From the NCBI GenBank assembly GCA_000004985.1, contig GG738849.1: a stretch of DNA of 64,000 nucleotides, one strand, 5' to 3'. The translations under genes were made by a program, and so were the position numbers. The stretch comes from Naegleria gruberi (taxonomy: Eukaryota). The notes beneath the pieces were generated by a model. It did no database searches and was not told the origin of the DNA. It worked only from the letters and a program-made list of their open reading frames with translations. Within the stretch, counting starts at the first letter, position 1. Each line of letters starts with the position of its first letter. This document shows, piece after piece, positions 1 through 64,000 of the stretch.

Positions 1-1133
1 TAATATCGTAGCCCTCCTCTTGTGAAATTCCCTTAACACCATTTGATCTCATAAAGTAAAAGAGAGCTCTATTTCTATCATTGTGTTCCTTTTCGCTTAG
101 ATATGTACATTGAGAGTATGAAATTTGTGAATTATCATCATTGCTGTCAAGTGTTGTTGGACAGCCGGCCATTCTTTGGACGAATTGGTAAATGTTAGTA
201 AATCTTTTACTACTACAATCCCTTGGTGAAATTTGACTGGCACAAACCAATCCGCCAGTACTCTATTTCAATAATTAATATTTGTATCAGATAAATTCAC
301 TTACAACAAAAGGATTGTGTGGTTTCTTTTCTTCATTCAAGGAGAAGGCATTAAACTTCAATCCGGATGGTTCTCTACCAATAAATTGATGTAGGTCAGT
401 ACCCTGCTCTCTTCCTAAACAATATAACATTGGAAGAATACTACATTTTGTAAAAAACCCTATTGAATTAATTAGAGTTAGAACATACCAGTGTTGTAAG
501 GTAAATACCTTCTTGGTACCATTTCCAAAATGTGCAACTTGTCCATCCACTGTACAAAGGGAAATTCCAAATAGATTAGGATCAGCATTTGCTAACTCTG
601 GTATATAATCAGGAAGTATTCCACTTGAATTTTTTTGAATAATTTCAAATATTTCCGAAATATTATTACAAAATCCTATTCCATTTAATTTCAATATTTT
701 AAAAATATGGTTTCCATAAATATTATTGTAATTAAATAATTTTACCTTGAAAATTTGGAATTGATAATTTTCCGTTCAAAGCCTTTTGTAAAATATTTGG
801 TTTATCGCTTGTCATCCATTGTGTAAATTCGACAAAGCTAATTTTTCCACCTGTACAATTCACTGGACATTTGTAGAATCCATACTTTTTCAAATAATTT
901 TTAACTTCCTCCTGTGTAATGTATCCATCTCCATCTACATCAATTTCTGAAAATTTAGATTGTAATTCCATTCTCTTTCTATTGACAATTGCATCCATAC
1001 TTTCAAATCTTGGGGAGTTTAAATTAGAGAGAGAATTAATGCGAGGGATACCCATAGTGTTATCTTCTGTAGGAATAGAGGTACCATGATTTGATTGTTC
1101 GGAACATTCCTCCTCTGGCGATGAAGTTAGCAT
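1..1133 (-). CDS. Glutaminase (kidney-type), partial. The C-terminus runs off the window start. Three exons: 746..1133, 305..675, 1..262. Introns are 676..745 (GTAAAA..ATAG) and 263..298 (GTAAGT..ATAG, 36 nt).
   Basis: Exon 2 has the conserved glutaminase core (DYIP.LA..DP..FG.S.CTVDGQ ... REPSGL.FN...LNE..KPHNP.V). After the GTAAGT donor the frame continues into SERESGDRN-like sequence (LSEKEHNDRNRALFYFM). Exon 1 encodes the N-terminal EF-hand-like region (DVDGDGYITQEEV) and joins in frame, with a carried G completing GGA. The ATG at 1131..1133 was verified. Confidence 0.8.
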
Positions 1134-1191
1134 TTTTTTATTATTTTGATTTTAAAAAATATTTAATAAATTTCAATAAGGGTGGTACTCT

Positions 1192-3099
1192 TTAAAACAC
1201 AACATAATTCTCTTTATTCGGAGTTTGCTTCAATGTGAAATAATCTAAAAGGAATGCACCCTTCACTGCTGGAATTTTCAATTCGGAAATTGTTCTTGTC
1301 TCAGAGTCATGTGTTGCCTTAACGTCGTCGTCCAGTATTGCAAGAGTGACATTTGAATCCAGAGTTTCACTAACAATACCATCACCAGCTGTGATAACAT
1401 CCTGAAATAATTCTCTTGGAGGTCCTGATAACTCTAACAGGTGGATATACACAATCCATCCTTTGAATGGACCGTGTCCATGTTCTTCCCTGAATTGTCT
1501 CCACTTACGTCCAACTCCCATCCATATTCCCTTTGTTGTGAATTCATCTGAAAACCACTCGTAATTTTTTTCATCCAAAAACTCATTGTTCCCAACAGAG
1601 TCCTTAATATAGCTTGGTTTGAGAACCCAACTTCCTTTAGCACATGATGTCATGAATTTGTGAGTTCTCTTAATTTCACTAATGATGAGGTGAGTGTCAA
1701 CGGCAGTACTGCAGACTTTAGCACCTAAATTTTCTATTTTTTCTATGATTTCCTCTTCCTCTGATGGATGAAGTGATAATTTAAAGACTCTCTCCTTCTT
1801 TACCTTCTTTTTCTGCTGAGGAGGTTTTTCAGGAACCTTATCCTCTTGTGGTAATTTTCTCTTCTTATCTAATGATGTTGTTGCAGTTTCGAGTGTGTAT
1901 AAACCTGTATTCATCATTCTCCAATGACTAATAGAATCAAAAATGAAATCAGGAGAAAGAATGGTTAATTCCCATGTTTTAGCCTTTTCAATCTTTTTAG
2001 AAACCAAATCAAATGATTTCACAATGAGAAAATCATTTTGCTTATTTAAATCTCCTGTATAGATAGCTCCTGTTTGTTTTATGAGATAAATCATGTCTGA
2101 TCTCTCAGCTCCTTCAAATCCTGTAATGGAAATTTTCTTATTTTCAAATCCCTTGATAAAATTATTTGATTTCAAAGGTCTATAAATTATCTTTTCACTT
2201 ATTGGAATCAATCTAGATTCCCTCAATGAGTCGTCAATCCACTGAGCTGTTGTTATATTTTCTACATTTTTTAATGTATATGGTTCATTACATGCATATC
2301 TGGTAATTAAATAATCAATCTTGACATTATCTTTTAACAACCTGCTCTGTAAGACCTTTCCTCCGTTTGAGCAAATTTCCCTCTGTAAAATACTTATAAA
2401 TTCTGGAGGATAATTTACAATGTAGAATGTTAAACTTTGGAAGAGAGTTTTTGCTTGATGAATACTAATGTATTTTCCTTGATTTTTGCCCACCAAATAA
2501 TTCTTTTCATCCAAATATATTCTCTTTGAAAAGCATAATTTCAACCACTCAAAAGATACAATAATGACATGATCTGATGATGATGATGGAGCAACTGTTT
2601 CAGTATCATCCGATGTTGTGATAATGTGAGTAATTTTTTCTTCCTCTTGTTGTTCTAAAAACTTTCCTCCAAGGAAAGTAACCATGAAAGCTACACTTGC
2701 AATATTGGAAATCTTTCTCGTACAAGTAAAAACAAGATTATAAAATACAAAGGGATAGCAGAGTAGAAAATTTTCCTCATCACACAACTTATTCTCCTTG
2801 ATTGAAGTGTAGACAAATTGAGGACTTATGATGAATCGGTCTGGATTTTTAACTTGAGAACTATTCAATGTATCAATATTTTCATTTTCGGAATTGGTTT
2901 CCATCTCCACAGATATAATATGAGTAATTCCATTAGTATCTAAATCATTCGAAATTGTTCCATCATGTTTTTCTATTGATTTAATTAATTTTTCTTTTTC
3001 ATTCTTTGGTATCGAAGAGGAGAGAAAGAAACAGAGGCTAGTGAACAGTTTTGCTGTTGTTGATTTGTTTGGAGGCATTTTTTTTAAATGTTCCATCAT
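1192..3099 (-). CDS. Multi-BRCT-repeat protein of about 6 BRCT units, a TopBP1/Dpb11/PTIP-like DNA-damage or replication scaffold.
   Basis: Single 635-aa ORF with repeated BRCT-like units (hydrophobic core, conserved W near the end of each unit, e.g. WLKLC, AQWIDDS, SHWRMM, GSWVLKP). There is a basic KKKVKKERV linker. The exact orthology is not resolvable by eye. Confidence 0.5.
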   Translation of the reverse strand: MMEHLKKMPPNKSTTAKLFTSLCFFLSSSIPKNEKEKLIKSIEKHDGTISNDLDTNGITHIISVEMETNSENENIDTLNSSQVKNPDRFIISPQFVYTSIKENKLCDEENFLLCYPFVFYNLVFTCTRKISNIASVAFMVTFLGGKFLEQQEEEKITHIITTSDDTETVAPSSSSDHVIIVSFEWLKLCFSKRIYLDEKNYLVGKNQGKYISIHQAKTLFQSLTFYIVNYPPEFISILQREICSNGGKVLQSRLLKDNVKIDYLITRYACNEPYTLKNVENITTAQWIDDSLRESRLIPISEKIIYRPLKSNNFIKGFENKKISITGFEGAERSDMIYLIKQTGAIYTGDLNKQNDFLIVKSFDLVSKKIEKAKTWELTILSPDFIFDSISHWRMMNTGLYTLETATTSLDKKRKLPQEDKVPEKPPQQKKKVKKERVFKLSLHPSEEEEIIEKIENLGAKVCSTAVDTHLIISEIKRTHKFMTSCAKGSWVLKPSYIKDSVGNNEFLDEKNYEWFSDEFTTKGIWMGVGRKWRQFREEHGHGPFKGWIVYIHLLELSGPPRELFQDVITAGDGIVSETLDSNVTLAILDDDVKATHDSETRTISELKIPAVKGAFLLDYFTLKQTPNKENYVVF

Positions 3100-3287
3100 T
3101 GTTTAGATTTCTTAAATTTAGTTTTCCACCAATTTTCTGAAGAGGAGAACAACAAGAAATTGTGTATGCAAAAAGACAAATTCATAATTGCGCCAAATTA
3201 AAAAATAAGTAACCGTTTAAAAATTAAATAAATATATTTTGGTCTAATTGATTTTTACATTTACAATTAACTTAGGGTGTTGATTAT

Positions 3288-3947
3288 TTACTCATCATCG
3301 CTTTCTTCTTCGCTACTTTCTTCTTCTTCTGATTCCGATTCCTTCTTGGTCTTCTTCTTTGCTGGTGCCTTAGTTTCGTGAGTGGCATCATATTCTTCCT
3401 TTTGAACTTTGTAGGCAGCCTTCAATTTTTCAGCCTGAGCAATGTATGGCTTCTTTTGTTCGTCAGACATTTTCTTCCACAAAGCACCAACCTTCTTGGC
3501 AACTTCTGTTACTTTAAGGGTACTATCCTCTTCCAAGAGCTTCTTTCTCATTTCTTGAGAGAAGATCATGTATGAAGTGAGTGGTCGCTTTGGAGCATCC
3601 TTATCCTTTTTGGCCTTTTTGCTTCCTCTCTTTCTCTTCTTCTTTTCACCATCAGAGTCGGATTCTTCTTCATCTTCTGAAGATGGCTTATTCTTCTTAT
3701 ATTCTTCCATTTGAGCATTGTATCCATCCAAAGACTTCTTGTACTTGTCATTGTATGGCTTCTTTTGTTCATCACTTAATGAATTCCACATTTCTCCCAA
3801 GACTTTGCTTACTTCACTGGCACTCTTCTTTTCACCAGTCTTAGCCTTGGCAGCTTCTCTGTGTTCATCACAGAACAAGAAATAACCAGTCTTTGGTTTC
3901 TTTGGTGCGTTTGGGTCCTTCTTCTTGGTAGACTTCTTTCCTGCCAT
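3288..3947 (-). CDS. HMGB-type chromatin protein with two HMG boxes and an acidic tail.
   Basis: Two HMG-box motifs (PKKPKTGYFLFCDEHR..MWNSLSDEQKKPY and PKRPLTSYMIFSQEMR..LWKKMSDEQKKPY), then an ESESEEEESSEEESDDE tail. The likely ATG is at 3945..3947 (MAGKKSTKKK). The track ORF starts further upstream, up to 4049. Confidence 0.85.
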   Translation of the reverse strand: MAGKKSTKKKDPNAPKKPKTGYFLFCDEHREAAKAKTGEKKSASEVSKVLGEMWNSLSDEQKKPYNDKYKKSLDGYNAQMEEYKKNKPSSEDEEESDSDGEKKKRKRGSKKAKKDKDAPKRPLTSYMIFSQEMRKKLLEEDSTLKVTEVAKKVGALWKKMSDEQKKPYIAQAEKLKAAYKVQKEEYDATHETKAPAKKKTKKESESEEEESSEEESDDE

Positions 3948-4728
3948 TGTGTTGTTGTTGTGTGTTGAGTGTTTTGTTTCTCCTTTGAAAAGATGCAGCG
4001 TTGAAAAGGCTGCCACCGTTGTCTTGAAGCCGCACGTTACACAAAGCAAAAATATTCTCTCTCCAACAACGGCACATCAACATTATTGAAGAGCCTCGAG
4101 CAATTGCTGCTGTTTGATTGGCGCATAAATATTTTTAGGCCTGAGTGATGTCGTAACTTGCCCTCTTTGATTGAGTTGAGCATCAGCAGCTTGCTGGTAA
4201 TTGGTTCTTTTCAGCATACACCACAAGACGGATTGGTTGCGCAGTCAAGTCGTTCCCCTTTACAACATCCTTTGCAAACAAAGGCACTTTTCGGTAACGG
4301 ATCGAATATTGTTAGCTGCTTCAACGAGAACGCTCATGACCAGCAATAGGATCCATCAGCAGGCGCCTCTTTGTACTACAACAATTCAACCAACACCAGT
4401 CTAATGATACATCAATACTACACCTACTTGTCGAAGAAATTGATCATTATTTAGACCAATATCAAGGAAGAGTGTATGAAGGTAACATGTCCAACACCTG
4501 GCCCAATTGATCGCCTCTATATTGAATAATTAAAATAATTAAATGTTAATCTTCAATATTTTTGTTTTGACAACTAATAATTCTAACCTTAATGGATTTA
4601 AAGATGTTTAATAACACATGATAATGTTAATGTAAGATAACAACACCTATTGGAGTTTGTTATTGTTATTTTTCTTAATAAGTTAGACTATAAATCATCT
4701 TTTTTGTTAGAATTATTTTCTGGTTTGG

Positions 4729-4760
4729 TTCTCGAAACACTGACCTCTGTGTTTCGAGAA
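4729..4760. repeat. Perfect 12-bp inverted repeat (hairpin) in the divergent intergenic region.
   Basis: ttctcgaaacac - tgacctct - gtgtttcgagaa: a 12-bp stem with an 8-nt loop, read directly from the sequence. Confidence 0.6.
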
Positions 4761-5289
4761 TATTTTCCTACCTGGAAGGCCATTTGGAGAATAATTGTTT
4801 GAACATGGTAATAATTGAAATTTCTTTCGAATTAGGGAGCTTGTAGCTTCCCACAAGTCAATTGAACCTGCTCCAAGTACACAGCCTTTGTTACTGTTTT
4901 ATCTAAAATTTGGAAATTGTTGTTTTGTTGGTGATTTTCAAATGGCTAATAAATCATGAACTTCTTCCTTATTGAAACGAAAACACCAACATCATACTAT
5001 CACAACACCTACCACCATTCTCACCTTAACACATTGATAGCCACTAAACACTTATCAAGAATTAAAAAATGGATTGACATAAATTTTCCCATTCTGTCTG
5101 TTTTCACAGGCTAACAATACTGAAAGATTCGGAACATGATTTATATTTAATTATTATGGAAAGAACTGTTTTGATCTTCATACAACAAGTATACAACGTA
5201 GTTTACATCAAATCTCCTCTTATGACCAACAGAAACGACACATCTACACATCTAGGATGAATTAAACCACATCAACAACAACTTTTTCC

Positions 5290-8172
5290 ATGGGGATTTT
5301 TAAACCTCATTCTTCATCAGGCAACACGATAATACTGATAGGAGATGAAAGTTATTGGATTCCAACAATAAGATTGTGGTTGATGCCACTTCAATTACCA
5401 CCAGCACCACTTGAAAAAATGAACAGAAAACCAACCCTAAGAAAACGGGCCAAAAACGTCTCGTACTATGAAGGAAATAATCAAGTTATTTTAGAAGAAG
5501 ACGAAGAAGAAAATGAAGACGAAGTTGAAGAGGAAGAGGAGGAAGATGAAGCTGTTGTGGAGTTTGATGAAGAGGATGATGATGAAGAGATGGAGGCCTA
5601 TGTAGATTCTACAAAAGAGGAACAGATCAACAATACTAGTAGCAATAGTAGTAATAGTAGTGAATCTGATGAGGAACAAGTTCCGAAAAGAAAACAACCA
5701 TCACGGTCAAGAAATCAACCTAAAAGCCAATCCAAAAATCAATCAAAAGTTTCCAGTACTAGAAGAGGTTCATCTTCAAAGAAGATGGAAATATCAACCA
5801 CAACAAGTGAAAGTGACAATAACTATGAACCAACTAAAAAAACTAGGCAAACTCCAAAGAAGAAAATTACAAAATCCACCACCTCTGCCTCTAGAGGTTC
5901 GTCATCTTCTAATCGTTCCAAATCACCTTCTACTCAGACATCCTCAAGAAAGAGGAGAAAGGAGTCCGAAAGTGAGGAGCTCTCTGATAATGACGAAGAA
6001 ACCTATGATAGTGATAGTTTCATTGTAGACGATGAAAATGAATCAAGTGAGGAAAATAATGATGAGGAAGATAGTGAAGGTACTACAAAGAAGAGGAAAA
6101 CAAAAAAGACTTCAAAAACTTCTAGGAAATCGAGTAGCAATACTACTTCTAATGGCTCCTCGAATAGATCTCAATCAACAAGCCGATCTAAAACTGTCAA
6201 CTCCAAGAAGAAGAAAAAGTCACCCAACACTGTTCAGAATTTATTTGAAATATTTGCGATTGAGAAGGATACGATCGCAGAACAGAATAGGCAACGATCC
6301 AAGCTCATTAATGAATCCGAAAGTGAAGAAGAGGAAGAAGCCTACTCAACCAGTGATAATGAGGCACAAAAACAACAGAATAAGAAAACCTTTGCCGACT
6401 TGGAATTGGCACCTATTGTAGAACATGATGGACTCATTAATCCATATAACAAAAATAGGTGCGAACAAATTCCTCTTCCTCAACACAAACATTTGGATGA
6501 TGAACAATACGATAATTACATGAATGAGAATAATAACGAGTAAGTAGTTCTTTTCAATATGGAAAGATATTCTAACTTGAAATTTAGTCATTCTCTCGCA
6601 GTAGGAGTGAAGCTAACTGGAATGGACGAGTATGAAAGCTTAATACAAAGAAGAGTCAGACAAAGAAAGGAAGATGAAGGAATAGAGGAAGAGGAGGATG
6701 AAGTGCCAGCCAATTTACAGGATGAAAGTTACATATCCGAGCTCATAAAAATGTCTGTCGGAAAGCAAGCAAGTTACAAAATCAAACCATTCAAAGGAGG
6801 CCACTATATTAATTGTGACTTGAGATATTTTACCTTGTCCTCACTGGGTAAATTTGATGTAATATTAATTGATCCACCTTGGAGAGTTATTCAGAGTAGA
6901 CCACAGGAGGCCATGATGTTCAGTAATACCAACTTTAAACTAAATTATAACACTCTCTCATACGAGGAAATTATGGATATTAATGTGGGATCATTGTGTG
7001 ATCAGGGGTTCTGTTTCATGTGGGTTCTCAATTCATCTCTTCAATTTGGACTCAATTTACTGAATCATTGGGGATTTTCCTATATTGACAAGATTACCTG
7101 GATCAAAAAGACAAAGAATGATCAAATATTTGCAGGTACAGGTTATTATTTCCTTCACTCAACTGAATTACTGCTAGTTGGCGTAAAGCATGGCTCAACA
7201 AAGAAAAATGGGCAAAAGTTGCAATATATTTCCAAAATTACCAACGATATTCTCTTCTCAAAAGTTGGTATCCAATCCCAAAAACCAAACGAAGTATACG
7301 AGATTATCGAAAGCATGGTACCAGGAGCTAGAAAGATTGAAATATTTGCAAGAAATCACAACATTAGAAAAGGGTGGCTGAGTATTGGTAATAGATTGGG
7401 TGAAGCATTTGATAAGGAAATGACAAGCTATTCATGTCACAAGTGTGATAAGAATTTATTCTCACCTGACTTTATGGGAACTGATAAGAATATTAAGAGG
7501 TTTAAGAGCTGTAAAAATCCAAAGGTTAATCTCTGTGAAAAATGTTCATCTAAATTTTCAGAAGATTATGGGCCATATTTTATATTTGAGAATACTTGCA
7601 CAGAACCAATTTTCCACGATTGGTATTCTTGTGATGTTTGTGAGATGTATCCTATTTGTGGAGCTAGGTTTTCATGTAAAGATTGTTCAGGAGATTTTGA
7701 TGTTTGTGAGGATTGTTTTGATAAGGTCATGACAAAAGATTCACATGAACATAGATCAGATTCATTTACTGCAATTGAATATCCAGATCCTGGCTGTGGT
7801 TATGCAGTTCATGTTGATAAGAAATGTAGCTCTTGTCTGGCTTGTCCTATAATTGGTGAAAGATTTATGTGTACGGAGTGTAAGGATGTTAACTTATGTA
7901 GAAAGTGTTTCTTCCTTCAAAAAGAGCCCAAGACACACAAATGCACTCACGAAATTTCAATGATACCCGAGCCAAGACATGCCCACCAAAAACTCAAATG
8001 TGCTGGTTGTGGAACAGTGGGACTCCAAGCACCAATCCACAAATGCAAAACATGCATGTCTTTCATCCTTTGTAATAAGTGCTATGATGTCCATGAAACA
8101 TGTTATGACTCACTCAAGTTGGACAAGTTTACAACACACAAACAATTCCACTCATTTATGAGAATGAAATAA
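5290..8172 (+). CDS. MT-A70 family (DPPW) N6-adenine methyltransferase-like protein with four C-terminal ZZ-type zinc fingers. The model is two exons: 5290..6539 (acidic Ser/Lys-rich low-complexity region) and 6588..8172, with a 48-nt intron at 6540..6587. The alternative is two separate genes, 5290..6543 and 6559..8172.
   Basis: The catalytic motif ILIDPPW and surrounding MT-A70 fold are present. There are four C-x2-C..C-x2-C..H..H ZZ fingers (e.g. CDVCEMYPICGARFSCKDCSGDFDVCEDC). A GTAAGT donor overlaps the apparent stop of the upstream ORF. An AATTTAG acceptor 48 nt downstream joins in frame (..MNENNN-D-HSLAVGVKLTGMDEY..). Confidence 0.55.
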
Positions 8173-8177
8173 ATTAT

Positions 8178-10193
8178 TTAATGAAATGGATCGATATCAT
8201 AACCAACTAGACCTTTTTCTCTTAGCTTTCTCTCGTGCTCTCTTTCAACCTCTGAGTTTTGGTGTTGTTGAATTGATTGAGCGTTATCTGATTGAATATG
8301 ATCTAGCTTTTTTCTTTGCTTGGATTTCTCCTTACTATAGAATGCTTTATCCTTCTTGATTATTTGTTGTTTTCTTCTTTCTTGTTGTGTAGAGCTTAAA
8401 TGTGACGGAAGTTTAGTGAAAGGTTGGTTGCTTTGTTTCCATTCGTTATTGAGAGGAACTTCTTGTTGAGCTAGTTCATTCAATGTTTTTTGCATACTAT
8501 CATTGAATTCTTTTTTCAGATCTGTGGCAGTGTGCATAGAATCGATCTTTAGTAGTGTGCAAACCATTTCAACAGCTTGGTGAAGGCATTGAATCTTTAC
8601 TCGCATTGAATCCCAAACGCCTTTGACTTCTGGATGAATGAATCTAGCTGGAAATGAGCTAGTTTCTAGTGTTAGAATCTTTTCCTTCTTGATTTGATGC
8701 ATCCACGTTCGGAGAGTGGTACTCGTATTGAGCCCACTACTTTCACAAATCAGAAATGGTACTGAGGATTCCAATGCAAGTGAAAATTTTTCATAAATCA
8801 ATTGTTCAATAGGTGATAATTTGTTTGCTGTTTTTTTAAGGTGAGAGGAAAGCATCATTTCTAATGATCCTCCTCCAGGAGCAATTAGACAATCCTCGTA
8901 TGAATTTCTAATAATTTTCAAGGCACCCCTAATTAATCTAGAATATTGTTGATTGAGAACTCTGTTGGATGCTGAAACTATTATCGATCCGACAGTGTAT
9001 TTGTTTCCCTTAATGTGTATTATAGATTCTGGCTGTGCATGTCTTTGATCTTCCTTGATGGAAACAAACTCTGCATGTCCAATATAGTCTTCCTTGATGT
9101 AGTCGCAATCATAAATTTTTGTTGCACTCGTCATTTCACAAATTCTATCGAAAATATCTTGTCTCACGTGTCTGAGGGCAATAGTATTGTGCCTTGAGAA
9201 TTGGTTCAAGCTGGAATCATCTATGGCATTATTGGAAATTACAAAAGAGGGAGAGAATTTCAGTATCTTTTTTAACTTGTAATCTATTATTTCTCTCTCC
9301 TTTCTGAGAAGCTCTAGTCTCTCTTGTGCAGATTTGAATTCATTCTTCTTCTTTTCTTTCAACATTTCTAGTGGAATGTCACTTATTGCAATTACCTTAC
9401 AATCTTTCAGATATCGAGGCATGAACTGATTCTGCAATCCATGTTCAAATACAAGACCATCAATATATTCTACTCTAGAGCTTAGGGATACTTGTGAAAT
9501 GATATTGACATTGTGGAAATTCGGCAGTAATTGGATATTTTTCATTTGTTTAATAGAAAGACCATCGTATAAATCAAAGGACGCCTTCAGACAAATATTT
9601 ACAAGTTGAGAAATGATTTTTTCATCATTCAGTTTGGTTCTAAAGAAGGTTCTTACCAAATCATCTGATTTACGCTTGTCAATATGAATCTTTACATTCA
9701 AAATATCCTTATTACTCTTGATCGATGATAGGTCAAGGCTATTCCCATTCTCATCGACAAGAATATTGAGGGCAAACTTTTTCATTTCATCCACACATTT
9801 CTTACATATTTGAGTAAATGTTTCACAAACCAAATTGGTTTCAATAGTGTCATTATTAATCAAATCTTGTGCAACCTTCAATAATTCATTAAGAAGGCAC
9901 ACAACATTTATCGTTCCATCACCACATCCCATTTGAATTTGTTTAACCAATTTTACAATCATCAACCCGACTGGATGTTTAACATTTAAATTTTGAATAA
10001 TAAATCCACCCTCATTGCTTAAATATTGTTGAGTATTATTATCCCTTCCAATAATTGTTATTATTTTACCACTTGATTTAGGACCAAAACAATCAATCAC
10101 ATGATCATTAATTTGTCTAACAATATTCTCAACAATTCTACCAAATGATTGTTCCTTACCATGAGGAAGGCTTGCTATCTGTTGATGATTCAT
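8178..10193 (-). CDS. Divergent group-II chaperonin-like protein of the BBS chaperonin type (MKKS/BBS10/BBS12-like).
   Basis: Carries the TCP-1/CCT-like signatures GCGDGTINVV (GDGTT ATP-binding) and IAPGGGSLEM (VPGGGA). The rest is highly diverged, and the length of about 670-720 aa matches BBS10/BBS12. The probable ATG is at 10191..10193 (MNHQQIASL). The track ORF extends to 10352. Confidence 0.5.
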   Translation of the reverse strand: MNHQQIASLPHGKEQSFGRIVENIVRQINDHVIDCFGPKSSGKIITIIGRDNNTQQYLSNEGGFIIQNLNVKHPVGLMIVKLVKQIQMGCGDGTINVVCLLNELLKVAQDLINNDTIETNLVCETFTQICKKCVDEMKKFALNILVDENGNSLDLSSIKSNKDILNVKIHIDKRKSDDLVRTFFRTKLNDEKIISQLVNICLKASFDLYDGLSIKQMKNIQLLPNFHNVNIISQVSLSSRVEYIDGLVFEHGLQNQFMPRYLKDCKVIAISDIPLEMLKEKKKNEFKSAQERLELLRKEREIIDYKLKKILKFSPSFVISNNAIDDSSLNQFSRHNTIALRHVRQDIFDRICEMTSATKIYDCDYIKEDYIGHAEFVSIKEDQRHAQPESIIHIKGNKYTVGSIIVSASNRVLNQQYSRLIRGALKIIRNSYEDCLIAPGGGSLEMMLSSHLKKTANKLSPIEQLIYEKFSLALESSVPFLICESSGLNTSTTLRTWMHQIKKEKILTLETSSFPARFIHPEVKGVWDSMRVKIQCLHQAVEMVCTLLKIDSMHTATDLKKEFNDSMQKTLNELAQQEVPLNNEWKQSNQPFTKLPSHLSSTQQERRKQQIIKKDKAFYSKEKSKQRKKLDHIQSDNAQSIQQHQNSEVEREHERKLREKGLVGYDIDPFH

Positions 10194-10473
10194 GATGATG
10201 ATGATTTCATTCTCGCCTCCGATGTATATTCGTAAAATTTGTAATTGCTGTTGATGAGCAAAATTGAGGTTACGGATTGTTGAAGGTGTAGAGTTTCGGT
10301 TTTTTATTAATAATTTAAAAATCAAAAAAAATTCATTATTTAATAACATCATTTGTTATTCTAGAGAGGTTGATCACCACACCATACACTACGGAAGAGA
10401 TTTTCGATTAATACTTAAAATATATTCGGAGAGTCTACTTGTATTACTTGATCATTGTGTATGAAAAATAATT

Positions 10474-13400
10474 ATGGATCGTTTATTGGAACTTCAGTTG
10501 GTTTCTAAAGTTTGTAAAGAACTTGAAACCCACATTGGATCAGGCGAGAAGGCTCTTGCTGAATTTGTTATTCATCTTGCTCGGGAGGAATCAAAGACTG
10601 CAGAGGATTTTTATAATAAATTAATTGATAATGAAGCTGAATTACCGAGGGATTTTGTGGAGACTTTATTTGCCATGATACACAGAATGTCATCCAAGAC
10701 ATCTGGAAAGTTTACAAGTGCAGGAAAATACTCTACAACGTCATTGACAAAATCGGAGGAAAAAATTGAGAATGATAAGGAGGTCGTAACATCATCTTCG
10801 ACACAGATTAATGATCGATTGCATTCATTGGATAAAAGTATAAAGGAAGAAATGGAAGAAAAGATTAGGAAAAAGATAGATTCAAAGAAGAAATTTCCAG
10901 GATTATGCCTTCCTGATAAATTACCTGATCAATTAGAATCATCTAAGAGCCAACCATCGTTGTCATCATCAAAAAGCGATTCAAGATCTATTCCATCTCA
11001 AGACGATAGAAATAGAAAAAGAAGAGAATATACAGACAAAATCGAGGCTAATCAAATTTATAGAGCCAGAGTTTCAGGGTTGAAAAATTATGGATTCTTT
11101 GCGAGATTAGAGGAAACCATAGATGGTGTAATTGTAAAGGGAAATAAGGATGGCATGTGTCACATTAGCGAAATTAGTAATGAAAAGAAAGTATCAAAGG
11201 TAGATGACTTTGTTGCAAAGAATGATATGGTTTGGGTTAAGGTTATCGTAGCAACTGATTCAAGAGTTTCTCTCTCAATGAAGGAAGTTGACCAAAATAC
11301 AGGAAAAGATCTCTTTCCTCGTAGAGCACTTGCAAGAGCTGGTTCCTCTGAGGATGATGAATTTTACAAATCAACCAACCACTCTGGAATATCTTCCTCC
11401 ATTTTAGATTCTAGAAGTGATTCCAGAAGGCCAACCAAAAAGATGAATCCGTATGAAATGTGGGAACAAAAACAAATTGCAGCATCTGGATTTGGATATT
11501 CTGGTCCAATGATAGATCCTGATGATGGACCTCAAAGTTATGAAGAAGTTGAAGAGGATGTTGAAATTGAGAGAAGTGAAAAGGAACCTAAATTCTTGGA
11601 GAATCAAACTTCAAAAGGTGGAATGACCTATTCACCTGTTCGTTTGACTCAAGTTAGAGATGGTACCCTCACCAGAATAGCAGAAAAACAACTCGAATAT
11701 TCGCAAGACAGAAGAGACTTGAAGGAAGAGCAGAGAGCAAAACTCCAAGGAGAAATTCAAGATTTTGAAGCTGATGATCCTCTCTTTGAATATTATAGAC
11801 GTGTTAATGAATCAACAGATTTCAGTAATAAGGGAATGGGATCAGGTGCTCCAGATTGGAAAAAATCAACCATTACTGGTGTAGCTCAAAAAAGTTCTGC
11901 AGCCACCATTAAACAACAGAGAGAATCCTTGCCAGTCTATTCTCTCAGATCAGAGCTTGCTGCTTCAATTAGTAATAATCAAATTCTTATCGTCATTGGT
12001 GAAACAGGAAGTGGTAAAACAACACAAATTACTCAATATATTGCAGAGGAGGGAATCAATGGAGGTAAAATTATTGCATGTACTCAACCTCGTAGAGTGG
12101 CTGCCATTTCAGTTGCTAGACGTGTTGCTGAGGAATTTGGATGTCGAGTTGGACAAGAAGTTGGTTACACTATTCGTTTTGAAGATTGTACATCACCTGA
12201 TACTGCCATCAAATACATGACTGATGGTATGCTTTTGAGAGAAGCACTGTTGGATCCACTATTGGAAAAATATTCTGTTATCATGTTGGACGAAGCTCAC
12301 GAGCGTAACCTTCACACAGATGTCTTGTTTGGCCTATTGAAAAAGTTAACACAAAAGAGAAAGGATTTGAAACTAATTGTAACATCTGCCACTTTGGATG
12401 CAGAAAAATTCTCCACTTACTTCTTCACATGTCCAATCTTTACAATTCCTGGTAGAACTTTCCCTGTCGAAATTTTATATACAAAGGAGCCAGAGGAGGA
12501 TTATCTTGATGCAACCCTTATTACTGTCATGCAAATTCACTTGACTGAACCAGCTGGTGATATTCTGGTCTTTTTAACCGGTCAGGAAGAAATTGATACT
12601 GCTTGTCAAATTCTCTATGAACGTATGAAAGCATTGGGAAGTGATGTTCCAGAACTTGTCATTTTACCAATTTATGCTGCCCTACCATCAGAAATGCAAT
12701 CCAAAATCTTTGACCCTGCACCACCTGGTGGCAGAAAGGTTGTTATTGCTACAAATATTGCTGAAACTTCCATTACCATTGATGGTATTTTGTATGTGGT
12801 AGATCCTGGTTTTGTAAAACAAAATATTTACAATTCCAAAACTGGTATGGATCAATTGACAGTTGTCCCAATCTCTCAGGCAGCCGCTCGTCAAAGAGCT
12901 GGTAGAGCTGGTCGTACTGGACCAGGTAAATGCTATCGTTTATATACTGAAGAAGCATACAAAAATGAAATGTTGCCAAATACTGTTCCTGAAATTCAAA
13001 GAACCAACTTGGCAAATACTGTATTGACTTTGAAGGCTATGGGTATTAATGACTTGTTGAACTTTGATTTTATGGATCCACCACCACCTCAAGCACTTAT
13101 TGCTGCTATGGAGCAATTGTACAGTCTAGGAGCTCTTGACGATGATGGTCTATTAACTAAAATGGGAAGAAAGATGGCAGAATTTCCTCTCGAACCACAA
13201 ATGGCAAAAACCCTTATTGCCTCTGTAGATTTGAAATGTTCTGATGAGGTTTTAACAATTGTTTCCATGATTTCAGTACAAGGAATTTTCTATAGACCAA
13301 AAGAGAAGCAACAACAAGCTGATCAGAAAAAGTCAAGATTTTTCCAACCTGAAGGAGATCACTTGACACTTCTTGCAGTTTATCAATCATGGGAAAGAAG

Positions 13401-13893
13401 TAATTTTTCTGTTCCTTGGTGTTTTGAAAACTTTATCCAATCCAGATCAATGAAAAGAGCTCAGGATATTCGAAAACAATTATTAACAATTATGGACAGA
13501 TATAAATTGCCAGTCATTACATGTGGAAAGAACTTTACCAAGATTAGAAAGGCTATTGCCAGTGGATTTTTTGCCCATGCAGCCAAGAAAGATCCACAAG
13601 AAGGATACAAGACACTTGTTGAAAACCAACCTGTATATGTGCATCCAGGAAGTGCTCTATTCCACAAGAATCCTGAATGGGTTGTTTACCATACCTTACT
13701 ATTGACAACTAAGGAGTATATGCGTGATATTATTACCATTGAACCAAAGTGGTTGGTTGAATTGGCTCCAAACTTTTACCGAGTTCACGATGATGCTTAC
13801 CTTTCTAAGAGAAAGAGACAAGAAAAAATTGAACCACTTTATAACAAGTACGGCGATGATCCTCTCCAATTACTAAAGCGAACAAAGAGATAA
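10474..13893 (+). CDS. DHX8: DEAH-box pre-mRNA splicing helicase PRP22/DHX8 with an N-terminal S1 domain.
   Basis: An S1-like region ([26 protein letters not shown]), [31 protein letters not shown] and [20 protein letters not shown] motifs, plus HA2/OB C-terminal regions. Single exon of 1139 aa. Confidence 0.9.
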
Positions 13894-14002
13894 TAAAAAC
13901 AATCTTTGGATTTATTTAACTTACATTATTGAGCTCAATGCTTTTTTTTGAGTTTAGGTTTCACTGTGATAATCCCTTTGCCAAAATTGAGAGTGAAACA
14001 CA

Positions 14003-16327
14003 TTAGAGAATGTTGCAAGAAGATGCCTTTTCAGATTCAGTTGGTGGGACTCCACTACTCCTGCGTACTCTCTTTGGATTGTTATTTTGGGAAGGTGAGG
14101 TGTTTGCTGCATTTCGTGATGGTGTGGTTTGTTCTTCAACTTCTTCATTCTTACGCTTTTTAGAGTTTTCATCTTCCATTGCCAAAGGCACTAGAGAAGC
14201 AAGTTGTGAAATAGTTGGAAGTATTTTTCCTTGTTGTGCTTGGGCATAGGTCATAATGGTCACACCCTTTTCGAAAGCTAAAGTTTTCATTCCTTCATTA
14301 TGGCATTCCATTTGATTCATGACATCTCTGTTACATGATAAAACTGATGCCTTGTTTGAAAGCTTGACCCAACAATACTTGGCATTTATCCAAAAAATCT
14401 TAATCATACCGTACCTTGAGAACGCATCCTTAATATGTTCATTAGTAATTTCCTGTGTGAGATTAGTTAAGAGGAAGACATCAGATCTATCTTCAGATGG
14501 GTTAGTCTTTAAAAGTTTCAAATTCAAATCACAATTATGGATATTAATAATGTTTGTCATTTCCTTGATGTGAGTCAAATCGGCAATTCCTTTAAAATTC
14601 TTATTATTTCTGTTTGTTGCAATCATGTGGCTAATTCTGTAAAATACATAACCAGTCATGAAAGCATCAAATGCAGCAACGTGATCGAAATCCTTGATGG
14701 AAGAATAAAACTCTGTGAAGTTTTCAAAAACTGGACCATCTGTGTTGTTATTATTGAGTGTATATTCAAAAGCGGTTCTCAGAGAGGTGTCTCTGCCAAG
14801 AGCTGAAGAAATTTGAGGATAAGTCTCACAGATATATTTGGTATCTATTACACTGTTAAAATGGTTTGAATAATTGTATTATTGGGTATTTTGTAAATTT
14901 TGTTATAAAAACTTACTGTTCAAAATTCTCTCTAACAATAGTCTTGAATTGTTCTGAAGACTCTGGAAGTGGTTGTATAAATTTGTGAACAATGTGCATC
15001 ATATCCAGCATGGCATTATGGCCAATAAAGAATAAGTGTTTGTGTTTTTTCAATTCTCTGATAATTCTTGAAAATCCAATATCTCTATTTACAGCCTCTC
15101 TGATTTCTCTTTGCATCTTTTCTTCTTCACTTTCTCCACTAGCTCTCTGTACTCGAATAAATGCTGTTCTATTGTTGGCGTAAATAGTTGTAAGGGTAAT
15201 CCTATTTTCATAACTATATAAATTATTGTCACCGAGTTAAAAATTGCAATTAACATACATTTCTCCAAATTCTTGGAAGAGCAACTTTCTTTCAAAAGTA
15301 TTGCAAGGATCCAAGTTAATATCATCATCTTCTGAATTATCAAACCATTCAGCAACTCTACTTTTACAATTTTCCAAAAATTCACGTTGTTCTGGTTTTA
15401 AATTTTCAACTTGAATCTTATCTCCACGATCAGACTTTCTTCTATTGGTAGCAGAAGCAGCCTTTTGCTTGGTAATTCTTGTGACATTTTCTCTGATGGC
15501 TTCTTCTTCATCCTCATTCATATAACTGATACCTTGACCGATTACCTTATTGATATCCATCTTGTTATTGACTAAAAATTGAAGACAAGTGTTTTGACAT
15601 GAAAATACATTTGCTGAACGAGTTGGTGATTTGAAAACGTAGAAATTATATGGCTTAGCTGTGACTGTAGTAGTGGTCTTTTTGTTCATTGATGATTTTA
15701 TAAGTCTTCTTAATCTCTCTGCTTGGTCAATAATTTCGTCATCTTGCATAGAGTCGGTAGCTGGTTGTTCTTCTACAACATCCTTAACAAACCACAAACA
15801 GAGACCAACTTGAATAACTTCAAATGCTTTAACACTATCTTTCAATTTAAGATATCTATCCTCAATAGTATCAATGTACATTAATTTATGTTCCTCACTG
15901 AAAAAGATCAATATTAAAGATTATAATAAACATACTCTACTTCTAATCCGGTCATTTCAAGATCAAAACTGATAAATGCAGTGGTAGGAAGAAGTTCTTG
16001 AATTTCTTGAAACTTTTCATCGAAATTTAATCTAGTAACATCAATGATTGATGATGATGGTTTTTTAACAGGTTGCTCCTTTCTCAAGTTTGTTGCCCTT
16101 TCCAAGGCAATTTTGTTAGCAATATCTTCAACTTCCTTTTTAATTTGTTCCGAAGTTTTACTTGATGAATTATTTTGTATTGTTTCCGTTTCATTATTTG
16201 TAGTAGTAGTGGTTGTATTAGCAATTGTTGTTGTGCCATTCATTGGTTCAGAAACCATTGTTGCTGATGTTTCCAAATTTATTGCTGTTGTTGCACTCTG
16301 ATCAGGGAGATGTGCTGTATTCTCCAT
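14003..16327 (-). CDS. PARN: Poly(A)-specific ribonuclease PARN (CAF1/DEDD family). Four exons: 15936..16327, 15259..15897, 14917..15213 and 14003..14852. The third exon may instead start at 15201 if the alternative acceptor is used.
   Basis: Exon 1 contains the FDLEMTGL DEDD motif. The next exons contain PYNFYVF, LDPCNTFERKL, GHNAMLDMMH and DAFMTGYVF, in PARN order. The RRM-like C-terminus runs WINAKYCWV. Introns: 15898..15935 (GTATGT..TCAG, 38 nt), 15214..15258 (GTATGT..ATAG, 45 nt; an alternative acceptor gives 57 nt) and 14853..14916 (GTAAGT..ACAG, 64 nt). All preserve the frame. Confidence 0.8.
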
Positions 16328-16761
16328 GAATGGTTGCTTCCTCTGTTGCTACCACTGTTTGTTCTAATTCTGAAGGGAGTGCTTCCTGCTTTTCAGTAGG
16401 GGTGTTGGCAACAACTTGAATAAAATCAACGTTGAGAGGGAGAGGTTCACCTCCATTATTATTATCACTCATTTTTTCAAAATAAATTTATTATCAAAGC
16501 CAATAGTTACTTGTTATATGATTCTTCATCAAATAATTGCACCATCGGATTAGATTGATAAATTGTTTGATCAATTAGCTATGAACTATTTGATGAAAAG
16601 AACAATCTTGCAATAAAAGAAATGATGAAAATAATTTTATTGTTGTGCTTCAACTTGTTTTTTGATAAGAGAATAAAAAATAATTTGCATTTTCGTTCAA
16701 CAAAAAAAAACCTTTGTGCATCAACAACATTCTTTTGTGTCTTCATTATTAAAACAAGAAA

Positions 16762-18698
16762 ATGAATCACAAGAGACTTTTGAAGGAAATTGAAACTAAA
16801 AAGAAGATTACCGATGTTAAATTCTTCAAGGATGATGATAAAAACGAGAAGGAGAAGAAAGTCTTTTCAAGTAGTAACATGAACATTGCCTCCAAGAATT
16901 ATGGTGTGCTTGTTTATGATTTGGAAGGTAAAAAATCACTTTCGGAAATTATTCAAAACTCCAAGTTGAAGGCAAAATATAACATGGATGCCAAGAATTA
17001 CTTTAACTTGATTGATGACTTGGAATTCCCAACTGCTTGTAATAATATTTGTTTAGCAGCTGATGAAAACCATTTGTGGACATCAGGTATCTACAAGCCA
17101 CAACTCCGTTGTTTTACTCTTGATGATTTGTCAATGAAATTCAAGAGACACGTAGATCTTGAAATTATTAAAATTTGTCCACTCACTTCAGATTTTAGAA
17201 AATTGGCAACTCTTTGTCAAGATAGATATATTGAAATTCATGCTCAATGGGGTAGTTACTATAGATTCAGAATTCCAAAATATGGTAGAGATTTAGTTTA
17301 TCATGACCATAGTGCAGAATTGGTTATGGTTGGCTCATCTAATGAAATTTATAGATTCAATCTTGAACAAGGCATGTTTAGAAAACCAACATTAAGTTAT
17401 ACAAATACAGAAGCTATCAATACTGTAAGAATTAACCCAGTTCACCAACTTTTTGGACTTGGGTGTGATAATGGATTTGTGGAATGTATGGATCCAAGAT
17501 CAAAGAGAATTATTGGATGTATTGATGCTTGTGGATCAATTAACACTATGCTACCATCAGAAGTATCTTCATCTTCAATAACAGCTTTCGAATTTGATAA
17601 TGATGGTATTGGATTTGCAGTTGGTACAAATGCTGGTAAAGTTGGATTATTCGATTTGAGAAAACAAGGTGCTGTCTATATTAAGGACCATAACACTGAT
17701 TTACCACTTGTTAAAATTGCTTATCATGATTCATCAAAGAATATCTTCTCTGCAGATACTCAACTTGTCAAGATTTGGGATAAATCAAATGGCAATAACT
17801 ATACAAACTTGGAATTATCGGCAAAGATTAATGATTTCTGTATAATTCCAAACAGTGGTATGATTCTTGTTGGTGGTGAAAGATCAAAGATAAAACCATA
17901 CTATATTCCAAGTTTGGGACCTGCTCCAAAGTGGTGCTCATTTGTGGATCAAATCACAGAAGAACTCGAAGATTTCAAGAAGAATACTGTTTACCAAGAC
18001 TTTAAATTCCTTACAATGGAAGAAATTCAAGAGTATGTATTTTATGAATTTTTCAATTACTTAATAATTATAGTCTTGGATTGGAAGATTTATTCGGAAC
18101 AGATCTTTTACGACCATACATGCACGGTTTCTTCATCAAGATGTCCCTCTATAGAAAGGCTCTCGAATTTAACAATCAAAAGCCAACTGAACCACAAATT
18201 GATCTTGAAAAGATTGAAAAGGAATCTGAAGACAGACTCAAGGAAGAACGTATTAAGAATCTTGTTGATTTCATTACATCTGAAGAAGGTGGTGAGGAAG
18301 TTCCAAAGAAAAAGAAGAAGGGTGCTATTTCTTCTGTCAATGACGAAAGATTTACAGAAATGCTCAATGATCCAGACTTTAAAGTGGATACTAAAGAAAA
18401 ACAAAAGAAGTTGGATGAAAGAAAGTTAAAGAGAAAGGAAAAGGTTGAAAACACTAGGCATAAGGATGATGAGTATGATGATATTGGAATTTATGGTATT
18501 GAGTCAACTCAATCACTCAATTATGACAATAGCAATATTTTAGATTTTGGTGCAAAGAGTAAGGAAGAAAGAGGAATGACATTTGAAAAGCGATTAGGAC
18601 GAAAGAATGATAAACACAACAGTGAAGATCCAGCCTCAAAGAAAAGAAAGAGAGTTAGAGGTGAAAACAAGAAAGCCAAACATGTAAAAAAGTATTAA
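16762..18698 (+). CDS. NOL10: Nucleolar protein 10 (NOL10/Enp2). Two exons: 16762..18032 and 18074..18698. An alternative ATG lies at 16879.
   Basis: Nearly colinear with NOL10 (RCFTLDD.SMKF, DRYIEIHAQWGSYYRFRIPKYGRD, IPSLGPAPKWCSFVD). The 41-nt intron 18033..18073 (GTATGT..ATAG) joins ..MEEIQ-D-LGLEDLFGTDLLRPYMHGFFIKMSLYRK, recreating the conserved NUC153 motif. Track ORF 18081..18698 is its second exon, and its 'M' is a TTG. Confidence 0.85.
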
Positions 18699-19329
18699 AA
18701 ATTTTGTTTACTATTGAGGATTTCTTCTAAATGTGGTTATTTACACCACGATTATCAATTTGTAAATATTTGAGATTTAGAGATCATTTTGTTGAGTTGA
18801 TAAAATTTATGATATATGGGAAACAAGACATTCATCAAGGATTCAATATTGGGCTGTGCAACTTGTTGAAGAGCTGCATATTTGATCTTCTACATTGCTG
18901 AGATTAACTAATTGAAGTGAGATTAAAAAGCACATAATAATCCAATCAATCACAAGTTCAAAGAGCAACCCTTTCTCACTGAATCAATCATCATTCTTTC
19001 ACAATCATACCCAACAAAATAATAATCGAGAATCAAGTCATTTTGGCAGCAAAGACACATTTACTTCTACTCTTGCTAATTTTGGATCGGTTTTCATTTA
19101 AAAAAAATTGCCTTCAACTCCTCTCATCAAAACATCTAAGAAAACTACGAATCCATCAGCAAATAGCACACGAGGCATCATTCATGATACTGTAGCACAG
19201 AAAAGCACGTAGTAGTACTAACACACAACAAAAGAATTGATTGACTATTTTAAAATCCAATACTCACACACCCTCATCAATTCTTCTCTTTAAAACAACA
19301 ACACTCTTTGATTCCGAAGCAGACATAAA

Positions 19330-21315
19330 ATGATGAATCGCACTACCAGTAGTGGAACTATTAATATTCCAATGATGATGATGAACAATAATACCGCTAA
19401 TAGTAGTATGAATAGTTTGGTGGAGAACACCTTCCACTCACCTCCAACAATGATGATGATGGGTGGTCTACCAACAACAGCAAATACCACAACTCCTTCT
19501 TCGCTGAGTAGTAATAATAGTGGTGGTAGTCTGAACAATTCAGTTCCAATACCCATTCCTTCTTCTTCTTCAACTCTTACCTTTAAACGAAAAACCTCTA
19601 ACGCCAAGTACAAGCCTGCCAATCTGAGTATTTCCTCTGTTCGAGATAGTAAGGCTTCAAAGCCTACAAAACAATTCGAAATACCACAAGAATTCTACAT
19701 GTACAATCATGCCTCCTCCGTTCCAAATCAAGGCTACATTTCGTCAGTTGATGAAAGTAATACTATGGCATCCCCTTCTCCTCACTCCTCTTCTCTCATC
19801 ACAAGCGCCCACTATCATAATAGAAGTAGTAGCCTTCAACCACAACAACCATCAAGTAGTATCAATAACTTGTTCCAAAAATCCACTCACCATCACCACC
19901 ATGGAATGGGTCAACGTCAACATACTCCATTTTCCCCGCCTTCAACTTCATCTGCCATGATGATTAATAGAAGTAGCGTATCATCAGTATCTTCTTCCTT
20001 TTCCAATTCCTCATATAATCCAATTGCCCATTCTCACTCATCAGCTGCCCATCATCACAGTAGCTCATTTGTACAAAATTCCCTTGGCCATCAATATAGT
20101 TCTGGCTATTTTAATCCTCACAGTTATGACAATAATTCCATGTGTTATTCTCTGAGCAGTAGTGTGGAGTCTAATTGTTCCTATGCTAGTCATTGTATCA
20201 GTCCTAATACCGGTTCTTTATTGTTATACGATAAATTGAATAGAAAATTCCGTAAAATTAGAGCACTTGGAGAAGGATCATCAAGTACTGTTTCTCTAGT
20301 TCAACAAGAATCCACTGGTCTCTATTTTGCAGAGAAAGTAATTGAACATTATGAAGAAAGAGAGGCCATTGTTAAGAACGAGGTCAAGTATCTTTCAATA
20401 TGCAAACCTTGTTCAAATGTAGTGACATTATTCGATTGTTTCCAAAAAGGAGATTCTATTCATCTCATTCTTGAATATATGGAAGGCAACTCTTTGGATA
20501 TTATTGCTAAACAATATAGCAAACTTTCCAAGACACAGAGGAAATCCTTAGAAGAGGAAACAGAAACTAATTCATCCCATCTTTCACCAATGGCCTTTGA
20601 TGAAGATTCAGAATTAATGACTTATGATGATGACTTGGATGATTTGAATACAGATGAGGAAATGTTCCCAATGGATACGAAATCATCAGCAAAGCCAGAA
20701 AAAAAGAAGAGTACCAGAAGAAAGCTGTTCGACGATGACGAAGAATCAGATAGTGCCAAAAATCAAAGAGATAATAAGGGTCTACCTGAGGAAATGCTTG
20801 CCTTGATGGTTGTGCAAATCACCAGAGCGTTATGCTTTTTAATGGATCACAATATTATTCACTCTGATATCAAACCAAGCAATATTCTTCTTAACAGAAG
20901 AGGAGAAGTCAAATTGACTGACTTTGGTTTGTCTACTTGTACAGAGGTTTCTCAAAATAGACTTGGCTCATTTGCTTATATGAGTCCAGAAAAGTTGCAA
21001 CACGGTAAACATAGCCACAAATCAGACATTTATTCATTGGGAGTCTCAATTTTGGAATTATCCAAATTCAAATTCCCCTTCTCTGAGAGTGGATTCCACA
21101 TGAATGAAATTCAGCATCTAGATGTAGAAAAATTTGTTGGAAATACTCACTCTCATGAATTTAAAGATTTCATTAGACAATGCATACAAATAGAACCAAA
21201 TGTAAGATTATGTGCTCATGAATTATTACAACATGACTGGTTGAGAAATTATGCAAACATGGACAATGACTTGATATGTTCAAAAATATCTAAATGGTAT
21301 AATAAATTGTCTTAG
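19330..21315 (+). CDS. Ser/Thr protein kinase, STE7/MAP2K-like, with an S/T/N-rich N-terminus and a large acidic insert in the kinase domain.
   Basis: LGEGSSSTV (Gly loop), AEK, HSDIKPSNILL, DFG, SFAYMSPE and SDIYSLGVSILE resemble the MAP2K subdomains VIb-IX. A roughly 120-aa D/E-rich insert lies between subdomains V and VI. Confidence 0.7.
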   Translation: MMNRTTSSGTINIPMMMMNNNTANSSMNSLVENTFHSPPTMMMMGGLPTTANTTTPSSLSSNNSGGSLNNSVPIPIPSSSSTLTFKRKTSNAKYKPANLSISSVRDSKASKPTKQFEIPQEFYMYNHASSVPNQGYISSVDESNTMASPSPHSSSLITSAHYHNRSSSLQPQQPSSSINNLFQKSTHHHHHGMGQRQHTPFSPPSTSSAMMINRSSVSSVSSSFSNSSYNPIAHSHSSAAHHHSSSFVQNSLGHQYSSGYFNPHSYDNNSMCYSLSSSVESNCSYASHCISPNTGSLLLYDKLNRKFRKIRALGEGSSSTVSLVQQESTGLYFAEKVIEHYEEREAIVKNEVKYLSICKPCSNVVTLFDCFQKGDSIHLILEYMEGNSLDIIAKQYSKLSKTQRKSLEEETETNSSHLSPMAFDEDSELMTYDDDLDDLNTDEEMFPMDTKSSAKPEKKKSTRRKLFDDDEESDSAKNQRDNKGLPEEMLALMVVQITRALCFLMDHNIIHSDIKPSNILLNRRGEVKLTDFGLSTCTEVSQNRLGSFAYMSPEKLQHGKHSHKSDIYSLGVSILELSKFKFPFSESGFHMNEIQHLDVEKFVGNTHSHEFKDFIRQCIQIEPNVRLCAHELLQHDWLRNYANMDNDLICSKISKWYNKLS

Positions 21316-21406
21316 TAAATTTACTTCTGAGCACATTACCAAAGCAAATAATACCAATTTTGATTGGCTTGGAGATTTTCCAAAAATATTTATTCAAATG
21401 TTTGGA

Positions 21407-23026
21407 TTACTCATCACTTGACCTTATCCATTTGACTAGCTTTTTCTCTTGAGCTGAATAGTACTTGATAAGTTTGATTCGTTTGCAGTGTTTGATAATT
21501 TGATTCTCTAATTGTACTGTATTTAATGGAACTCGAATATCAAAAACATCCAATTCTTCCAGTGTATTGTTTTTAACAGTCATGTTTCCATCAAAACAAC
21601 CATTGGAAAGATTCAATCTTTTCAAATATTTGAAATTCTCAATATCCTTCGCTAATAATTTACAAAGAGATGGTTCTATTAGGGAACGATTACCACTCAA
21701 ATCTAAAATTCTAAGGTTAGGGAAAATGAAATTCCATGAGCAGTGCAACAGTTCATTATCAGCTAAACTCAACTCTCGCAGTGAGGCATAGCATGGTGAT
21801 GAAGATTGACCAGATTTGTGCATTTGAATGAACATTGCTCTCAATTGAAAGTACAATTCTCTCACACTCTCTTGAGATAATTGGCAATCAATTAGCTTAA
21901 ATGACTTTAGGTGATTATTAAACCTAAAAAAAGGAATTACAACAAAATTAATATAATAGTTAGCTTGGTTAGAACAATTTGAAAATGTTACAGATTCCAA
22001 GTATGGAATGTAGAAAAAGTTTCTGACATTGTAAAATTGAATGGAAAATCTCTTTCTTGATGATTCATCAACCAGCTCGTCCTGCTCTTCATTTTCCAAT
22101 ATTTTCTTTCGGACTTGAATGGCAATTTGTGATGAACCTAAGGATTTTGACCTTCTTCTTATCGATTGTTCTGATGATATATTATTGAGCGATGAAGATC
22201 GACTCAAACTCGAATTAATGGTATGTACACAATTTCGCAAGTGTCTCGGTAAATTGGAGTGAATTGAAATGAGATTAGTTCTCTTCTCGAAGGATTCTAA
22301 CATTATTTCACTATCATTCTTATTTGCAAGAAATTTTTCAAATGAATGTGGACTAGAGGTTAGTAAATTGAGAAAGTCGTCGTCATTTGACATTTTCGAT
22401 CTTCTCATAGATGACCTTGGTGATTGTAAGGTCATTTCAGAATCATTTTTAGCAAATGAATCAAATCTATAAAAGGAATTATATAAATTTAACATTTGGT
22501 CAAATCCAATAAATTTTAAATGAGAATAAAAATCGAATAAAAATACACGTTGGTTTCTTTCCTTTTCGAATACTCCAAATAATTTAGATATTAAATTATT
22601 AATATTAAAGGGTATAGTCTTCGTAAGGGAATTTGAATTTGTTCGTTTGTGAATTGATTTTCTCATATTCCTGTCGAGTTGTCCATTTTCAATATCTCCA
22701 TTAAAATTATCAACTCGAAAATCATGTTGCTGCTGTGAATTATCCTTAGCCATAACATCATATAACAACATTTTTTCATACAAGTCACTATAATGAGCCG
22801 TTTCTATCAACTTTTTCGAATAGAATATAATTTCTGGAAATTTAATAAATGAAAGAATGGTCAATATTATATCAAATGGAAGCTTTCTAAAATCATCAAA
22901 ATCAATATCATATTCACTATATAATTTGTTATATATTGTTATCATATGATGAGTCGGAGCAATAAATTGACCATGTTCAAAGTAATAGATGTGCTGCATT
23001 TTTTTTAGAGTTGGATTTTGGCGCAT
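21407..23026 (-). CDS. F-box-like / leucine-rich-repeat protein.
   Basis: N-terminal LPFDIILTILSFI (F-box-like). C-terminal LRRs (LRELSLADNEL, LRILDLSGN, LKRLNLSNG). Weak, motif-level only. Confidence 0.4.
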   Translation of the reverse strand: MRQNPTLKKMQHIYYFEHGQFIAPTHHMITIYNKLYSEYDIDFDDFRKLPFDIILTILSFIKFPEIIFYSKKLIETAHYSDLYEKMLLYDVMAKDNSQQQHDFRVDNFNGDIENGQLDRNMRKSIHKRTNSNSLTKTIPFNINNLISKLFGVFEKERNQRVFLFDFYSHLKFIGFDQMLNLYNSFYRFDSFAKNDSEMTLQSPRSSMRRSKMSNDDDFLNLLTSSPHSFEKFLANKNDSEIMLESFEKRTNLISIHSNLPRHLRNCVHTINSSLSRSSSLNNISSEQSIRRRSKSLGSSQIAIQVRKKILENEEQDELVDESSRKRFSIQFYNVRNFFYIPYLESVTFSNCSNQANYYINFVVIPFFRFNNHLKSFKLIDCQLSQESVRELYFQLRAMFIQMHKSGQSSSPCYASLRELSLADNELLHCSWNFIFPNLRILDLSGNRSLIEPSLCKLLAKDIENFKYLKRLNLSNGCFDGNMTVKNNTLEELDVFDIRVPLNTVQLENQIIKHCKRIKLIKYYSAQEKKLVKWIRSSDE

Positions 23027-23452
23027 TCTTTCCTAGTCGCCAATGTTTCTTTATTCATCTTGCTATTTCCAATTGTAAGGTATGATAGATGAGTATTGAT
23101 TCGTTGCTGGATTGATTGTTTAAATGATGAACAGTTCTCTTTTGGAAGGTTACAAGAACTTGCACTATTGTATTTTTATTAATAAGAGAGATTATCAATC
23201 TTCAATTGAATGAAATTGTAGATTCAGGAAAGCAATTTACTATTCCTTTTTTTTCACGTTTCCTTATGTACCTCATGTTTAACAGTTTCTAAATATAATT
23301 CACAAGATATTGATTCTAATTCCTCTCCAATCACACATTAAAAAAAATTAATAACACGTGTGTTGATCATCTATTTATCGGAGGACACACATTCATCATC
23401 ATCACGTTTTTTAATATATTGGAGTAGTAGTAATATTAAACAAAATATTTAG

Positions 23453-26400
23453 ATGGAAGGTGTGAGAGAGATTGAAGATGATATTTCATCATCATCGTCA
23501 TCTGTTGCAGAATTAGTTACGGATTTTCAATCAATTGGTAAAAATTTAATTCAAGATCATCAACAGTATGATGGGACATCAGATAATTTTCTGATGAGTT
23601 ATTCACTCTCATTTAGGAATGACAACACAACACAGGATTTGGAGGCTAATCTAAATCCGAAACGAGATGAAAATGAAAATAATAATAACACAAAGTGGAC
23701 ACCAACGGATAGGCCAATAGGAGCACAAATAGGATATAATCTTGAAGATGATGAATATTTATTGGTTGATGTTGGAGATAAAGGTGATTTATATACGAGT
23801 CAAACATTTATCAACTCTTCAGTAGTGACAACACCTAGACATGTGGCTTATCCATCCGTAATTCCAGAAAGTTCTGAAGTATTTTTTGATATTCCACATT
23901 ACAGTACGGATACAGTCAAGTTGGATCTCGATATTTTGGGAAGTGGCTCGGATATTCAAATAAGCTCTGTAATTGATAATTCAAAGGAGTATAAAAGTAT
24001 TGGAAGTTATTTGTATCCTACCAATAGTACTACCCCAACAGTAGATTTAGTTCCCCTTCTTCAGTCTCAAATAGGATTGGGATATGTAAATAATTTATTA
24101 CTGACAGAAGCTGATGTGTTGGATTATTTGGGGAAGCATACCTTTAGTATGGATCATGAATTTTACATAATGTGCTATGAATATTATCAATCCTTTTCAG
24201 AGTTGACCAGACTGAGATCTGAAATGGACCACCTACTCACTGAACAAGAAAATATCGAAAGAAATTTATTTATTTTAAATGAACAACAGATAAAATCTCC
24301 CATGTGTGATTGTGGGGATGGATACCAAGTACATGGTTATGTAAAGGCACTCACTGCCACTTTGGATCACAAGCAAAAGAGTAACCTGATCAAAAATCAA
24401 GAAAATCTGAGGAATCTCTATCACGACAAGATTGTAGAGGTAAACATGTTGAACAGATATTTCCATCTTAAAGTTTCCCGATATATTGGAGATATTATTC
24501 AAAACGAACCTCTATTTAACAATTATCTGAGGTACGAGCTTTACACCTTGTCGGTAGAAGATATGATGCACAAGCAGAATTTAAGAGTAGAACAAGACAT
24601 TGCTGCGGTTGATAGACTTAAAGTTGTCATTCAAATACTACTCTATTTCGAGCAAGTATCATGTGAAATTACAACTCTTCATGTTCCTAAAGGATTCTCT
24701 CCTGTTTCTGTAACCATCAGTGGGGAAAATATAGAAAATTTTAGGAAGGAAATTAGGGATTGGGCTTATCTATCAATTGCCTCGCTATTGAGGGTCTCAA
24801 CAGTGGAAGATAATAGGTTTTTAATCTTTGAAATTCTTAAATGCAAACATATTGGAAGTTGGGGGCAAACTTTCCTTCAATTTCCAGGAGTAGATTCTGA
24901 TCAAGCAATTGATACATTTTTGGCATTCCTTTCCCTCTTCTTAACACCAACATTTATAACTGAGAATGAACTAGTTTTGTCAGAAGAAGATTACTTGTCA
25001 TTGTGGACACAAGTTCCTCTTTTTGAAAGTATGGAATACATACTTTCCAAGTGTACTGAGCAATTTGGACTCAACCAAAGCAACTCTACCTTCTCCTCAT
25101 TTTCACAAGCCTTCTCCTTAATTGATACAGTGTTGTACATTTTCTATCAGGCTTTGAGCAATTTCAACAAATCTTCTAATCACAAATCATTTACTAGAAT
25201 GCTCTCTCAGAATATGGCAAGGCTCGTTCAAATGGCTTCCAACTCGCTTGCACAAATAGAAGGGACAAGTCAAGAAGATGTTGAATATCTGTTCAATTCC
25301 TTCTATGTAAAGTGTTTCAAAGGTTTACTTTCATCCTCATCGAGCTTGTGGTCCTTCCTTTCTGAGCTACCATATGAAATTATTTCAGAGCCTTGTGCAT
25401 GCTCGATATTTTGGATTATGTTTCGTGATGAACCTGTGATTGATCTCAAAATAACTTATGATATTTTGAGAGATTTTGATTCATGGCTCAAATTGGTCAC
25501 TGAAGATAAGAGTTTGAGAAATAATTTTATCACACTCTTCCAAAAACCAGAGTGTAGTTATTTATTTCCTGTAATGTCAAGATTGGGCTGTTCTCATTCA
25601 TACGGTCTCGCTGCCATTATAGTTCACGAGCTATTCTTGATTGGTTTCATTAATGAAACTTCTAGAGATACCTATTTTAGAGATGCTACAAAGAATATTG
25701 TTTCAATATGTGAGATACATCCCCGATTGATATCATTACTGCTTGCACTTGTTGTTAAATACTTAAAGTTTGTAGGAAGGTATTCCCTTACCATGTTTAA
25801 ACAACTTGATTTAAAGACGTGGAAATTATCCAAAACAAAAGACTTACCGCTATTGGAAGAGTTAATTCTCAAACCACTCAACTCTACGGAACATGAGCTT
25901 GCCAGATTCATCATAGATCATTTGGCTTGGAATGATTCTACAAAAAACAAGAACTTGACATTGGATGTGCAGAAGGATATACTTTTATTGATGGCAAGAA
26001 CAGTCTCAACACACAAGAAGGATTCACAATATTCCTTCGTTAAAAAGGATCCATGGATTGGTCTCGAGGAATGGTGTTGGTCTGTTGCTCAGAGGGTTAA
26101 AATCTATGACTCTGTCCAAACACCACTCATTCCTATTGAGTCGATTGAACATCCCTCTCTCAATGGACTTTTACATACGATTGAACTATCTGTGAAAAGT
26201 GGCTCAATAGATGGAGTTAGTATATATGCTGTTTTGGCCTTGAGTGATGTAGGCAACAATTTGGAAAAGTATAATGAATATTCATCTGGTTGGTTTGAAG
26301 CTATTGTTAACAACAAGACACAAGAAAGAGCAATCAGACTAATGTATGAAATCAGCATGAGGTTTTGTGAACAAGTCAAGTCTCAAAGCTCAGGAGTTCG

Positions 26401-29400
26401 TACGCCAACAAACCTCACATTCTATCCTCACATGGATAGTATTTTGTATTTGGATACCAAATCTTCATTCATTTCTAGATTGGTCAGCTCGAACAGATAT
26501 ATTGGTGATAATACTCAAAGTCTTTCTACATGCATTTGCAAAGGTATTCAGAGTTTACATGCCTCTGAGAAATTGAACAAGTTGAGAAGTTTTACTCTAT
26601 TTTGGGTAAATGAAATTACGAAAATTTCTAATTGGACCAATAATCCATGCTGCCTCTTCCTTATGAATCAAATTTCCAAAGTAATAATCCACTTGAATAT
26701 GATTAATGTTACAGGTATTTCAAATATCATTTCAACTCTACCTGAAATGGATATGTTTGCTCTCCAATCTTCTGGAATATTTACCTCTTCATCCACTGTA
26801 ATTACCACTTCTGCATTCAATAAGGACATTAATCCTCAGATTCAATATCCATATTTTTCTTTTATTTATTTGATTGGATTGTCGTTATCAGAGTTTCACA
26901 AACGTCAACAAGTTGCCAATTCTCTTTTCGAAATGAGAAATACTTTCCCAACTGCTGTAAAATCCTTTGAGGCAGTTAAATTCTGTATTTATAGAGTATT
27001 GGCATATTGTGTCAAGTTGACAGAGCAGCTATTGGATACCAGTCAATCACCAACAGATGTCACTAATATTCATTCCATTCTTCCAATGTACTGGCAATTA
27101 TTTTTCCACTTGTACTTTGAAAAGCAATTCACTCCAATGAATACTGTAAGATTTTTCGGCTATCAATTTCTTGAAATACCAACAAAGGAAAAGATTTTCA
27201 CATCAGTTCTCGACAGGTTAGAATCTCTAAAGAAATTCTACACAGAGACACAAAACACTAGTTTTACAACACGAGGAGAGTTGATTGACTTGTACTATGC
27301 AATGATATTATGGCTTAAAGGCACCAAAGATAACTTTTTATACTTTATTGATCAAATATCATCAATTAGCAAGTTTCATCAACCTGCCAGAATTGTTAGT
27401 TCAATTAATGATGACATTGCAAGAGATACTACCAAGTTATGGCATGATTTGATTGATAATATTAACATACAGGAACTTATTAGTAGTGAAGAAAAGAATT
27501 ATATTTCCTCTATTTATCCAACTTTTACTAGCCAATCAAGCACTCTGTCAATCAAAAGCCGATCTTTAGTATTTAATAACCAAAAGATTGATATAATCTT
27601 TTTAAAGCAGAAGGAAAAGGAAATAATGAAGTATTTACCATCTGTTACCATAACTCAGGAACCATTCCCACGAGGATTTATTCTCAATTTGAGTGATTTG
27701 AATGCTATGAAAATTACACAATCCATTGATATTTACCTCAAAGAAAAAGAAATGCAAAGAAGAGCAGACGAGGAATATATTTCCCTCATACCTTATCTCT
27801 ATTTTGAGGTAAAGAAGCAAGCCTCTCTTTCAGTTCCATGCTATAAGGAATTTTTCTGTAAAAGACCAGCCAATATTTACTTCTCCTATTCAGAATCAGT
27901 TAAAAATAATAATAATGAAACTAGAATGAAGGAAAATAGATCATTGGTTATGCGAATTATGGATTCTAAATATGTTGATCATTCACTTTGCAATTTATTG
28001 TATGAATTGGATGTAACTCTAAGAAATGTCAACTCTCAAGGGTTGGGTAGCAAACTTTTCTATGGTCTTTTGCAAATTCACTTTGTTATGTGTGATAGGT
28101 TTGTTCCTTTCAGAAAGATTATGAATCACATCGTATCACAATTTGCTTCCACATTTATAATGAATCAACCAACTGAGATGGAGAGTCTATTGATGAGTAT
28201 GGTTCAAAGTAATGCCTTGATATCTTTACTTTCTCCATTTTTTAATCCTTTACTTTGTCCAGAGTCTTGGGAACGATTCCTTGAAATCATTTTGAACAAG
28301 AAGAAGGAAAACCCTTCAAGTATGTCCCTTCAGATTTACAAAAACTTTGACATCCAAAAGTGGTTGGCATCGTTTTATAATATTGAAAATATTAAATCAC
28401 TGATGGCTCACTCAGTGAGAAATCTCAGAAATTGCAAGATGAATGAGGTAATTGCATTCTATCTTACACTTATACCTGCTTGCATCAATAGTTACCCTTC
28501 TAACTTGTTGGCATTTACATTCTCTCACATGTATTCGTGCATGTTAGAGCTTCCATACCAATTATTAGAATCCTGCAATGACACTATGAGTTTTGAGAAT
28601 TTTGATGATTCATTACTCTGTGATTTTATAGAAATTACCAGAGAATTCTTATGGAACGTCAGAAAAAAGCACAACAACACTCTTTACAATGCTTTGCCAA
28701 AGGAATATTTGAAGGAGATTGTAAGGTTGTTGGAGAAATTTGTTTGTTTTTCTCATCTCAGCAATAGTTTCCTCCAAGAAGGCCAAGTTTTTGAAAAAGT
28801 TTGCAGAGGATATGAAGCATTCATATTGCCAGTTCCAGCCAAAACTAATCTCTCAACATCTGGAGATGTGACAATTCTTCCCTTCCTTGATAATCAAGCT
28901 TCTATGGCATCTTCAGTTCTGGCAAGTTTCGTCAGATGCAATAAGCGTCTCTTGGAATCTAACAAGGGTATTCTCAATCAAGTTTGGAACATTTATTCAC
29001 AACTTATTTTCAATAACATTCTTGATCCAGACTGTCTAAACATGTATCATCAGGAATTGATGTATCTGGATTGGTCAAATTGGACAACAATTAATTTTGA
29101 ACAAATTTCACAAATGTGTGCCATTTTAGAAGTCTCTCCACAGAGAACAACCAAGACAATTTTGTCTGGTCACAGAATATTCGTCAAGAATATTATCAAG
29201 GTCATGTCTTGGAAGATTATTACAGATAATATCGTATTGTGTCATTTGAGTAGTGAAGATATTAGTAAGGTCTATTCGGATATTATTTCCTTGATGGTCT
29301 CCTCTATTCTCAAGTCTACAACACCACAAGTGGATGAAAGTTTGGCTGAATGTGTTGAAAAACTTTTCAATTTTAATATTGAATGGAATAGAATTACTGT

Positions 29401-30820
29401 GGAACATTTTTCAAATATTTTGAAACTCTATAGCAAGCTTTTTATTGAGGTTAAGAACTTTTCATACAATATTCCAAAAAGAAACCTCGATCTCTGCTTT
29501 TCAATTCTTCAAAATGTTTGTCAACCAAGAGAGTCAACAGCCAGCAATAGCTACCCTTCAGCTAACCAATACGATGATTATCCAAATGTAAATCCAAACT
29601 ATCAATCCAATAAGCCACTCACTCTCTACTATATTGATTTTATTATTAGTACTCTGGTTTATAGTTTTTCCTCCAAGCAAACTAGTCCTTCAGTAGTGGA
29701 TAATTATCTAGCAGAGCAAATTACACAACCTTTCGATTGGATTATTGATACAATGGCTCATTATTATGATTACAACTCGTGCACAGAACATTTTGTTCAA
29801 TTGCTAACTTTTACAGATCGTAACTATGCAGAATTTGATACTATTTTCCAATTTATTATTGAAAAGGCATTCCAACACCCAAGCAAATTGTCTATTTGTT
29901 TGTTCTCAGCTGCTCAATCGGTTAAAAATTATTTGAAATCTACGATATTAATGGAATTTGCTCTTAGATCTCATATTAGTCAACCTAATGTTTCTTTCAA
30001 TTATTTAACATCTATTCTATGGTTGCCACCACATGAAGCTCAAAGAAGACAGTTTGCATCTGCATGTATTGAGAAAGGTTGCTCATTGTTGTACTTTGTT
30101 CAAACTCTCAAAAGAATACAAGAAGAGCATGACACTCCACTGGTAATATTTGAAAAGATAATTGAGGAATTTATATTTAATTCCAATGTATTCTGTCCAG
30201 ATCAAGTGAATATTGTCTCACAAATCAAATCCTCCAACATGCTTCGACCAGAGCAATATCTCATTCCAATATGGTCACTCTATGTGAATGTTTTAATAGA
30301 AACGAGACCTGCATCATTCTCCAGTGTCATACCAATAACACAGGGCTATTATTTGAATTTATTACTAGATAAGAACCATAACAAGCTCCCTCCTCAACAG
30401 TACTATCCTGGAGTGGATGGAATATTGTCCCTCTCTAATCTCTTACTCACCATCAGTGAGGACAGAACAGTGGAGAGTACATTCGGCAAGTTAGTTTCCT
30501 TTTTCTCTAAAAAGAGTGACTTTGAGGTTTATAGAAATGATTTCAAATTCTTTTCCAGAGTTTTGGGAGTGTACTTGTTGAAATTCACTGCTAAATATCA
30601 TGTGAACGATCAAAAAGCCATTCAGGAATATCAAAAGTTGAAATCTACACTTGACAAGTACTTTACCAAAACTAGTGACACAAAGGAAAGAAATGCATTG
30701 GAAGTTTTGAACAATTACCTTAATTTATATGGAGAAACCAATTACTTGTTCGGATTTGTTTCCTTGATGGTTGAGCTGATAGGTATTCTTTTTGAATCTT
30801 CTACCTTTCCTAAGTTTTAA
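23453..30820 (+). CDS. Giant 2455-aa single-exon protein of unknown function, predicted alpha-helical repeat scaffold.
   Basis: An uninterrupted 7.4-kb ORF with coding-like composition throughout. I recognise no catalytic motifs, P-loop or TM segments. Confidence 0.6.
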   Translation: MEGVREIEDDISSSSSSVAELVTDFQSIGKNLIQDHQQYDGTSDNFLMSYSLSFRNDNTTQDLEANLNPKRDENENNNNTKWTPTDRPIGAQIGYNLEDDEYLLVDVGDKGDLYTSQTFINSSVVTTPRHVAYPSVIPESSEVFFDIPHYSTDTVKLDLDILGSGSDIQISSVIDNSKEYKSIGSYLYPTNSTTPTVDLVPLLQSQIGLGYVNNLLLTEADVLDYLGKHTFSMDHEFYIMCYEYYQSFSELTRLRSEMDHLLTEQENIERNLFILNEQQIKSPMCDCGDGYQVHGYVKALTATLDHKQKSNLIKNQENLRNLYHDKIVEVNMLNRYFHLKVSRYIGDIIQNEPLFNNYLRYELYTLSVEDMMHKQNLRVEQDIAAVDRLKVVIQILLYFEQVSCEITTLHVPKGFSPVSVTISGENIENFRKEIRDWAYLSIASLLRVSTVEDNRFLIFEILKCKHIGSWGQTFLQFPGVDSDQAIDTFLAFLSLFLTPTFITENELVLSEEDYLSLWTQVPLFESMEYILSKCTEQFGLNQSNSTFSSFSQAFSLIDTVLYIFYQALSNFNKSSNHKSFTRMLSQNMARLVQMASNSLAQIEGTSQEDVEYLFNSFYVKCFKGLLSSSSSLWSFLSELPYEIISEPCACSIFWIMFRDEPVIDLKITYDILRDFDSWLKLVTEDKSLRNNFITLFQKPECSYLFPVMSRLGCSHSYGLAAIIVHELFLIGFINETSRDTYFRDATKNIVSICEIHPRLISLLLALVVKYLKFVGRYSLTMFKQLDLKTWKLSKTKDLPLLEELILKPLNSTEHELARFIIDHLAWNDSTKNKNLTLDVQKDILLLMARTVSTHKKDSQYSFVKKDPWIGLEEWCWSVAQRVKIYDSVQTPLIPIESIEHPSLNGLLHTIELSVKSGSIDGVSIYAVLALSDVGNNLEKYNEYSSGWFEAIVNNKTQERAIRLMYEISMRFCEQVKSQSSGVRTPTNLTFYPHMDSILYLDTKSSFISRLVSSNRYIGDNTQSLSTCICKGIQSLHASEKLNKLRSFTLFWVNEITKISNWTNNPCCLFLMNQISKVIIHLNMINVTGISNIISTLPEMDMFALQSSGIFTSSSTVITTSAFNKDINPQIQYPYFSFIYLIGLSLSEFHKRQQVANSLFEMRNTFPTAVKSFEAVKFCIYRVLAYCVKLTEQLLDTSQSPTDVTNIHSILPMYWQLFFHLYFEKQFTPMNTVRFFGYQFLEIPTKEKIFTSVLDRLESLKKFYTETQNTSFTTRGELIDLYYAMILWLKGTKDNFLYFIDQISSISKFHQPARIVSSINDDIARDTTKLWHDLIDNINIQELISSEEKNYISSIYPTFTSQSSTLSIKSRSLVFNNQKIDIIFLKQKEKEIMKYLPSVTITQEPFPRGFILNLSDLNAMKITQSIDIYLKEKEMQRRADEEYISLIPYLYFEVKKQASLSVPCYKEFFCKRPANIYFSYSESVKNNNNETRMKENRSLVMRIMDSKYVDHSLCNLLYELDVTLRNVNSQGLGSKLFYGLLQIHFVMCDRFVPFRKIMNHIVSQFASTFIMNQPTEMESLLMSMVQSNALISLLSPFFNPLLCPESWERFLEIILNKKKENPSSMSLQIYKNFDIQKWLASFYNIENIKSLMAHSVRNLRNCKMNEVIAFYLTLIPACINSYPSNLLAFTFSHMYSCMLELPYQLLESCNDTMSFENFDDSLLCDFIEITREFLWNVRKKHNNTLYNALPKEYLKEIVRLLEKFVCFSHLSNSFLQEGQVFEKVCRGYEAFILPVPAKTNLSTSGDVTILPFLDNQASMASSVLASFVRCNKRLLESNKGILNQVWNIYSQLIFNNILDPDCLNMYHQELMYLDWSNWTTINFEQISQMCAILEVSPQRTTKTILSGHRIFVKNIIKVMSWKIITDNIVLCHLSSEDISKVYSDIISLMVSSILKSTTPQVDESLAECVEKLFNFNIEWNRITVEHFSNILKLYSKLFIEVKNFSYNIPKRNLDLCFSILQNVCQPRESTASNSYPSANQYDDYPNVNPNYQSNKPLTLYYIDFIISTLVYSFSSKQTSPSVVDNYLAEQITQPFDWIIDTMAHYYDYNSCTEHFVQLLTFTDRNYAEFDTIFQFIIEKAFQHPSKLSICLFSAAQSVKNYLKSTILMEFALRSHISQPNVSFNYLTSILWLPPHEAQRRQFASACIEKGCSLLYFVQTLKRIQEEHDTPLVIFEKIIEEFIFNSNVFCPDQVNIVSQIKSSNMLRPEQYLIPIWSLYVNVLIETRPASFSSVIPITQGYYLNLLLDKNHNKLPPQQYYPGVDGILSLSNLLLTISEDRTVESTFGKLVSFFSKKSDFEVYRNDFKFFSRVLGVYLLKFTAKYHVNDQKAIQEYQKLKSTLDKYFTKTSDTKERNALEVLNNYLNLYGETNYLFGFVSLMVELIGILFESSTFPKF

Positions 30821-30853
30821 ATGGTTTACAAATATTCTGTGAAGATAAATGGT

Positions 30854-33800
30854 TTACAGAGCCAAATGAATAGTTTGAATAATGCCAGAGTTGATATCTG
30901 AGGTTACTTTTCTTGAGGCCATTTGCAAAATGTGAGCATTACCTGTACTTGTTAGGTTGTTTCTTTCAAGAGTAATAAAGTGAATAGCATCATAGTTTTC
31001 TGTTGAAATACCTTCTCCCAAGTATTCTGCTCCTTTATCAGTAATCATATTAGATTCCAAATCAATAAATCCCAATACTGCATTATCTTTCATCTTTTTC
31101 ATATACTCTGACAAAAATAATACACCAGCATCTGTAATGTCATTATTTCTAATGGAGAGTGAAGTCAGAGTATGGTTATTCTCATAGAGTGAATCTACTA
31201 CTTCCTTCAAACCTAAATCACCCACCTTGTTATAATTCAAAACTAGGCATGTAATGGATGTATTATACTCTAATAATTTGCGTAAATAAACACCAGATCT
31301 TGGAGTAAAGTGATTTCCTGATAAGTTCAAATGATAAATATTCGAAGGTTTTCTATTTCCTATCTTGTCCAATAGAATTGAATTGTCACTGAATAATAAT
31401 GATAAATCATCATCACCCAATGAACAATTTCTCAAATCTACACAAATTAAACTCTGTAATAAATTTTCAAACACACAATTCAATGAAACTAGGGAAGTGT
31501 TGGCATTGAATAAGTTAGAATGTGGATAAAAAGTGGAAATAACGCTTCTCATCTCTTCACAGTAATCAAAATCTCCAAGAACATTACCGCTAATAAGGAA
31601 ATGCGATATTGGTTTCTTTGTGAACTTTTCAAATGTCTCCATTGCCTTATCTTTCAATGAGCAATCACTAATTTCAAGCCACCACGATCCACAATTTAAA
31701 TCTTGATATTCACTTGTGTCTCTTGCATACAACTTAGTTGTCAAATCAACAATTGAATCGGAGAGCATATCAGGATTATTGCTCATATTCAATCTGGATA
31801 AGCTTGTATTTCTCTCAATGGATTTCATCAAGTGGCGAGCACTGAGATAGGTTATTCTATTGTTTGTCAAGTCCAAATTTATGAGAGTGTCATTGAATTC
31901 ACCAACATTTCTTTCCAATGTTGGTTCATTAGTATTCTTAAATATTTGATCAGTTGGTGAGAAGGCGTTTGCAAATGCCAAAGCTCCCAAATCACCAATG
32001 TAATTTGACTTTAAATTAAGATAGGTCAAGGTTTGATTAGTTCTCAATGCCTCAGCAAGAGAAAAGCCTCCCAACTCTCCAACCTTGTTCTTTTGCAAGT
32101 CCAAATAAGTTAGTGTTTGATTCTTCTTTAGAACTTGTGCCAGACAGATGGCTCCTTTCTCAGTAATTAAATTTCTACCAATTGTAAGAATGAGAATAGA
32201 GCTTGAATTCATTAAACCTCTAGACAAGTATTCTACACCCAAATCTCCTAAATTATTATAGTCGAGAGCTAGTTTGGTAATTTCAAAAGGTCTGTTCTTG
32301 ATTGGTATCTCTGAGACTTGATATAAAAAGTTAGACAAGTGAATGGTACCTTCAGGGTACATTTCTACACTGCTCAAATCAAGAGAAAACGGAACAGGAA
32401 ACTCTGCTCTTTTAGCATTTTGAACACTCTCTATCATGTCACTAAAAACAAATCCTAAATCATCGGATTTTGAGGTCTGTCTACAATCAATACTGAATCC
32501 ATATCTTTCACCTGCTGAGCATTCAAGAGATTTTCTTATAACATAATTTGCGCCCACACTTTGGATAGGATTCAAACGGAAGGAGATTGAAGTCAAGGAC
32601 TTGTTATGTTCCAAAGTGTCAATAATGATTTTGGCACCTTTAGCACCAATAGAATTCCAACGTAAATCCAAAGTTTGGAGAATGCACTTTTCACTCAGCA
32701 AATACTTGGCAATGGCTGGAGCAGATTTATCAGTCAGGAAACAAGCCCCAACGTCAATCAGAGTCAAGTTAGAACATGACTCCAATATTTGGAACAATTC
32801 TATGGCTCCCTTATCTTCAATTCTACAACCTCTGATATCAATTTCTTGCAAGTATGTAATATTTACATGAGGAAGGGCTAAACTCTTTACAATTCCTTCC
32901 CAACCCTGATATGAGAATCTTCTTCCCTTGATTCTAATATTTTCCAAATAGACTTGTCTATCTTTAACATTTGAATAGTAATCATAAATGTAATCTCCCA
33001 TGATTTTTTCGTGAATTTCTCTACCAAAAACAACACCAGTGGTTGATGAGTAGACTCTAATCTTTTCCTCCTCACTCACAATTGAATCGCTCAATTGTTG
33101 AATATCTATATTGTTCAACCTTTGTTTATAATCTACTGTTCTCGGTTCAATGGATTTTGTCAATTCGTCAAAATTCAATTGTTCAAACTTGGTAAGGGTT
33201 GGTTTGGCAAGATCAGTCAGCCTATTCCACTGTTCTGATGGTGTGAATAAATAATTATCAAGTGTGTACATGAGAGATTCTTGAGAAGTTACCAAATGTG
33301 AAGCTCTTCCACGAGTGATTAAACTTTTTTGAATGTGTCTCAAACCGTCATCTTTGGAAACAATGAAAATCCTAGTGTGTAAATCTGTGATACGATGTAA
33401 TGCACCAGCAATGGCTCCTAGTAAATAATCAGCAGCATCCTTGAACTTTTTAAAGTATCCCTTATCATAAAAATCAAATAAATACTTTTCAAATGAATTC
33501 ATTCCACTCAAATTCTGTTCCGACAATCTGATCTTTACAAAGTGTAGACTGGAACCACGTTCACGAAGTACCTCCTCACTCACCTTGATAGAAGTTGAAT
33601 ATTTTGGACCTGCTACACCTATTAAAAGACAATCCTTTCCATAATCAAAGTTCCTCTCCTTGAGTAAAAAGATTGACTGGCCCACATTATCCAAATCAAG
33701 AAGAATAATATTCTTAAATCTTCCATATGGATTTTCATGTTTCTTCTCATTGAAATGCAAGTCCAGAATGTCCTTTGTGTACCAATTTGGTTCAAATGCA

Positions 33801-34801
33801 TTATAGTAACCCCAGACAAAGTATCTCACATTGTCAAGACATGCCTTGTTCATGAAAAATCCACCCCTCTTTACAAAAACCTCCTCAGATATTGTGGAAA
33901 GTGCTGAATCATCAGTTGGAGGTTTCTTTTGTTTCTTTGCTTCTTTCAATAGTTTGTTTCTGATTCGTTTCAATTCCTTCTTGCTCTTCTTTTCTCCCAC
34001 TGTCGAATCCGTTGTTGATGAAGAATCAATAGAAATGTTATCCGATTCTAAAGGTTGTTGTTGTTGATCAGTTGAATTCAATCCCTCTTCTTGTTGAACA
34101 AGATTCAATGGAACAGGTTGAGGATTTTCCTGTTGTTGATTTTGTTGTTGTTGATTTTCTAAGTCCTGTTGTAATAATTGTTGTGTAGCAAGTTTTTGTT
34201 TGACATACTTTTCAACTCCTGGAAATTCCTTCTTCTTTGTTGGAATTGAACTAAATGTTTCAAAATCAACAAATTCATACAATCTCCACCATAATTCCTC
34301 ACAATATAATTTCCACAAACAATCAATATTGGAAACTTTACAAATTTCAAATAATTTATCCATTCTATCACCATCATTTAATATTTCTAAAATTCTTGTT
34401 CGGAAATCAGAGTTATCATCACACTGATCAATTTGACAATAATCAGTGAATAATTTCCTTGCTTCTATCCAAATGGTAGGAATATCCTTTTTGTGAAAAC
34501 ATTTCTTTTCCTTGAAAACTCTAGTGATTGTATAGGTCAAAATTTGTCCAATCTTTTTAATGTATTCTTCATCGAGAATTATTTCTTGATCATCATCGGA
34601 TATGAATTGTGAAAGTAAAAAGGCTTGATTTAATTCCTGTCTTGCAAGGTACATTGACGGAAATCTGCAACATGTTAAATTTAATAACTCAACTAGCAGT
34701 TTTATTCCATTTGATGATGTGTCTTCATCTTGACTGTTCAGAGTTGTAGTAGTAGATAAATTACCACTATATTGATCACCTTGTTGAGAGAGTTCTGACA
34801 T
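30854..34801 (-). CDS. 1315-aa protein with a central NYN/PIN-like nuclease-like region and extensive C-terminal ribonuclease-inhibitor-type LRRs.
   Basis: About 20 RNI-like LRRs (L..L.L..N.IGD.G...LA.AL). In the central region, IILLDLDNVGQS, AADYLLGAIAG and IFIVSKDDGLRH resemble the acidic-residue pattern of the NYN/PIN-like fold (WD.EN .. D..L .. S.D). No P-loop or NACHT found. The N-terminus has a Q-rich low-complexity stretch. Confidence 0.5.
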   Translation of the reverse strand: MSELSQQGDQYSGNLSTTTTLNSQDEDTSSNGIKLLVELLNLTCCRFPSMYLARQELNQAFLLSQFISDDDQEIILDEEYIKKIGQILTYTITRVFKEKKCFHKKDIPTIWIEARKLFTDYCQIDQCDDNSDFRTRILEILNDGDRMDKLFEICKVSNIDCLWKLYCEELWWRLYEFVDFETFSSIPTKKKEFPGVEKYVKQKLATQQLLQQDLENQQQQNQQQENPQPVPLNLVQQEEGLNSTDQQQQPLESDNISIDSSSTTDSTVGEKKSKKELKRIRNKLLKEAKKQKKPPTDDSALSTISEEVFVKRGGFFMNKACLDNVRYFVWGYYNAFEPNWYTKDILDLHFNEKKHENPYGRFKNIILLDLDNVGQSIFLLKERNFDYGKDCLLIGVAGPKYSTSIKVSEEVLRERGSSLHFVKIRLSEQNLSGMNSFEKYLFDFYDKGYFKKFKDAADYLLGAIAGALHRITDLHTRIFIVSKDDGLRHIQKSLITRGRASHLVTSQESLMYTLDNYLFTPSEQWNRLTDLAKPTLTKFEQLNFDELTKSIEPRTVDYKQRLNNIDIQQLSDSIVSEEEKIRVYSSTTGVVFGREIHEKIMGDYIYDYYSNVKDRQVYLENIRIKGRRFSYQGWEGIVKSLALPHVNITYLQEIDIRGCRIEDKGAIELFQILESCSNLTLIDVGACFLTDKSAPAIAKYLLSEKCILQTLDLRWNSIGAKGAKIIIDTLEHNKSLTSISFRLNPIQSVGANYVIRKSLECSAGERYGFSIDCRQTSKSDDLGFVFSDMIESVQNAKRAEFPVPFSLDLSSVEMYPEGTIHLSNFLYQVSEIPIKNRPFEITKLALDYNNLGDLGVEYLSRGLMNSSSILILTIGRNLITEKGAICLAQVLKKNQTLTYLDLQKNKVGELGGFSLAEALRTNQTLTYLNLKSNYIGDLGALAFANAFSPTDQIFKNTNEPTLERNVGEFNDTLINLDLTNNRITYLSARHLMKSIERNTSLSRLNMSNNPDMLSDSIVDLTTKLYARDTSEYQDLNCGSWWLEISDCSLKDKAMETFEKFTKKPISHFLISGNVLGDFDYCEEMRSVISTFYPHSNLFNANTSLVSLNCVFENLLQSLICVDLRNCSLGDDDLSLLFSDNSILLDKIGNRKPSNIYHLNLSGNHFTPRSGVYLRKLLEYNTSITCLVLNYNKVGDLGLKEVVDSLYENNHTLTSLSIRNNDITDAGVLFLSEYMKKMKDNAVLGFIDLESNMITDKGAEYLGEGISTENYDAIHFITLERNNLTSTGNAHILQMASRKVTSDINSGIIQTIHLAL

Positions 34802-34866
34802 TTTTTTTAAATTGTTTACATTTCAAAAGTGCACCTTCTCTCTTCCAAAACTTTTGTAAACATGGT

Positions 34867-36435
34867 CTATTTCAAAATACAAGGGCACAATCTTCTTGTT
34901 AATGCATGTGAATTGTGGCAATTAAAATCACTTGCTCTGAATCCCAAATAGCAATTTCCATGTTTCATGGCTGGTAGACTGCTTGAAGAAGATCCTTTCT
35001 CATAGGAGCATTTGCAATTCTTTGTGAACTTATCAAATTCATCGCATCTGTTAATGTATTCGAAAAAGCTCACATCACACTTTGCTCCTAATTTACTACA
35101 ACACTGATTACAGTTCTCCCCACTATCACAAAATACGCTCTCCACGTTTTTCAAATCTGAAAGTGAAAACCTATGAGTTGGAGCAAAGGAAGGAAGCATG
35201 GCAGTATTGTGAACGAATTCCGCGTTTGCATTACCAACCTCAGTATCTATTTTCTTTTTTATCAATTCTTGGCAAGGTGAGAAAAGAGAATGAGAACAGC
35301 TTTCCAAATCAAAATCAGATTGAGTTTCATAGCATTGAGATTTTTGGCTCTTTCCCAATGAGAGAAGTTGAAATCTGAATCGGAATGAAATTCTATCCTT
35401 AAAATCAGGGTTATCCAAAAAGAAATTGTCCAATAAATATTTGAGAGAATGTCTTGAATCTTTTTTCTTTTCAAAATAATCAATTGTTGTGGTGATATCC
35501 TTTCTGTTAATAATAGTTCCACTCATTCCATGAGAGAGACGATAACTAGACCAATCCTTTCCCTTCTCACCTAAGTGTTGCATATGCTCAAACACCAGAG
35601 AAAGATGAGAGATTGCCCGAGAGCAGATAATAGCACTCTCATCCATGAACAGTAATGGAGCATCGGAAGAACCTATCACTCTTGTAACAGACTCCTCTAC
35701 CGAATTAAAATCATCAAGTATGTATGTTTTCTTAAATAATCTCACCATTTCATAGAATATCTTTGCCCTGGAAGTAGAATCTTGCCCCACCTTACCAGGA
35801 TAATTAATTACATCCACAACAGCTTCGTGTTTCTTCGAGAAATCATCAACAACTTTTTTCAATCTGTCCTTATAATCAATATCTTGATTAAAGAGGACAA
35901 TACATGGATGGAACAATCTTTGCTTGAACCTTGATAAATTATCCAAGTTTCTCTCAATGTGGTCGTATTCGTGTCCAATATGATTAACCTTAGGATTGCA
36001 AGCAATTAGTACAGTCAAATGACATCTTTCCACAGGTAAACTGTACCACTGAGATTCACCATCAATCGGAATGTAGGGTTGATATTTGTATTGTGTCTTG
36101 GGTTGCTCCACAAAGAAAACCATACTAATATGACATAAAGATATAATAAATAATATTTGGAATGTTGTGAATAGGAACCAACTACTAGCAAAAATTGAAT
36201 AAATAAACCTAACAAAACCAAATATTAATCTAAATATCATTATCGGCACTGAAATTATTAAGAAGAATAAATTTAAAATGAAATTCATAAGTCCCTGTCC
36301 TTTTGTAGAGCACAATGTTCTCAGCTTGAAGTTTAAATTCGCCCAGAACTCCCTCCAAAATATCTTTGCAGAGGAGGATGGAAATCTTGTCGAGGAAGTG
36401 ATTACACCACCAGTATTAAAACTCGTTCGAATCAT
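34867..36435 (-). CDS. Type II membrane glycosyltransferase, MGAT4 (GT54, GlcNAc-transferase IV)-like.
   Basis: N-terminal hydrophobic anchor(s). LTVLIACNPK .. HPCIVLFNQDIDYK .. AVVDVINYP parallels the MGAT4 pattern LTIGIPTVKR .. DCVIVVFIGETDIDYV .. GLVEVISPP. The start could be 36435 or the internal ATG at 36288. Confidence 0.55.
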   Translation of the reverse strand: MIRTSFNTGGVITSSTRFPSSSAKIFWREFWANLNFKLRTLCSTKGQGLMNFILNLFFLIISVPIMIFRLIFGFVRFIYSIFASSWFLFTTFQILFIISLCHISMVFFVEQPKTQYKYQPYIPIDGESQWYSLPVERCHLTVLIACNPKVNHIGHEYDHIERNLDNLSRFKQRLFHPCIVLFNQDIDYKDRLKKVVDDFSKKHEAVVDVINYPGKVGQDSTSRAKIFYEMVRLFKKTYILDDFNSVEESVTRVIGSSDAPLLFMDESAIICSRAISHLSLVFEHMQHLGEKGKDWSSYRLSHGMSGTIINRKDITTTIDYFEKKKDSRHSLKYLLDNFFLDNPDFKDRISFRFRFQLLSLGKSQKSQCYETQSDFDLESCSHSLFSPCQELIKKKIDTEVGNANAEFVHNTAMLPSFAPTHRFSLSDLKNVESVFCDSGENCNQCCSKLGAKCDVSFFEYINRCDEFDKFTKNCKCSYEKGSSSSSLPAMKHGNCYLGFRASDFNCHNSHALTRRLCPCILK

Positions 36436-37237
36436 TGCGAGCCTCTCTATTCAATGCCTGAGAAGAAAATATTAAGGTTTTTTTTTGATAAGGCTGTTAC
36501 ACTTTGATATGAGTTCAACGGAAAAACACCACGTTATTTGAATTCCATGGAGCTAGATATCGTGTCATCGTCATCATGAGTGTAGACAAGCGAATAACAA
36601 AGTACTTGTAGGAGTTTCATTTTTCGAAATACTTCCACTTGACAGTCATTATGATGACTTTTATATTAATTATTGTAATATTATCTGGTGTTGCTGAAAA
36701 AAGCAGAAAAAAAAGTATTGATTGTAGATGAATTGAGTTAAAATTCATAGCATACAGCTGATTTACACGCAGAAGTTGAAAAGAAACAATTAAGCGAATT
36801 TACAACTGTTAACGATGTTCTTAGTATGATTGGTTCCAAATGGGATTCTATCAAGAAGTTTGTAAATGAATTGCAAAAAAAACGAACTTTGAAAACAGTT
36901 TAGCCCTTGCTTCTCTAAATTCTTATTTGCCAAAGAAGTAGTTGAAAGAAACACAACAAAAGAAAATTGAACAGATTGAAAGAAAAGCATGAGTAATAGC
37001 CCTCAAACATTATCAAACAAATAAATCTTAAATATTATTCAAGTAAACTGTTTTGTAGTGCTTAGCGGATGAAAAATTCATGTCGTACTTGAAATCAGCT
37101 TTCAATCTGCTTGTGTGTGTTTGATGAGAGAAGAGCTGATAATTACAATAGAAAAAAATAGATCCTCTTCTTCTCCATTGCTTCCAATAACAAGTTATTG
37201 TCCCTAAATTTTATTACTATTGGAAAGTTAAGAAAAT

Positions 37238-39246
37238 ATGATGAGAAATTGTAAAAATTGGTTTCATGTTGTTAACAAGACGAGAAATGGTCTTGCATCA
37301 ATGAATAAGAAGAATACATTAACATCTTCCGCACTTGTTAACAGCAGTAATATGCTAATGAATAGAAGTTTTCAAAAGTCAATCATCTCATCATCATTTA
37401 ACAAACAACAATATTCAATGGAAGATTACTTTCATTTGGGACATATTCTTTGTGATCAACATGTTAAAAAGGATGAAAAATCAATTGCGTTGAACTATTT
37501 GACAAGTGATGGAAAATTTCAATATACTTTTAAACAATTGAGTGATTATAGTGAACAGTTTGGTCAATTTTTGAAAAGTCTTGGTTTGAAACGTCAAGAT
37601 AGAGTTTCAATCCTATTACCAAAGTGTCCAGAATTAATGATAAGTGGTCTAAGTATTTGGAGAAATGCAATGACCTATGTTCCTCTATTTACTGCCTTTG
37701 GACCAGATGCTATTGCACATAGAGTTTTTGACTCTGAATCCAAGGTTATCATTACTGATGAGGCTAATCGCCCAAAATTAGATCCCATTCTCAGTCAATT
37801 AGAAGAGAGAGGTGTTAAAATTGTCATTGTTGAGAAGAGTATTGCAGAGAGTATGGCCTATAGAGTAGTGGATGGAAATGCACCACTATTAACCTCATTT
37901 AGCTCTTTCAAACCAAATGAATACAGATTTTGGAATAGTTCAATTTTATCTAGTCAACAAAGACCAATCATTAGAGATTCTACTGGAATGGATAAGAATG
38001 ATATCATGATTCTCTTGTACACTAGTGGTACTACTGGTAAGAGCAAGGTTAGTATTTCTTCTTGTCAATACACTTATTTTTCTAACAATTATTATCAATT
38101 AACATCCATATTAATTATTATTTTGAATTATTTTGCTTGAATATCCAATTTTTAATCTTTATTTAATAATAGGGTGTACCAGTTTCAGTAAAAGCTTTGG
38201 GATCATTTGAAGTGTATATGAAATATGGACTCCATGTTGAACATGATGATGTATTTTTAAATATTGCAGACCCTGGTTGGGCCTATGGCTTGTATTATAA
38301 TGTTTTAGGAACTCTTCTATTGGGAATTCCAACTTATTTTGTCAATAGATCATTCAATCCTCAAGTAATTTATGAAATATTACAAAATGAACGTGTGACT
38401 AACTTTGCTGCAGCTCCAACAGCATATCGAGCAATGAAAGCACAAGGTCCAGAACTAGCTCAACAATACAAGTTTTATCTCAAAAAGGCCAGCTCAGCAG
38501 GAGAAGCATTAAATAACGAGGTAGTTACCTTCTTTGAGAATATTTGGGGTACAAGAATTAAGAGTCACTATGGTCAAACTGAACATGGTATGCTTATTAA
38601 TTATCATCACCATCCAGAATTAGCTCTTTCATCTGTATCGGAGGTAACAACTATTGGACAACCAATTCAAGGATTTACAGTCACTCTGTTGGATGACGAC
38701 TTTAGAGAAATTTCAGAACCCTATGTGAAAGGTCATTTGGTTATTGATATTGCTAACTCACCTGCTAGGTTCTTTACTGGATACTGGAATCAACCTGAAA
38801 AAACTGAGGAAAAAATGGTTCAATCCCCTTCTTATACAGATGGTCGTTTATTTGAATTGACCGGTGATAGTGCCTATAGAGACGAAAATGGCCTTTATTT
38901 CTTTAGTGGAAGAAGTGACGATATTATCACATCTTGTGGTTATCGTATCTCACCAAAAGAAGTTGAAGATTGTCTGATAGAACATGAAGCTGTTTTTGAG
39001 TCTGGAGTTGTAGGTCAAAAGGACGAGTTGAGAACTGAAATGGTTGTTGCATTTGTTGTGCTCAGATCAGGTTATCAGCCAAGCAAACAACTTGAGCAAG
39101 AGTTGTGTGAACATGTCAAGAAAAAACTCTCAGCTCACCAATATCCAAAGAGAATTTTCTTTGAGGACAAGCTTCCATGCACCGAAGCTGGAAAAGTTAA
39201 GAGAAATATTTTAAGGGATAAGGCAAATGCAATGCTATCTCAATAA
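37238..39246 (+). CDS. AMP-dependent synthetase/ligase (medium-chain acyl-CoA synthetase-like). Two exons: 37238..38047 and 38173..39246.
   Basis: The AMP-binding motif YTSGTTGKSKG is split by the intron 38048..38172 (GTTAGT..ATAG, 125 nt) and rejoined in frame as TSGTTGKSK-GVPVS. Downstream are YGQTE, GD and the C-terminal lysine region. The N-terminus looks like a possible mitochondrial presequence. Confidence 0.8.
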
Positions 39247-39482
39247 ATTGAGAATAACTTTTTTACAGAGAGCTTTAGATTTGTATCTTAACAACTCGAG
39301 ATAGTCCACTTCCACATTCCATATTACCAAAAATAGATTTTGAACTGTTCAAACAATTTTTAACATGCATTTTTTAAAGATGATCCAGCCATTCTGATAT
39401 TAGCAAAGATAACACTTTTGAGAAGAAAGTTCAATTCCAATACATTTACCAAAATTTTTTACTCTTAGATTATAATAGAAAT

Positions 39483-40994
39483 TTAAGGCCAGATACCGAG
39501 TTCATTGTAAGAGAGGGTAATCTTATCAATAGCACTGACGTAAGCAGCAGTTCTGAGGTTGACATTCTTTTCACGAGAAATCTTGATAATATTTTCCCAA
39601 GCTTCATGAACAGTACCTTCCAAACCAGAGTAGACAAAGTCTCTTTCTGATGAACCGTGAGTCAAAGTTTGATATTCAGATTCCTTCAATTCACGACCAG
39701 TCAATAATTGCAAGTGACGAACCATTTCTCTCTTGCCTTTTTCTTCAGCCTTCTTTGTCAAACGACCGAATTGAACGTGACCCAAATTCTTCAACCATTC
39801 GAAGTAAGAAACAGTGACACCACCAGCATTACAGAACAAGTCTGGAATGATGATAACACCTTGCTTTTCCAAAATTTCAGAGGCACCTGGAGTAGTTGGA
39901 CCGTTAGCACCTTCAGCAATAATCTTAGCTTGAATCTTGCTGGCATTCTTCAAAGTAATTTGACCTTCCAAAGCAGCTGGGACCAAAATGTCACAATCAG
40001 CTTCCAAGATTTGTTGAGCATTTTCCAAAACCTTCTTACATCTTGGATAACCCAAAATAGTCTTCTTAGCTTGAACATAAGTCTTGACATCAGTAACATC
40101 CAAACCATTTGGATCATAAACAGCACCATCTCTTTCACCAATACCAACAATGATAGCACCATTTTCTTCAAAGAACTTAGCAGCGTGATAACCAACGTTA
40201 CCCAAACCTTGAACAACAACTCTCTTTCCTTCAATACCAGTCTTCAAACCAACAGACTTCATCAATTCAGCATCAGCACAAGCTTCTCTGACAGAGTAGA
40301 AAACACCCAAACCAGTAGCTTCAGCTCTACCACGAATACCGTTTTGAGAAACTGGCTTACCAGTGACAACACCGAAAGCATTGATATCATTTGGATGGAA
40401 AGTTTGATAAGTGTGAGCAATCCAAGACATTTCTCTTGGACCAGTACCATAATCAGGAGCTGGAACATCGATAGCTGGACCAATAACACCACGTTGGATC
40501 AATTCAGCAGCGAATCTACGAGTAACTCTTTCAATTTCTTCAACAGTGTGAGCAGCAGGATCAATACAAATACCACCCTTGGCACCACCGAATGGAACAT
40601 CAACACAAGCACACTTGAAAGTCATCAATGAAGCCAAAGCCATAACTTCATTTCTATTGACCATGGTATCGTAACGAATACCACCCTTGGTTGGGAGTCT
40701 GTGGTGAGAGTGTTGAGCTCTGTAGGCACGGATAGTTTGAACGACCTTCTTACCGTTCTTATCAATTCTTTCGTGTGGGATGATGAATTCATAAACACTA
40801 TCAACTTCCTTGATGAATTGCAAAAGACCAGGTTCGTGGAGAGTAGAGTTGGCAGCCTTGTCAAAGTACATTTCAACTTGTTCCAAGAACTTTGGTTCGT
40901 CGTCTTCAACAGCACTTCTGTTGGCAACAGTTGTGGAGAACAATCTCTTTTGATTGCTCAAGCCCTTGATGAGTTTGGTTGTATTTCTGAGCAT
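39483..40994 (-). CDS. Glutamate dehydrogenase (GLUD-type, about 500 aa, probably mitochondrial).
   Basis: KGGIRY, the GG(A/S)KGG Lys region, the dinucleotide-binding GLGNVG motif and an antenna-length protein. Strong C/T third-position codon bias indicates high expression. Confidence 0.9.
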   Translation of the reverse strand: MLRNTTKLIKGLSNQKRLFSTTVANRSAVEDDEPKFLEQVEMYFDKAANSTLHEPGLLQFIKEVDSVYEFIIPHERIDKNGKKVVQTIRAYRAQHSHHRLPTKGGIRYDTMVNRNEVMALASLMTFKCACVDVPFGGAKGGICIDPAAHTVEEIERVTRRFAAELIQRGVIGPAIDVPAPDYGTGPREMSWIAHTYQTFHPNDINAFGVVTGKPVSQNGIRGRAEATGLGVFYSVREACADAELMKSVGLKTGIEGKRVVVQGLGNVGYHAAKFFEENGAIIVGIGERDGAVYDPNGLDVTDVKTYVQAKKTILGYPRCKKVLENAQQILEADCDILVPAALEGQITLKNASKIQAKIIAEGANGPTTPGASEILEKQGVIIIPDLFCNAGGVTVSYFEWLKNLGHVQFGRLTKKAEEKGKREMVRHLQLLTGRELKESEYQTLTHGSSERDFVYSGLEGTVHEAWENIIKISREKNVNLRTAAYVSAIDKITLSYNELGIWP

Positions 40995-41497
40995 TTTGAT
41001 GTGTTGTATTTTTTATCAAAATTTAATTTTTAAAAAAATCGAGATGCGTTGCGCAAAAGAAAAACGGAATGTGATGTGGCGGCCTCATTGAGAAGATGAG
41101 GAGCTTTCGTTGAAAACAAAATGGAGGCTGTGTTTGGTTGCAAGTACTCATGACTCTTTTCAGAGGTTGGTACTCAATATGGCCAAATATGCGCATTGTA
41201 AACTATAGTTCCAGCACAAACATAAGATTTTTGAAGTTTCTTCCGAACCAATCAATTTTGCAAAGAGTATTGAGGCATTGAGGGATTTAACAACAGGATC
41301 CAACAAACTGGACCTATTTATGGGAATAAAAAAAATACGCCTCGTTGAGTGAGATTTGTTCAATTGAACTTTTACTTGGAGCTTATAATTGTGTTGAGAG
41401 TAAATTTGTAATTCTCACTTTCCAAAATTAATTATCTCTGTATTTAGAGTTCTTGGGCATTTTTGATTGAAAAAAATTGTTTTAATGTTTAATTTAT

Positions 41498-43144
41498 TTA
41501 TCGGTGGGGAGAGGCACCAGGAGAGCTAGTGATATTAGAATCAACAGTAAAATTGTTATTAGAAACAACAATGTTAGGTACACTCATGTGGTGTCGAAGC
41601 ATTTCTTGTCTCTTTCTGAGAGATCTTTTGAATTGTGTTTGAATGTGAAAGTATTGAAGAGTTTCAGTAGCCAAATCAAGTGCCACTTTTCCTTCTTCAT
41701 CTTTTATCGTTACGTCAGCTCCATATTCTATTAAAATTCTGACACAATCTGGAAATCCTCTTAATGAGGCCTTTTTTAAATAATTGAAATTAAATAAATT
41801 AAATAAATTGAATAAAACATAAAGTTAAATTAATAAATTCAATAAATATATATTATTAATAAAGAGGTGAATAAATAATAACATACATAATGAAGTGCAG
41901 TTCTTCCAAAAGTATCTACACTATTAATTTTTGCTCCAAATTGTAAGAGCACTTGAAGGACAGATCCATGTCCCTTCGATGATGCAAAATGCAAACTTGT
42001 CCAATTATGTGATAGTTCACATGTTTCATTCACGTAATGTTCTTGTTCTTGTGGTGTCAAGTTAGTTTGATTAATAAGGTAGTATGCAGTCTCATCGTGA
42101 CCTTGTTCTGAACAAACCATTAGACAAGAGAGTCCGCTTGTCAAATCACGTTCATAAATTGACACGTTGTATTGAAGGATGAGTGAGACAATATCTGTAA
42201 AACCAAATGAACAAGCCATTAACATGGGTGAATAACAAGTTGATGATGAGGAGGGTGATGTTGATGAAGATTCACTTCCTGTTGAGCCTCCACTCAAACT
42301 TCTCTGATGGTGAGAAAGTCTCGGAATGTGAAGAATGGTAGAAATTGAAGTTTTTGGGTAGGGTGAAAGATCTCCTGCTGAAGAAGATGAAGAGGTAGGA
42401 TTGTTAGGATGAAGAGGAGCACCATATCTTAGTAACAATTCACAAATGTGAACATGATTTTTCTGAATTGCAAAGTGAAGAGGTGTCATGTATTGAAGTG
42501 AGGGAACTGTTGCAGTGATACTGGCATTATTATTGAGTAGTAAGGCACACATCTCAAAATCACCATTCTCTGCGGCTGCATGAAGACATGTTTTCCCAGT
42601 CTTGGTGGGTTCATTAGGTGAAGCTCTCAATTCGAGTAGCAATTTGGCAACTTGCAGATGATTATTTTCAACTGCTCTATAGAGTGCAGTACAACCGTAT
42701 TCATCTTTTTCATTGATGGAAATGGTTGTACACTCTACTACTAAATTTTGAACTGTTTCAATATCTCTAAAATGTTTAAATATCCACATTTCCATAAAGT
42801 TTGTATTTTCATATTTAATTTAATCATCACCATGTTGTAATATATTAACAATAATAATATTTCATTTCAACAACAGTATTATTTACGGAAAAAGTAACCA
42901 TTCATAGATTCATTATTCGTACAATGATGAGTATTTTCCAATTCAAAATTAAAACTTACCCATTAGAGGCAGCTTTTGCCAATCTACTTGCTTCAAATGA
43001 AAAGGTCTTTGGGTCTGAATAATCAAGTAATCTCTCCTAAATTTATAAAATAATTAATTTTATCACAGAATTCCCCAAGTTTGTAAATACTGCTACTATA
43101 ACAATTAAAGTACTAACATTTGAAGGTAAAAGATGTATTCTCAT
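41498..43144 (-). CDS. Ankyrin-repeat protein. The four-exon model is 43118..43144, 42960..43036, 41887..42766 and 41498..41770.
   Basis: Multiple ANK repeats (G.TALH.A...GH...V..LL..GA..N). The splice AASNG-DIETVQNLV recreates a canonical ANK consensus. GRTALHY-ASLRGFPDCVRILIEYGADV completes a repeat across the 116-nt AT-rich intron. Introns are 43037..43117 (GTTAGT..TTAG), 42767..42959 (GTAAGT..TTAG) and 41771..41886 (GTATGT..AAAG). The last-exon ORF 'M' in the track is a GTG. Confidence 0.6.
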
Positions 43145-43532
43145 ACATTGAATGCACTGCCCCATGTTGTTGCTGTTGTTGTTATATATTCTTGTTATTT
43201 TTGTATTTACAAATCCTAGTGTTCGTGTGCCCTCGCTCTGTTAGAGTATTATCCACGTGATCAAAAGGTATTAATTTGTGGAGATCAATTCTAATCTCTC
43301 CAATAAGATGATGAGATAGAAACAGATGATTGAGTGCTTCCAATTTTTTATTCAAATCGATTTGCTAACATGAACGTTGGCCATGAAGGGCGGAATTGAA
43401 AGGAACCAAAAATAAAATCACACACAATTTTTTGATTGAGGGTGGCCATAATAAACTCTTTCCACAATAGATTAATAATAGAAACCAACAGCCTCTGAAC
43501 TCAATAGAAAATGCATGGAAGGAATCAAAAAA

Positions 43533-46500
43533 TTAAAAATTATCAGTGACACCCAACTTTTCCTTCCAATCAAATCCAAGACATACACTCAAATTCCTTA
43601 TCTCATCCTTTTCTTCATTGGTGAGTGGTATTGAGCTGGGGTAATCTTTCAAAGTACCCCATGAATCTCCAATTTGAACCTTTACAGGCAGTGGTACTAG
43701 AAGTTTCTTATCTGTATTCTGCATAATATTTTTTGTACAATAGATAAATGTACTGAGAGAGTCTTCTCTCACTTCAAAGAGTAGCTCATCATGAATTTGT
43801 AGTAACATGTATGCTCTTTCTTCTTTCTTATTAAAATGTCTCATAAATGAATAAATACCTAACATGACTATTTTCATAATATCAGAGGCAGAGCCTTGAG
43901 AAACAGTATTGAGAGCAGCTCTTCTAGCTGCAGCTCTCTTTGATGAATCATCAGAACAAATATCATGGATAAATCTCTTTCTTGAATATGAGGTTTCAAC
44001 ATAGTGCTTTTCCACAAGGTGATTCTCTACAAAGTCCTTATATTGCTTCAATCCTTGATATTTTTCAAAAAAATTTTGCTTGTATCTTTCAGCAGCTTCA
44101 ATTCTATCCTCACCAGGCCTCAACATAAAATCCTCATTCTCACTATTGAACATTTTACCAGAGAGAGTTTCTGAGCCCATACAATAGGAAATTCCATAAA
44201 TGATCTGCTTGACCAGACTTCTATGAGATAATGGAACTGGTTCTTCAGGTCTAAAATTCCAAAAGTTTCTAGCAATTTCCTCAAAAATATCTCTTTCTGT
44301 ATTACTGAGAATGTCTGAAAGGGTTCTATCTTGTGAGAGGTGGGCTAAAATTCTCAATTCAATATTCTTATAATCAATTGAAACCATTACATAACCATTT
44401 CTTGGGATGAAGGCGCTTCTAATACTCAGTGTGATTATGGATTTCTGAGAGAAAGGGTCCTTAATGTCGATATCATTTGGAATATTTTGAAGGTTTGGAT
44501 TCTTGACACTTAAGCGTCCAGTTGCTGAAGTGGTTTGCATTTGAGAGGCAAATATTCTATATTCTTGAGTGTCTGGGCAGTATTTGATATCATTGGGCAT
44601 GTTTTGAATGTGATGAGTCTTAATATTCAGCAAGTATCTGTATTCACTGATTTGCTTCATAATATAAGACTTATCGGGGTAGAGTTTTTTCAACTTTTCC
44701 AATATTTCCTTGTTTGTTTTCCTCTCTGTACCCTTAAGTTTTAATTTATCAAAGAGGAGTAATGCAACATGGTCATTATTGGACACATCAATCTTTTTAC
44801 CATCCAAAATTTGTAAACTGTTCAAATCTCTTGTAATTTCATCGAGTTTAGCATCTATGAGTTTCGTATTATGTTTGATCCAATGATAATTGAAACGTAT
44901 TCCATTATGTTCCATTGTGCTTAAAACTTTGGAGAAGCTCATTTCAAATTCAAACATTTGTCTCAATTCCAAATTAATAATGGATACCATAACAGCAGTC
45001 ATTATTGGCCAACATTGGCTAGCTGTCTTTACAATGACAAACTTGTCATTCTTGGGAGTAAATAGAAATGAATCAGATGGGAAATATTTCAAGTATATTT
45101 CCTCAAGAGTTTTCTCATTATCCGAATCATCTGGATGTTGTACCCAGTCTCCAATCATTGGATCAAGTACGGGATCTTTAACAATTAAGTCCCAAGCCTG
45201 TAAGAGTCTTGTTTGTTGTTTTTTAAATCCGAATGTAAGTTTGGGTTTTCTCTTGTCTTGCAGCATTCGTTTTACTATCTTGGATCTATAATCATCTAGA
45301 TGGATAAAATAGCATTTGCAAGGAATATTTGGATCGATTTTGGTTTCACATCTCTTCTCAAAAGTTAAATAATCCTCAAATACTTCATTAAAACAAATTG
45401 AGAGTCCCTTCACCGTATAAACATCCCTATTCTTAATAAAGGTGGTTGGATTGTCTTGCTTTTTCTTAATTCCAAATTCGAAACAGAATGAAAATACTTT
45501 TGAATTATTCCAACGCTCCAAAAACTCATCAAATAATTGATTATCACCAAGTTTTAGTTCTATCACAGAATCTTCCTTTTTCTTTTTGTGCTCTGCCTGA
45601 TTATCATCAAAGGCGTTACATCTCTTTTTTCCTCTCTTTTTTGGAGAGCTATTTTGGAATAGGAATGTATCTTCGTCTTGTGGCCCAAATATCCACTCTA
45701 AAGGAAGTAATTTCTCCTCTACAATTGCCTTTGCTCCTTCTACAATCAAATTAGCTTTAGTTCTACTTTCTGTTGTGTTTTGAGAGCCTTTAACAAGTAT
45801 ATTTTCGATACTTTCTGGTGTTTCATCAGCAACCTGTGCAATTGTTCTGAGACCAGCACTGAATAACAATCTTGCTCTTGATGAACCAACAAATGGAATT
45901 TGAACAAGAGGTACAAGTTCCTGTCTCACTCCAGAAACAAGTCGTTCTTTGATTTCTTTGAATGCTTCCGAGAAAAAGCTTGGTAAGGCAGCATATTTAC
46001 AAAAACTTGAGAGTACAGATGCTTTTGAGGCAGCATCTTTTTGAACATTTTGTACAGATCCTCTTGCATCTGAGTCTCCAAAATATGTCTCTGCAATATT
46101 TTTGATTGGATATTCCAGTATAATGTCATAGAGTATAAATGTTTTTCTCAATGTGTAGATAGTTTCGCTCAATTCTCGTTGATGACTACTTCTATTTCCC
46201 ACCGACAAGATGTAACCTCTCAATTCATTAATGTCTCTAATCTTGTTATTTACAAATTCTGAAAACTCTCTTCTCTTGATGGCAATATTTACAATTTTTT
46301 CAGCAACTTTTGAGAATGTATCGTTATAATCAGTATGAAATAGACTATTTTCAGAGAAGGAGGCAAGAATGTAAATCATTCCTAGATCATCTTCCAAGTA
46401 GAAATTTTTCAATTCATTCTTAATGGTTTGGTAAAACTTGAGAGAAAGATAGGGACAAATATTGGCGATTTGTGTTGCAAATCCCAATGGTTTACAATCG

Positions 46501-48551
46501 AAGGAGTCTTTACCGTTTATCCATCTAATAAATCCATTCTTTTCCAGAAAAACTTTTGAGTTGATTCCTATACTTCTGAGTTCTTTCTCTGGAATACATT
46601 TCGATAGAAATGTACATTTTAAATAGGACACAATATCATGAGCAGTCCTAATAATACCAGTTGAAATATTTTCCAATAAAGCTCTTGATATGTGTTTTTC
46701 ATTTAGACAAGATTTCATGGGTGTGAATTTGGAAGATAATAATTTTGAACCAGACTCCAACGAAGGAACTATAAGATACGATTCACCCTTTACATCTATA
46801 CCTGCTCTACCTGCTCTACCAGCTGCTTGCTTGTAGTTAACTATTGATAAATCATCCCTACCCATGGTGAGTGAGGAAATAATGACTCTTCTTGCAGGAA
46901 GATTCACACCCTAATAATCATTAAATAGTTTCAATAAATATATTCCTATCTCAATACATGAAAGATATGACTATTAACTTACAGTTGCAAGGGTTGTTGT
47001 ACATAGTAGAATTTTGATCATTCCATTTCTAAATGCCAATTCAACTAACTTTTTCTCTTCCATTGTTAGTGACGAGTGATGAAAACCTACTCCTCTCCCC
47101 ATTGAAAAATTCAAATCAGGATCCAATCCTGTTGTGGATAGTTTGAGGTTAGTTAGTAATTCTTGTCGTTGTTGTACCAAGTGCTCTGGAATATGTTGTG
47201 GTTGATTTTCTTCAGCAATAAACTTGGCAAATAATTTACATTTTAGCTTAGAGCTGCAGAATATAATTGTAGCAAACTCTGTGTCAATTAGTGATAGTAT
47301 GGAAATATTAAATCCATCAGGTAGTTTTTTAGAAACAGTGTAAGGTGTTAGATTTCTTACTAGATTACAATTTGTATCGAATACTTTGGAATCATGTACC
47401 ATGTATTCAGAGAGTGGAACTGGTCTATAATCAGTCACAAACAAGTAGGCATTAAGAAAACTGGCAAGTTTGTCAACATTTGGTAGGGTAGCAGACATCG
47501 CAATGATTTGAATTTTTGGTTTAAGATAAATAATTTTCGTTAGAATGAGTTCTAGAATATAACCTCTATCAGGCTCTGTTATACTATGAAGTTCATCAAT
47601 AATGATGGTTCCAATTTCATCAATTTTGCCAGTCCTAATCAATCCATTCAGAATACTATTTCCTCTCTCAAAGGTACATACCATCACTCTCTCATCATCA
47701 TCATTGAAGGATGCTGTATCAATGAGTTTTACTGCTTCAGAGTGATAGGGATTGGCTTTCCATCCAACATTCTTGAATTTTTCATTCAAATCAGCTACCT
47801 TTTCCTCAATGATAGCTTTAAAAGGAAGCATGAAAACAACTTTTGATTTGTTTCTTGTCAATCTTCGAACCATTATAATTTCACTGACTAGGGTTTTACC
47901 TCCACTTGTTGGAGATGAGTAGATAATATTCTTTCCTCCATCCAGAATTTGATTGTTTTCTAATAATGCTACTTGCCAAGGATATAAAGACTTGTGTTTG
48001 TAATTGTCAGCAATTTGGTAGGGAATGTAATGATAGAGGGATGTGGGATCATTCATATCATCCTCTGTATGAGTGGCTTTTAGTGATGTATTGAGAAGGT
48101 TACTAGTATTGGAAAAAGTTTTATCGGAAGAAGGAATTGTATTGTTCGAATCAGCTTCATCTAATAAATTCACAATTCCACTAATATCCAACTCATCATC
48201 TAGAGTATTTTCCGATTCTTCTCCAATATTCAACTCGTCATCATCTAAATTTTCCAATTGTTCAACTTCGATATCACTAATATCACTTAATTCTAAATCT
48301 TCATCAATATTGAAATAATATTCATCTTCGGGTGTTGATGGACTACCAACAGACATACTGGATCTTGATGATTGACTAAATGGTGGCCAAAAATCCACAC
48401 TAGCCTCACCTGTTGATTTCGGAGTGGTGGTACTCACACTACTAGCAGAAGAAGGATTGGATACATTTTTCAATGTTTTCGGAAGAGGTGTTGCTGCAAC
48501 CACATTTGTTGGTTGTGATTTGTTCTTGTTGTGGTTGTTATTGGAAATCAT
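43533..48551 (-). CDS. POLQ: DNA polymerase theta: an N-terminal superfamily-2 helicase fused to a C-terminal family-A polymerase. Two exons: 46983..48551 and 43533..46910.
   Basis: Helicase Walker A PTSGGKT, IIDELH, and a motif-VI region GVNLPARRVII that spans the 72-nt intron 46911..46982 (GTAAGT..TTAG). The polymerase domain carries DYKNIELRILAHLSQD (motif A), the O-helix region and QIHDELLFEV (motif C). Confidence 0.8.
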
Positions 48552-49475
48552 CACAGTAACTTTGCCTAATGGTGAGCATATTTTTTTGATGTTTTTTCTC
48601 TAGTTTTTGCTGGAAATTTTTGCCAACCTGCTTTTTTAGGATTACGGTTTTGCCCGCTAAAACATTGTTAAACTTTAAACAAAAATTAAGAAGTTTACAA
48701 ATATTTGTGGCCAGATTTGTTGCTAAAATTAATTCTTTCTTGTGTTATAACATAAGGCATCATGTTCACTACATATGTGGGGAAGAAACAACTGAACACA
48801 TTTTCCTACCAAAATTCAATAACTAAACAATTTTACCAACAATAGGAATCAAGAGGAGGAAAATACTGAAACATACACAGAAACCAACTCTACAACACTG
48901 GACAAAAACTAGACCTCATTGGCAATTGTCACAAAATCAAAGAAACCACAAAAGCTAATACTAGCATCTGGAAAGAAAGGAACGACTGGCTTCCCGAAAA
49001 CAATGAATGGAGCAAAGACCTTAACAAATATGTAAGCATTCTGTAGATAACAATCTACAGCATGCAATTTATTCAACCACGAGTCTGAATGACAATTAAA
49101 TAAATATAAATTAAATAAAAAAAAATTCACTACAAAATGACCACCTCAACTGTCCTCCTTATTTGCAACAATTCCCAAATGCAAAACCAATAACAGCCAA
49201 GGTTCAATAAAAGTGTTCGATTTAATCACCAAATCTACTCAAATCACCATCTATCAGATGAAAAACTATCTGTTACTGATATCCAATAGTCCACCAAATG
49301 AACTAAATGCATCATCCAACCACTTTTCCCTCTTTTTAAAGTAAAAAAAACGCCAACAATCCATCTGATGCAAAGAATCATGCTTCTCTGCAGTGTGTGT
49401 TGCCATAAAAATTACCCAAATTGAAAAAATTTCAAACTCTTTGCGCAATACAACAACAAATTAAAGAACGCAAAT

Positions 49476-50545
49476 ATGCCTAACAGTAAATCAAACAGTT
49501 GGAAGTATGGATTGGCTGGAGGATTTTCTGCATTTTCTACTCATGCAGTATTGGTTCCTCTTGATGTAAGTATTACCGCACTGAATTATTTTGTTGGTTG
49601 ACTCTCTTGATCTCCATGATGAAACAATTGCGTTGAACCCACAAACGGCATGCATCTAAATAATTCATGTTGTGATTATGGTTGTTTTGCTTGTAACAAT
49701 AACAGGTTATTAAAACTAGAATTCAAATCTATCCACAACAATATCAGAATGGTACCTTATCAACTCTAAAAACCATTGCAAGGAATGAAGGTCTTGCTGC
49801 ATTAACTCTTGGTTTCTCTTCAACTGCTATTGGTTACTTTTTACAAGGTTCAATGAAGTTTGGTTTATTTGAGGTGATTAAATCAAGCATTATGAATTCA
49901 TCATTAATTGGTGGAAAGGAAAGAGTAATGGGAAGAGGTGGTGATTTATCCTATCTTCAATTTCCAATTTATATCACTTCTAGTGCCATGGCTGAAGCTT
50001 GTGCTACTGTTGTTTTGTGTCCTTGGGAAGCCATTAGAATCAAGACAGTCAATCAACCACTCAAATATGGAAATGTTAATGTTTTTAAGGGGCTGAAAAT
50101 GATTGCAGTTGAAGAGGGATTATTGAATGGATATTTTAGAGGTTTAATCCCAATTTTAGCCAAGCAAGTACCTTATACATGTGTTCAATTGACTTGTTTC
50201 TCATACACAACTGAATTCTTTTACGGAAATTTCCTTCCTAATCGTCTTGGAATGAAGAAACAAGATTTGACCACTACTCAACAATTGAATTTGAGTGTTG
50301 GCGCTGGTATTCTAGCAGGTATGGTCTCATCCCTTGCTTCACACCCAGCAGATACTCTTCTCAGCTTGGTTAATAAACCAGGCGAACAGAGAAATATTTT
50401 CCAAATCATGAAAGATATTGGGTTTAAGGGTGTTTGGAGAGGAGTGGTTCCACGTTGCTTGATGGTGTCATTCTTGAGTGCTGGCATGTTTTTGGTTTAT
50501 GACAGTTCTAAATTGGCTCTTGGTTTGCAAACTACTGGTGGTTAA
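49476..50545 (+). CDS. Mitochondrial carrier family protein, phosphate-carrier-like (SLC25A3-like). Two exons: 49476..49565 and 49706..50545.
   Basis: Exon 1 encodes MPNSKSNSWKYGLAGGFSAFSTHAVLVPLD. A GTAAGT donor and AACAG acceptor (intron 49566..49705, 140 nt) continue with VIKTRIQ.. and the three carrier repeats. Confidence 0.75.
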
Positions 50546-50635
50546 ATTGTTAACCACAAACACTTATGAAAACAAATTTGAACAAGTGAGCTGTTAATTC
50601 TGACGTGTAAATTATCATACAATTGTAATATACAT

Positions 50636-51640
50636 TTAATAAAGAATAAATCTACAAATATCCAAACAATTATCATTTTCAAACCCATCCACTTCAATCT
50701 TTTTCAATTTTTTGCAATGATCCATTAATGTTTGACATTCCACTTCTTTGAATAGCTTGGTAATGGCCACATGTTCCAGGTTTGGACAAGATTTGTACAA
50801 GTTAATCCACATGCATGTTGCTGCATCATCATTGATAATATCATGCCCAAATAATTTCAATATTCTCAGTTTTGGAAATTCCACATTTGAAATCTTGGTT
50901 AAAACATCTCCAATTGTCAAGCCACCGCATTGTAGACATAATTCCTGAAGTGAAAAGTGACTACTCTCAATGCACTTATCAACACCAAGAAACATTTTAC
51001 CATTCAGATACAAATGTTCAATTCTATTCTGTGGAATGTGAGACAAATCAAAATATGGAGGTCTCTTTTCACTTCTCTCATTAAAATTATCCTGAAATCT
51101 CATATCCAAATTACTATGCAAAGAGAGGCAAGTCAATTTAGGGCACTGTTTAAAGATACTTTGTAAATCTGTTGAATTAATATATACATTATTTAAAATT
51201 AGTTTCCTCATTGTATTTTTCATAAATCGACTTATAAAAACAGGTAGCTGAGTTTCCAACATGTCACTATGTCTGAAAATATCATAACAAAACGAAACAG
51301 TTTCATATTTTGGAAATGTTCTAATTAAATTGTACATTTGTGGAATGGAATCAATCAATAGACCATCAATGTGTTTTAAATCTCTCGTTGTTAATTTTAG
51401 AGCATGTTCTAATTGTAAATCAACATTTCCGCAAATATATTCCAATCGAGAGAATAATTTAAGAAAATCAATAACGTAAATTCTTGAATTAATTCTTTTT
51501 GACATGTTTAGTACAGTAACAGAATTATAGTAACTGGCATTCCATTCCGAATTTATAAATCTTGATAATTGTTTTTCATTATTAGTAAGAAATGTTTGTA
51601 TGAGAGTTAATAATTCTGATGGCAAGGCAAGTTTAGTCAT
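50636..51640 (-). CDS. F-box-like / LRR protein.
   Basis: LPSELLTLIQTFL near the N-terminus. C-terminal LRR-like LKLFGHD.., LEHVAI.., LKKIEV.. units. Weak. Confidence 0.4.
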   Translation of the reverse strand: MTKLALPSELLTLIQTFLTNNEKQLSRFINSEWNASYYNSVTVLNMSKRINSRIYVIDFLKLFSRLEYICGNVDLQLEHALKLTTRDLKHIDGLLIDSIPQMYNLIRTFPKYETVSFCYDIFRHSDMLETQLPVFISRFMKNTMRKLILNNVYINSTDLQSIFKQCPKLTCLSLHSNLDMRFQDNFNERSEKRPPYFDLSHIPQNRIEHLYLNGKMFLGVDKCIESSHFSLQELCLQCGGLTIGDVLTKISNVEFPKLRILKLFGHDIINDDAATCMWINLYKSCPNLEHVAITKLFKEVECQTLMDHCKKLKKIEVDGFENDNCLDICRFILY

Positions 51641-51749
51641 TTTTTTTTAATGGAAAGCTGGTGATAGGTTATGTTACAATAACCATATTTGATCGACTTG
51701 ATTCTCATACCAATGAAACATTACTCTCAAAAGTATTTAGAGAAATAAT

Positions 51750-53555
51750 TTATTTTTGAATCTTAATAGTTCCCTTCAACTTTTCAATCTTCTTCTTGAG
51801 TTCTTCAATAGGTAATGGAGTGTAAATCTTCTTGCCTGTCTTTTGATAGTACAATAATGAAGGACTATAATATCCATTAACACCCATAGTAACATAACCA
51901 TTTTGCAAGATCAAGTTTGGATTGACCAAATTGAATCCTGGTAAAACACTTGAAAAGTCAACCAATTGAACACCAGCAGCCAAATCTTGATTCAAAATTG
52001 GCAAGTAAGCATCAATCAAAGCAACTTGAATAATTTGTTGCAAACTGGTTACACTAATTGGTCCAATCCATGATTGAGAAACTGAGAGTTGGAATTGAGG
52101 ATTAGCAATTTGAGCAGTAAAGTACAACTTGGATCCAGAAGAAACAACCAACTTTGGACTATCAAGAGTAGCATTAGCAACGAGTGAAATAATAAAAGCA
52201 TTGGTGGAAGATCCATCTTGATTCAAAACTTGGAATTCAACATTACCATAGAAGAAGGCAGTAATACTTCCACCATTGTTTTGAGTAATCTTAATATTTG
52301 GATATTGACCAGGATTACCAGCAGTATTACTATAGACAAATAAGTTAACAAGCTTATTTGGATAGGCATTGTATAATTGAGGAAGCAACAATTTCAAACT
52401 TGTAGTATTCAATTGAATTGGAGAGTTGGATGGAATCATTGTTGGTGTAACATAGGTTTGCATTTGATTGCTAGAATACAAGGCATAGAGAAGTGAGTTA
52501 ATAACAAAATCAGTTCCATAAGCATCAATCAAATCATCAATTTGAGTTGGGGCAACCTTTGGAAGTTGAACATGACCAAATGGGAGAGGAGCAGATGGTC
52601 CCTTGTTTGGATCGTAGAAAGTAGCTCTAGTAGCAATAACCAAGAAATTATTACTTTGAACATCACATTCAGTCAAACGATAGTCTACAATAACTTTGAA
52701 ATTGTTTGAACCAACAGTCATATTCAAAGTTGGAATAAGGTTAGCAGTTTGAATGTCAGCATTGGCTTTAGCAACAGAGGAACTGACAGCATTTTGAATG
52801 GCTGATTGAACAGATGATTTGATTTGGGAAGAGAAGAGGGATTGCAATAAATCCAAAATCCATCCAGATCCTCCTGAAATGTTAATATTCAAATTACCCA
52901 AATCAACAGTATTAGTAGTGACTTGGAATTGTGGTTTACCACTGTTAATATCTAAAGTAATGAGAACAGTTTCTTGAATTTGGATGGTATTGGTAGAAAC
53001 AACAACAGTTCCTGATCCAGAAGAGTGTGGCCAACTTTGTTGACGATAAGCCCAGTTAGCATTGATTGTTAATTGAGCATTTTGATCAGAGAGAGTGACT
53101 TGATTTGGTTGTTGCATCAATACTTGCAAATTACCCAATGAAACTCCAGCAATTTTAATATTTGTAACACTAATGTCAACATCACCAATAATACTGACAT
53201 GTTCTGTTTCAACCATATTTCAATCAGTAATTATATAATGATTTTACATTTCAACCAATGATTATAAATTATTCAGTTAACAAAAATGTGTTAATAATAT
53301 TATTTCAATATATATATATAAATTATAAAAATAATTAAATATTAAACACGTACGAGTAAACTTCATATCAGCAATAGTTTGTTCTTCAATAGTTTTAGCA
53401 AATAATGGACTTTCCTTTGTCAATAATTCATTCAAATCCGAGTCAGACAAGAAGGCACGAACAGTTGATAATTGTCCCATTGCTTCCTGAATATTCATCA
53501 TCATTGCGATCAACCCCAAAAGAAGGAGAAGCACAAGACTAGCAGATGATCTCAT
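51750..53555 (-). CDS. BPI/LBP/CETP-family lipid-binding protein with a signal peptide. Two exons: 53354..53555 and 51750..53203.
   Basis: Exon 1 encodes a secretion signal (MRSSASLVLLLLLGLIAMM) followed by the start of the BPI N-domain. A GTACGT donor and AACAG acceptor (intron 53204..53353, 150 nt) join in frame to the main body. That body resembles the BPI N- and C-terminal barrels (GSGWILDLLQSLFSSQIKSSVQSAIQNAV, proline-rich linker). Confidence 0.6.
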
Positions 53556-54126
53556 CTATATATATTTTTATCATCATTGACAAGTTATCATCATCATAGA
53601 ATTTCATCATTGTGTATTGGTGTGATATCGTGTGTTGTGATCACACATACGAAGTGGTTAGTTTTTTGGGTTAAAAAAGCACTACCTACATTGTTTTTGT
53701 TTTTTTTCAAAGTGAAACTTTCAAGTGTTATTACTTGATGGGATGAAGACATGAAGACAATGGAGTAAGACAAGTCTTGTGGGGAAAAAACTCTCCGAAC
53801 CAATGATGAATTATCGAATCTTATGAATCATTATAATATGTAATAGAGATTTTACAATGTGGTTTATATGATGAGTTGACACACACATTTAAAATATAAT
53901 TTTCAAATCACTAAGGGTTCAGGGAAGAAGTTAAAAAGTTAAAGTGACGAGTCCAAAAAATACCTTCACTACAACTTTACATATTAAATTGATGAAAAAT
54001 TGCAAGATGTAATATTATTTAATTATTTTCAAATTGAAAATCTGAAATCAGTATTAAAATTTACAGCTTGATAATATTGCTTTGCAGATGATTATTCTAT
54101 TGTCGTTTTCACTTTAGAATAAAAAA

Positions 54127-55632
54127 ATGTCATCACCCCAATTAGAAAATTACAAGTTTCAAGTATTTAAAGGACACACTGGTTTGCCAACATGTGAATA
54201 TTTTGCCAGAGAACAATCCACCAATGAACAAGTTATTAATTTCCTCTCCACAAAATTAAATGATAGAAAATTAGCAGAAGAATTGGATCAATCCGATACT
54301 CTTGCTCACATGAGAAATGAATTCAACTATCCAGATATGATTCCAAAGGAATTAATTTGTCAAGTTGATGAAAACTCCTCTGATGAATGTGTGGAAAAGA
54401 AAATTATTTATTTCTGTGGTAATTCACTTGGACTTCAACCAAAGTGCCTTTCAAAGAATATTGAAAAGGAATTACAAAAGTGGGCACATATTGGTGTTGA
54501 AGGACATTTCAGTGCATCGTTTGGAACTAACAAATGGTTTGAAGTTGAAGAATCTGTGAAGAATGCAATGGCTAAGGTTGTTGGAGCTAAACCAATTGAA
54601 GTTACTGTTATGAATAGTTTAACTGCTAATTTACAAGTTTTACTCACTTCTTTCTATAGACCAACTGCACAAAAATACAAGATTTTAGTTGAACAATATC
54701 CATTCCCAAGTGATATGCATGCTGTGACCTCTCATGTCAGATGCAGAATTGAAGAATTGAGAAGTATGTTGGGAAGTCATTTGTCAAGTGATGAAATTGT
54801 TGAAAAGTGTATCACTCTTGTTGGTCCAAGAGAAGGAGAAGAAATTATTAGATCTGAAGATATTGTGGAATGTTTAAAGAGTGATTCCTCTATTGCACTT
54901 TCACTTGTTGGAGGAGTTCAATTCATGACTGGTCAATGTTTTGATATGAAAACTATTGCACAAACTTGTCAAGAGTTGGATATTGTTTGTGGATTTGATT
55001 TGGCACATGCTGCTGGTAATATTGATTTGAGACTTCATGATTGGGGAGTTGATTTTGCATGTTGGTGTTCTTACAAGTATTTGAATAGTGGACCAGGTGG
55101 AATTAGTGGAATTTTTGTACATGAAAAACATTCAAATGAAACTATGGAACAAAGACCAAGATTTATGGGTTGGTGGGCAAGAGAAAAGGCAACTCGTTTT
55201 TCACTTTCGACCAAGTTTGAACCTCAACCAGGTGCAGCTGGATTCCAAATGTCGAATCCTTGCATTTTAAGTATGACTGCTATTCTTTCGAGTTTGAGAG
55301 TTTTTGAAATGGCTGAAAAAGATGGCCAAATAATGAGCGTTTTGAGAAGCAAATCTAATTTGTTAACTACTTATTTAGAATTGCTCATTAGACAAGAGTT
55401 GAGTGACAAGATCTTTATCCTCACACCATCAAATCCAAATGCTAGAGGTTGTCAATTATCTATTAGAGTTTTGCACAAGAATTTGGACTATGTTGATTCT
55501 GAACTCAAGAAGAGAGGAGTCATTATTGACATTAGAGAGCCAGATATTATCAGAGTATCTCCAACACCTCTCTATAATCAATTTGTTGAAGTTTATGATT
55601 TTGTTCAACTTTTGAAAGAAATTTTGAATTAA
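54127..55632 (+). CDS. KYNU: Kynureninase (PLP-dependent).
   Basis: IYFCGNSLGLQPK, the aminotransferase class V fold and a PLP-lysine region (CSYKYLNSGPGG). The length is appropriate. Confidence 0.85.
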   Translation: MSSPQLENYKFQVFKGHTGLPTCEYFAREQSTNEQVINFLSTKLNDRKLAEELDQSDTLAHMRNEFNYPDMIPKELICQVDENSSDECVEKKIIYFCGNSLGLQPKCLSKNIEKELQKWAHIGVEGHFSASFGTNKWFEVEESVKNAMAKVVGAKPIEVTVMNSLTANLQVLLTSFYRPTAQKYKILVEQYPFPSDMHAVTSHVRCRIEELRSMLGSHLSSDEIVEKCITLVGPREGEEIIRSEDIVECLKSDSSIALSLVGGVQFMTGQCFDMKTIAQTCQELDIVCGFDLAHAAGNIDLRLHDWGVDFACWCSYKYLNSGPGGISGIFVHEKHSNETMEQRPRFMGWWAREKATRFSLSTKFEPQPGAAGFQMSNPCILSMTAILSSLRVFEMAEKDGQIMSVLRSKSNLLTTYLELLIRQELSDKIFILTPSNPNARGCQLSIRVLHKNLDYVDSELKKRGVIIDIREPDIIRVSPTPLYNQFVEVYDFVQLLKEILN

Positions 55633-55640
55633 ATAATTTA

Positions 55641-58604
55641 TCATTTTAATTGTTTGTGACTGGCATTACTTGTGTTCAGTTTGGAATTAATTTTGTGTAA
55701 AGATCTTGGAGAGACAGTTCCCTGTTTGATAATATTCAATTCCTCACTCTTTTTAAGAATTTTCCTCTCAACATCTGGATCAATATCTTTAATTTCCTTT
55801 CTCTTCTTATCTATTAAAACTTTCTTAATAAATGACTCAGATAATAGCTTTGGTTTTACAGAAAAACTGAAACTTTTTTCTGAAGCTGACAAACCAGATC
55901 TTGGTGACTCGTCGTGGAATTCATTTTCCCATTTCTCTAACAGAGTCATTTCCTTCTTTTCATTTTTCATTTTGAAATGAGTTTTCTTATTGTAAATTAC
56001 TGTATTTGAGAAGAGTCCATCTCCGCCTACAGGTTTAACAAATGATTCACTTTCTTTTTTGTATAGTATATGATTGGTTATTCCTTCATCCTGTTTGGCA
56101 GTGAGAAATTCTCTTAATCTGTGTTGAGTATCGACACTACTTGGCTGATGAGGAATACCTCCAATCAAGCCGTCCAAATACCCGCTATAGAAATGTTTGT
56201 GACGTAGGGGGACATAGTTTCGTGTTGGACGGTTGCCTGACTTGATTTTGAAGCTAAGATTGTGATCAGAAACTTGGGTGATTAAGCAATCCACCAGATC
56301 GTGATTTTCCTTCTTTTCTCGCACAAATGAAAGGAGGAATAGTAGAAATCTTTGAATTTTTGAAAAGAGTAGATATTTCCTCATTTTCTTCTTCCTTTCC
56401 TTCTCGAAAAATTGAAGGAAAATTCTGATAAATTGGGAAAAGGATTGAATATTCGAAAAGCAAATATTATTTCCAAAATCCAAATGTTTGTGACCACTAA
56501 CAATGGATCGTTCATGTCTAATCAACAATTCCTCCATTACATCTGGAGAATATTTACAAAATTCTAGTAATCCTTTGGCAGAAACTGATTTCAAATGGCT
56601 CAACAAGTTACTATTACAAAAAATTAAAATATAATGTTCTGCTACCATTTCCAAATCTAAATTACTCCAAATGTGGTCTTTGGAGAGAATATTTGTCAAC
56701 ATTTGGAAACAACTTATACGCTGATACAGATAGCTGTTGTAATCTTCATTACATCTGATAACATTGAGTGCCTTACTGTACAAAATGTTCCAAAAATCAA
56801 ATATTGGTGAGTTGGCTATTACATTAAAATACTTAATTATCTAAACACTATATGAGTCAACTTACAATGTTGTGCATAAGCAGCAATAAGTGCAACTACC
56901 TTTCCAGAAAGACTGAAATTAGTAGAGGTGATACTTTCAATAATTCGTTGTAGCTTTTTTTCTGACAAAATTTTCAAATTAGCATTACCAGAGCTTCCCT
57001 TATTGGCTGCAATTGTATTGTTATCATAAATATTTTCCAAATAACAACAACTTACCACTATTTACATAGGATATAACAATATTTAGGCAGAGAATTATCT
57101 TTTTCTGATCATGATTTTGACTTTCTAGAATATCCAACATTTTGTTAATGGCTCCAGAATGCATGAAATATAATCTAAACTCTTGTGTATCAGAAATGTC
57201 TGATAGAATATGTAAAACCCCCATAAACACATCGTATTCATCAATGTCAGTATGTGATGTTGTTATGAAACAATTCACTGCTGCCTTTACAATCCCATAC
57301 TGTTTCACAAAAATTGTGGCATATTCCTTATTTCTTAACATTCTGGCAAGGGTTTTCACTCCCCAATATTTTGAAGTTCTATCTTTGAAAGCTAATTGTG
57401 GGGAAAGTATATCGCCACCACCTGCATCAATAATTTCCTTCTGGAATCTTTCTATGGCTGACATGTGGTACACTACTTCGTCGCAAACTCGTCTCACATC
57501 CCTTGAGATTGTTTCCTTGATAGTTGTCAATAGAGATGGTACAAAAGTTGTGGAGAAGAGGTGAGACTTTTCATAGATCCAATCCTTCTTTACAAATGAT
57601 CTGAGAACAACAACTTGAATGAGCTCGCATGAATTTGATCTCAAAATCCATTCTACAAATTCCAAGTTTTGATATCTATCAATAAGAGCTATAATCTTGT
57701 GTTGTTTGGATTCTCTCACTATACAATCAAATGTCTTGGCAATACAGTGTTTGGTTAAATAGTCACGTTCTTGATATCTGTTCATCAAAAATACTATCAT
57801 TTGATGGTTGTCCAGAAATGGATCAATCGTGTACTGATTATTAATTAAATTGAAACAAGTATTGGCAGCTGATCTTTTCGTCTCCACATGAGTAATGGAG
57901 GTGTTCATGAGTGATCTCAACATATTGACCAATTCTAATTTTTCTGCATGCATCATACTCACAGCAATTTTCTCAAATTTTGTAAAATTACCAAATACTT
58001 TAGCTATCAAATCAACCATTGTAATATCTACTTCTCTGTATCCTTCTATATGTTTCCTCAATACATCCCCCAATAGTTCCAATCCCCAAACTTCAATCAC
58101 TCTCGAAGCACAATCTCCTCTCAAATCAGACATGGCAAGAGTTTTAAAAACTTCTTGCAATAGTTCAATATTTTGTTCCTTTTTAAGGAGACACATTATT
58201 GGAAGGAGAGCTCCATCAGAAACAAATCTTCCACTGCTACAAGGATGTTGAGCTAATAATCCAGCACATCTAACTGCCACTATCTGACATGGAACATTCA
58301 TTGATGAAATAATTGGTGCCAACACTTTGAAACATTGTTTTTCCTTAACCAATTTCTGAGTATATTCCTTCTCCTTCGCCAAATTACATAATGCCATCAA
58401 ACAATACTGAATAATTTGTAAATTCTCTACATTTCCAATTAGATGTAAGATGGCATCCAAGGCATCAATGACCAATAAGAGCTTTGTTTTCTGCTCCGAT
58501 AAATAAAAAAACAATTTACTACTCTCCAATTTAGAATCCTCTCCTCCTTTAAACGAAATTAAAATGTAATGATCGATGGTTCCTCCCGAAGTATTGGCTC
58601 TCAT
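55641..58604 (-). CDS. Armadillo/HEAT-type repeat protein of unknown function. Three exons: 57056..58604, 56866..57006 and 55641..56815. They merge three track ORFs.
   Basis: Introns 57007..57055 (GTAAGT..GCAG, 49 nt) and 56816..56865 (GTAAGT..ATAG, 50 nt) join the ORFs in frame. Repetitive helical ARM-like units. No enzymatic motifs. Confidence 0.55.
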
Positions 58605-58831
58605 TATTATGATTTAAAATTATTATTATTATATTAATATTGTATTTAAACTACTATCAATCATAATCAGTTTCTTTCTTTTATTCTAAAATACTTGAAA
58701 TCTGTAATAAAACGGTTGAAAATTCAGTTAGAGATAACATCCTTTGATGGAGGTTTCTTGTTTAATCTTTAAATTTTCAAATTTATAGCCGTTTATGAAG
58801 AGTTTCATTTTTTATTAATTAAATAAGAAAA

Positions 58832-59169
58832 ATGTCTAAATGGCAAGAGAAGTGGAAACGTTCGGAGAGGGAAGAAGTAGACAATATGAAAAAGAAGGAT
58901 ATTACCTCTCCAGATAATATTGTTTGTATTTTTCAATAATATATATTTTAATATTTAATTTCAAAATTAATGCAAATATTATACAAATTAAATATGTATT
59001 ATATTAAAAATAGTTTACACTTGTATTGGGTGTTGGTATCATTGGATTGGGTGCTTTATTATTTAATACTTTTTTTGCTAACGTAGACAGTGATGGAAAT
59101 GAAATCAAGGTAAAAGCAATCACTGCCGATTATGATAACACTGTTTATCATCCCGAAGAGGAACTCTAG
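58832..59169 (+). CDS. Candidate small (81-aa) single-pass membrane protein. Two exons: 58832..58921 and 59014..59169.
   Basis: ATG, then 30 codons, then a GTTTGT donor and AAAATAG acceptor (92-nt AT-rich intron). The second exon encodes FTLVLGVGIIGLGALLFNTFF (TM) and an acidic tail ending in TAG. Not in the supplied track, because each piece is below 60 aa. Confidence 0.35.
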
Positions 59170-59259
59170 AAGAAGAGAATTTGAATTACAATTTTTCATC
59201 ATGTGAGAACACTGTGAGATAATGGATCATTGATGAATTGATGAAGAATTTGATGGGCA

Positions 59260-61737
59260 ATGAACTTGGATCTATGCATACTGGCATGTTCGTCAACAGA
59301 CAAAACACAACAATTAAAAATGTCAGCACTTCAACCATCTGTGGAACCCATTCGATTTATTGGTCAGAAATCAGAGAGTGGCAATACACCAACAATAAAT
59401 GTTCCATTTAAATCTATTGTTAGTCATGCAATGGCATCAACTATTGTGGATCCGTTCAGTAATAAGAATGAAGATATTCCCTTCTCTCTCTTTCTATTTG
59501 GTGGTCAGATAAATAACAAAAGAAGTGACGGAATGTTTGAGTGTCGTATTGAAAAGATGGTTGCCTATGATGAGAAGGAAGTTCAAGATTTATTATTGGA
59601 AACAAAAGTTGCCAATAATTCAATGTTGACCATTACAGAATTTATCACTTGTGAGAAGAGGGATGGTTGTTGGCCATCTGCTCGATCTCATCATCAAATG
59701 GTTTATAGACCACCTAATGATGAACATATTGATGGAAGTTTGGTTTTATTTGGTGGACAAGATAGTCAATTTAAAGCACTTGGAGATTTATATGAATTTG
59801 ATATTCATACTAGAGAGTGGAAACAAATAGTTGAACAATCTGGTCAATTGTGGCCTACTCGTAGACATGGACATTCAATGATATATAGACCTAGTAAGGA
59901 CAGTCTTGTAATTTTGGGAGGTGTTGATACACTAAACAGAACTATTTTTGAACCATTCGAATATCTATTCCCTGAAAAAAAATGGAAAAAGATTGAATTA
60001 ATAGCCAAGACTGGTAGTGCACTCTCCCTGACAAGCACTTCCTCTATTGATCCACTCTGTTTAAGGCCTCGTGCTAATCATTCTGCTGTTTTGTACAATG
60101 CTCAAAATTCAAGATTTGTTCAATTTCACACTTTGAACAATGCAGAAACTGTTGAGGATGGAACTCAAGATGTTATGATTATATTTGGAGGTAATAATGA
60201 ACAGGATTATTACAATGACATGTTTTCTATCAATCTTGGTACTTTGAACGTCGATATTATTATGAGTTCGCATCGTATTAATGTCTATCCTCGAATGAAA
60301 CATACGTGCATTATTACACGAGGTGAAAAGGCCTTGGTTATTGGTGGAAACAGAAAAGCCAGATATGATGAAATGAAAGTCGTCTCTGGAAAGACTTCAA
60401 AATCATTCTTCATGAGTGTTTTGGGAAGTATAGCACCAAAATCCAGCATTGATGCACCAATTCTCAATGGAATGGTAGCCAGAAATTTAATTACCGATTT
60501 TACTGTTAAAAATCAAGAAGCAGAACTTGATTTTAATGACATTTCACATCATACCACATGCAGTGTTTCTCCTTCATGCTTTATCTTTGTTGGTGGTCAA
60601 TTCAATAATGTTGGCGAAAAGATGACCACCAATACAAAGAATGACAAGATTTGGGTTTGCAATTTGGGTCAGTACTCTGAAACTATTGAAAAATTACAGA
60701 ATGCTGAACAAAAGAAAGAATTTGGAAAGGAGTTTTACAGAAGAATGCTAGACAATTTGGGAGAGTATGGACCTATCGGATATGATTTGAGAGTTAACGT
60801 ACTCAATGAAAAGACGTTCCTTGTTCACAAATTTATGCTCTCCAGATTTGAATATTTTAGAAAGCTCATCAAAGAACACTCCTCTCATCAAGTTGGAGGC
60901 ATTGTTGAGATACCAATTTCTGATGCTTCAGTTGATACAATCAGTAATGTCATTGACTACATTTATGGTATTGAACCACCAGTTTTTAGCAATCCAGAAG
61001 AAGTCCAAATCCTGACCAAATATTGTGAGAAACACTCTATGGGATCAATTGTCAAATATACTCATGGAAAGGTTTATCTCCAAAGATCGGATTATGAATC
61101 CTACTTGCCAGAAATTCAATTACTTTTATTCTTCAAGAGAGTGTACATGGGAGAATTCCCTGAATTGCATCAATATTTCAATTCTACTGTTCGTCTAATT
61201 ACTCAAGGTGAAAATGCAGAAAACACCAATATTGATATTCAACTTCCTTTGCAAATTCTTGTAAATAATGATTTTTTCCATGGATGTTTAAGAGACTTGT
61301 ATATCAAACACAAACTGCACGGTCAAGATTCTCAAAATTACATTATTGAAATTGATAATTCAATTTTCCCATTCCTCGACACTAGCTATTTTCCAATTAT
61401 TGAAAGATATATTGCCACTCTCTATCAGGCACCAGTTCATATTTTTAGCTCTGAAGGAGAAGCTGTAGTTTCACAACTCATTCAATTATATTTGGTCAGT
61501 AATTTATTGAGTGATACATATATGGAAGTATTGATTATGGACTCAATCAAGAGAAGAATTTCATTTGAAAATGCATTCCAATTGTTATGTTTTGCTTATC
61601 AACATCAATCACCTAATGAAGTTGTATTCATTTACAATGAATGTATTCGAAAGTTGAAGGAAGTTATTCCGTTGGAAGATGTGAACAAAATAATCAATTT
61701 CCTCAATCAAGAATACGCCAAACAATTTGATATTTAA
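59260..61737 (+). CDS. Kelch-repeat plus BTB/POZ protein (LZTR1-like architecture).
   Basis: N-terminal Kelch blades (LFGGQ.., R..H.MVY, W.P, LGG) and a C-terminal BTB region (YDLRVNVLNEKTFLVHKFMLSRFEYFRKLI). The start may be the internal MSALQPSV. Confidence 0.6.
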   Translation: MNLDLCILACSSTDKTQQLKMSALQPSVEPIRFIGQKSESGNTPTINVPFKSIVSHAMASTIVDPFSNKNEDIPFSLFLFGGQINNKRSDGMFECRIEKMVAYDEKEVQDLLLETKVANNSMLTITEFITCEKRDGCWPSARSHHQMVYRPPNDEHIDGSLVLFGGQDSQFKALGDLYEFDIHTREWKQIVEQSGQLWPTRRHGHSMIYRPSKDSLVILGGVDTLNRTIFEPFEYLFPEKKWKKIELIAKTGSALSLTSTSSIDPLCLRPRANHSAVLYNAQNSRFVQFHTLNNAETVEDGTQDVMIIFGGNNEQDYYNDMFSINLGTLNVDIIMSSHRINVYPRMKHTCIITRGEKALVIGGNRKARYDEMKVVSGKTSKSFFMSVLGSIAPKSSIDAPILNGMVARNLITDFTVKNQEAELDFNDISHHTTCSVSPSCFIFVGGQFNNVGEKMTTNTKNDKIWVCNLGQYSETIEKLQNAEQKKEFGKEFYRRMLDNLGEYGPIGYDLRVNVLNEKTFLVHKFMLSRFEYFRKLIKEHSSHQVGGIVEIPISDASVDTISNVIDYIYGIEPPVFSNPEEVQILTKYCEKHSMGSIVKYTHGKVYLQRSDYESYLPEIQLLLFFKRVYMGEFPELHQYFNSTVRLITQGENAENTNIDIQLPLQILVNNDFFHGCLRDLYIKHKLHGQDSQNYIIEIDNSIFPFLDTSYFPIIERYIATLYQAPVHIFSSEGEAVVSQLIQLYLVSNLLSDTYMEVLIMDSIKRRISFENAFQLLCFAYQHQSPNEVVFIYNECIRKLKEVIPLEDVNKIINFLNQEYAKQFDI

Positions 61738-61860
61738 TAATAAACATGTAGCATTTCCATAATAATAACAAACCAAAAGAGGTACTGTTATCTTGGATTC
61801 TATCCATGTAGATTATCACAACGAGAAAATTTCCAAACAAAAAAGCCAAAACAAAAAACA

Positions 61861-62661
61861 ATGGTAGAATCTTCATTAAGTATCACAGACGGTATTGAAT
61901 GGTTGAAGCAAGAACATCAACTTATCAGACAATTATTCGATTCATGGCATAACTCTCACATACAGCACGAACGAAATGCTATCGTTGAAAAGTTTATCAG
62001 TGAAATCTGTATCCATGCAAGTATTGAGGAAAGATATGTCTATCCATTAATTGAGGAGAAAGTTCGTGGTAGATATGGTAAACTATTATCAGATAGAAAC
62101 TATCTCGATGACCAATTGAATAAGGAAATGCTTCAATTCCTAATGGACAATGTCAATGAATTGAAGAATGATAATGAAAGAAACATGTTCAATAAGGTAG
62201 TTGAGAAATTCATCACCATTGAAACTGATCACTTGAAACAAGAGGAGGATGATGTCTTTCCACTCTTGAAATTAGCACTCACATCTCAAGAGCTGAAAGA
62301 AATGTGTGACAATCTCAAGAATGGACGAACATCAGCTCCAACTCATCCTCATCCAATGAGCCCAATGAAGTTTGGTAGTAAAATCTTGCATCCAATTGCT
62401 GGAGCATTCGATAAGATTATGGATAATATGGGAATGGGTCTGAATCAACATTTAGATTTACCTCCACTTACTGAAACAATTGAAGAATCTGTCAGCACTC
62501 AAGCAAAACCATTATTGGAATTTGATACTCCAACTACAATTGGAAATGTTGAGAGTAAGCAAATGACTGATGTACCATTGACTACCTTGCAAGAACCAAA
62601 ACAAAAACAACCAATCTATGTGGAGAATGAATCAATTTTCGATACTCCTTCTAATTTGTAA
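61861..62661 (+). CDS. Hemerythrin HHE cation-binding domain protein.
   Basis: Paired H..E/H-containing helices (EHQLIRQLFD..H, HASIEERYVYPLIEE, E.DHLKQEEDDVFPLL) typical of the HHE family. Confidence 0.5.
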   Translation: MVESSLSITDGIEWLKQEHQLIRQLFDSWHNSHIQHERNAIVEKFISEICIHASIEERYVYPLIEEKVRGRYGKLLSDRNYLDDQLNKEMLQFLMDNVNELKNDNERNMFNKVVEKFITIETDHLKQEEDDVFPLLKLALTSQELKEMCDNLKNGRTSAPTHPHPMSPMKFGSKILHPIAGAFDKIMDNMGMGLNQHLDLPPLTETIEESVSTQAKPLLEFDTPTTIGNVESKQMTDVPLTTLQEPKQKQPIYVENESIFDTPSNL

Positions 62662-62765
62662 ATATCTTGAATAAAAAACTGCATTGCAAATCTATTGTTT
62701 CAATCTTTGTTCATTCCTTGACATTTCAATTCATTTGGTTGTTATTTCATTACAGAACTGTTGGT

Positions 62766-63986
62766 TTATTTCTTTTTGGGATTGAAAGAATGAAAAGTCA
62801 AACCTGTTGATTGATCCTTAATAGGTTGTTCTGTCTGGTCAAATGAGTGGAAAGTCCAAGAAGAGGAAGAAATACTAGCCGAATGCATGTTTGATTTCTT
62901 AGGAGATTGTTCAGCAGAATTAACGGATGGATAGTTTGCAACAATTTGAATGGGTTGTGAATTATTGTTCGTCCAAACAGGAGGAGCAGTACCACTAACA
63001 ATCTGTATTGTTGTTGCAGGTTTTCTTTCCTGTTGTGTTGAATTTGCAACATTGTTAGCAGTGGTACCTGTTGCTGCTGAGACATTCTTATTGGAAAGTG
63101 ATGATTGCTGACTATTCGATTGTTGTTGTTGAATTGATAGAGTATTACTTGGAACACAACCTTCAAAATCAGAATTTGTAAAGGTTGGGAAATTGCTAGT
63201 TACAATAGATTTAGATGATTTGCTAACCTTGGCAGCTGAACCTTCTACATTATTTCCTGTGCTGTTTCTCTTTTTTGGATTTGGTGAATCGCTATTCTTC
63301 ATCATTATTTGATTGGATGGCATGTAATCAATGTGTGATAATGGTTGTGCATAATTATTGGAATAGTCAGTAATTTTGAATTGACCTAAAGGAGGTTGAG
63401 AAACGTGGAATTGATGAGTAATATTCTTAGTAGCATTAGTTTGATTATTATTATTTACAATTTGAGTGGACGGTTGTGCCTTAATTGGTTCATAATTTGA
63501 AAATTGAATTGTTTGTGACTGATTAGTGGAAGGTTGATAGTTTGTAAATTTAGTATTGTTTGTTTTTTTCAGTGATGTTACATTTGGTTGTTGCACTGTT
63601 TGCTGTTCTGATAAATTAATTGTTGACATCATTGGTGGAGAAGATTGAATTGGTTGTTGTGGTTGTGGATTTGCAAAATTATGAAATGTAAAATTGTTTG
63701 GAATGTTTGATTCTTTTGGTTTGTTGTTCTTCTTCTTGGATTGACCTGGTTGCATGGGAGACGATTGATTGACTTGTTCAACAAAAACCAGTGGTTGATT
63801 ATTTATCATTACCTGTTCCGAAATGGTAGTAGTTGTAATAGTGTTATTACCAATTGATTGTTGTTGAATTCGTTGTTGATGTTGTGGTTCAAAGACTTGT
63901 TGAGAATCATTTCCTCCTTGTTTGTTGAAATTATGGAACACTAGAGTTGTATTCATTCCATTGTTATTATTATTGGATGACATCAA
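62766..63986 (-). CDS. N/Q/S/T-rich low-complexity protein of unknown function.
   Basis: A 406-aa ORF with coding periodicity. Poly-N/Q tracts. No recognisable domains. Confidence 0.4.
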   Translation of the reverse strand: MMSSNNNNNGMNTTLVFHNFNKQGGNDSQQVFEPQHQQRIQQQSIGNNTITTTTISEQVMINNQPLVFVEQVNQSSPMQPGQSKKKNNKPKESNIPNNFTFHNFANPQPQQPIQSSPPMMSTINLSEQQTVQQPNVTSLKKTNNTKFTNYQPSTNQSQTIQFSNYEPIKAQPSTQIVNNNNQTNATKNITHQFHVSQPPLGQFKITDYSNNYAQPLSHIDYMPSNQIMMKNSDSPNPKKRNSTGNNVEGSAAKVSKSSKSIVTSNFPTFTNSDFEGCVPSNTLSIQQQQSNSQQSSLSNKNVSAATGTTANNVANSTQQERKPATTIQIVSGTAPPVWTNNNSQPIQIVANYPSVNSAEQSPKKSNMHSASISSSSWTFHSFDQTEQPIKDQSTGLTFHSFNPKKK

Positions 63987-64000
63987 TGTTGTCTTTGATT

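What the first reader, a model, noticed from the sequence alone, without database searches (positions are those of the whole stretch)
8165..8185. Convergent genes whose stop codons are 5 nt apart
The MT-A70/ZZ gene ends with TAA at 8170..8172. The chaperonin-like gene on the opposite strand ends with its stop at 8178..8180. The 3' UTRs must therefore overlap as antisense transcripts, or polyadenylation occurs inside the partner's coding region.
Basis: seen in the sequence. Interest (0 to 1): 0.5.

Follow-up and report, generated by a model that had tools for sequence, protein, structure and literature searches.

The report
Back-to-back gene ends in Naegleria
Two real, conserved genes of the amoeba Naegleria gruberi on opposite strands do stop five bases apart, so their mRNA tails almost certainly run into each other's coding sequence, but this is the normal tight packing of this compact genome and not an oddity.

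Summary
Confirmed and ordinary. The window is Naegleria gruberi nuclear DNA. The + strand MT-A70/ZZ gene stops at TAA 8170-8172. The - strand chaperonin-like gene (NAEGRDRAFT_46249) stops at 8178-8180. The spacer is ATTAT. Both protein tails are conserved up to the stop codon in four or five heterolobosean species, so a hidden terminal intron is excluded. Each stop codon lies inside a poly(A) hexamer: AATAAA at 8168-8173 on +, and ATTAAA on - at 8177-8182. Such "dual-use" stops are already published for N. gruberi (median 3' UTR 22 nt; 39 nt genome-wide; signal 15-20 nt before cleavage). Inference: each mRNA ends about 5-10 codons inside its partner's coding sequence, and the mature tails overlap by about 40-75 nt. 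No RNA data could be examined here. Tight spacing is common: convergent ORF gaps in this window are 5, 8, 33, 90, 91, 104, 109 and 236 nt. Willaertia magna has the same pair 1 nt apart. No hairpin or known RNA family was found at the junction. Side finding: the MT-A70 ORF is probably exon 2 of a 944-aa gene, joined to ORF 5290..6543 by a 48-nt intron.

The parts
5290..6539 (+). Probable exon 1 of the MT-A70/ZZ gene, acidic and Ser/Lys-rich. The exact start codon was not determined.
   Evidence: The ORF list shows ORF 5290..6543 ending 15 nt before the MT-A70 ORF. A homologous upstream ORF is fused to MT-A70 in the annotated 1037-aa N. lovaniensis model.
6540..6587 (+). Predicted 48-nt spliceosomal intron, GTAAGT...TTCTAAC...TTTAG. 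It contains the apparent stop of ORF 5290..6543 and the apparent ATG of the MT-A70 ORF.
   Evidence: Removing it joins the two ORFs in frame into 944 aa. GTAAGTA is conserved at the same place in N. lovaniensis and Naegleria sp. L006. The homologous 109-nt intron reproduces the 1037-aa N. lovaniensis model exactly. This is inferred; there is no RNA evidence.
6588..8172 (+). Exon 2 of the MT-A70/ZZ gene: MT-A70 domain with DPPW, C-terminal ZZ fingers, and the stop TAA at 8170-8172.
   Evidence: Pfam MT-A70 2.8e-36 and ZZ 5.5e-12. Orthologues at 79% (Naegleria sp.) and 67% (W. magna) identity. The C-terminus is conserved to the stop.
8168..8173 (+). AATAAA hexamer overlapping the MT-A70 stop codon, a candidate dual-use stop and poly(A) signal.
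   Evidence: It is the only AATAAA within 8100-8260. The same AATAAA overlap is present in Naegleria sp. L006. Dual-use AAUAAA stops are documented in N. gruberi (PMC11529991).
8173..8177 (.). 5-nt spacer ATTAT between the two stop codons.
8170..8180 (.). Palindrome TAAAT-T-ATTTA, formed by the two stop codons each followed by AT.
   Evidence: The pattern TAAATNATTTA matches 3 times in the window, against 0.56 expected by chance. Two of the three matches are at convergent ORF junctions, 8170 and 55630.
8177..8182 (-). ATTAAA hexamer (TTTAAT on +) overlapping the chaperonin-like gene's stop codon. It is a candidate dual-use signal and a weaker variant.
   Evidence: AUUAAA was among the hexamers analysed for N. 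gruberi but is more typical of coding regions (PMC11529991).
8178..10193 (-). Chaperonin-like gene NAEGRDRAFT_46249 (XP_002681864.1, 671 aa), a divergent group II chaperonin paralogue with a C-terminal extension of about 115 aa. Its stop is at 8178-8180.
   Evidence: 100% identity to the NCBI N. gruberi protein. Pfam Cpn60_TCP1 5.2e-77. The tail is conserved to the stop in 5 species.
8139..8211 (.). Inferred zone of mRNA 3'-end overlap: 8156-8194 if both UTRs are 22 nt, 8139-8211 if both are 39 nt.
   Evidence: Computed from published N. gruberi medians. Not measured at this locus.

Best explanation
This is ordinary genome compaction in Naegleria gruberi. Two functional convergent genes have lost almost all intergenic DNA, and each uses its own stop codon as part of its poly(A) signal. 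The genes are an AMT2/5-like MT-A70/ZZ methyltransferase and a divergent CCT-like chaperonin. The signals are AAUAAA for MT-A70 and AUUAAA for the chaperonin. Cleavage 15-20 nt downstream of the signal would place each mRNA's 3' end about 5-10 codons inside the partner's coding sequence, so the mature mRNAs would have complementary tails of roughly 40-75 nt. The U-rich sequence just downstream of each hexamer (UUAUUU on both strands) comes from the spacer plus the antisense of the partner's stop codon and last codons. Shown here: the stop positions, the reality and conservation of both gene ends, the hexamers, and the frequency of tight pairs. Inferred: the cleavage sites and the overlap. No special regulatory function is needed to explain the arrangement.
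For: The organism is identified and the stop coordinates are confirmed. Both C-termini are conserved to the stop in 4-5 species. AATAAA at 8168-8173 and ATTAAA(-) at 8177-8182 are the only such hexamers within 8100-8260, and TTATTT follows immediately downstream on both strands. Published N. gruberi direct-RNA data give AAUAAA as the top signal, placed 15-20 nt before cleavage. The median 3' UTR is 39 nt. About 11-13% of stops overlap AAUAAA, and those have a median UTR of 22 nt. U-rich elements lie downstream (PMC11529991). In this window 9 of 30 ORF stops overlap AWTAAA. Convergent gaps in the window are 5, 8, 33, 90, 91, 104, 109 and 236 nt. The same gene pair is 1 nt apart in W. magna and 63 nt apart in another Naegleria. 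There is no stable RNA fold (z = +0.69), no long inverted repeat and no Rfam family at the junction.
Against: No transcript or poly(A)-site data for either gene could be examined, because the paper's supplementary tables are not held. Neither strand has the UGUA upstream element within about 70 nt of its stop. AUUAAA is reported as more typical of coding regions in N. gruberi, so the chaperonin may use another signal further inside the MT-A70 coding sequence, which would make the overlap longer rather than absent. The MT-A70 protein is not among the NCBI N. gruberi proteins in the searched collection, so its expression is undocumented. The W. magna junction has no canonical hexamer over either stop. 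Within the window, dual-use hexamers are no more frequent at tight pairs (3 of 6 ends) than at loose ones (4 of 10 ends).
Confidence: 0.8

Rival explanations
1. Ultrashort or absent 3' UTRs: both mRNAs are cleaved within the 5-nt spacer or at the stop codon, so the mature transcripts do not overlap.
For: N. gruberi has very short UTRs in general (median 39 nt), and some protists go to extremes.
Against: The signal-to-cleavage distance in N. gruberi is 15-20 nt. Cleavage in the spacer would need a hexamer near 8150-8158 on + or 8192-8200 on -, and no AATAAA or ATTAAA is there. Dual-use stops in N. gruberi still give UTRs of about 22 nt.
Confidence: 0.05
2. One ORF does not really end there, because of an unrecognised terminal intron, a pseudogene or a spurious ORF, so the 5-nt spacing is an artefact of ORF reading.
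For: N. gruberi genes do contain introns, and the MT-A70 gene probably has one at 6540-6587.
Against: Both protein tails align residue for residue to the stop in 4-5 species separated by 33-60% protein divergence. Both have strong Pfam domains. The annotated N. gruberi chaperonin model ends at the same stop.
Confidence: 0.02
3. The overlap is used for regulation. Complementary mRNA tails form duplexes, or convergent polymerases interfere, so the methyltransferase and the chaperonin are expressed reciprocally or feed dsRNA into RNAi.
For: The tail-to-tail adjacency of this pair is kept in N. gruberi, an uncultured Naegleria and Willaertia. In yeasts, convergent genes with short intergenic distance form mRNA duplexes with post-transcriptional effects, and 3' UTR overlap mediates interference (PMC6993858 and PMC3900390; abstracts).
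Against: The spacing is not conserved: 1, 5 and 63 nt. N. lovaniensis and N. fowleri have a whole extra gene between the two. More distant MT-A70/ZZ relatives have other neighbours. Tight convergent pairs are frequent among unrelated genes in the window. There are no expression or small-RNA data.
Confidence: 0.1

Closest known systems
Dual-use stop codon / poly(A) signals in compact protist genomes (Giardia, Spironucleus, N. gruberi; PMC11529991)
   Same: The stop codon is embedded in the AAUAAA or AUUAAA hexamer. The organism and the signal are the same as those characterised by nanopore direct RNA sequencing. Very short 3' UTRs are expected.
   Different: Here two such signals sit back to back on opposite strands, 3 nt apart (8168-8173 and 8177-8182). 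The parts of the paper that I read (sections 4-6 and searched passages) do not discuss convergent pairs, and its UTR tables could not be checked for these genes.
Convergent gene pairs with overlapping 3' UTRs in Saccharomyces cerevisiae (PMC3900390; PMC6993858)
   Same: The arrangement is tail to tail, with partly complementary mRNA 3' ends. It is common genome-wide: over 20% of yeast genes, per the abstract.
   Different: In yeast the stops are usually separated by an intergenic region that holds the overlapping UTRs. Here the spacer is 5 nt, so the overlap must lie in coding sequence. Functional consequences are shown in yeast and untested here.
Arabidopsis convergent pairs sharing a common polyadenylation region (PMC3032780)
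   Same: Sense and antisense transcripts of a convergent pair are processed within one shared region.
   Different: The plant cases involve long overlaps and larger intergenic regions, not dual-use stop codons.

Membership tests
Tail-to-tail cis-natural antisense pair (convergent genes with overlapping 3' ends) | Two genuine genes on opposite strands converge | tested here: met
   Pfam domains on both. Orthologues with intact ORFs in 4-5 species.
Tail-to-tail cis-natural antisense pair (convergent genes with overlapping 3' ends) | Mature transcripts overlap at their 3' ends | not testable with these tools
   No RNA data are available. The overlap is inferred from a 5-nt spacer against published 22-39 nt UTR medians.
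Dual-use stop codon / poly(A) signal | AAUAAA or AUUAAA hexamer overlapping the stop codon | tested here: met
   AATAAA at 8168-8173 over TAA 8170-8172. ATTAAA(-) at 8177-8182 over the stop at 8178-8180.
Dual-use stop codon / poly(A) signal | Cleavage about 15-20 nt downstream of that hexamer, giving a 3' UTR of about 22 nt | not testable with these tools
   This needs poly(A)-site mapping. The supplementary UTR tables of PMC11529991 are not held.
Dual-use stop codon / poly(A) signal | N. gruberi auxiliary elements: UGUA upstream and a U-rich element downstream | tested here: inconclusive
   There is no TGTA within about 70 nt upstream on either strand. TTATTT lies directly downstream on both strands.
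Overlapping genes (coding sequences overlap) | The coding regions share nucleotides | tested here: not met
   The stops are separated by 5 non-coding nt.
MT-A70 methyltransferases, AMT2/5 clade | MT-A70 domain with the catalytic DPPW motif plus C-terminal ZZ zinc fingers | tested here: met
   Pfam MT-A70 over residues 99-278. The translation contains ILIDPPWRV. ZZ is matched twice. This architecture is described as peculiar to AMT2/5 (PMC12695648).
MT-A70 methyltransferases, AMT2/5 clade | Phylogenetic placement within AMT2/5 | not tested
   No tree was built. Source names of homologues vary (IME4, METTL3).
Group II chaperonins (CCT/thermosome) | Full-length Cpn60_TCP1 domain | tested here: met
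   Pfam 5.2e-77, profile positions 2-485 of 490.
Group II chaperonins (CCT/thermosome) | Orthology to one of the eight canonical CCT subunits | tested here: inconclusive
   The best PDB matches are about equal for an ancestral group II chaperonin, thermosome and CCT gamma and zeta (1e-35 to 1e-30). Only heterolobosean homologues were returned.

The most novel reading that the evidence does not exclude
The 15-nt core AATAAATTATTTAAT (8168-8182) may be a minimal bidirectional 3'-end module. Two stop codons and two poly(A) hexamers are packed into a palindrome, and each gene's downstream U-rich element is encoded by the antisense of its partner's stop and last codons. The two C-termini would then be co-constrained. 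The resulting 40-75 nt complementary mRNA tails would couple expression of a 6mA-type methyltransferase and a divergent chaperonin. The same 11-nt palindrome recurs at a second convergent junction (55630-55640), which hints at a preferred configuration.
Probability: 0.08. Interest if true: 0.45.

Novelty: already known. Interest (0 to 1): 0.15.

Why it matters
It matters mainly for annotation. In N. gruberi, and in Heterolobosea generally, gene ends can abut to within 1-8 nt. Gene finders and UTR annotators that forbid transcript overlap will therefore mis-model such loci. The MT-A70/ZZ gene here appears to be missing from the reference protein set, and it is split into two ORFs by a 48-nt intron. 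The locus is a convenient test case for how the cleavage and polyadenylation machinery finds sites when all downstream information lies in the antisense of another gene's coding sequence. It does not open a new question.

Tried and rejected
1. Terminal intron or false ORF end: rejected, because both C-termini are conserved.
2. Hidden structured element or terminator hairpin at the junction: rejected. The RNA fold z-score is +0.69, the longest local inverted repeat is the 9-nt AT-rich one, and Rfam gives only a sub-threshold chance hit at 7716-7747.
3. Direct transcript evidence: none obtained.
   - Exact-protein look-ups for the N. gruberi chaperonin found no contig.
   - The contigs that carry the MT-A70 ORF are unspliced DNA from metagenomes.
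   - The junction 26-mer is absent from JGI metagenome contigs.
   - Supplementary UTR tables of PMC11529991 are not held.
4. Conservation of the tight spacing as a sign of function: not supported. The spacing is 1, 5 and 63 nt, a gene is inserted in N. lovaniensis and N. fowleri, and more distant relatives have other neighbours.
5. Enrichment of dual-use hexamers at tight pairs compared with loose pairs in the window: none, 3 of 6 ends against 4 of 10.
6. Confirming the partner ORF of the second tight pair (55641..56783) by homology: no homologue at all, so that example rests on ORF length only.
7. Literature on Naegleria convergent or antisense transcripts: nothing specific found.
Full report
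**Observation.** The + strand at 8160-8190 reads GAGAATGAAA-TAA-ATTAT-TTA-ATGAAATGGA.
- ORF 6559..8172 (+, 537 aa) ends with TAA at 8170-8172.
- ORF 8178..10352 (-) ends with TAA, which reads TTA on + at 8178-8180.
- Five bases (ATTAT, 8173-8177) separate the stops.
- Pfam confirms both labels: MT-A70 (2.8e-36) plus ZZ (5.5e-12) for the + gene, and Cpn60_TCP1 (5.2e-77) for the - gene.

**Source.** The chaperonin-like protein is 100% identical to the NCBI protein XP_002681864.1 / NAEGRDRAFT_46249 of Naegleria gruberi. That model is 671 aa and starts at the ATG at 10193. The window is 32-37% G+C and is packed with long ORFs. This is a compact eukaryotic genome with few introns.

I fetched orthologous loci from four sources: N. 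lovaniensis (L002), N. fowleri (L003), Willaertia magna (L004) and an uncultured Naegleria from a metagenome (L006).
- The chaperonin tail ...E(R/H)ERKL(R/K)E(K/R)GL(L/V/I)GY..(D/E)PF(H/Q/E)* aligns to the stop in all five sequences.
- The MT-A70 tail ...THK(Q/P)FH(S/A)F(M/Y)(R/K)MK* ends at the same residue in N. gruberi, L006, N. lovaniensis and W. magna.
- Both ends are therefore real, and both genes are under purifying selection.

**Is 5 nt unusual?** It is not.
- Among ORFs of at least 150 aa in the window there are eight convergent junctions, with gaps of 5, 8, 33, 90, 91, 104, 109 and 236 nt.
- The 8-nt case pairs a kynureninase (Pfam KYNU_C reaching residue 496 of 501) with a 380-aa ORF that has no homologue. 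That case is therefore supported at ORF level only.
- In W. magna the same MT-A70/chaperonin pair is 1 nt apart (TAA-C-CTA), and another W. magna pair is 19 nt apart.
- In Naegleria sp. L006 the pair is 63 nt apart.
- In N. lovaniensis, and by sequence similarity in N. fowleri, an extra 359-366-aa gene lies between the two genes, 40 nt from the chaperonin stop.
- A more distant MT-A70/ZZ relative has a different convergent neighbour 22 nt away.
- Tight tail-to-tail packing is thus a general property of these genomes. The exact spacing at this pair is not conserved.

**Anatomy of the junction.**
- The MT-A70 stop is embedded in AATAAA (8168-8173).
- The chaperonin stop is embedded in ATTAAA on the minus strand (8177-8182).
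- These are the only AWTAAA hexamers on the relevant strands within 8100-8260.
- The two stops with their following AT form the palindrome TAAAT-T-ATTTA (8170-8180).
- TAAATNATTTA occurs three times in the window against 0.56 expected. Two of the three are at convergent junctions, 8170 and 55630. The numbers are small.
- TTATTT lies directly downstream of each hexamer on its own strand. A GU-rich run (UGUUUGUGUGUUGU) lies 33-46 nt past the chaperonin stop. It is the antisense of the MT-A70 codons for TTHKQ.
- Neither strand has a UGUA element within about 70 nt upstream of its stop.
- There is no stable fold (z = +0.69), no long inverted repeat and no Rfam match above threshold.

**What is known for this organism.** A nanopore direct-RNA study of N. 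gruberi (Genome Res 2024, PMC11529991) reports the following:
[quoted passage not shown] - About 11-13% of stop codons overlap AAUAAA, and these "dual-use" stops have a median 3' UTR of 22 nt.
- UGUA is enriched upstream and U-rich sequence downstream.
- AUUAAA is more typical of coding regions.

In the window, 9 of 30 ORF stops overlap AWTAAA, 5 of them AATAAA. This is in line with the published figure.

**Mechanism (inferred).**
- Each gene uses its stop codon as part of its poly(A) signal.
- With 22-nt UTRs, the MT-A70 mRNA would end near 8194 and the chaperonin mRNA near 8156, giving a 39-nt overlap that covers about 5 codons of each partner.
- With 39-nt UTRs, the ends would be near 8211 and 8139, giving a 73-nt overlap.
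- The only escape from overlap is cleavage inside the 5-nt spacer. That would need hexamers 15-20 nt upstream inside the coding sequences, and none are there.
I could not examine any RNA data for these genes.
- Overlapping convergent 3' ends are well documented elsewhere. Examples are over 20% of S. cerevisiae genes (PMC3900390), mRNA duplexes at short intergenic distances (PMC6993858) and shared poly(A) regions in Arabidopsis (PMC3032780) (abstracts).

**Rivals.**
- Ultrashort UTRs with no overlap: 0.05.
- A false gene end: 0.02, contradicted by the conserved C-termini.
- A regulatory use of the overlap, through duplexes, interference or RNAi: 0.1. It is not excluded, but the variable spacing, the inserted gene in N. 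lovaniensis and N. fowleri, and the generality of tight pairs all argue against it.

**Side findings.**
1. The MT-A70 ORF is almost certainly exon 2 of a longer gene.
   - ORF 5290..6543 ends in GA|GTAAGTAG.
   - A 48-nt intron at 6540-6587 (GTAAGT...TTCTAAC...TTTAG) joins it in frame to the MT-A70 ORF, giving 944 aa.
   - GTAAGTA is conserved at this point in N. lovaniensis and in L006.
   - The homologous 109-nt intron reproduces the annotated 1037-aa N. lovaniensis model exactly.
   - The apparent ATG at 6559 lies inside the intron.
2. No NCBI N. gruberi protein matched this gene in the searched collection, so it may be missing from the reference gene set.
3. An MT-A70 domain with C-terminal ZZ fingers is the architecture described as peculiar to the AMT2/5 clade of 6mA methyltransferases (PMC12695648). 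I did not test the phylogenetic placement.
4. The chaperonin-like protein is a divergent group II chaperonin, equidistant from thermosome and CCT gamma and zeta. Its Lys-rich C-terminal extension of about 115 aa is conserved in Heterolobosea.

**Verdict.** The feature is a routine consequence of genome compaction in N. gruberi, and the underlying mechanism, dual-use stop and poly(A) signals with very short UTRs, is already published for this organism. Interest is low (0.15). The novelty class is "already known".

Noticed in passing
window 5290-8172 (intron 6540-6587): ORF 5290..6543 and the MT-A70 ORF 6559..8172, 15 nt apart, are probably one gene. A 48-nt intron (GTAAGT...TTCTAAC...TTTAG) joins them in frame into 944 aa. 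The 5' splice site GTAAGTA is conserved in N. lovaniensis, where one 1037-aa model is annotated, and in Naegleria sp. L006.
   Followed up: yes
window 6559-8172: The MT-A70/ZZ protein has no NCBI N. gruberi counterpart in the protein collection. The only identical copies come from a metagenome run, ERR1078381. The gene may be missing from the reference annotation. Its MT-A70 plus C-terminal ZZ architecture is the one described for the AMT2/5 clade of 6mA DNA methyltransferases (PMC12695648).
   Followed up: partly
window 55627-55645: There is a second very tight convergent junction. Kynureninase (54127..55632, stop inside ATTAAA) and ORF 55641..56783 are 8 nt apart. The minus ORF ends with tandem stops TGA TAA. 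The same palindrome type, TAAATAATTTA, sits at 55630-55640. The 380-aa partner ORF has no homologue in 5.8 billion proteins.
   Followed up: partly
window 30818-30858: At the convergent pair 23453..30820 / 30854..34801 (33-nt gap), a 13-nt direct repeat TAAATGGTTTACA occurs twice, at 30818 and 30846. The first copy carries the + gene's stop and the second carries the - gene's stop. On the minus strand it reads UGUAAA over the stop.
   Followed up: no
L002 8147-9247; L003 8110-8397: N. lovaniensis has an extra 359-366-aa gene with no Pfam domain between the chaperonin-like gene and MT-A70. N. fowleri appears to have it too, by sequence similarity. N. gruberi, Naegleria sp. L006 and Willaertia lack it. 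This points to an insertion in the fowleri/lovaniensis lineage or to losses elsewhere.
   Followed up: partly
window 8178-10193 (-): The chaperonin-like protein NAEGRDRAFT_46249 is not clearly any of CCT1-8. Its E-values to thermosome and to CCT gamma and zeta are similar, and only heterolobosean homologues were returned. It carries a conserved Lys-rich C-terminal extension of about 115 aa that ends in GYxxxPF.
   Followed up: partly
window 30854-36435, 37238-39246, 43533-48554: Several same-strand ORF pairs are only 56-66 nt apart: 34801/34867, 38140/38197 and 46907/46974. As with the 5290/6559 pair, some may be exons of one gene separated by a short intron rather than separate genes.
   Followed up: no
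window 7716-7747 (+): A sub-threshold Rfam hit to Mu-gpT-DE (22.6 bits against a gathering score of 49, E = 0.034) lies inside the MT-A70 coding region. It is almost certainly chance.
   Followed up: no

What the first reader, a model, noticed from the sequence alone, without database searches (positions are those of the whole stretch)
30854..34801. NYN/PIN-like nuclease-like region coupled to about 20 ribonuclease-inhibitor-type LRRs in one 1315-aa protein
The C-terminal two thirds are unmistakable RNI-like LRRs (L.L..N.IGD.GA..LA.AL). Upstream, a roughly 180-aa block (IILLDLDNVGQS .. AADYLLGAIAG .. IFIVSKDDGLRH) matches the acidic-residue spacing of the NYN/PIN-like RNase fold. There is no NACHT or P-loop. 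An effector-like nuclease domain joined directly to a ligand-sensing LRR array is reminiscent of innate-immune or surveillance architectures. I do not recognise this particular pairing. The nuclease assignment is an inference from a few motifs.
Basis: partly seen in the sequence, partly recalled or inferred. Interest (0 to 1): 0.7.

Follow-up and report, generated by a model that had tools for sequence, protein, structure and literature searches.

The report
Amoebal NYN-like nuclease domain fused to LRRs
A single-copy Naegleria gruberi gene encodes a 1315-residue protein that joins a predicted NYN/PIN-type nuclease domain to about 20 ribonuclease-inhibitor-type leucine-rich repeats, an undescribed pairing whose conservation fits a fixed binding partner better than a diversifying immune sensor.

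Summary
Window 30854-34801 (-) is one uninterrupted 1315-aa ORF, identical to Naegleria gruberi XP_002681867.1, annotated "predicted protein".

- **LRRs:** residues 617-1300 form about 20 RNI-type repeats (LRR_6, E 3e-34). This is the C-terminal half, not two thirds.
- **No NTPase:** there is no NACHT and no Walker A motif.
- **NYN-like domain:** residues ~356-520 belong to the NYN group of PIN-like domains.
  - Six of seven family members hit Pfam PIN_11 and PIN7. The Balamuthia member exceeds the PIN_11 cut-off.
  - D369, D371, N372, D458, S482 and D484 are invariant and sit at the canonical active-site positions.
- **Weak points:** the window protein itself is below the Pfam cut-off, Foldseek against PDB found nothing, and no PIN_11 or PIN7 member has shown nuclease activity.
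- **Family size:** only six clusters among 1.84 billion representatives, all with the same three-part architecture.
- **Immune-sensor reading:** not favoured. The gene is single-copy, and the LRR concave face is better conserved than the rest of each repeat.

Best reading: a metal-dependent nucleic-acid endonuclease directed or regulated by a conserved LRR-bound partner. This is a new architectural variant of known domain kinds.

The parts
30854..34801 (-). Complete single-exon CDS, 1315 codons plus the stop at 30854-30856. It is N. gruberi XP_002681867.1 (NAEGRDRAFT_46256).
34232..34714 (-). N-terminal family-specific domain, residues 30-190, presumably helical (not modelled). Conserved motifs are LxLTxxRFP, W111xEAR and WKLxxEExWWRL. 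It has no known relatives.
   Evidence: alignments; no Pfam or PDB match
33884..34231 (-). Low-complexity Q/K/E-rich linker, residues 191-306. It contains a basic cluster, KKSKKELKRIRNKLLKEAKKQKK, at residues 271-293 (nt 33923-33991). This may be a nuclear localisation signal, which is inference only. The linker is conserved only within the Naegleria clade.
   Evidence: 36% identity to N. fowleri
33737..33883 (-). Two conserved helices that precede the NYN-like core, residues 307-355, with the motif FFxxKxxLDxxRYFVWGYHxAF.
   Evidence: AF2 model helices 13-30 and 35-44, pLDDT about 80-87; alignment
33242..33736 (-). NYN-group PIN-like domain core, residues 356-520. Secondary structure runs b1-a-b2-b3-a-a-b4-a-b5-a.
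33686..33697 (-). Codons for D369-L-D371-N372 at the C-terminal end of strand b1. D369, D371 and N372 are invariant. This matches the NYN 'DxxN' motif.
   Evidence: compare 2qip 'VDVQN'
33428..33430 (-). Codon for the invariant D458, in the first turn of the helix before b4 (KxKxAAD motif; K452 and K454 are also invariant).
33347..33358 (-). Codons for S482-K-D484-D485 directly after strand b4. S482 and D484 are invariant, and position 485 is D or E. This corresponds to the NYN 'SxDxD' motif, with the last Asp shifted.
32954..33241 (-). Linker between the NYN-like domain and the LRRs, residues 521-616. It is moderately conserved (SEEEKxRVY, GDYIxEYY).
30857..32953 (-). RNI-type LRR solenoid, residues 617-1315. 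About 20 repeats lie in three blocks (617-770, 805-1064, 1065-1300), followed by a conserved C-terminal tail, GIIQTIHLAL.

Best explanation
The gene encodes a conserved, single-copy amoebal protein with three modules. The first is an N-terminal domain of unknown type. The second is a minimal NYN-type PIN-like domain, closest to the ZNF451 C-terminal PIN_11 family and the bacterial PIN_7 family. The third is a horseshoe of about 20 RNI-type LRRs.

The most likely mechanism has two parts.
- The LRR concave face binds a conserved partner, either a protein or a nucleic acid. That partner recruits or gates the nuclease.

Shown here: the ORF, the LRRs, the absence of an NTPase, homology to PIN_11/PIN7, the NYN-like fold of the model, and the conservation pattern.

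Inferred: catalytic activity, the substrate, and the role of the LRRs.
For: - Pfam: PIN_11 and PIN7 are hit by 6 of 7 family members, best E 2.4e-10 and 1.3e-8. NYN is hit by one member at 0.049.
- The Balamuthia homologue scores 34.1 bits against PIN_11, above the 26.6-bit cut-off, in its full-length context.
- PIN_11 and PIN_7 are classified as minimised NYN variants of the PIN-like fold (PMC5499597).
- The AF2 model built on the 7-sequence alignment has pLDDT 73 and pTM 0.78. The active-site elements have pLDDT 77-90.
- BFVD Foldseek gives four giant-virus proteins at probability 1.00, plus several entries named NYN.
- The invariant D369, D371, N372, D458, S482 and D484 persist across 27% identity.
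- They lie at the C-terminal ends of b1 and b4 and at a helix N-terminus, which is the Rossmannoid switch point.
- The NYN-like core is the best conserved part of the protein, 83.5% between N. gruberi and N. fowleri.
- LRR concave positions are 74% conserved against 56% for the rest of each repeat.
- All full-length homologues keep the same three-module order.
Against: - The window protein itself scores only 12.6 bits full-length, or 18-20.5 bits as an isolated domain, against PIN_11. The cut-off is 26.6 bits.
- hhalign against the 2qip NYN clade is weak, E 0.055-0.079, and covers only the b4 region.
- Foldseek against PDB gave no significant hit.
- The last Asp of the canonical SxDxD motif is Gly486.
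- No member of PIN_11 or PIN_7 has demonstrated nuclease activity. The ZNF451 PIN-like domain contributes only modestly in the one functional study found.
Confidence: 0.55

Rival explanations
1. It is an NTPase-less innate-immune or surveillance sensor-effector. The LRR horseshoe recognises a non-self ligand, such as a product of a giant virus or an intracellular bacterium. Binding then releases or activates the NYN nuclease, in the way RNase L couples a repeat sensor to an RNase.
For: - The architecture is a repeat array plus a putative nuclease with no other catalytic module.
- The LRR type is the same as in NLRs.
- All identified hosts are free-living amoebae: Naegleria and Balamuthia.
- The structural neighbours in BFVD are giant-virus proteins.
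Against: - The gene is single-copy, with no lineage-specific expansion.
- The orthologues are collinear, with LRR blocks 59-72% identical.
- The concave ligand-facing positions are more conserved than the rest of each repeat, the opposite of diversifying selection.
- There is no switch or oligomerisation module, neither NACHT nor NB-ARC.
- There is no PADLOC match.
- A receptor for an invariant ligand would pass all of these tests, so this reading is weakened but not excluded.
Confidence: 0.15
2. The NYN-like domain is a non-catalytic interaction module and the protein is an LRR scaffold or adaptor. The ZNF451 PIN-like domain is reported to bind p300, and many RNI-type LRR proteins are structural subunits of large complexes.
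For: - PIN_11 and PIN_7 are listed with variable active-site retention, '3-4 (+/-)', and with unknown function.
- The fourth canonical NYN Asp is replaced by Gly486.
- The best LRR matches in PDB include subunits of large complexes such as LRRC34, DRC5 and RSP15.
Against: - Four Asp residues, plus Asn, Ser and a D/E position, are strictly conserved at the catalytic positions from Naegleria to Balamuthia. The rest of the domain has diverged to about 30% identity.
- The NYN-like core is the slowest-evolving part of the protein.
- Balamuthia is not known to form flagella (background knowledge), so an axonemal role is unlikely.
Confidence: 0.22
3. The central domain is not PIN-like. It is a HAD-type phosphatase or phosphotransferase Rossmannoid. 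LDLDN would be motif I (DxDx[TV]), K452/K454 would be motif III, and SKDD would be motif IV.
For: - The sequence pattern DxD ... K ... DD sits at the ends of b1 and b4.
Against: - No HAD-family Pfam hit at E up to 10 for any of the 7 members, while PIN_11 and PIN7 hit six of them.
- The T/V of motif I is an invariant Asn.
- No conserved Ser or Thr ends b2. That position is the invariant G398.
- In the model, b1 leads straight into a helix, with no squiggle or flap hairpin.
Confidence: 0.05

Closest known systems
PIN_11 (Pfam PF18479), the C-terminal PIN-like domain of metazoan ZNF451/ZATT
   Same: It is the best-scoring Pfam family for this protein family: 6 of 7 members hit it, best E 2.4e-10, and the Balamuthia member is above the cut-off. 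It is classified as a minimised NYN variant with 3-4 conserved Asp.
   Different: - PIN_11 was described as restricted to Eumetazoa and fused to C2H2 zinc fingers, SIMs and a UIM. Here the hosts are amoebae and the partners are LRRs plus an unknown N-terminal domain.
- The window protein is below the Pfam cut-off.
- The conserved Cys/His set noted for PIN_11 is not seen. Only H469 is invariant.
- The biochemical function of PIN_11 is unknown.
PIN_7 / PIN7 (Pfam PF18475), a bacterial family of unknown function
   Same: It is the second-best Pfam family: 6 of 7 members hit it, best E 1.3e-8. It belongs to the same NYN group.
   Different: - It is almost exclusively bacterial.
- No prokaryotic relative of this family was detectable by pattern scan plus tblastn.
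- No member reaches the 34-bit cut-off in its full-length context.
NYN domains with solved structures: MARF1 (5yaa/6fdl), LabA-like VPA0982 (2qip) and Rae1/YacP (5mq8)
   Same: - The order of secondary-structure elements is the same.
- The DxxN motif after b1 and the SxD motif after b4 align with 2qip.
   Different: - Sequence similarity to PF01936 is marginal: one member at E 0.049, and hhalign E 0.055.
- The last Asp of SxDxD is Gly.
- There is an extra invariant Asp, D371.
- Two extra N-terminal helices are present, along with a long disordered b2-b3 loop.
NLR / STAND innate immune receptors (NACHT-LRR, such as NOD2 and NLRP3)
   Same: The LRRs are of the same RNI-like type: PDB hits to NOD2 at 5e-20 and NLRP3 at about 3e-7. 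The C-terminal placement of the LRR array is also shared.
   Different: - There is no NACHT or NB-ARC domain and no Walker A motif.
- There is no death-fold or TIR effector.
- The gene is single-copy and its LRR face is conserved.
RNase L (ankyrin repeats + pseudokinase + KEN RNase), a functional analogy drawn from general knowledge
   Same: It is a repeat-type ligand-binding module fused in one chain to an endoribonuclease effector. It is the closest precedent for the 'works like a sensor-nuclease' reading.
   Different: The repeats and the nuclease have unrelated folds. Dimerisation of RNase L depends on 2-5A and a pseudokinase domain, neither of which is present here. No homology was tested or is claimed.
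LRR-only RNI-like proteins (ribonuclease inhibitor, LRRC34, LRRC74A, RanGAP)
   Same: The repeat type and length are the same, 28-29 residues. Public annotators named homologues 'LRRC74A' (Balamuthia) and 'RanGAP' (JGI).
   Different: Those names reflect only the LRRs. This family also carries the NYN-like domain and the N-terminal domain.

Membership tests
PIN_11 (PF18479) | HMM score at or above the Pfam gathering cut-off of 26.6 bits | tested here: not met
   The window protein scores 12.6 bits full-length, 18.0 bits for residues 300-640 and 20.5 bits for residues 307-526. Its Balamuthia homologue P0007 scores 34.1 bits. Homology is therefore supported at family level, but the window protein would not be annotated automatically.
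PIN_11 (PF18479) | ZNF451-type context (C2H2 zinc fingers, eumetazoan) and conserved Cys/His within the domain | tested here: not met
   There is no zinc-finger Pfam hit. The hosts are Naegleria and Balamuthia. H469 is the only invariant Cys or His. The description of PIN_11 comes from PMC5499597.
NYN group of the PIN-like superfamily | Three-layer alpha/beta/alpha PIN-like fold of the NYN type, without the helical insert after strand 2 | tested here: met
   [not shown]
NYN group of the PIN-like superfamily | Four conserved acidic residues at the b1 end, the helix N-terminus and after b4 (DxxN ... D ... SxDxD) | tested here: inconclusive
   D369/N372, D458 and S482/D484 are present and invariant. 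The last Asp position is G486, with D/E485 adjacent and an extra invariant D371. Spatial clustering was not measurable.
NYN (PF01936, LabA-like) | Significant sequence or profile match to PF01936 or its members | tested here: not met
   Only 1 of 7 members hits it, at E 0.049. hhalign against 2qip gives E 0.079, and against a 13-sequence Vibrio NYN alignment E 0.055. As a control, that same Vibrio profile also fails to find MARF1 NYN in PDB, so this test is insensitive.
NYN group of the PIN-like superfamily | Metal-dependent endonuclease activity | not testable with these tools
   This needs biochemistry.
RNI-like LRR (LRR_6, PF13516) | Tandem 28-29-residue LxxLxLxxNxL(x)2G repeats above the Pfam cut-off | tested here: met
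   LRR_6 scores 114.7 bits against a 23.4-bit cut-off. There are 16 strict and 4 degenerate repeats.
NLR / STAND receptors | Central NACHT or NB-ARC P-loop NTPase | tested here: not met
   There is no such Pfam hit and no Walker A motif. No homologue has one either.
HAD superfamily | Motifs I-IV (DxDx[TV]; S/T after S2; K; DD) plus squiggle and flap after S1 | tested here: not met
   Motif I has an invariant Asn in place of T/V. G398 ends b2. The model has no flap. There is no HAD Pfam hit.
   There are no paralogues. Concave positions are 74% identical against 56% for the rest of each repeat.

The most novel reading that the evidence does not exclude
Free-living amoebae carry a minimal, NTPase-less pattern-recognition nuclease. 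An RNI-type LRR horseshoe would sense an invariant non-self or damage ligand, for example from giant viruses or intracellular bacteria. It would directly unleash a fused NYN-type RNase. This would be an independent, simpler solution to the sensor-effector problem that NLRs and RNase L solve, and the first assigned activity for the PIN_11/PIN_7 clade, which includes human ZNF451/ZATT.
Probability: 0.12. Interest if true: 0.8.

Novelty: new variant of a known kind. Interest (0 to 1): 0.45.

Why it matters
- **Range of the clade.** The PIN_11/PIN_7 'minimal NYN' clade was described as eumetazoan plus bacterial (PMC5499597). This finding extends it to Heterolobosea and Amoebozoa.
- **New architecture.** NYN-like plus RNI-type LRR is not mentioned in the main text of that classification, nor in any paper found here.
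- **A route to function.** The amoebal family keeps the acidic positions invariant, so it is a tractable place to test whether this clade has nuclease activity. The clade includes the poorly understood C-terminal domain of human ZNF451/ZATT.
- **If the LRRs gate the nuclease.** It would be a very simple one-chain recognition-cleavage device.
- **If not.** It is a rare, lineage-restricted RNA- or DNA-processing factor of modest general interest.

Tried and rejected
- **Word-index homology search.** It timed out three times. When run with the family alignment it returned only the fragment P0006.
- **Single-sequence AF2 of residues 300-640.** It was useless, with pLDDT 32.
- **Family profile against PDB sequences.** Nothing significant.
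- **Foldseek against PDB.** No hit at E <= 1e-3, only generic Rossmann folds.
- **The afdb50 library.** It was not available.
- **hhalign against 2qip and against a shallow Vibrio NYN alignment.** E 0.055-0.079, with only the b4 region aligned. The last homology search returned only Vibrio sequences at 70% identity or more, so the NYN profile was too shallow. It does not even find MARF1.
- **Pattern scans of IMG/VR, GTDB genomes and JGI metagenomes.** No relatives.
- **PADLOC, NCBIfam and PHROGs.** No match to the domain.
- **N-terminal domain.** No Pfam or PDB relative.
- **Literature.** No mention of the locus or of the metagenome or SRA sources.
- **Rejected readings.**
  - NLR-like STAND protein: there is no NTPase.
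  - HAD phosphatase: the motifs and profile hits fail.
  - Axonemal LRR scaffold: Balamuthia has a homologue.
  - Bacterial or viral origin of the window: it is the N. gruberi nuclear genome, and its neighbours are ordinary eukaryotic genes.
Full report
**1. The observation**

The window is nuclear DNA of the amoeboflagellate Naegleria gruberi. ORF 30854..34801 on the minus strand is uninterrupted and encodes 1315 aa. It is identical to XP_002681867.1 / EFC49123.1 / UniProt D2V2V0, "predicted protein", on an 850-kb contig.

The flanking ORFs are ordinary eukaryotic genes: a DHX8-like helicase, a kinase, an acyl-CoA synthetase, glutamate dehydrogenase, an ankyrin protein and a PolQ-like gene. 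Some are split by short introns. Gene neighbourhood is therefore not expected to inform function.

Pfam LRR_6 matches at E 3.1e-34. PDB sequence hits to ribonuclease inhibitor, NOD2, NLRP3 and LRRC34 cover residues 638-1268. A strict LxxLxLxxNxL regex finds 16 repeats, and four degenerate ones complete a series of 20 between residues 617 and 1300, in three blocks. The LRRs therefore occupy about half of the protein rather than two thirds.

There is no NACHT or NB-ARC hit and no Walker A motif.

**2. The family**

An exhaustive phmmer search used residues 300-640 against 1.84 billion representative proteins. It found only six real relatives:
- N. fowleri XP_044559927.1, 1415 aa.
- Three proteins from uncultured eukaryotic contigs (ENA, Logan and JGI).
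- One 354-aa fragment.
- Balamuthia mandrillaris KAL6073093.1, 1469 aa, annotated "LRRC74A".

Every full-length member has the same order of modules: N-terminal domain, central domain, RNI-type LRRs. There is no paralogue in the window, and no second N. gruberi relative appeared. Pattern scans of IMG/VR, one genome per prokaryotic species, and JGI metagenomes found nothing more. The family is rare, single-copy and, as far as it can be identified, confined to free-living amoebae of two distant supergroups.

**3. The central domain**

*Profile evidence.*
- The window protein scores below threshold against Pfam PIN_11: 12.6 bits full-length, 18.0 bits for residues 300-640 and 20.5 bits for residues 307-526, against a 26.6-bit cut-off. 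It also scores below threshold against PIN7.
- Scanned member by member, six of seven hit both PIN_11 (best E 2.4e-10) and PIN7 (best E 1.3e-8). One hits NYN at E 0.049.
- The Balamuthia protein exceeds the PIN_11 cut-off in its full-length context, at 34.1 bits.
- Matelska et al. 2017 (PMC5499597) define PIN_11 as the C-terminal domain of eumetazoan ZNF451, and PIN_7 as a bacterial family. Both are "minimized NYN variants" of the PIN-like fold with unknown function.

*Structural evidence.*
- An AF2 model of residues 307-526 was built on the 7-sequence alignment. It reaches pLDDT 73 and pTM 0.78.
- Its topology is two helices, then b1-a-b2-b3-a-a-b4-a-b5-a.
- Foldseek against BFVD gives four giant-virus proteins at probability 1.00, and several entries named NYN or LabA-like.

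*Caveats.*
- Foldseek against PDB found nothing significant.
- hhalign against 2qip, or against a shallow Vibrio NYN alignment, gives only E 0.055-0.079 over the b4 region. As a control, that Vibrio profile also fails to detect MARF1 NYN, so this last test is insensitive.

**4. The active site**

The invariant columns across the family are L367, D369, D371, N372, G398, F444, Y445, K452, K454, A457, D458, L461, G466, H469, R470, S482, D484 and R497-G-R499. The family reaches down to 27% identity.

In the model:
- D369 ends b1, followed by D371 and N372.
- D458 is in the first turn of the helix before b4.
- S482, D484 and D/E485 follow b4 directly.

These positions correspond to VDVQN, GDWDV and SGDGDF of 2qip. 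Three of the four canonical NYN acidic positions are kept. The fourth is G486, with D/E485 next to it, and there is an extra invariant D371.

The NYN-like core is the slowest-evolving segment: 83.5% identity between N. gruberi and N. fowleri, against 49% for the N-terminal domain and 36% for the linker. This argues for a functional pocket. However, I could not access the model coordinates, so the spatial clustering of the Asp residues is inferred from topology and was not measured.

A HAD-type reading (DxD ... K ... DD) was considered and rejected:
- No HAD profile hit appeared.
- An invariant Asn replaces the T/V of motif I.
- No Ser or Thr follows b2.
- The model has no flap.

**5. The LRRs and the immune hypothesis**

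The LRR blocks of N. gruberi and N. fowleri align essentially without gaps at 59-72% identity.

Positions 2, 3, 5, 7 and 8 of each LxxLxLxxN strand form the concave ligand-binding face. In the Naegleria clade they are 74% identical. The L/N scaffold positions are 76.5% identical, and the rest of each repeat is 56% identical. Among the distant members the concave positions are 33% identical against 24% for the rest.

This is the opposite of the hypervariable concave face seen in diversifying immune LRRs. It indicates a conserved partner. A receptor for an invariant ligand would show the same pattern, so the sensor reading is weakened but not excluded. No PADLOC, NCBIfam or PHROG model matches the domain.

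**6. Other parts**

The N-terminal domain, residues 30-190, is conserved across the family but has no Pfam or PDB relative. The Q/K-rich linker carries a basic cluster at residues 271-293. This may be a nuclear localisation signal, but that is inference only, and the cluster is conserved only within Naegleria.

**7. Mechanism**

Most likely (confidence about 0.55), this is a metal-dependent endonuclease of the NYN type whose recruitment or activity depends on a conserved partner bound to the LRR concave face.

RNA is the favoured substrate, by precedent of the characterised NYN-type nucleases MARF1 and Rae1/YacP (background knowledge). DNA is not excluded, because ZNF451 acts in TOP2-DNA crosslink repair. 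In that system its PIN-like domain contributes only modestly and no nuclease activity has been shown.

Rival readings:
- A non-catalytic scaffold (0.22).
- A sensor-nuclease of the innate-immune type (0.15).
- A HAD-like enzyme (0.05).

**8. Comparison and novelty**

The domain kinds are known, and the protein is already in public databases without annotation. What is new:
- The assignment of its central domain to the PIN_11/PIN_7 NYN clade.
- The extension of that clade beyond Eumetazoa and Bacteria.
- The NYN-LRR architecture, which the main text of the PIN-like classification does not mention and which no paper found here describes.

I rate it a new variant of a known kind, with interest 0.45. 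It is a clean, testable architecture and a possible handle on the unknown function of the ZNF451-type PIN-like domain, but there is no evidence yet of an unusual mechanism.

Noticed in passing
window 23453-30820 (+): A 2455-aa ORF converges on the target gene with only a 33-nt gap. It has no Pfam family and no PDB sequence match. The exact ORF is not in the protein collection, so the public gene model probably differs. It is a very large protein of unknown function.
   Followed up: partly
window 34867-36435 (-): A 522-aa ORF lies 65 nt upstream on the same strand. Its last ~90 residues match the C-terminus of glycosyltransferase family 18 (GnT-V, E 3.8e-8), and it has an N-terminal hydrophobic segment. 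A GnT-V-like enzyme in a heterolobosean is slightly unusual.
   Followed up: no
window 37238-39246 (+) and 43533-48554 (-): Pairs of adjacent ORFs carry consecutive parts of one protein. One pair holds the two halves of an AMP-binding enzyme. The other holds a PolQ-like helicase next to a family-A polymerase. The genes are therefore split by short introns of about 55-65 nt, so ORF lists in this window underestimate gene lengths.
   Followed up: partly
model of window residues 307-526 against BFVD: The best viral structural neighbours, at probability 1.00, are uncharacterised or dsRBM-containing proteins of Pithovirus, Marseillevirus and Orpheovirus, all amoeba-infecting giant viruses. No sequence relative was found in IMG/VR. 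This may be a shared NYN-like fold between amoebae and their viruses. The direction of any relationship is unknown.
   Followed up: partly
L001 4792-7896 and L002 2919-5984: Two ~1020-1034-aa homologues with the same architecture come from unidentified eukaryotic contigs: Logan SRR22387979 (29% GC over L001) and JGI 3300056809. They lack the Q/K-rich linker. The source organisms could not be identified.
   Followed up: partly
Balamuthia homologue P0007 (KAL6073093.1); JGI homologue P0005: The public names, 'Leucine-rich repeat-containing protein 74A' and 'RanGAP', reflect only the LRR region. They miss the PIN_11-type domain, which in P0007 passes the Pfam cut-off.
   Followed up: yes

What the first reader, a model, noticed from the sequence alone, without database searches (positions are those of the whole stretch)
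58832..59169. Unlisted small two-exon gene for an 81-aa single-pass membrane protein
In the 650-bp gap between the ARM-repeat gene start and the Kelch-BTB gene, an ATG-initiated 30-codon exon ends at a GTTTGT donor. After a 92-nt AT-rich intron ending AAAATAG, the frame continues into a 21-residue hydrophobic helix (FTLVLGVGIIGLGALLFNTFF) and an acidic tail, then TAG. Neither exon reaches 60 aa, so the ORF track misses it. This is the kind of small subunit-type protein (ER/mitochondrial membrane complexes) that gene finders drop.
Basis: inference. Interest (0 to 1): 0.5.

Follow-up and report, generated by a model that had tools for sequence, protein, structure and literature searches.

The report
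Missed small membrane-protein gene in Naegleria
The amoeba Naegleria gruberi has a real but unannotated two-exon gene for an 81-residue, probably single-pass membrane protein that is conserved with its intron in a related amoeba; it is an ordinary annotation gap, and what the protein does is unknown.

Summary
Window 58832-59169 (+) reads ATG, 30 codons, GTTTGT, a 92-nt intron (9.8% GC) ending in ATAG, 51 codons, TAG. The spliced product is 81 aa. The window is Naegleria gruberi NEG-M, and the public proteomes searched hold neither this product nor the ORF products of its two exons.

The gene is real:
- Its codon-usage score (+26 bits) matches true genes of the window. The other five frames score -22 to -77.
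- No such model arose in 6000 random intergenic-like sequences.
- Three metagenome contigs from a Naegleria-related organism carry an orthologue (about 60% identity over exon 2). It has the same ATG context and the same phase-0 intron position (..I|F[ST]LVLGV..).
- Among those contigs, 7 substitutions are synonymous and 2 are not. The exon indel is 3 nt and the intron indel is 7 nt. Conservation drops outside the coding sequence.
- Their flanking genes differ, so the ORF is not merely the Kelch-BTB 5' UTR.

The product has a variable charged N-terminus, a 23-residue hydrophobic helix (invariant G36, G41, G43, N48) and an acidic tail with an invariant ADYDNTVYxPEE motif. Pfam, PDB and a 1.84-billion-protein search gave no known family. 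The guess of an ER or mitochondrial complex subunit is untested. No transcript data could be reached.

The parts
58820..58834 (+). Start region: in-frame TAA (58820-58822), A-rich context aagaaaaATG, start codon 58832-58834
   Evidence: Sequence. The context matches the A-rich contexts of other genes in the window, e.g. aaaaaaaATGTCA and aagaaaATGAAT. The orthologue has gaagaaaaATGAAA.
58832..58921 (+). Exon 1: 30 codons, a charged and poorly conserved N-terminal region (MSKWQEKWKRSEREEVDNMKKKDITSPDNI)
   Evidence: Codon-usage LLR is +8.2 bits. The orthologue's exon 1 is 25-26 codons, also ends in ATT (Ile), and differs between haplotypes by a 3-nt in-frame indel.
58922..59013 (+). Spliceosomal-type intron: 92 nt, phase 0, GTTTGT...AAAATAG, 9.8% GC
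   Evidence: Confident introns in the window are GTATGT, GTTAGT or GTAAGT ... ATAG, 41-125 nt, 10-18% GC. The only AG is the terminal one, and retention gives a stop after 5 codons. The orthologue has an intron at the identical position and phase, 41 or 34 nt, GTATGT..TACTAAT..ATAG.
59014..59169 (+). Exon 2: 51 codons plus TAG. The open frame starts exactly at the acceptor (the intron's TAG is in frame), and there is no in-frame ATG
   Evidence: LLR is +18.0 bits, 0.353 per codon, above the 99th percentile of stop-free null stretches. It is about 60% identical to the orthologue's exon 2 (59-62% depending on the alignment; P0005 E 9.5e-6, tblastn). dN is 0.33 against a saturated dS of 2.7.
59014..59079 (+). 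Hydrophobic helix, presumed transmembrane (residues 30-52 including the last codon of exon 1). Invariant G36, G41, G43, L45, F47, N48, F51
   Evidence: Kyte-Doolittle maximum 2.24. 23 uncharged residues in both lineages. AF2 predicts a helix at 27-52 with pLDDT about 75.
59116..59160 (+). Conserved acidic C-terminal motif AI[TV]ADYDNTVY[HD]PEE (residues 65-79)
   Evidence: Alignment. AF2 predicts it as disordered.

Best explanation
Window 58832-59169 (+) is a genuine, so far unannotated, two-exon protein-coding gene of Naegleria gruberi.

**How the product is made.** A GT-AG intron of 92 nt (58922-59013, phase 0) is removed. That joins a 30-codon exon to a 51-codon exon, and the mRNA is translated from the ATG at 58832 into an 81-aa protein.

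**What the protein looks like.**
- A variable, charged N-terminal segment.
- One hydrophobic helix of about 23 residues. It carries a conserved face of small residues (G36, G/A38, G41, G43) and a conserved polar Asn48.
- A conserved acidic tail, AIxADYDNTVYxPEE.

**Shown here.** The gene structure, its coding constraint, and its conservation with the intron position in a Naegleria-related lineage.

**Inferred.**
- It is a single-pass membrane protein. The orientation is ambiguous by the positive-inside rule.
- It probably works as a small accessory or regulatory partner. The helix would pack against another membrane protein or against itself. Small-residue faces and an intramembrane Asn are classical drivers of helix-helix association.
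- The conserved Tyr-rich acidic tail would serve as a short binding motif.

Its compartment and partner are unknown.
For: **Structure.** It is exactly as described.

**Organism and annotation status.** The window is N. gruberi NEG-M. The 81-aa product, the 35-aa unspliced ORF and the 47-aa exon-2 ORF are all absent from a collection of about 15 billion proteins that includes NCBI, UniRef and EukProt.

**Codon usage.** The LLR is +26.2 bits in frame. True 81-codon chunks of the window's long ORFs give a mean of 18.9 (sd 8.5). The five other frames score -22 to -77.

**Chance.** 0 of 6000 random intergenic-like sequences reach that score. It is one of only two intergenic models in the whole window.

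**Splice signals.** Intron signals, length and GC match the window's confident introns, including a GTTAGT donor with T at +3.

**Spacing.** Accepting the gene gives normal spacing: 227 nt to the divergent ARM start and 90 nt to the Kelch-BTB ATG. Other tandem gaps here are 66-124 nt.

**Orthologue.**
- The only credible hit in 1.84 billion representatives was P0005, E 9.5e-6.
- It lies on contigs L002, L003 and L004.
- These show the same ATG context, an exon 1 ending in Ile, an intron at the same position and phase, and the same C-terminus.
- Among them, 7 substitutions are synonymous and 2 are not (binomial P = 3.6e-4).
- The exon indel is 3 nt and the intron indel is 7 nt.
- Identity is 96-97% in the exons, against 87% with 14 gaps upstream and 77% downstream.
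- N. gruberi against L002 in exon 2: differences by codon position are 16, 9 and 27 of 48.

**Independent unit.** The flanking genes differ (Ion_trans, an F-box-like gene and a 2'-5' RNA ligase).

**Lineage.** The only homologue of the L002 neighbour gene is from N. lovaniensis.

**Membrane helix.** Hydropathy, AF2 helix 27-52, and weak PDB profile hits that fall almost only on TM helices.
Against: - No transcript, EST, RNA-seq junction or peptide evidence could be reached with these tools.
- Only one other lineage carries a detectable homologue. None was found in two scans of JGI metagenomes or in the 22-kb N. lovaniensis locus examined.
- T at donor position +3 is the rarer form.
- The gap to the next gene is very short: 90 nt in N. 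gruberi and 32-36 nt in the relative. A shared transcript with the downstream gene is therefore not excluded.
- The membrane assignment rests on hydropathy and a low-confidence AF2 model (mean pLDDT 64.7). The helix has four Gly and one Asn.
- The charge distribution gives conflicting topology predictions in the two lineages.
- The proposed role in helix packing is inference only.
Confidence: 0.85

Rival explanations
1. The region is the 5' leader of the Kelch-BTB mRNA. The 81-codon ORF would then be an upstream ORF, or the first cistron of a bicistronic transcript, rather than a separate gene.
For: It is on the same strand as Kelch-BTB, only 90 nt upstream of the annotated ATG at 59260 (150 nt from the better-context ATG at 59320). 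In L002-L004 the next gene, on the same strand, starts 32-36 nt after the stop. That leaves little room for a terminator plus a promoter.
Against: The ORF is under purifying selection as a protein. It is conserved, with its intron, next to unrelated downstream genes in the two lineages. So its product is what is selected, not a UTR. Tandem CDS-to-CDS gaps of 50-124 nt are normal in Naegleria (and L005). Even if transcripts were shared, the ORF would still be a protein-coding cistron.
Confidence: 0.08
2. It is a chance ORF in AT-rich intergenic DNA, with no gene present.
For: There is no transcript evidence. The product is not in any annotation.
Against: The codon score is at the level of true genes and all other frames are strongly negative. 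0 of 6000 random sequences match it. It is conserved with the intron position, and 7 of 9 substitutions are synonymous.
Confidence: 0.03
3. The hydrophobic segment is not a membrane helix. It would be the beta1-GxGxxG-alphaA start of a Rossmann-type dinucleotide-binding fold (GVGIIG), making the ORF a fragment or remnant of an oxidoreductase.
For: LVLGVGIIGLGAL fits the GxGxxG fingerprint, and a later hydrophobic stretch ends in Asp (KAITAD). Such N-termini are classic false-positive TM predictions (general knowledge).
Against: - There are no Pfam hits at E <= 1 or 10 to NAD/FAD-binding families.
- No oxidoreductase appeared in the 1.84-billion-protein phmmer search.
- The PDB searches gave only one non-significant reductase hit, and it lay away from that protein's N-terminal GxGxxG region.
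- In the orthologue the second Gly is Ala (GVAVIG).
- The helix has no charged residue over 23 positions.
- AF2 gives one continuous helix at 27-52 and no strands.
- At 81 aa, with a conserved stop, it is too short for the fold.
Confidence: 0.02
4. The gene is real and its product is a divergent orthologue of a known small subunit of an ER or mitochondrial membrane complex.
For: The size and architecture are typical of such subunits: a short tail, one TM helix rich in small residues, and a short conserved tail. Such subunits often evolve beyond the reach of sequence searches (general knowledge).
Against: Nothing matches any such family in Pfam, PDB sequences or profile searches. The N-terminus does not look like a mitochondrial presequence because it is rich in acidic residues. 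Homologues are detectable only in one related lineage.
Confidence: 0.15

Closest known systems
Small single-pass membrane microproteins missed by genome annotation (for example vertebrate SMIM proteins, or the phospholamban, sarcolipin and FXYD type of regulators)
   Same: The product is under 100 aa. It has one hydrophobic helix with small and polar residues suited to helix packing, and short conserved tails. It was overlooked because each exon is below ORF-length cut-offs.
   Different: There is no sequence relationship to any of them. The partner, compartment and topology are unknown. The resemblance is architectural only.
MICOS subunit Mic10 and other glycine-rich small mitochondrial inner-membrane proteins
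   Same: It is small and has a Gly-rich transmembrane segment (GVGIIGLG).
   Different: From general knowledge, Mic10 has two TM helices forming a hairpin and a GxGxGxG motif. Here there is one helix with GxGxxGxG, and the second Gly is Ala in the orthologue. There is no Pfam hit.
Rossmann-fold GxGxxG dinucleotide-binding N-termini
   Same: The local motif is hydrophobic-GxGxxG-hydrophobic.
   Different: The family match failed on testing (see the rival explanations). The protein is too short, the motif is not conserved, and the predicted structure is one long helix.

Membership tests
Spliced nuclear protein-coding gene (N. gruberi type) | ATG start in the usual context, an open frame across the junction, and a stop codon | tested here: met
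   There is an in-frame stop 4 codons upstream of the ATG.
Spliced nuclear protein-coding gene (N. gruberi type) | A GT-AG intron with the local consensus, length and composition | tested here: met
   GTTTGT..ATAG, 92 nt, 9.8% GC. The window's introns are GT(A/T)(A/T)GT..ATAG, 41-125 nt, 10-18% GC. The first AG after the donor is the acceptor.
Spliced nuclear protein-coding gene (N. gruberi type) | Codon usage like known genes, in one frame only | tested here: met
   +26.2 bits against -22 to -77 in the other frames. 0 of 6000 nulls reach this.
Spliced nuclear protein-coding gene (N. gruberi type) | Conservation as protein, with purifying selection and a conserved intron position | tested here: met
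   P0005 and contigs L002-L004. 7 synonymous against 2 non-synonymous substitutions, P = 3.6e-4. A 3-nt exon indel against a 7-nt intron indel. Same phase-0 position.
Spliced nuclear protein-coding gene (N. gruberi type) | A transcript with the spliced junction 58921^59014, and a detectable protein | not testable with these tools
   No N. gruberi transcriptome or proteome is reachable. The exact product is absent from the protein collection, which includes Logan assemblies.
Single-pass (bitopic) membrane protein | One uncharged hydrophobic helix of about 20 residues or more, flanked by charged residues | tested here: met
   23 uncharged residues in both lineages, Kyte-Doolittle maximum 2.24. 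AF2 helix 27-52.
Single-pass (bitopic) membrane protein | Defined topology and actual membrane insertion | tested here: inconclusive
   Flank charges conflict. In N. gruberi K+R is 3 on the N side and 2 on the C side. In L002 it is 0 and 3. Insertion itself is not testable here.
Known small subunits of ER or mitochondrial complexes (the Pfam families for Sec61, OST, SPC, TOM, TIM, MICOS, ATP synthase and complexes I-IV) | A significant sequence or profile match to a curated family or a solved subunit | tested here: not met
   Pfam gave 0 families for the N. gruberi protein at E <= 10. The relatives gave only a chance SpoIIM hit. PDB phmmer and profile searches gave nothing below E 0.06.
Rossmann GxGxxG dinucleotide-binding domain | A match to NAD/FAD-binding families, a conserved GxGxxG, and a beta-alpha-beta fold | tested here: not met
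   There are no family hits. The motif is GVAVIG in the orthologue. AF2 shows a single helix and no strands.
uORF or 5' UTR of the downstream Kelch-BTB gene | The ORF is linked to the same downstream gene across species and is not constrained as a protein | tested here: not met
   The downstream gene differs and is not homologous. The protein is under purifying selection. The transcript structure itself was not testable.

The most novel reading that the evidence does not exclude
The protein would found a Naegleria-lineage-specific family of regulatory membrane microproteins. It would bind a larger membrane protein, such as a channel, transporter or organellar complex, through its Gly/Asn helix face. 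It would signal through the invariant acidic DYDNTVYxPEE tail, for example by Tyr modification or adaptor binding. It might also be co-transcribed with the E3 substrate-adaptor gene that follows it in both lineages (Kelch-BTB in one, F-box-like in the other).
Probability: 0.2. Interest if true: 0.5.

Novelty: new member of a known kind. Interest (0 to 1): 0.3.

Why it matters
- It adds a real gene to the N. gruberi gene set. The protein collection searched here, which includes NCBI, UniRef and EukProt entries, holds no such protein.
- It shows that short split genes are being missed in this gene-dense, intron-poor genome. Conservation of an intron position can rescue them.
- It defines a small protein family with a sharply conserved helix and tail motif. 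That family could be tagged or knocked down in Naegleria.
- Beyond that it is an ordinary annotation gap. It touches no long-standing question.

Tried and rejected
- **Word-index homologue search with the 81-aa product:** nothing, not even itself.
- **Exact look-ups:** the spliced product, the unspliced product and the exon-2 ORF are not in the collection.
- **Pfam on the product and its relatives:** nothing real.
- **PDB sequence and profile searches:** only chance hits.
- **The other two hits of the 1.84-billion-protein search (P0006, P0007):** these are repeat proteins matching low-complexity pieces. I rejected them on reading the sequences.
- **JGI metagenome scans:** one with back-translated patterns and one with a degenerate ADYDNTVYxPEE pattern. 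Neither gave a further homologue.
- **Synteny route into N. lovaniensis:** I used the homologue of the L002 neighbour gene. The 22-kb locus holds no copy.
- **Paralogue in the window:** none.
- **Rfam on 58500-59400:** no RNA family, so no snoRNA in the intron.
- **AF2 with the spliced relatives:** The run with P0005 gave a low-confidence model, so I did not run a fold search.
- **Rossmann reading:** considered and rejected (see the rival explanations).
- **Upstream in-frame ATGs in L002-L004:** rejected as starts. Their frame is not conserved between haplotypes, and the upstream region is full of indels that are not multiples of 3.
- **C-terminal EEEL as an ER-retrieval signal:** rejected. 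The relative ends in TDQL.

Full report
**1. What is there**

Reading window 58300-59700 and translating confirms every detail of the finding.
- ATG at 58832, in the context aagaaaaATGTCT, with an in-frame TAA four codons upstream.
- 30 codons to 58921.
- Donor GTTTGT at 58922.
- A 92-nt intron, 58922-59013, ending aaaaatag.
- 51 further codons and TAG, 59014-59169.

The spliced product is the 81-aa protein MSKWQEKWKRSEREEVDNMKKKDITSPDNIFTLVLGVGIIGLGALLFNTFFANVDSDGNEIKVKAITADYDNTVYHPEEEL.

Three further points about the junction matter:
- The intron is 9.8% GC and the exons are 35-37%.
- The intron's final TAG is in frame with exon 2, and exon 2 has no in-frame ATG. It can therefore be expressed only by splicing.
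- Intron retention would stop translation after five codons, before the hydrophobic segment. The only AG in the intron is the terminal one.

**2. Organism and context**

Exact look-ups identify the window as Naegleria gruberi NEG-M. The Kelch-BTB ORF 59260-61737 is XP_002681708.1. The hemerythrin ORF 61861-62661 is XP_002681709.1.

Pfam confirms the ARM-repeat ORF (57024-58604, minus strand) and the Kelch/BTB ORF.

The window is very gene dense, with tandem CDS gaps of 66-124 nt. The 655-bp gap is large for this genome. Accepting the small gene turns it into a 227-nt divergent gap and a 90-nt tandem gap, both ordinary.

The protein collection of about 15 billion sequences includes NCBI, UniRef and EukProt. 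It holds none of the 81-aa product, the 35-aa unspliced ORF or the 47-aa exon-2 ORF. So the gene is unannotated in those sources.

**3. Is it more than chance?**

I trained a codon-usage log-likelihood ratio on the window's long ORFs.
- The spliced CDS scores +26.2 bits: +8.2 for exon 1 and +18.0 for exon 2.
- That is above the 75th percentile of true 81-codon chunks (mean 18.9, sd 8.5).
- The other five frames score -22 to -77.
- Exon 2's per-codon score of 0.353 exceeds the 99th percentile of all stop-free stretches of 45-120 codons in the window.

I then scanned the whole window, both strands, for models of this form: ATG, donor, low-GC intron, AG, stop, 70-150 codons. Only two intergenic loci came up, and this is one of them.

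Random 655-nt sequences almost never produce such a model.

| Null model (3000 sequences each) | Sequences with any such model | Maximum LLR (bits) |
|---|---|---|
| Second-order Markov, intergenic composition | 11 | 6.5 |
| Second-order Markov, the gap's own composition | 33 | 14.4 |

None of the 6000 reached the observed 26.2 bits.

**4. Splice signals**

The window's confident introns join long open frames. They are 18033-18073, 38048-38172, 41771-41886 (minus), 676-745 (minus) and 263-304 (minus).
- Their donors are GTATGT, GTTAGT, GTATGT, GTAAAA and GTAAGT.
- Most of their acceptors end in (A/T)ATAG.
- They are 41-125 nt long and 10-19% GC.

GTTTGT...AAATAG at 92 nt and 9.8% GC fits this pattern. 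T at +3 is also seen in GTTAGT.

**5. Comparative evidence (decisive)**

*The hit.* A full phmmer search of 1.84 billion representatives gave one credible hit. P0005 is 46 aa, E 9.5e-6, and 62% identical to residues 34-79. The other two hits are repeat proteins matching low-complexity pieces, and I rejected them.

*The contigs.* P0005 and its two cluster mates lie on metagenome contigs L002 and L003 (ENA ERZ27315067) and L004 (JGI 3300002220). The gene caller had taken only exon 2.

*The same gene structure.* Reading the DNA shows this in all three contigs:
- gaagaaaaATG, then 25 or 26 codons ending ATT.
- GTATGT..TACTAAT..ATAG, an intron of 41 or 34 nt.
- TTT TCT TTG GTG ..., 49 codons, then TAG.
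- Product: MKRFL(Y)QKKDDSSE(C/R)SNSTNNTYESI|FSLVLGVAVIGLGMLFFNGMFVGDE(K/E)IKTRAIVADYDNTVYDPEETDQL.

The intron position and phase are identical to N. gruberi (..I|F[ST]LVLGV..).

*Coding constraint among the three contigs.*
- Substitutions: 7 synonymous and 2 non-synonymous. The Nei-Gojobori dN/dS is about 0.06, and the binomial P is 3.6e-4.
- Indels: the single exon indel is 3 nt and the intron indel is 7 nt.
- Identity: 96-99% in the exons. It is 87% with 14 mostly non-3n gaps in the 120 nt upstream, and 77% in the 32 nt downstream.
- Upstream in-frame ATGs in these contigs are not in a conserved frame.

*N. gruberi against L002 in exon 2.* dN is 0.33 and dS is saturated at 2.7. Differences by codon position are 16, 9 and 27 of 48.

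**6. An independent unit, not a UTR**

The flanking genes in L002-L004 have no similarity to the ARM or Kelch-BTB genes. They are:
- an Ion_trans channel gene, divergent;
- a 646-aa protein with a weak F-box, in tandem;
- a 2'-5' RNA ligase.

The only homologue of the 646-aa protein is N. lovaniensis C9374_007304, at 36% identity. That places the contigs in a Naegleria-related heterolobosean that is neither N. gruberi nor N. lovaniensis.

The 22-kb N. lovaniensis locus around that homologue has no copy of the small gene. Two JGI metagenome scans found no further homologue, nor did a profile search of 5.8 billion proteins.

One caveat remains. The next gene starts 32-36 nt after the stop in L002-L004, and 90 nt after it in N. 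gruberi. Overlapping or shared transcripts cannot be excluded. Even then the ORF is selected as a protein.

**7. The product**

The four sequences were aligned.
- The N-terminal 25-30 residues are charged and barely conserved.
- The conserved part starts at the exon junction.
- Invariant residues are I30, F31, L33-V37, I40-G43, L45, F47, N48, F51, then I61, K62, A65, I66, and A68-Y75 (ADYDNTVY), P77-E79 and L81.

Residues 30-52 are uncharged in both lineages, with a Kyte-Doolittle maximum of 2.24.

AlphaFold2 had only a two-sequence alignment, and its mean pLDDT was 64.7. It gives helices at 3-24 and 27-52 and a disordered tail.

Flank charges give opposite topology predictions in the two lineages, so orientation is open.

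From general knowledge, a face of small residues plus an intramembrane Asn favours helix-helix association. An invariant acidic Tyr-containing tail looks like a short linear binding or modification motif. On that basis I infer a small accessory or regulatory membrane protein. This step is inference, not a result.

**8. Comparison with known families**

Nothing matched a known family:
- Pfam gave 0 families for the N. gruberi protein, and only a chance SpoIIM hit for the relatives.
- PDB phmmer gave chance hits to UvrA and CylK.
- The PDB profile search gave only non-significant hits, nearly all to TM helices: ACE2, bacteriorhodopsin helix A, NCX and PsbJ.
- Rfam found nothing in the region.

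I tested the GxGxxG resemblance to Rossmann N-termini and rejected it.
- There are no family hits.
- The second Gly is Ala in the relative.
- The predicted structure is one long helix.
- The protein is too short for the fold.

Mic10-type proteins differ: they have two helices and a GxGxGxG motif.

**9. Verdict**

This is a real, unannotated, two-exon gene for a small, probably single-pass membrane protein. Its family has so far been seen only in Naegleria-type amoebae.
- The gene call is solid. It lacks only transcript evidence, which these tools cannot supply.
- The function is unknown, and the proposed mechanism is low-confidence inference.
- It is a routine annotation gap of modest interest.

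Noticed in passing
window 59230-59325: The annotated Kelch-BTB start at 59260 (XP_002681708.1) has a poor context, gatgggcaATGAAC. The second in-frame ATG at 59320 has attaaaaATGTCA, which matches the A-rich context of other genes. Three TTGATG(A/G) repeats with out-of-frame or dead-end ATGs lie at 59230-59257. The true start may be 59320.
   Followed up: partly
window 290-815, minus strand: A second unlisted small multi-exon coding model: about 126 codons, codon LLR +28. It has GT-AG introns at 676-745 and 263-304. It was the only other intergenic model found by the same scan.
   Followed up: no
L001 (ENA ERZ929261, contig k127_552785), matching window 61193-62682: This metagenome contig is 99.6% identical to the N. 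gruberi NEG-M sequence, with 6 mismatches in 1490 nt. An N. gruberi-like strain is therefore present in that public metagenome.
   Followed up: partly
L002, L003, L004: L004 has the flanks and exon 1 of L003 but the intron and part of exon 2 of L002. This is either a recombinant haplotype in the population or a chimeric assembly.
   Followed up: no
window 59260-61737; L002 457-2379: In both lineages the gene immediately downstream on the same strand looks like an E3 ubiquitin-ligase substrate adaptor. It is Kelch-BTB in N. gruberi. In the relative it is a weak F-box, E 7.5e-4, just below the Pfam cut-off. The two are not homologous. This may be coincidence, given how many such genes Naegleria has.
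   Followed up: partly
L003 2-925 (minus strand) and 1185-1446: In the relative, the small gene is divergently paired with an Ion_trans-family cation-channel gene. About 260 nt separate the two start codons.
   Followed up: no
window 57024-58604 and 55641-56783, minus strand: The ARM-repeat ORF product is not in the protein collection as a stand-alone sequence. A 380-aa ORF follows on the same strand. The annotated gene is probably a multi-exon model spanning both.
   Followed up: no
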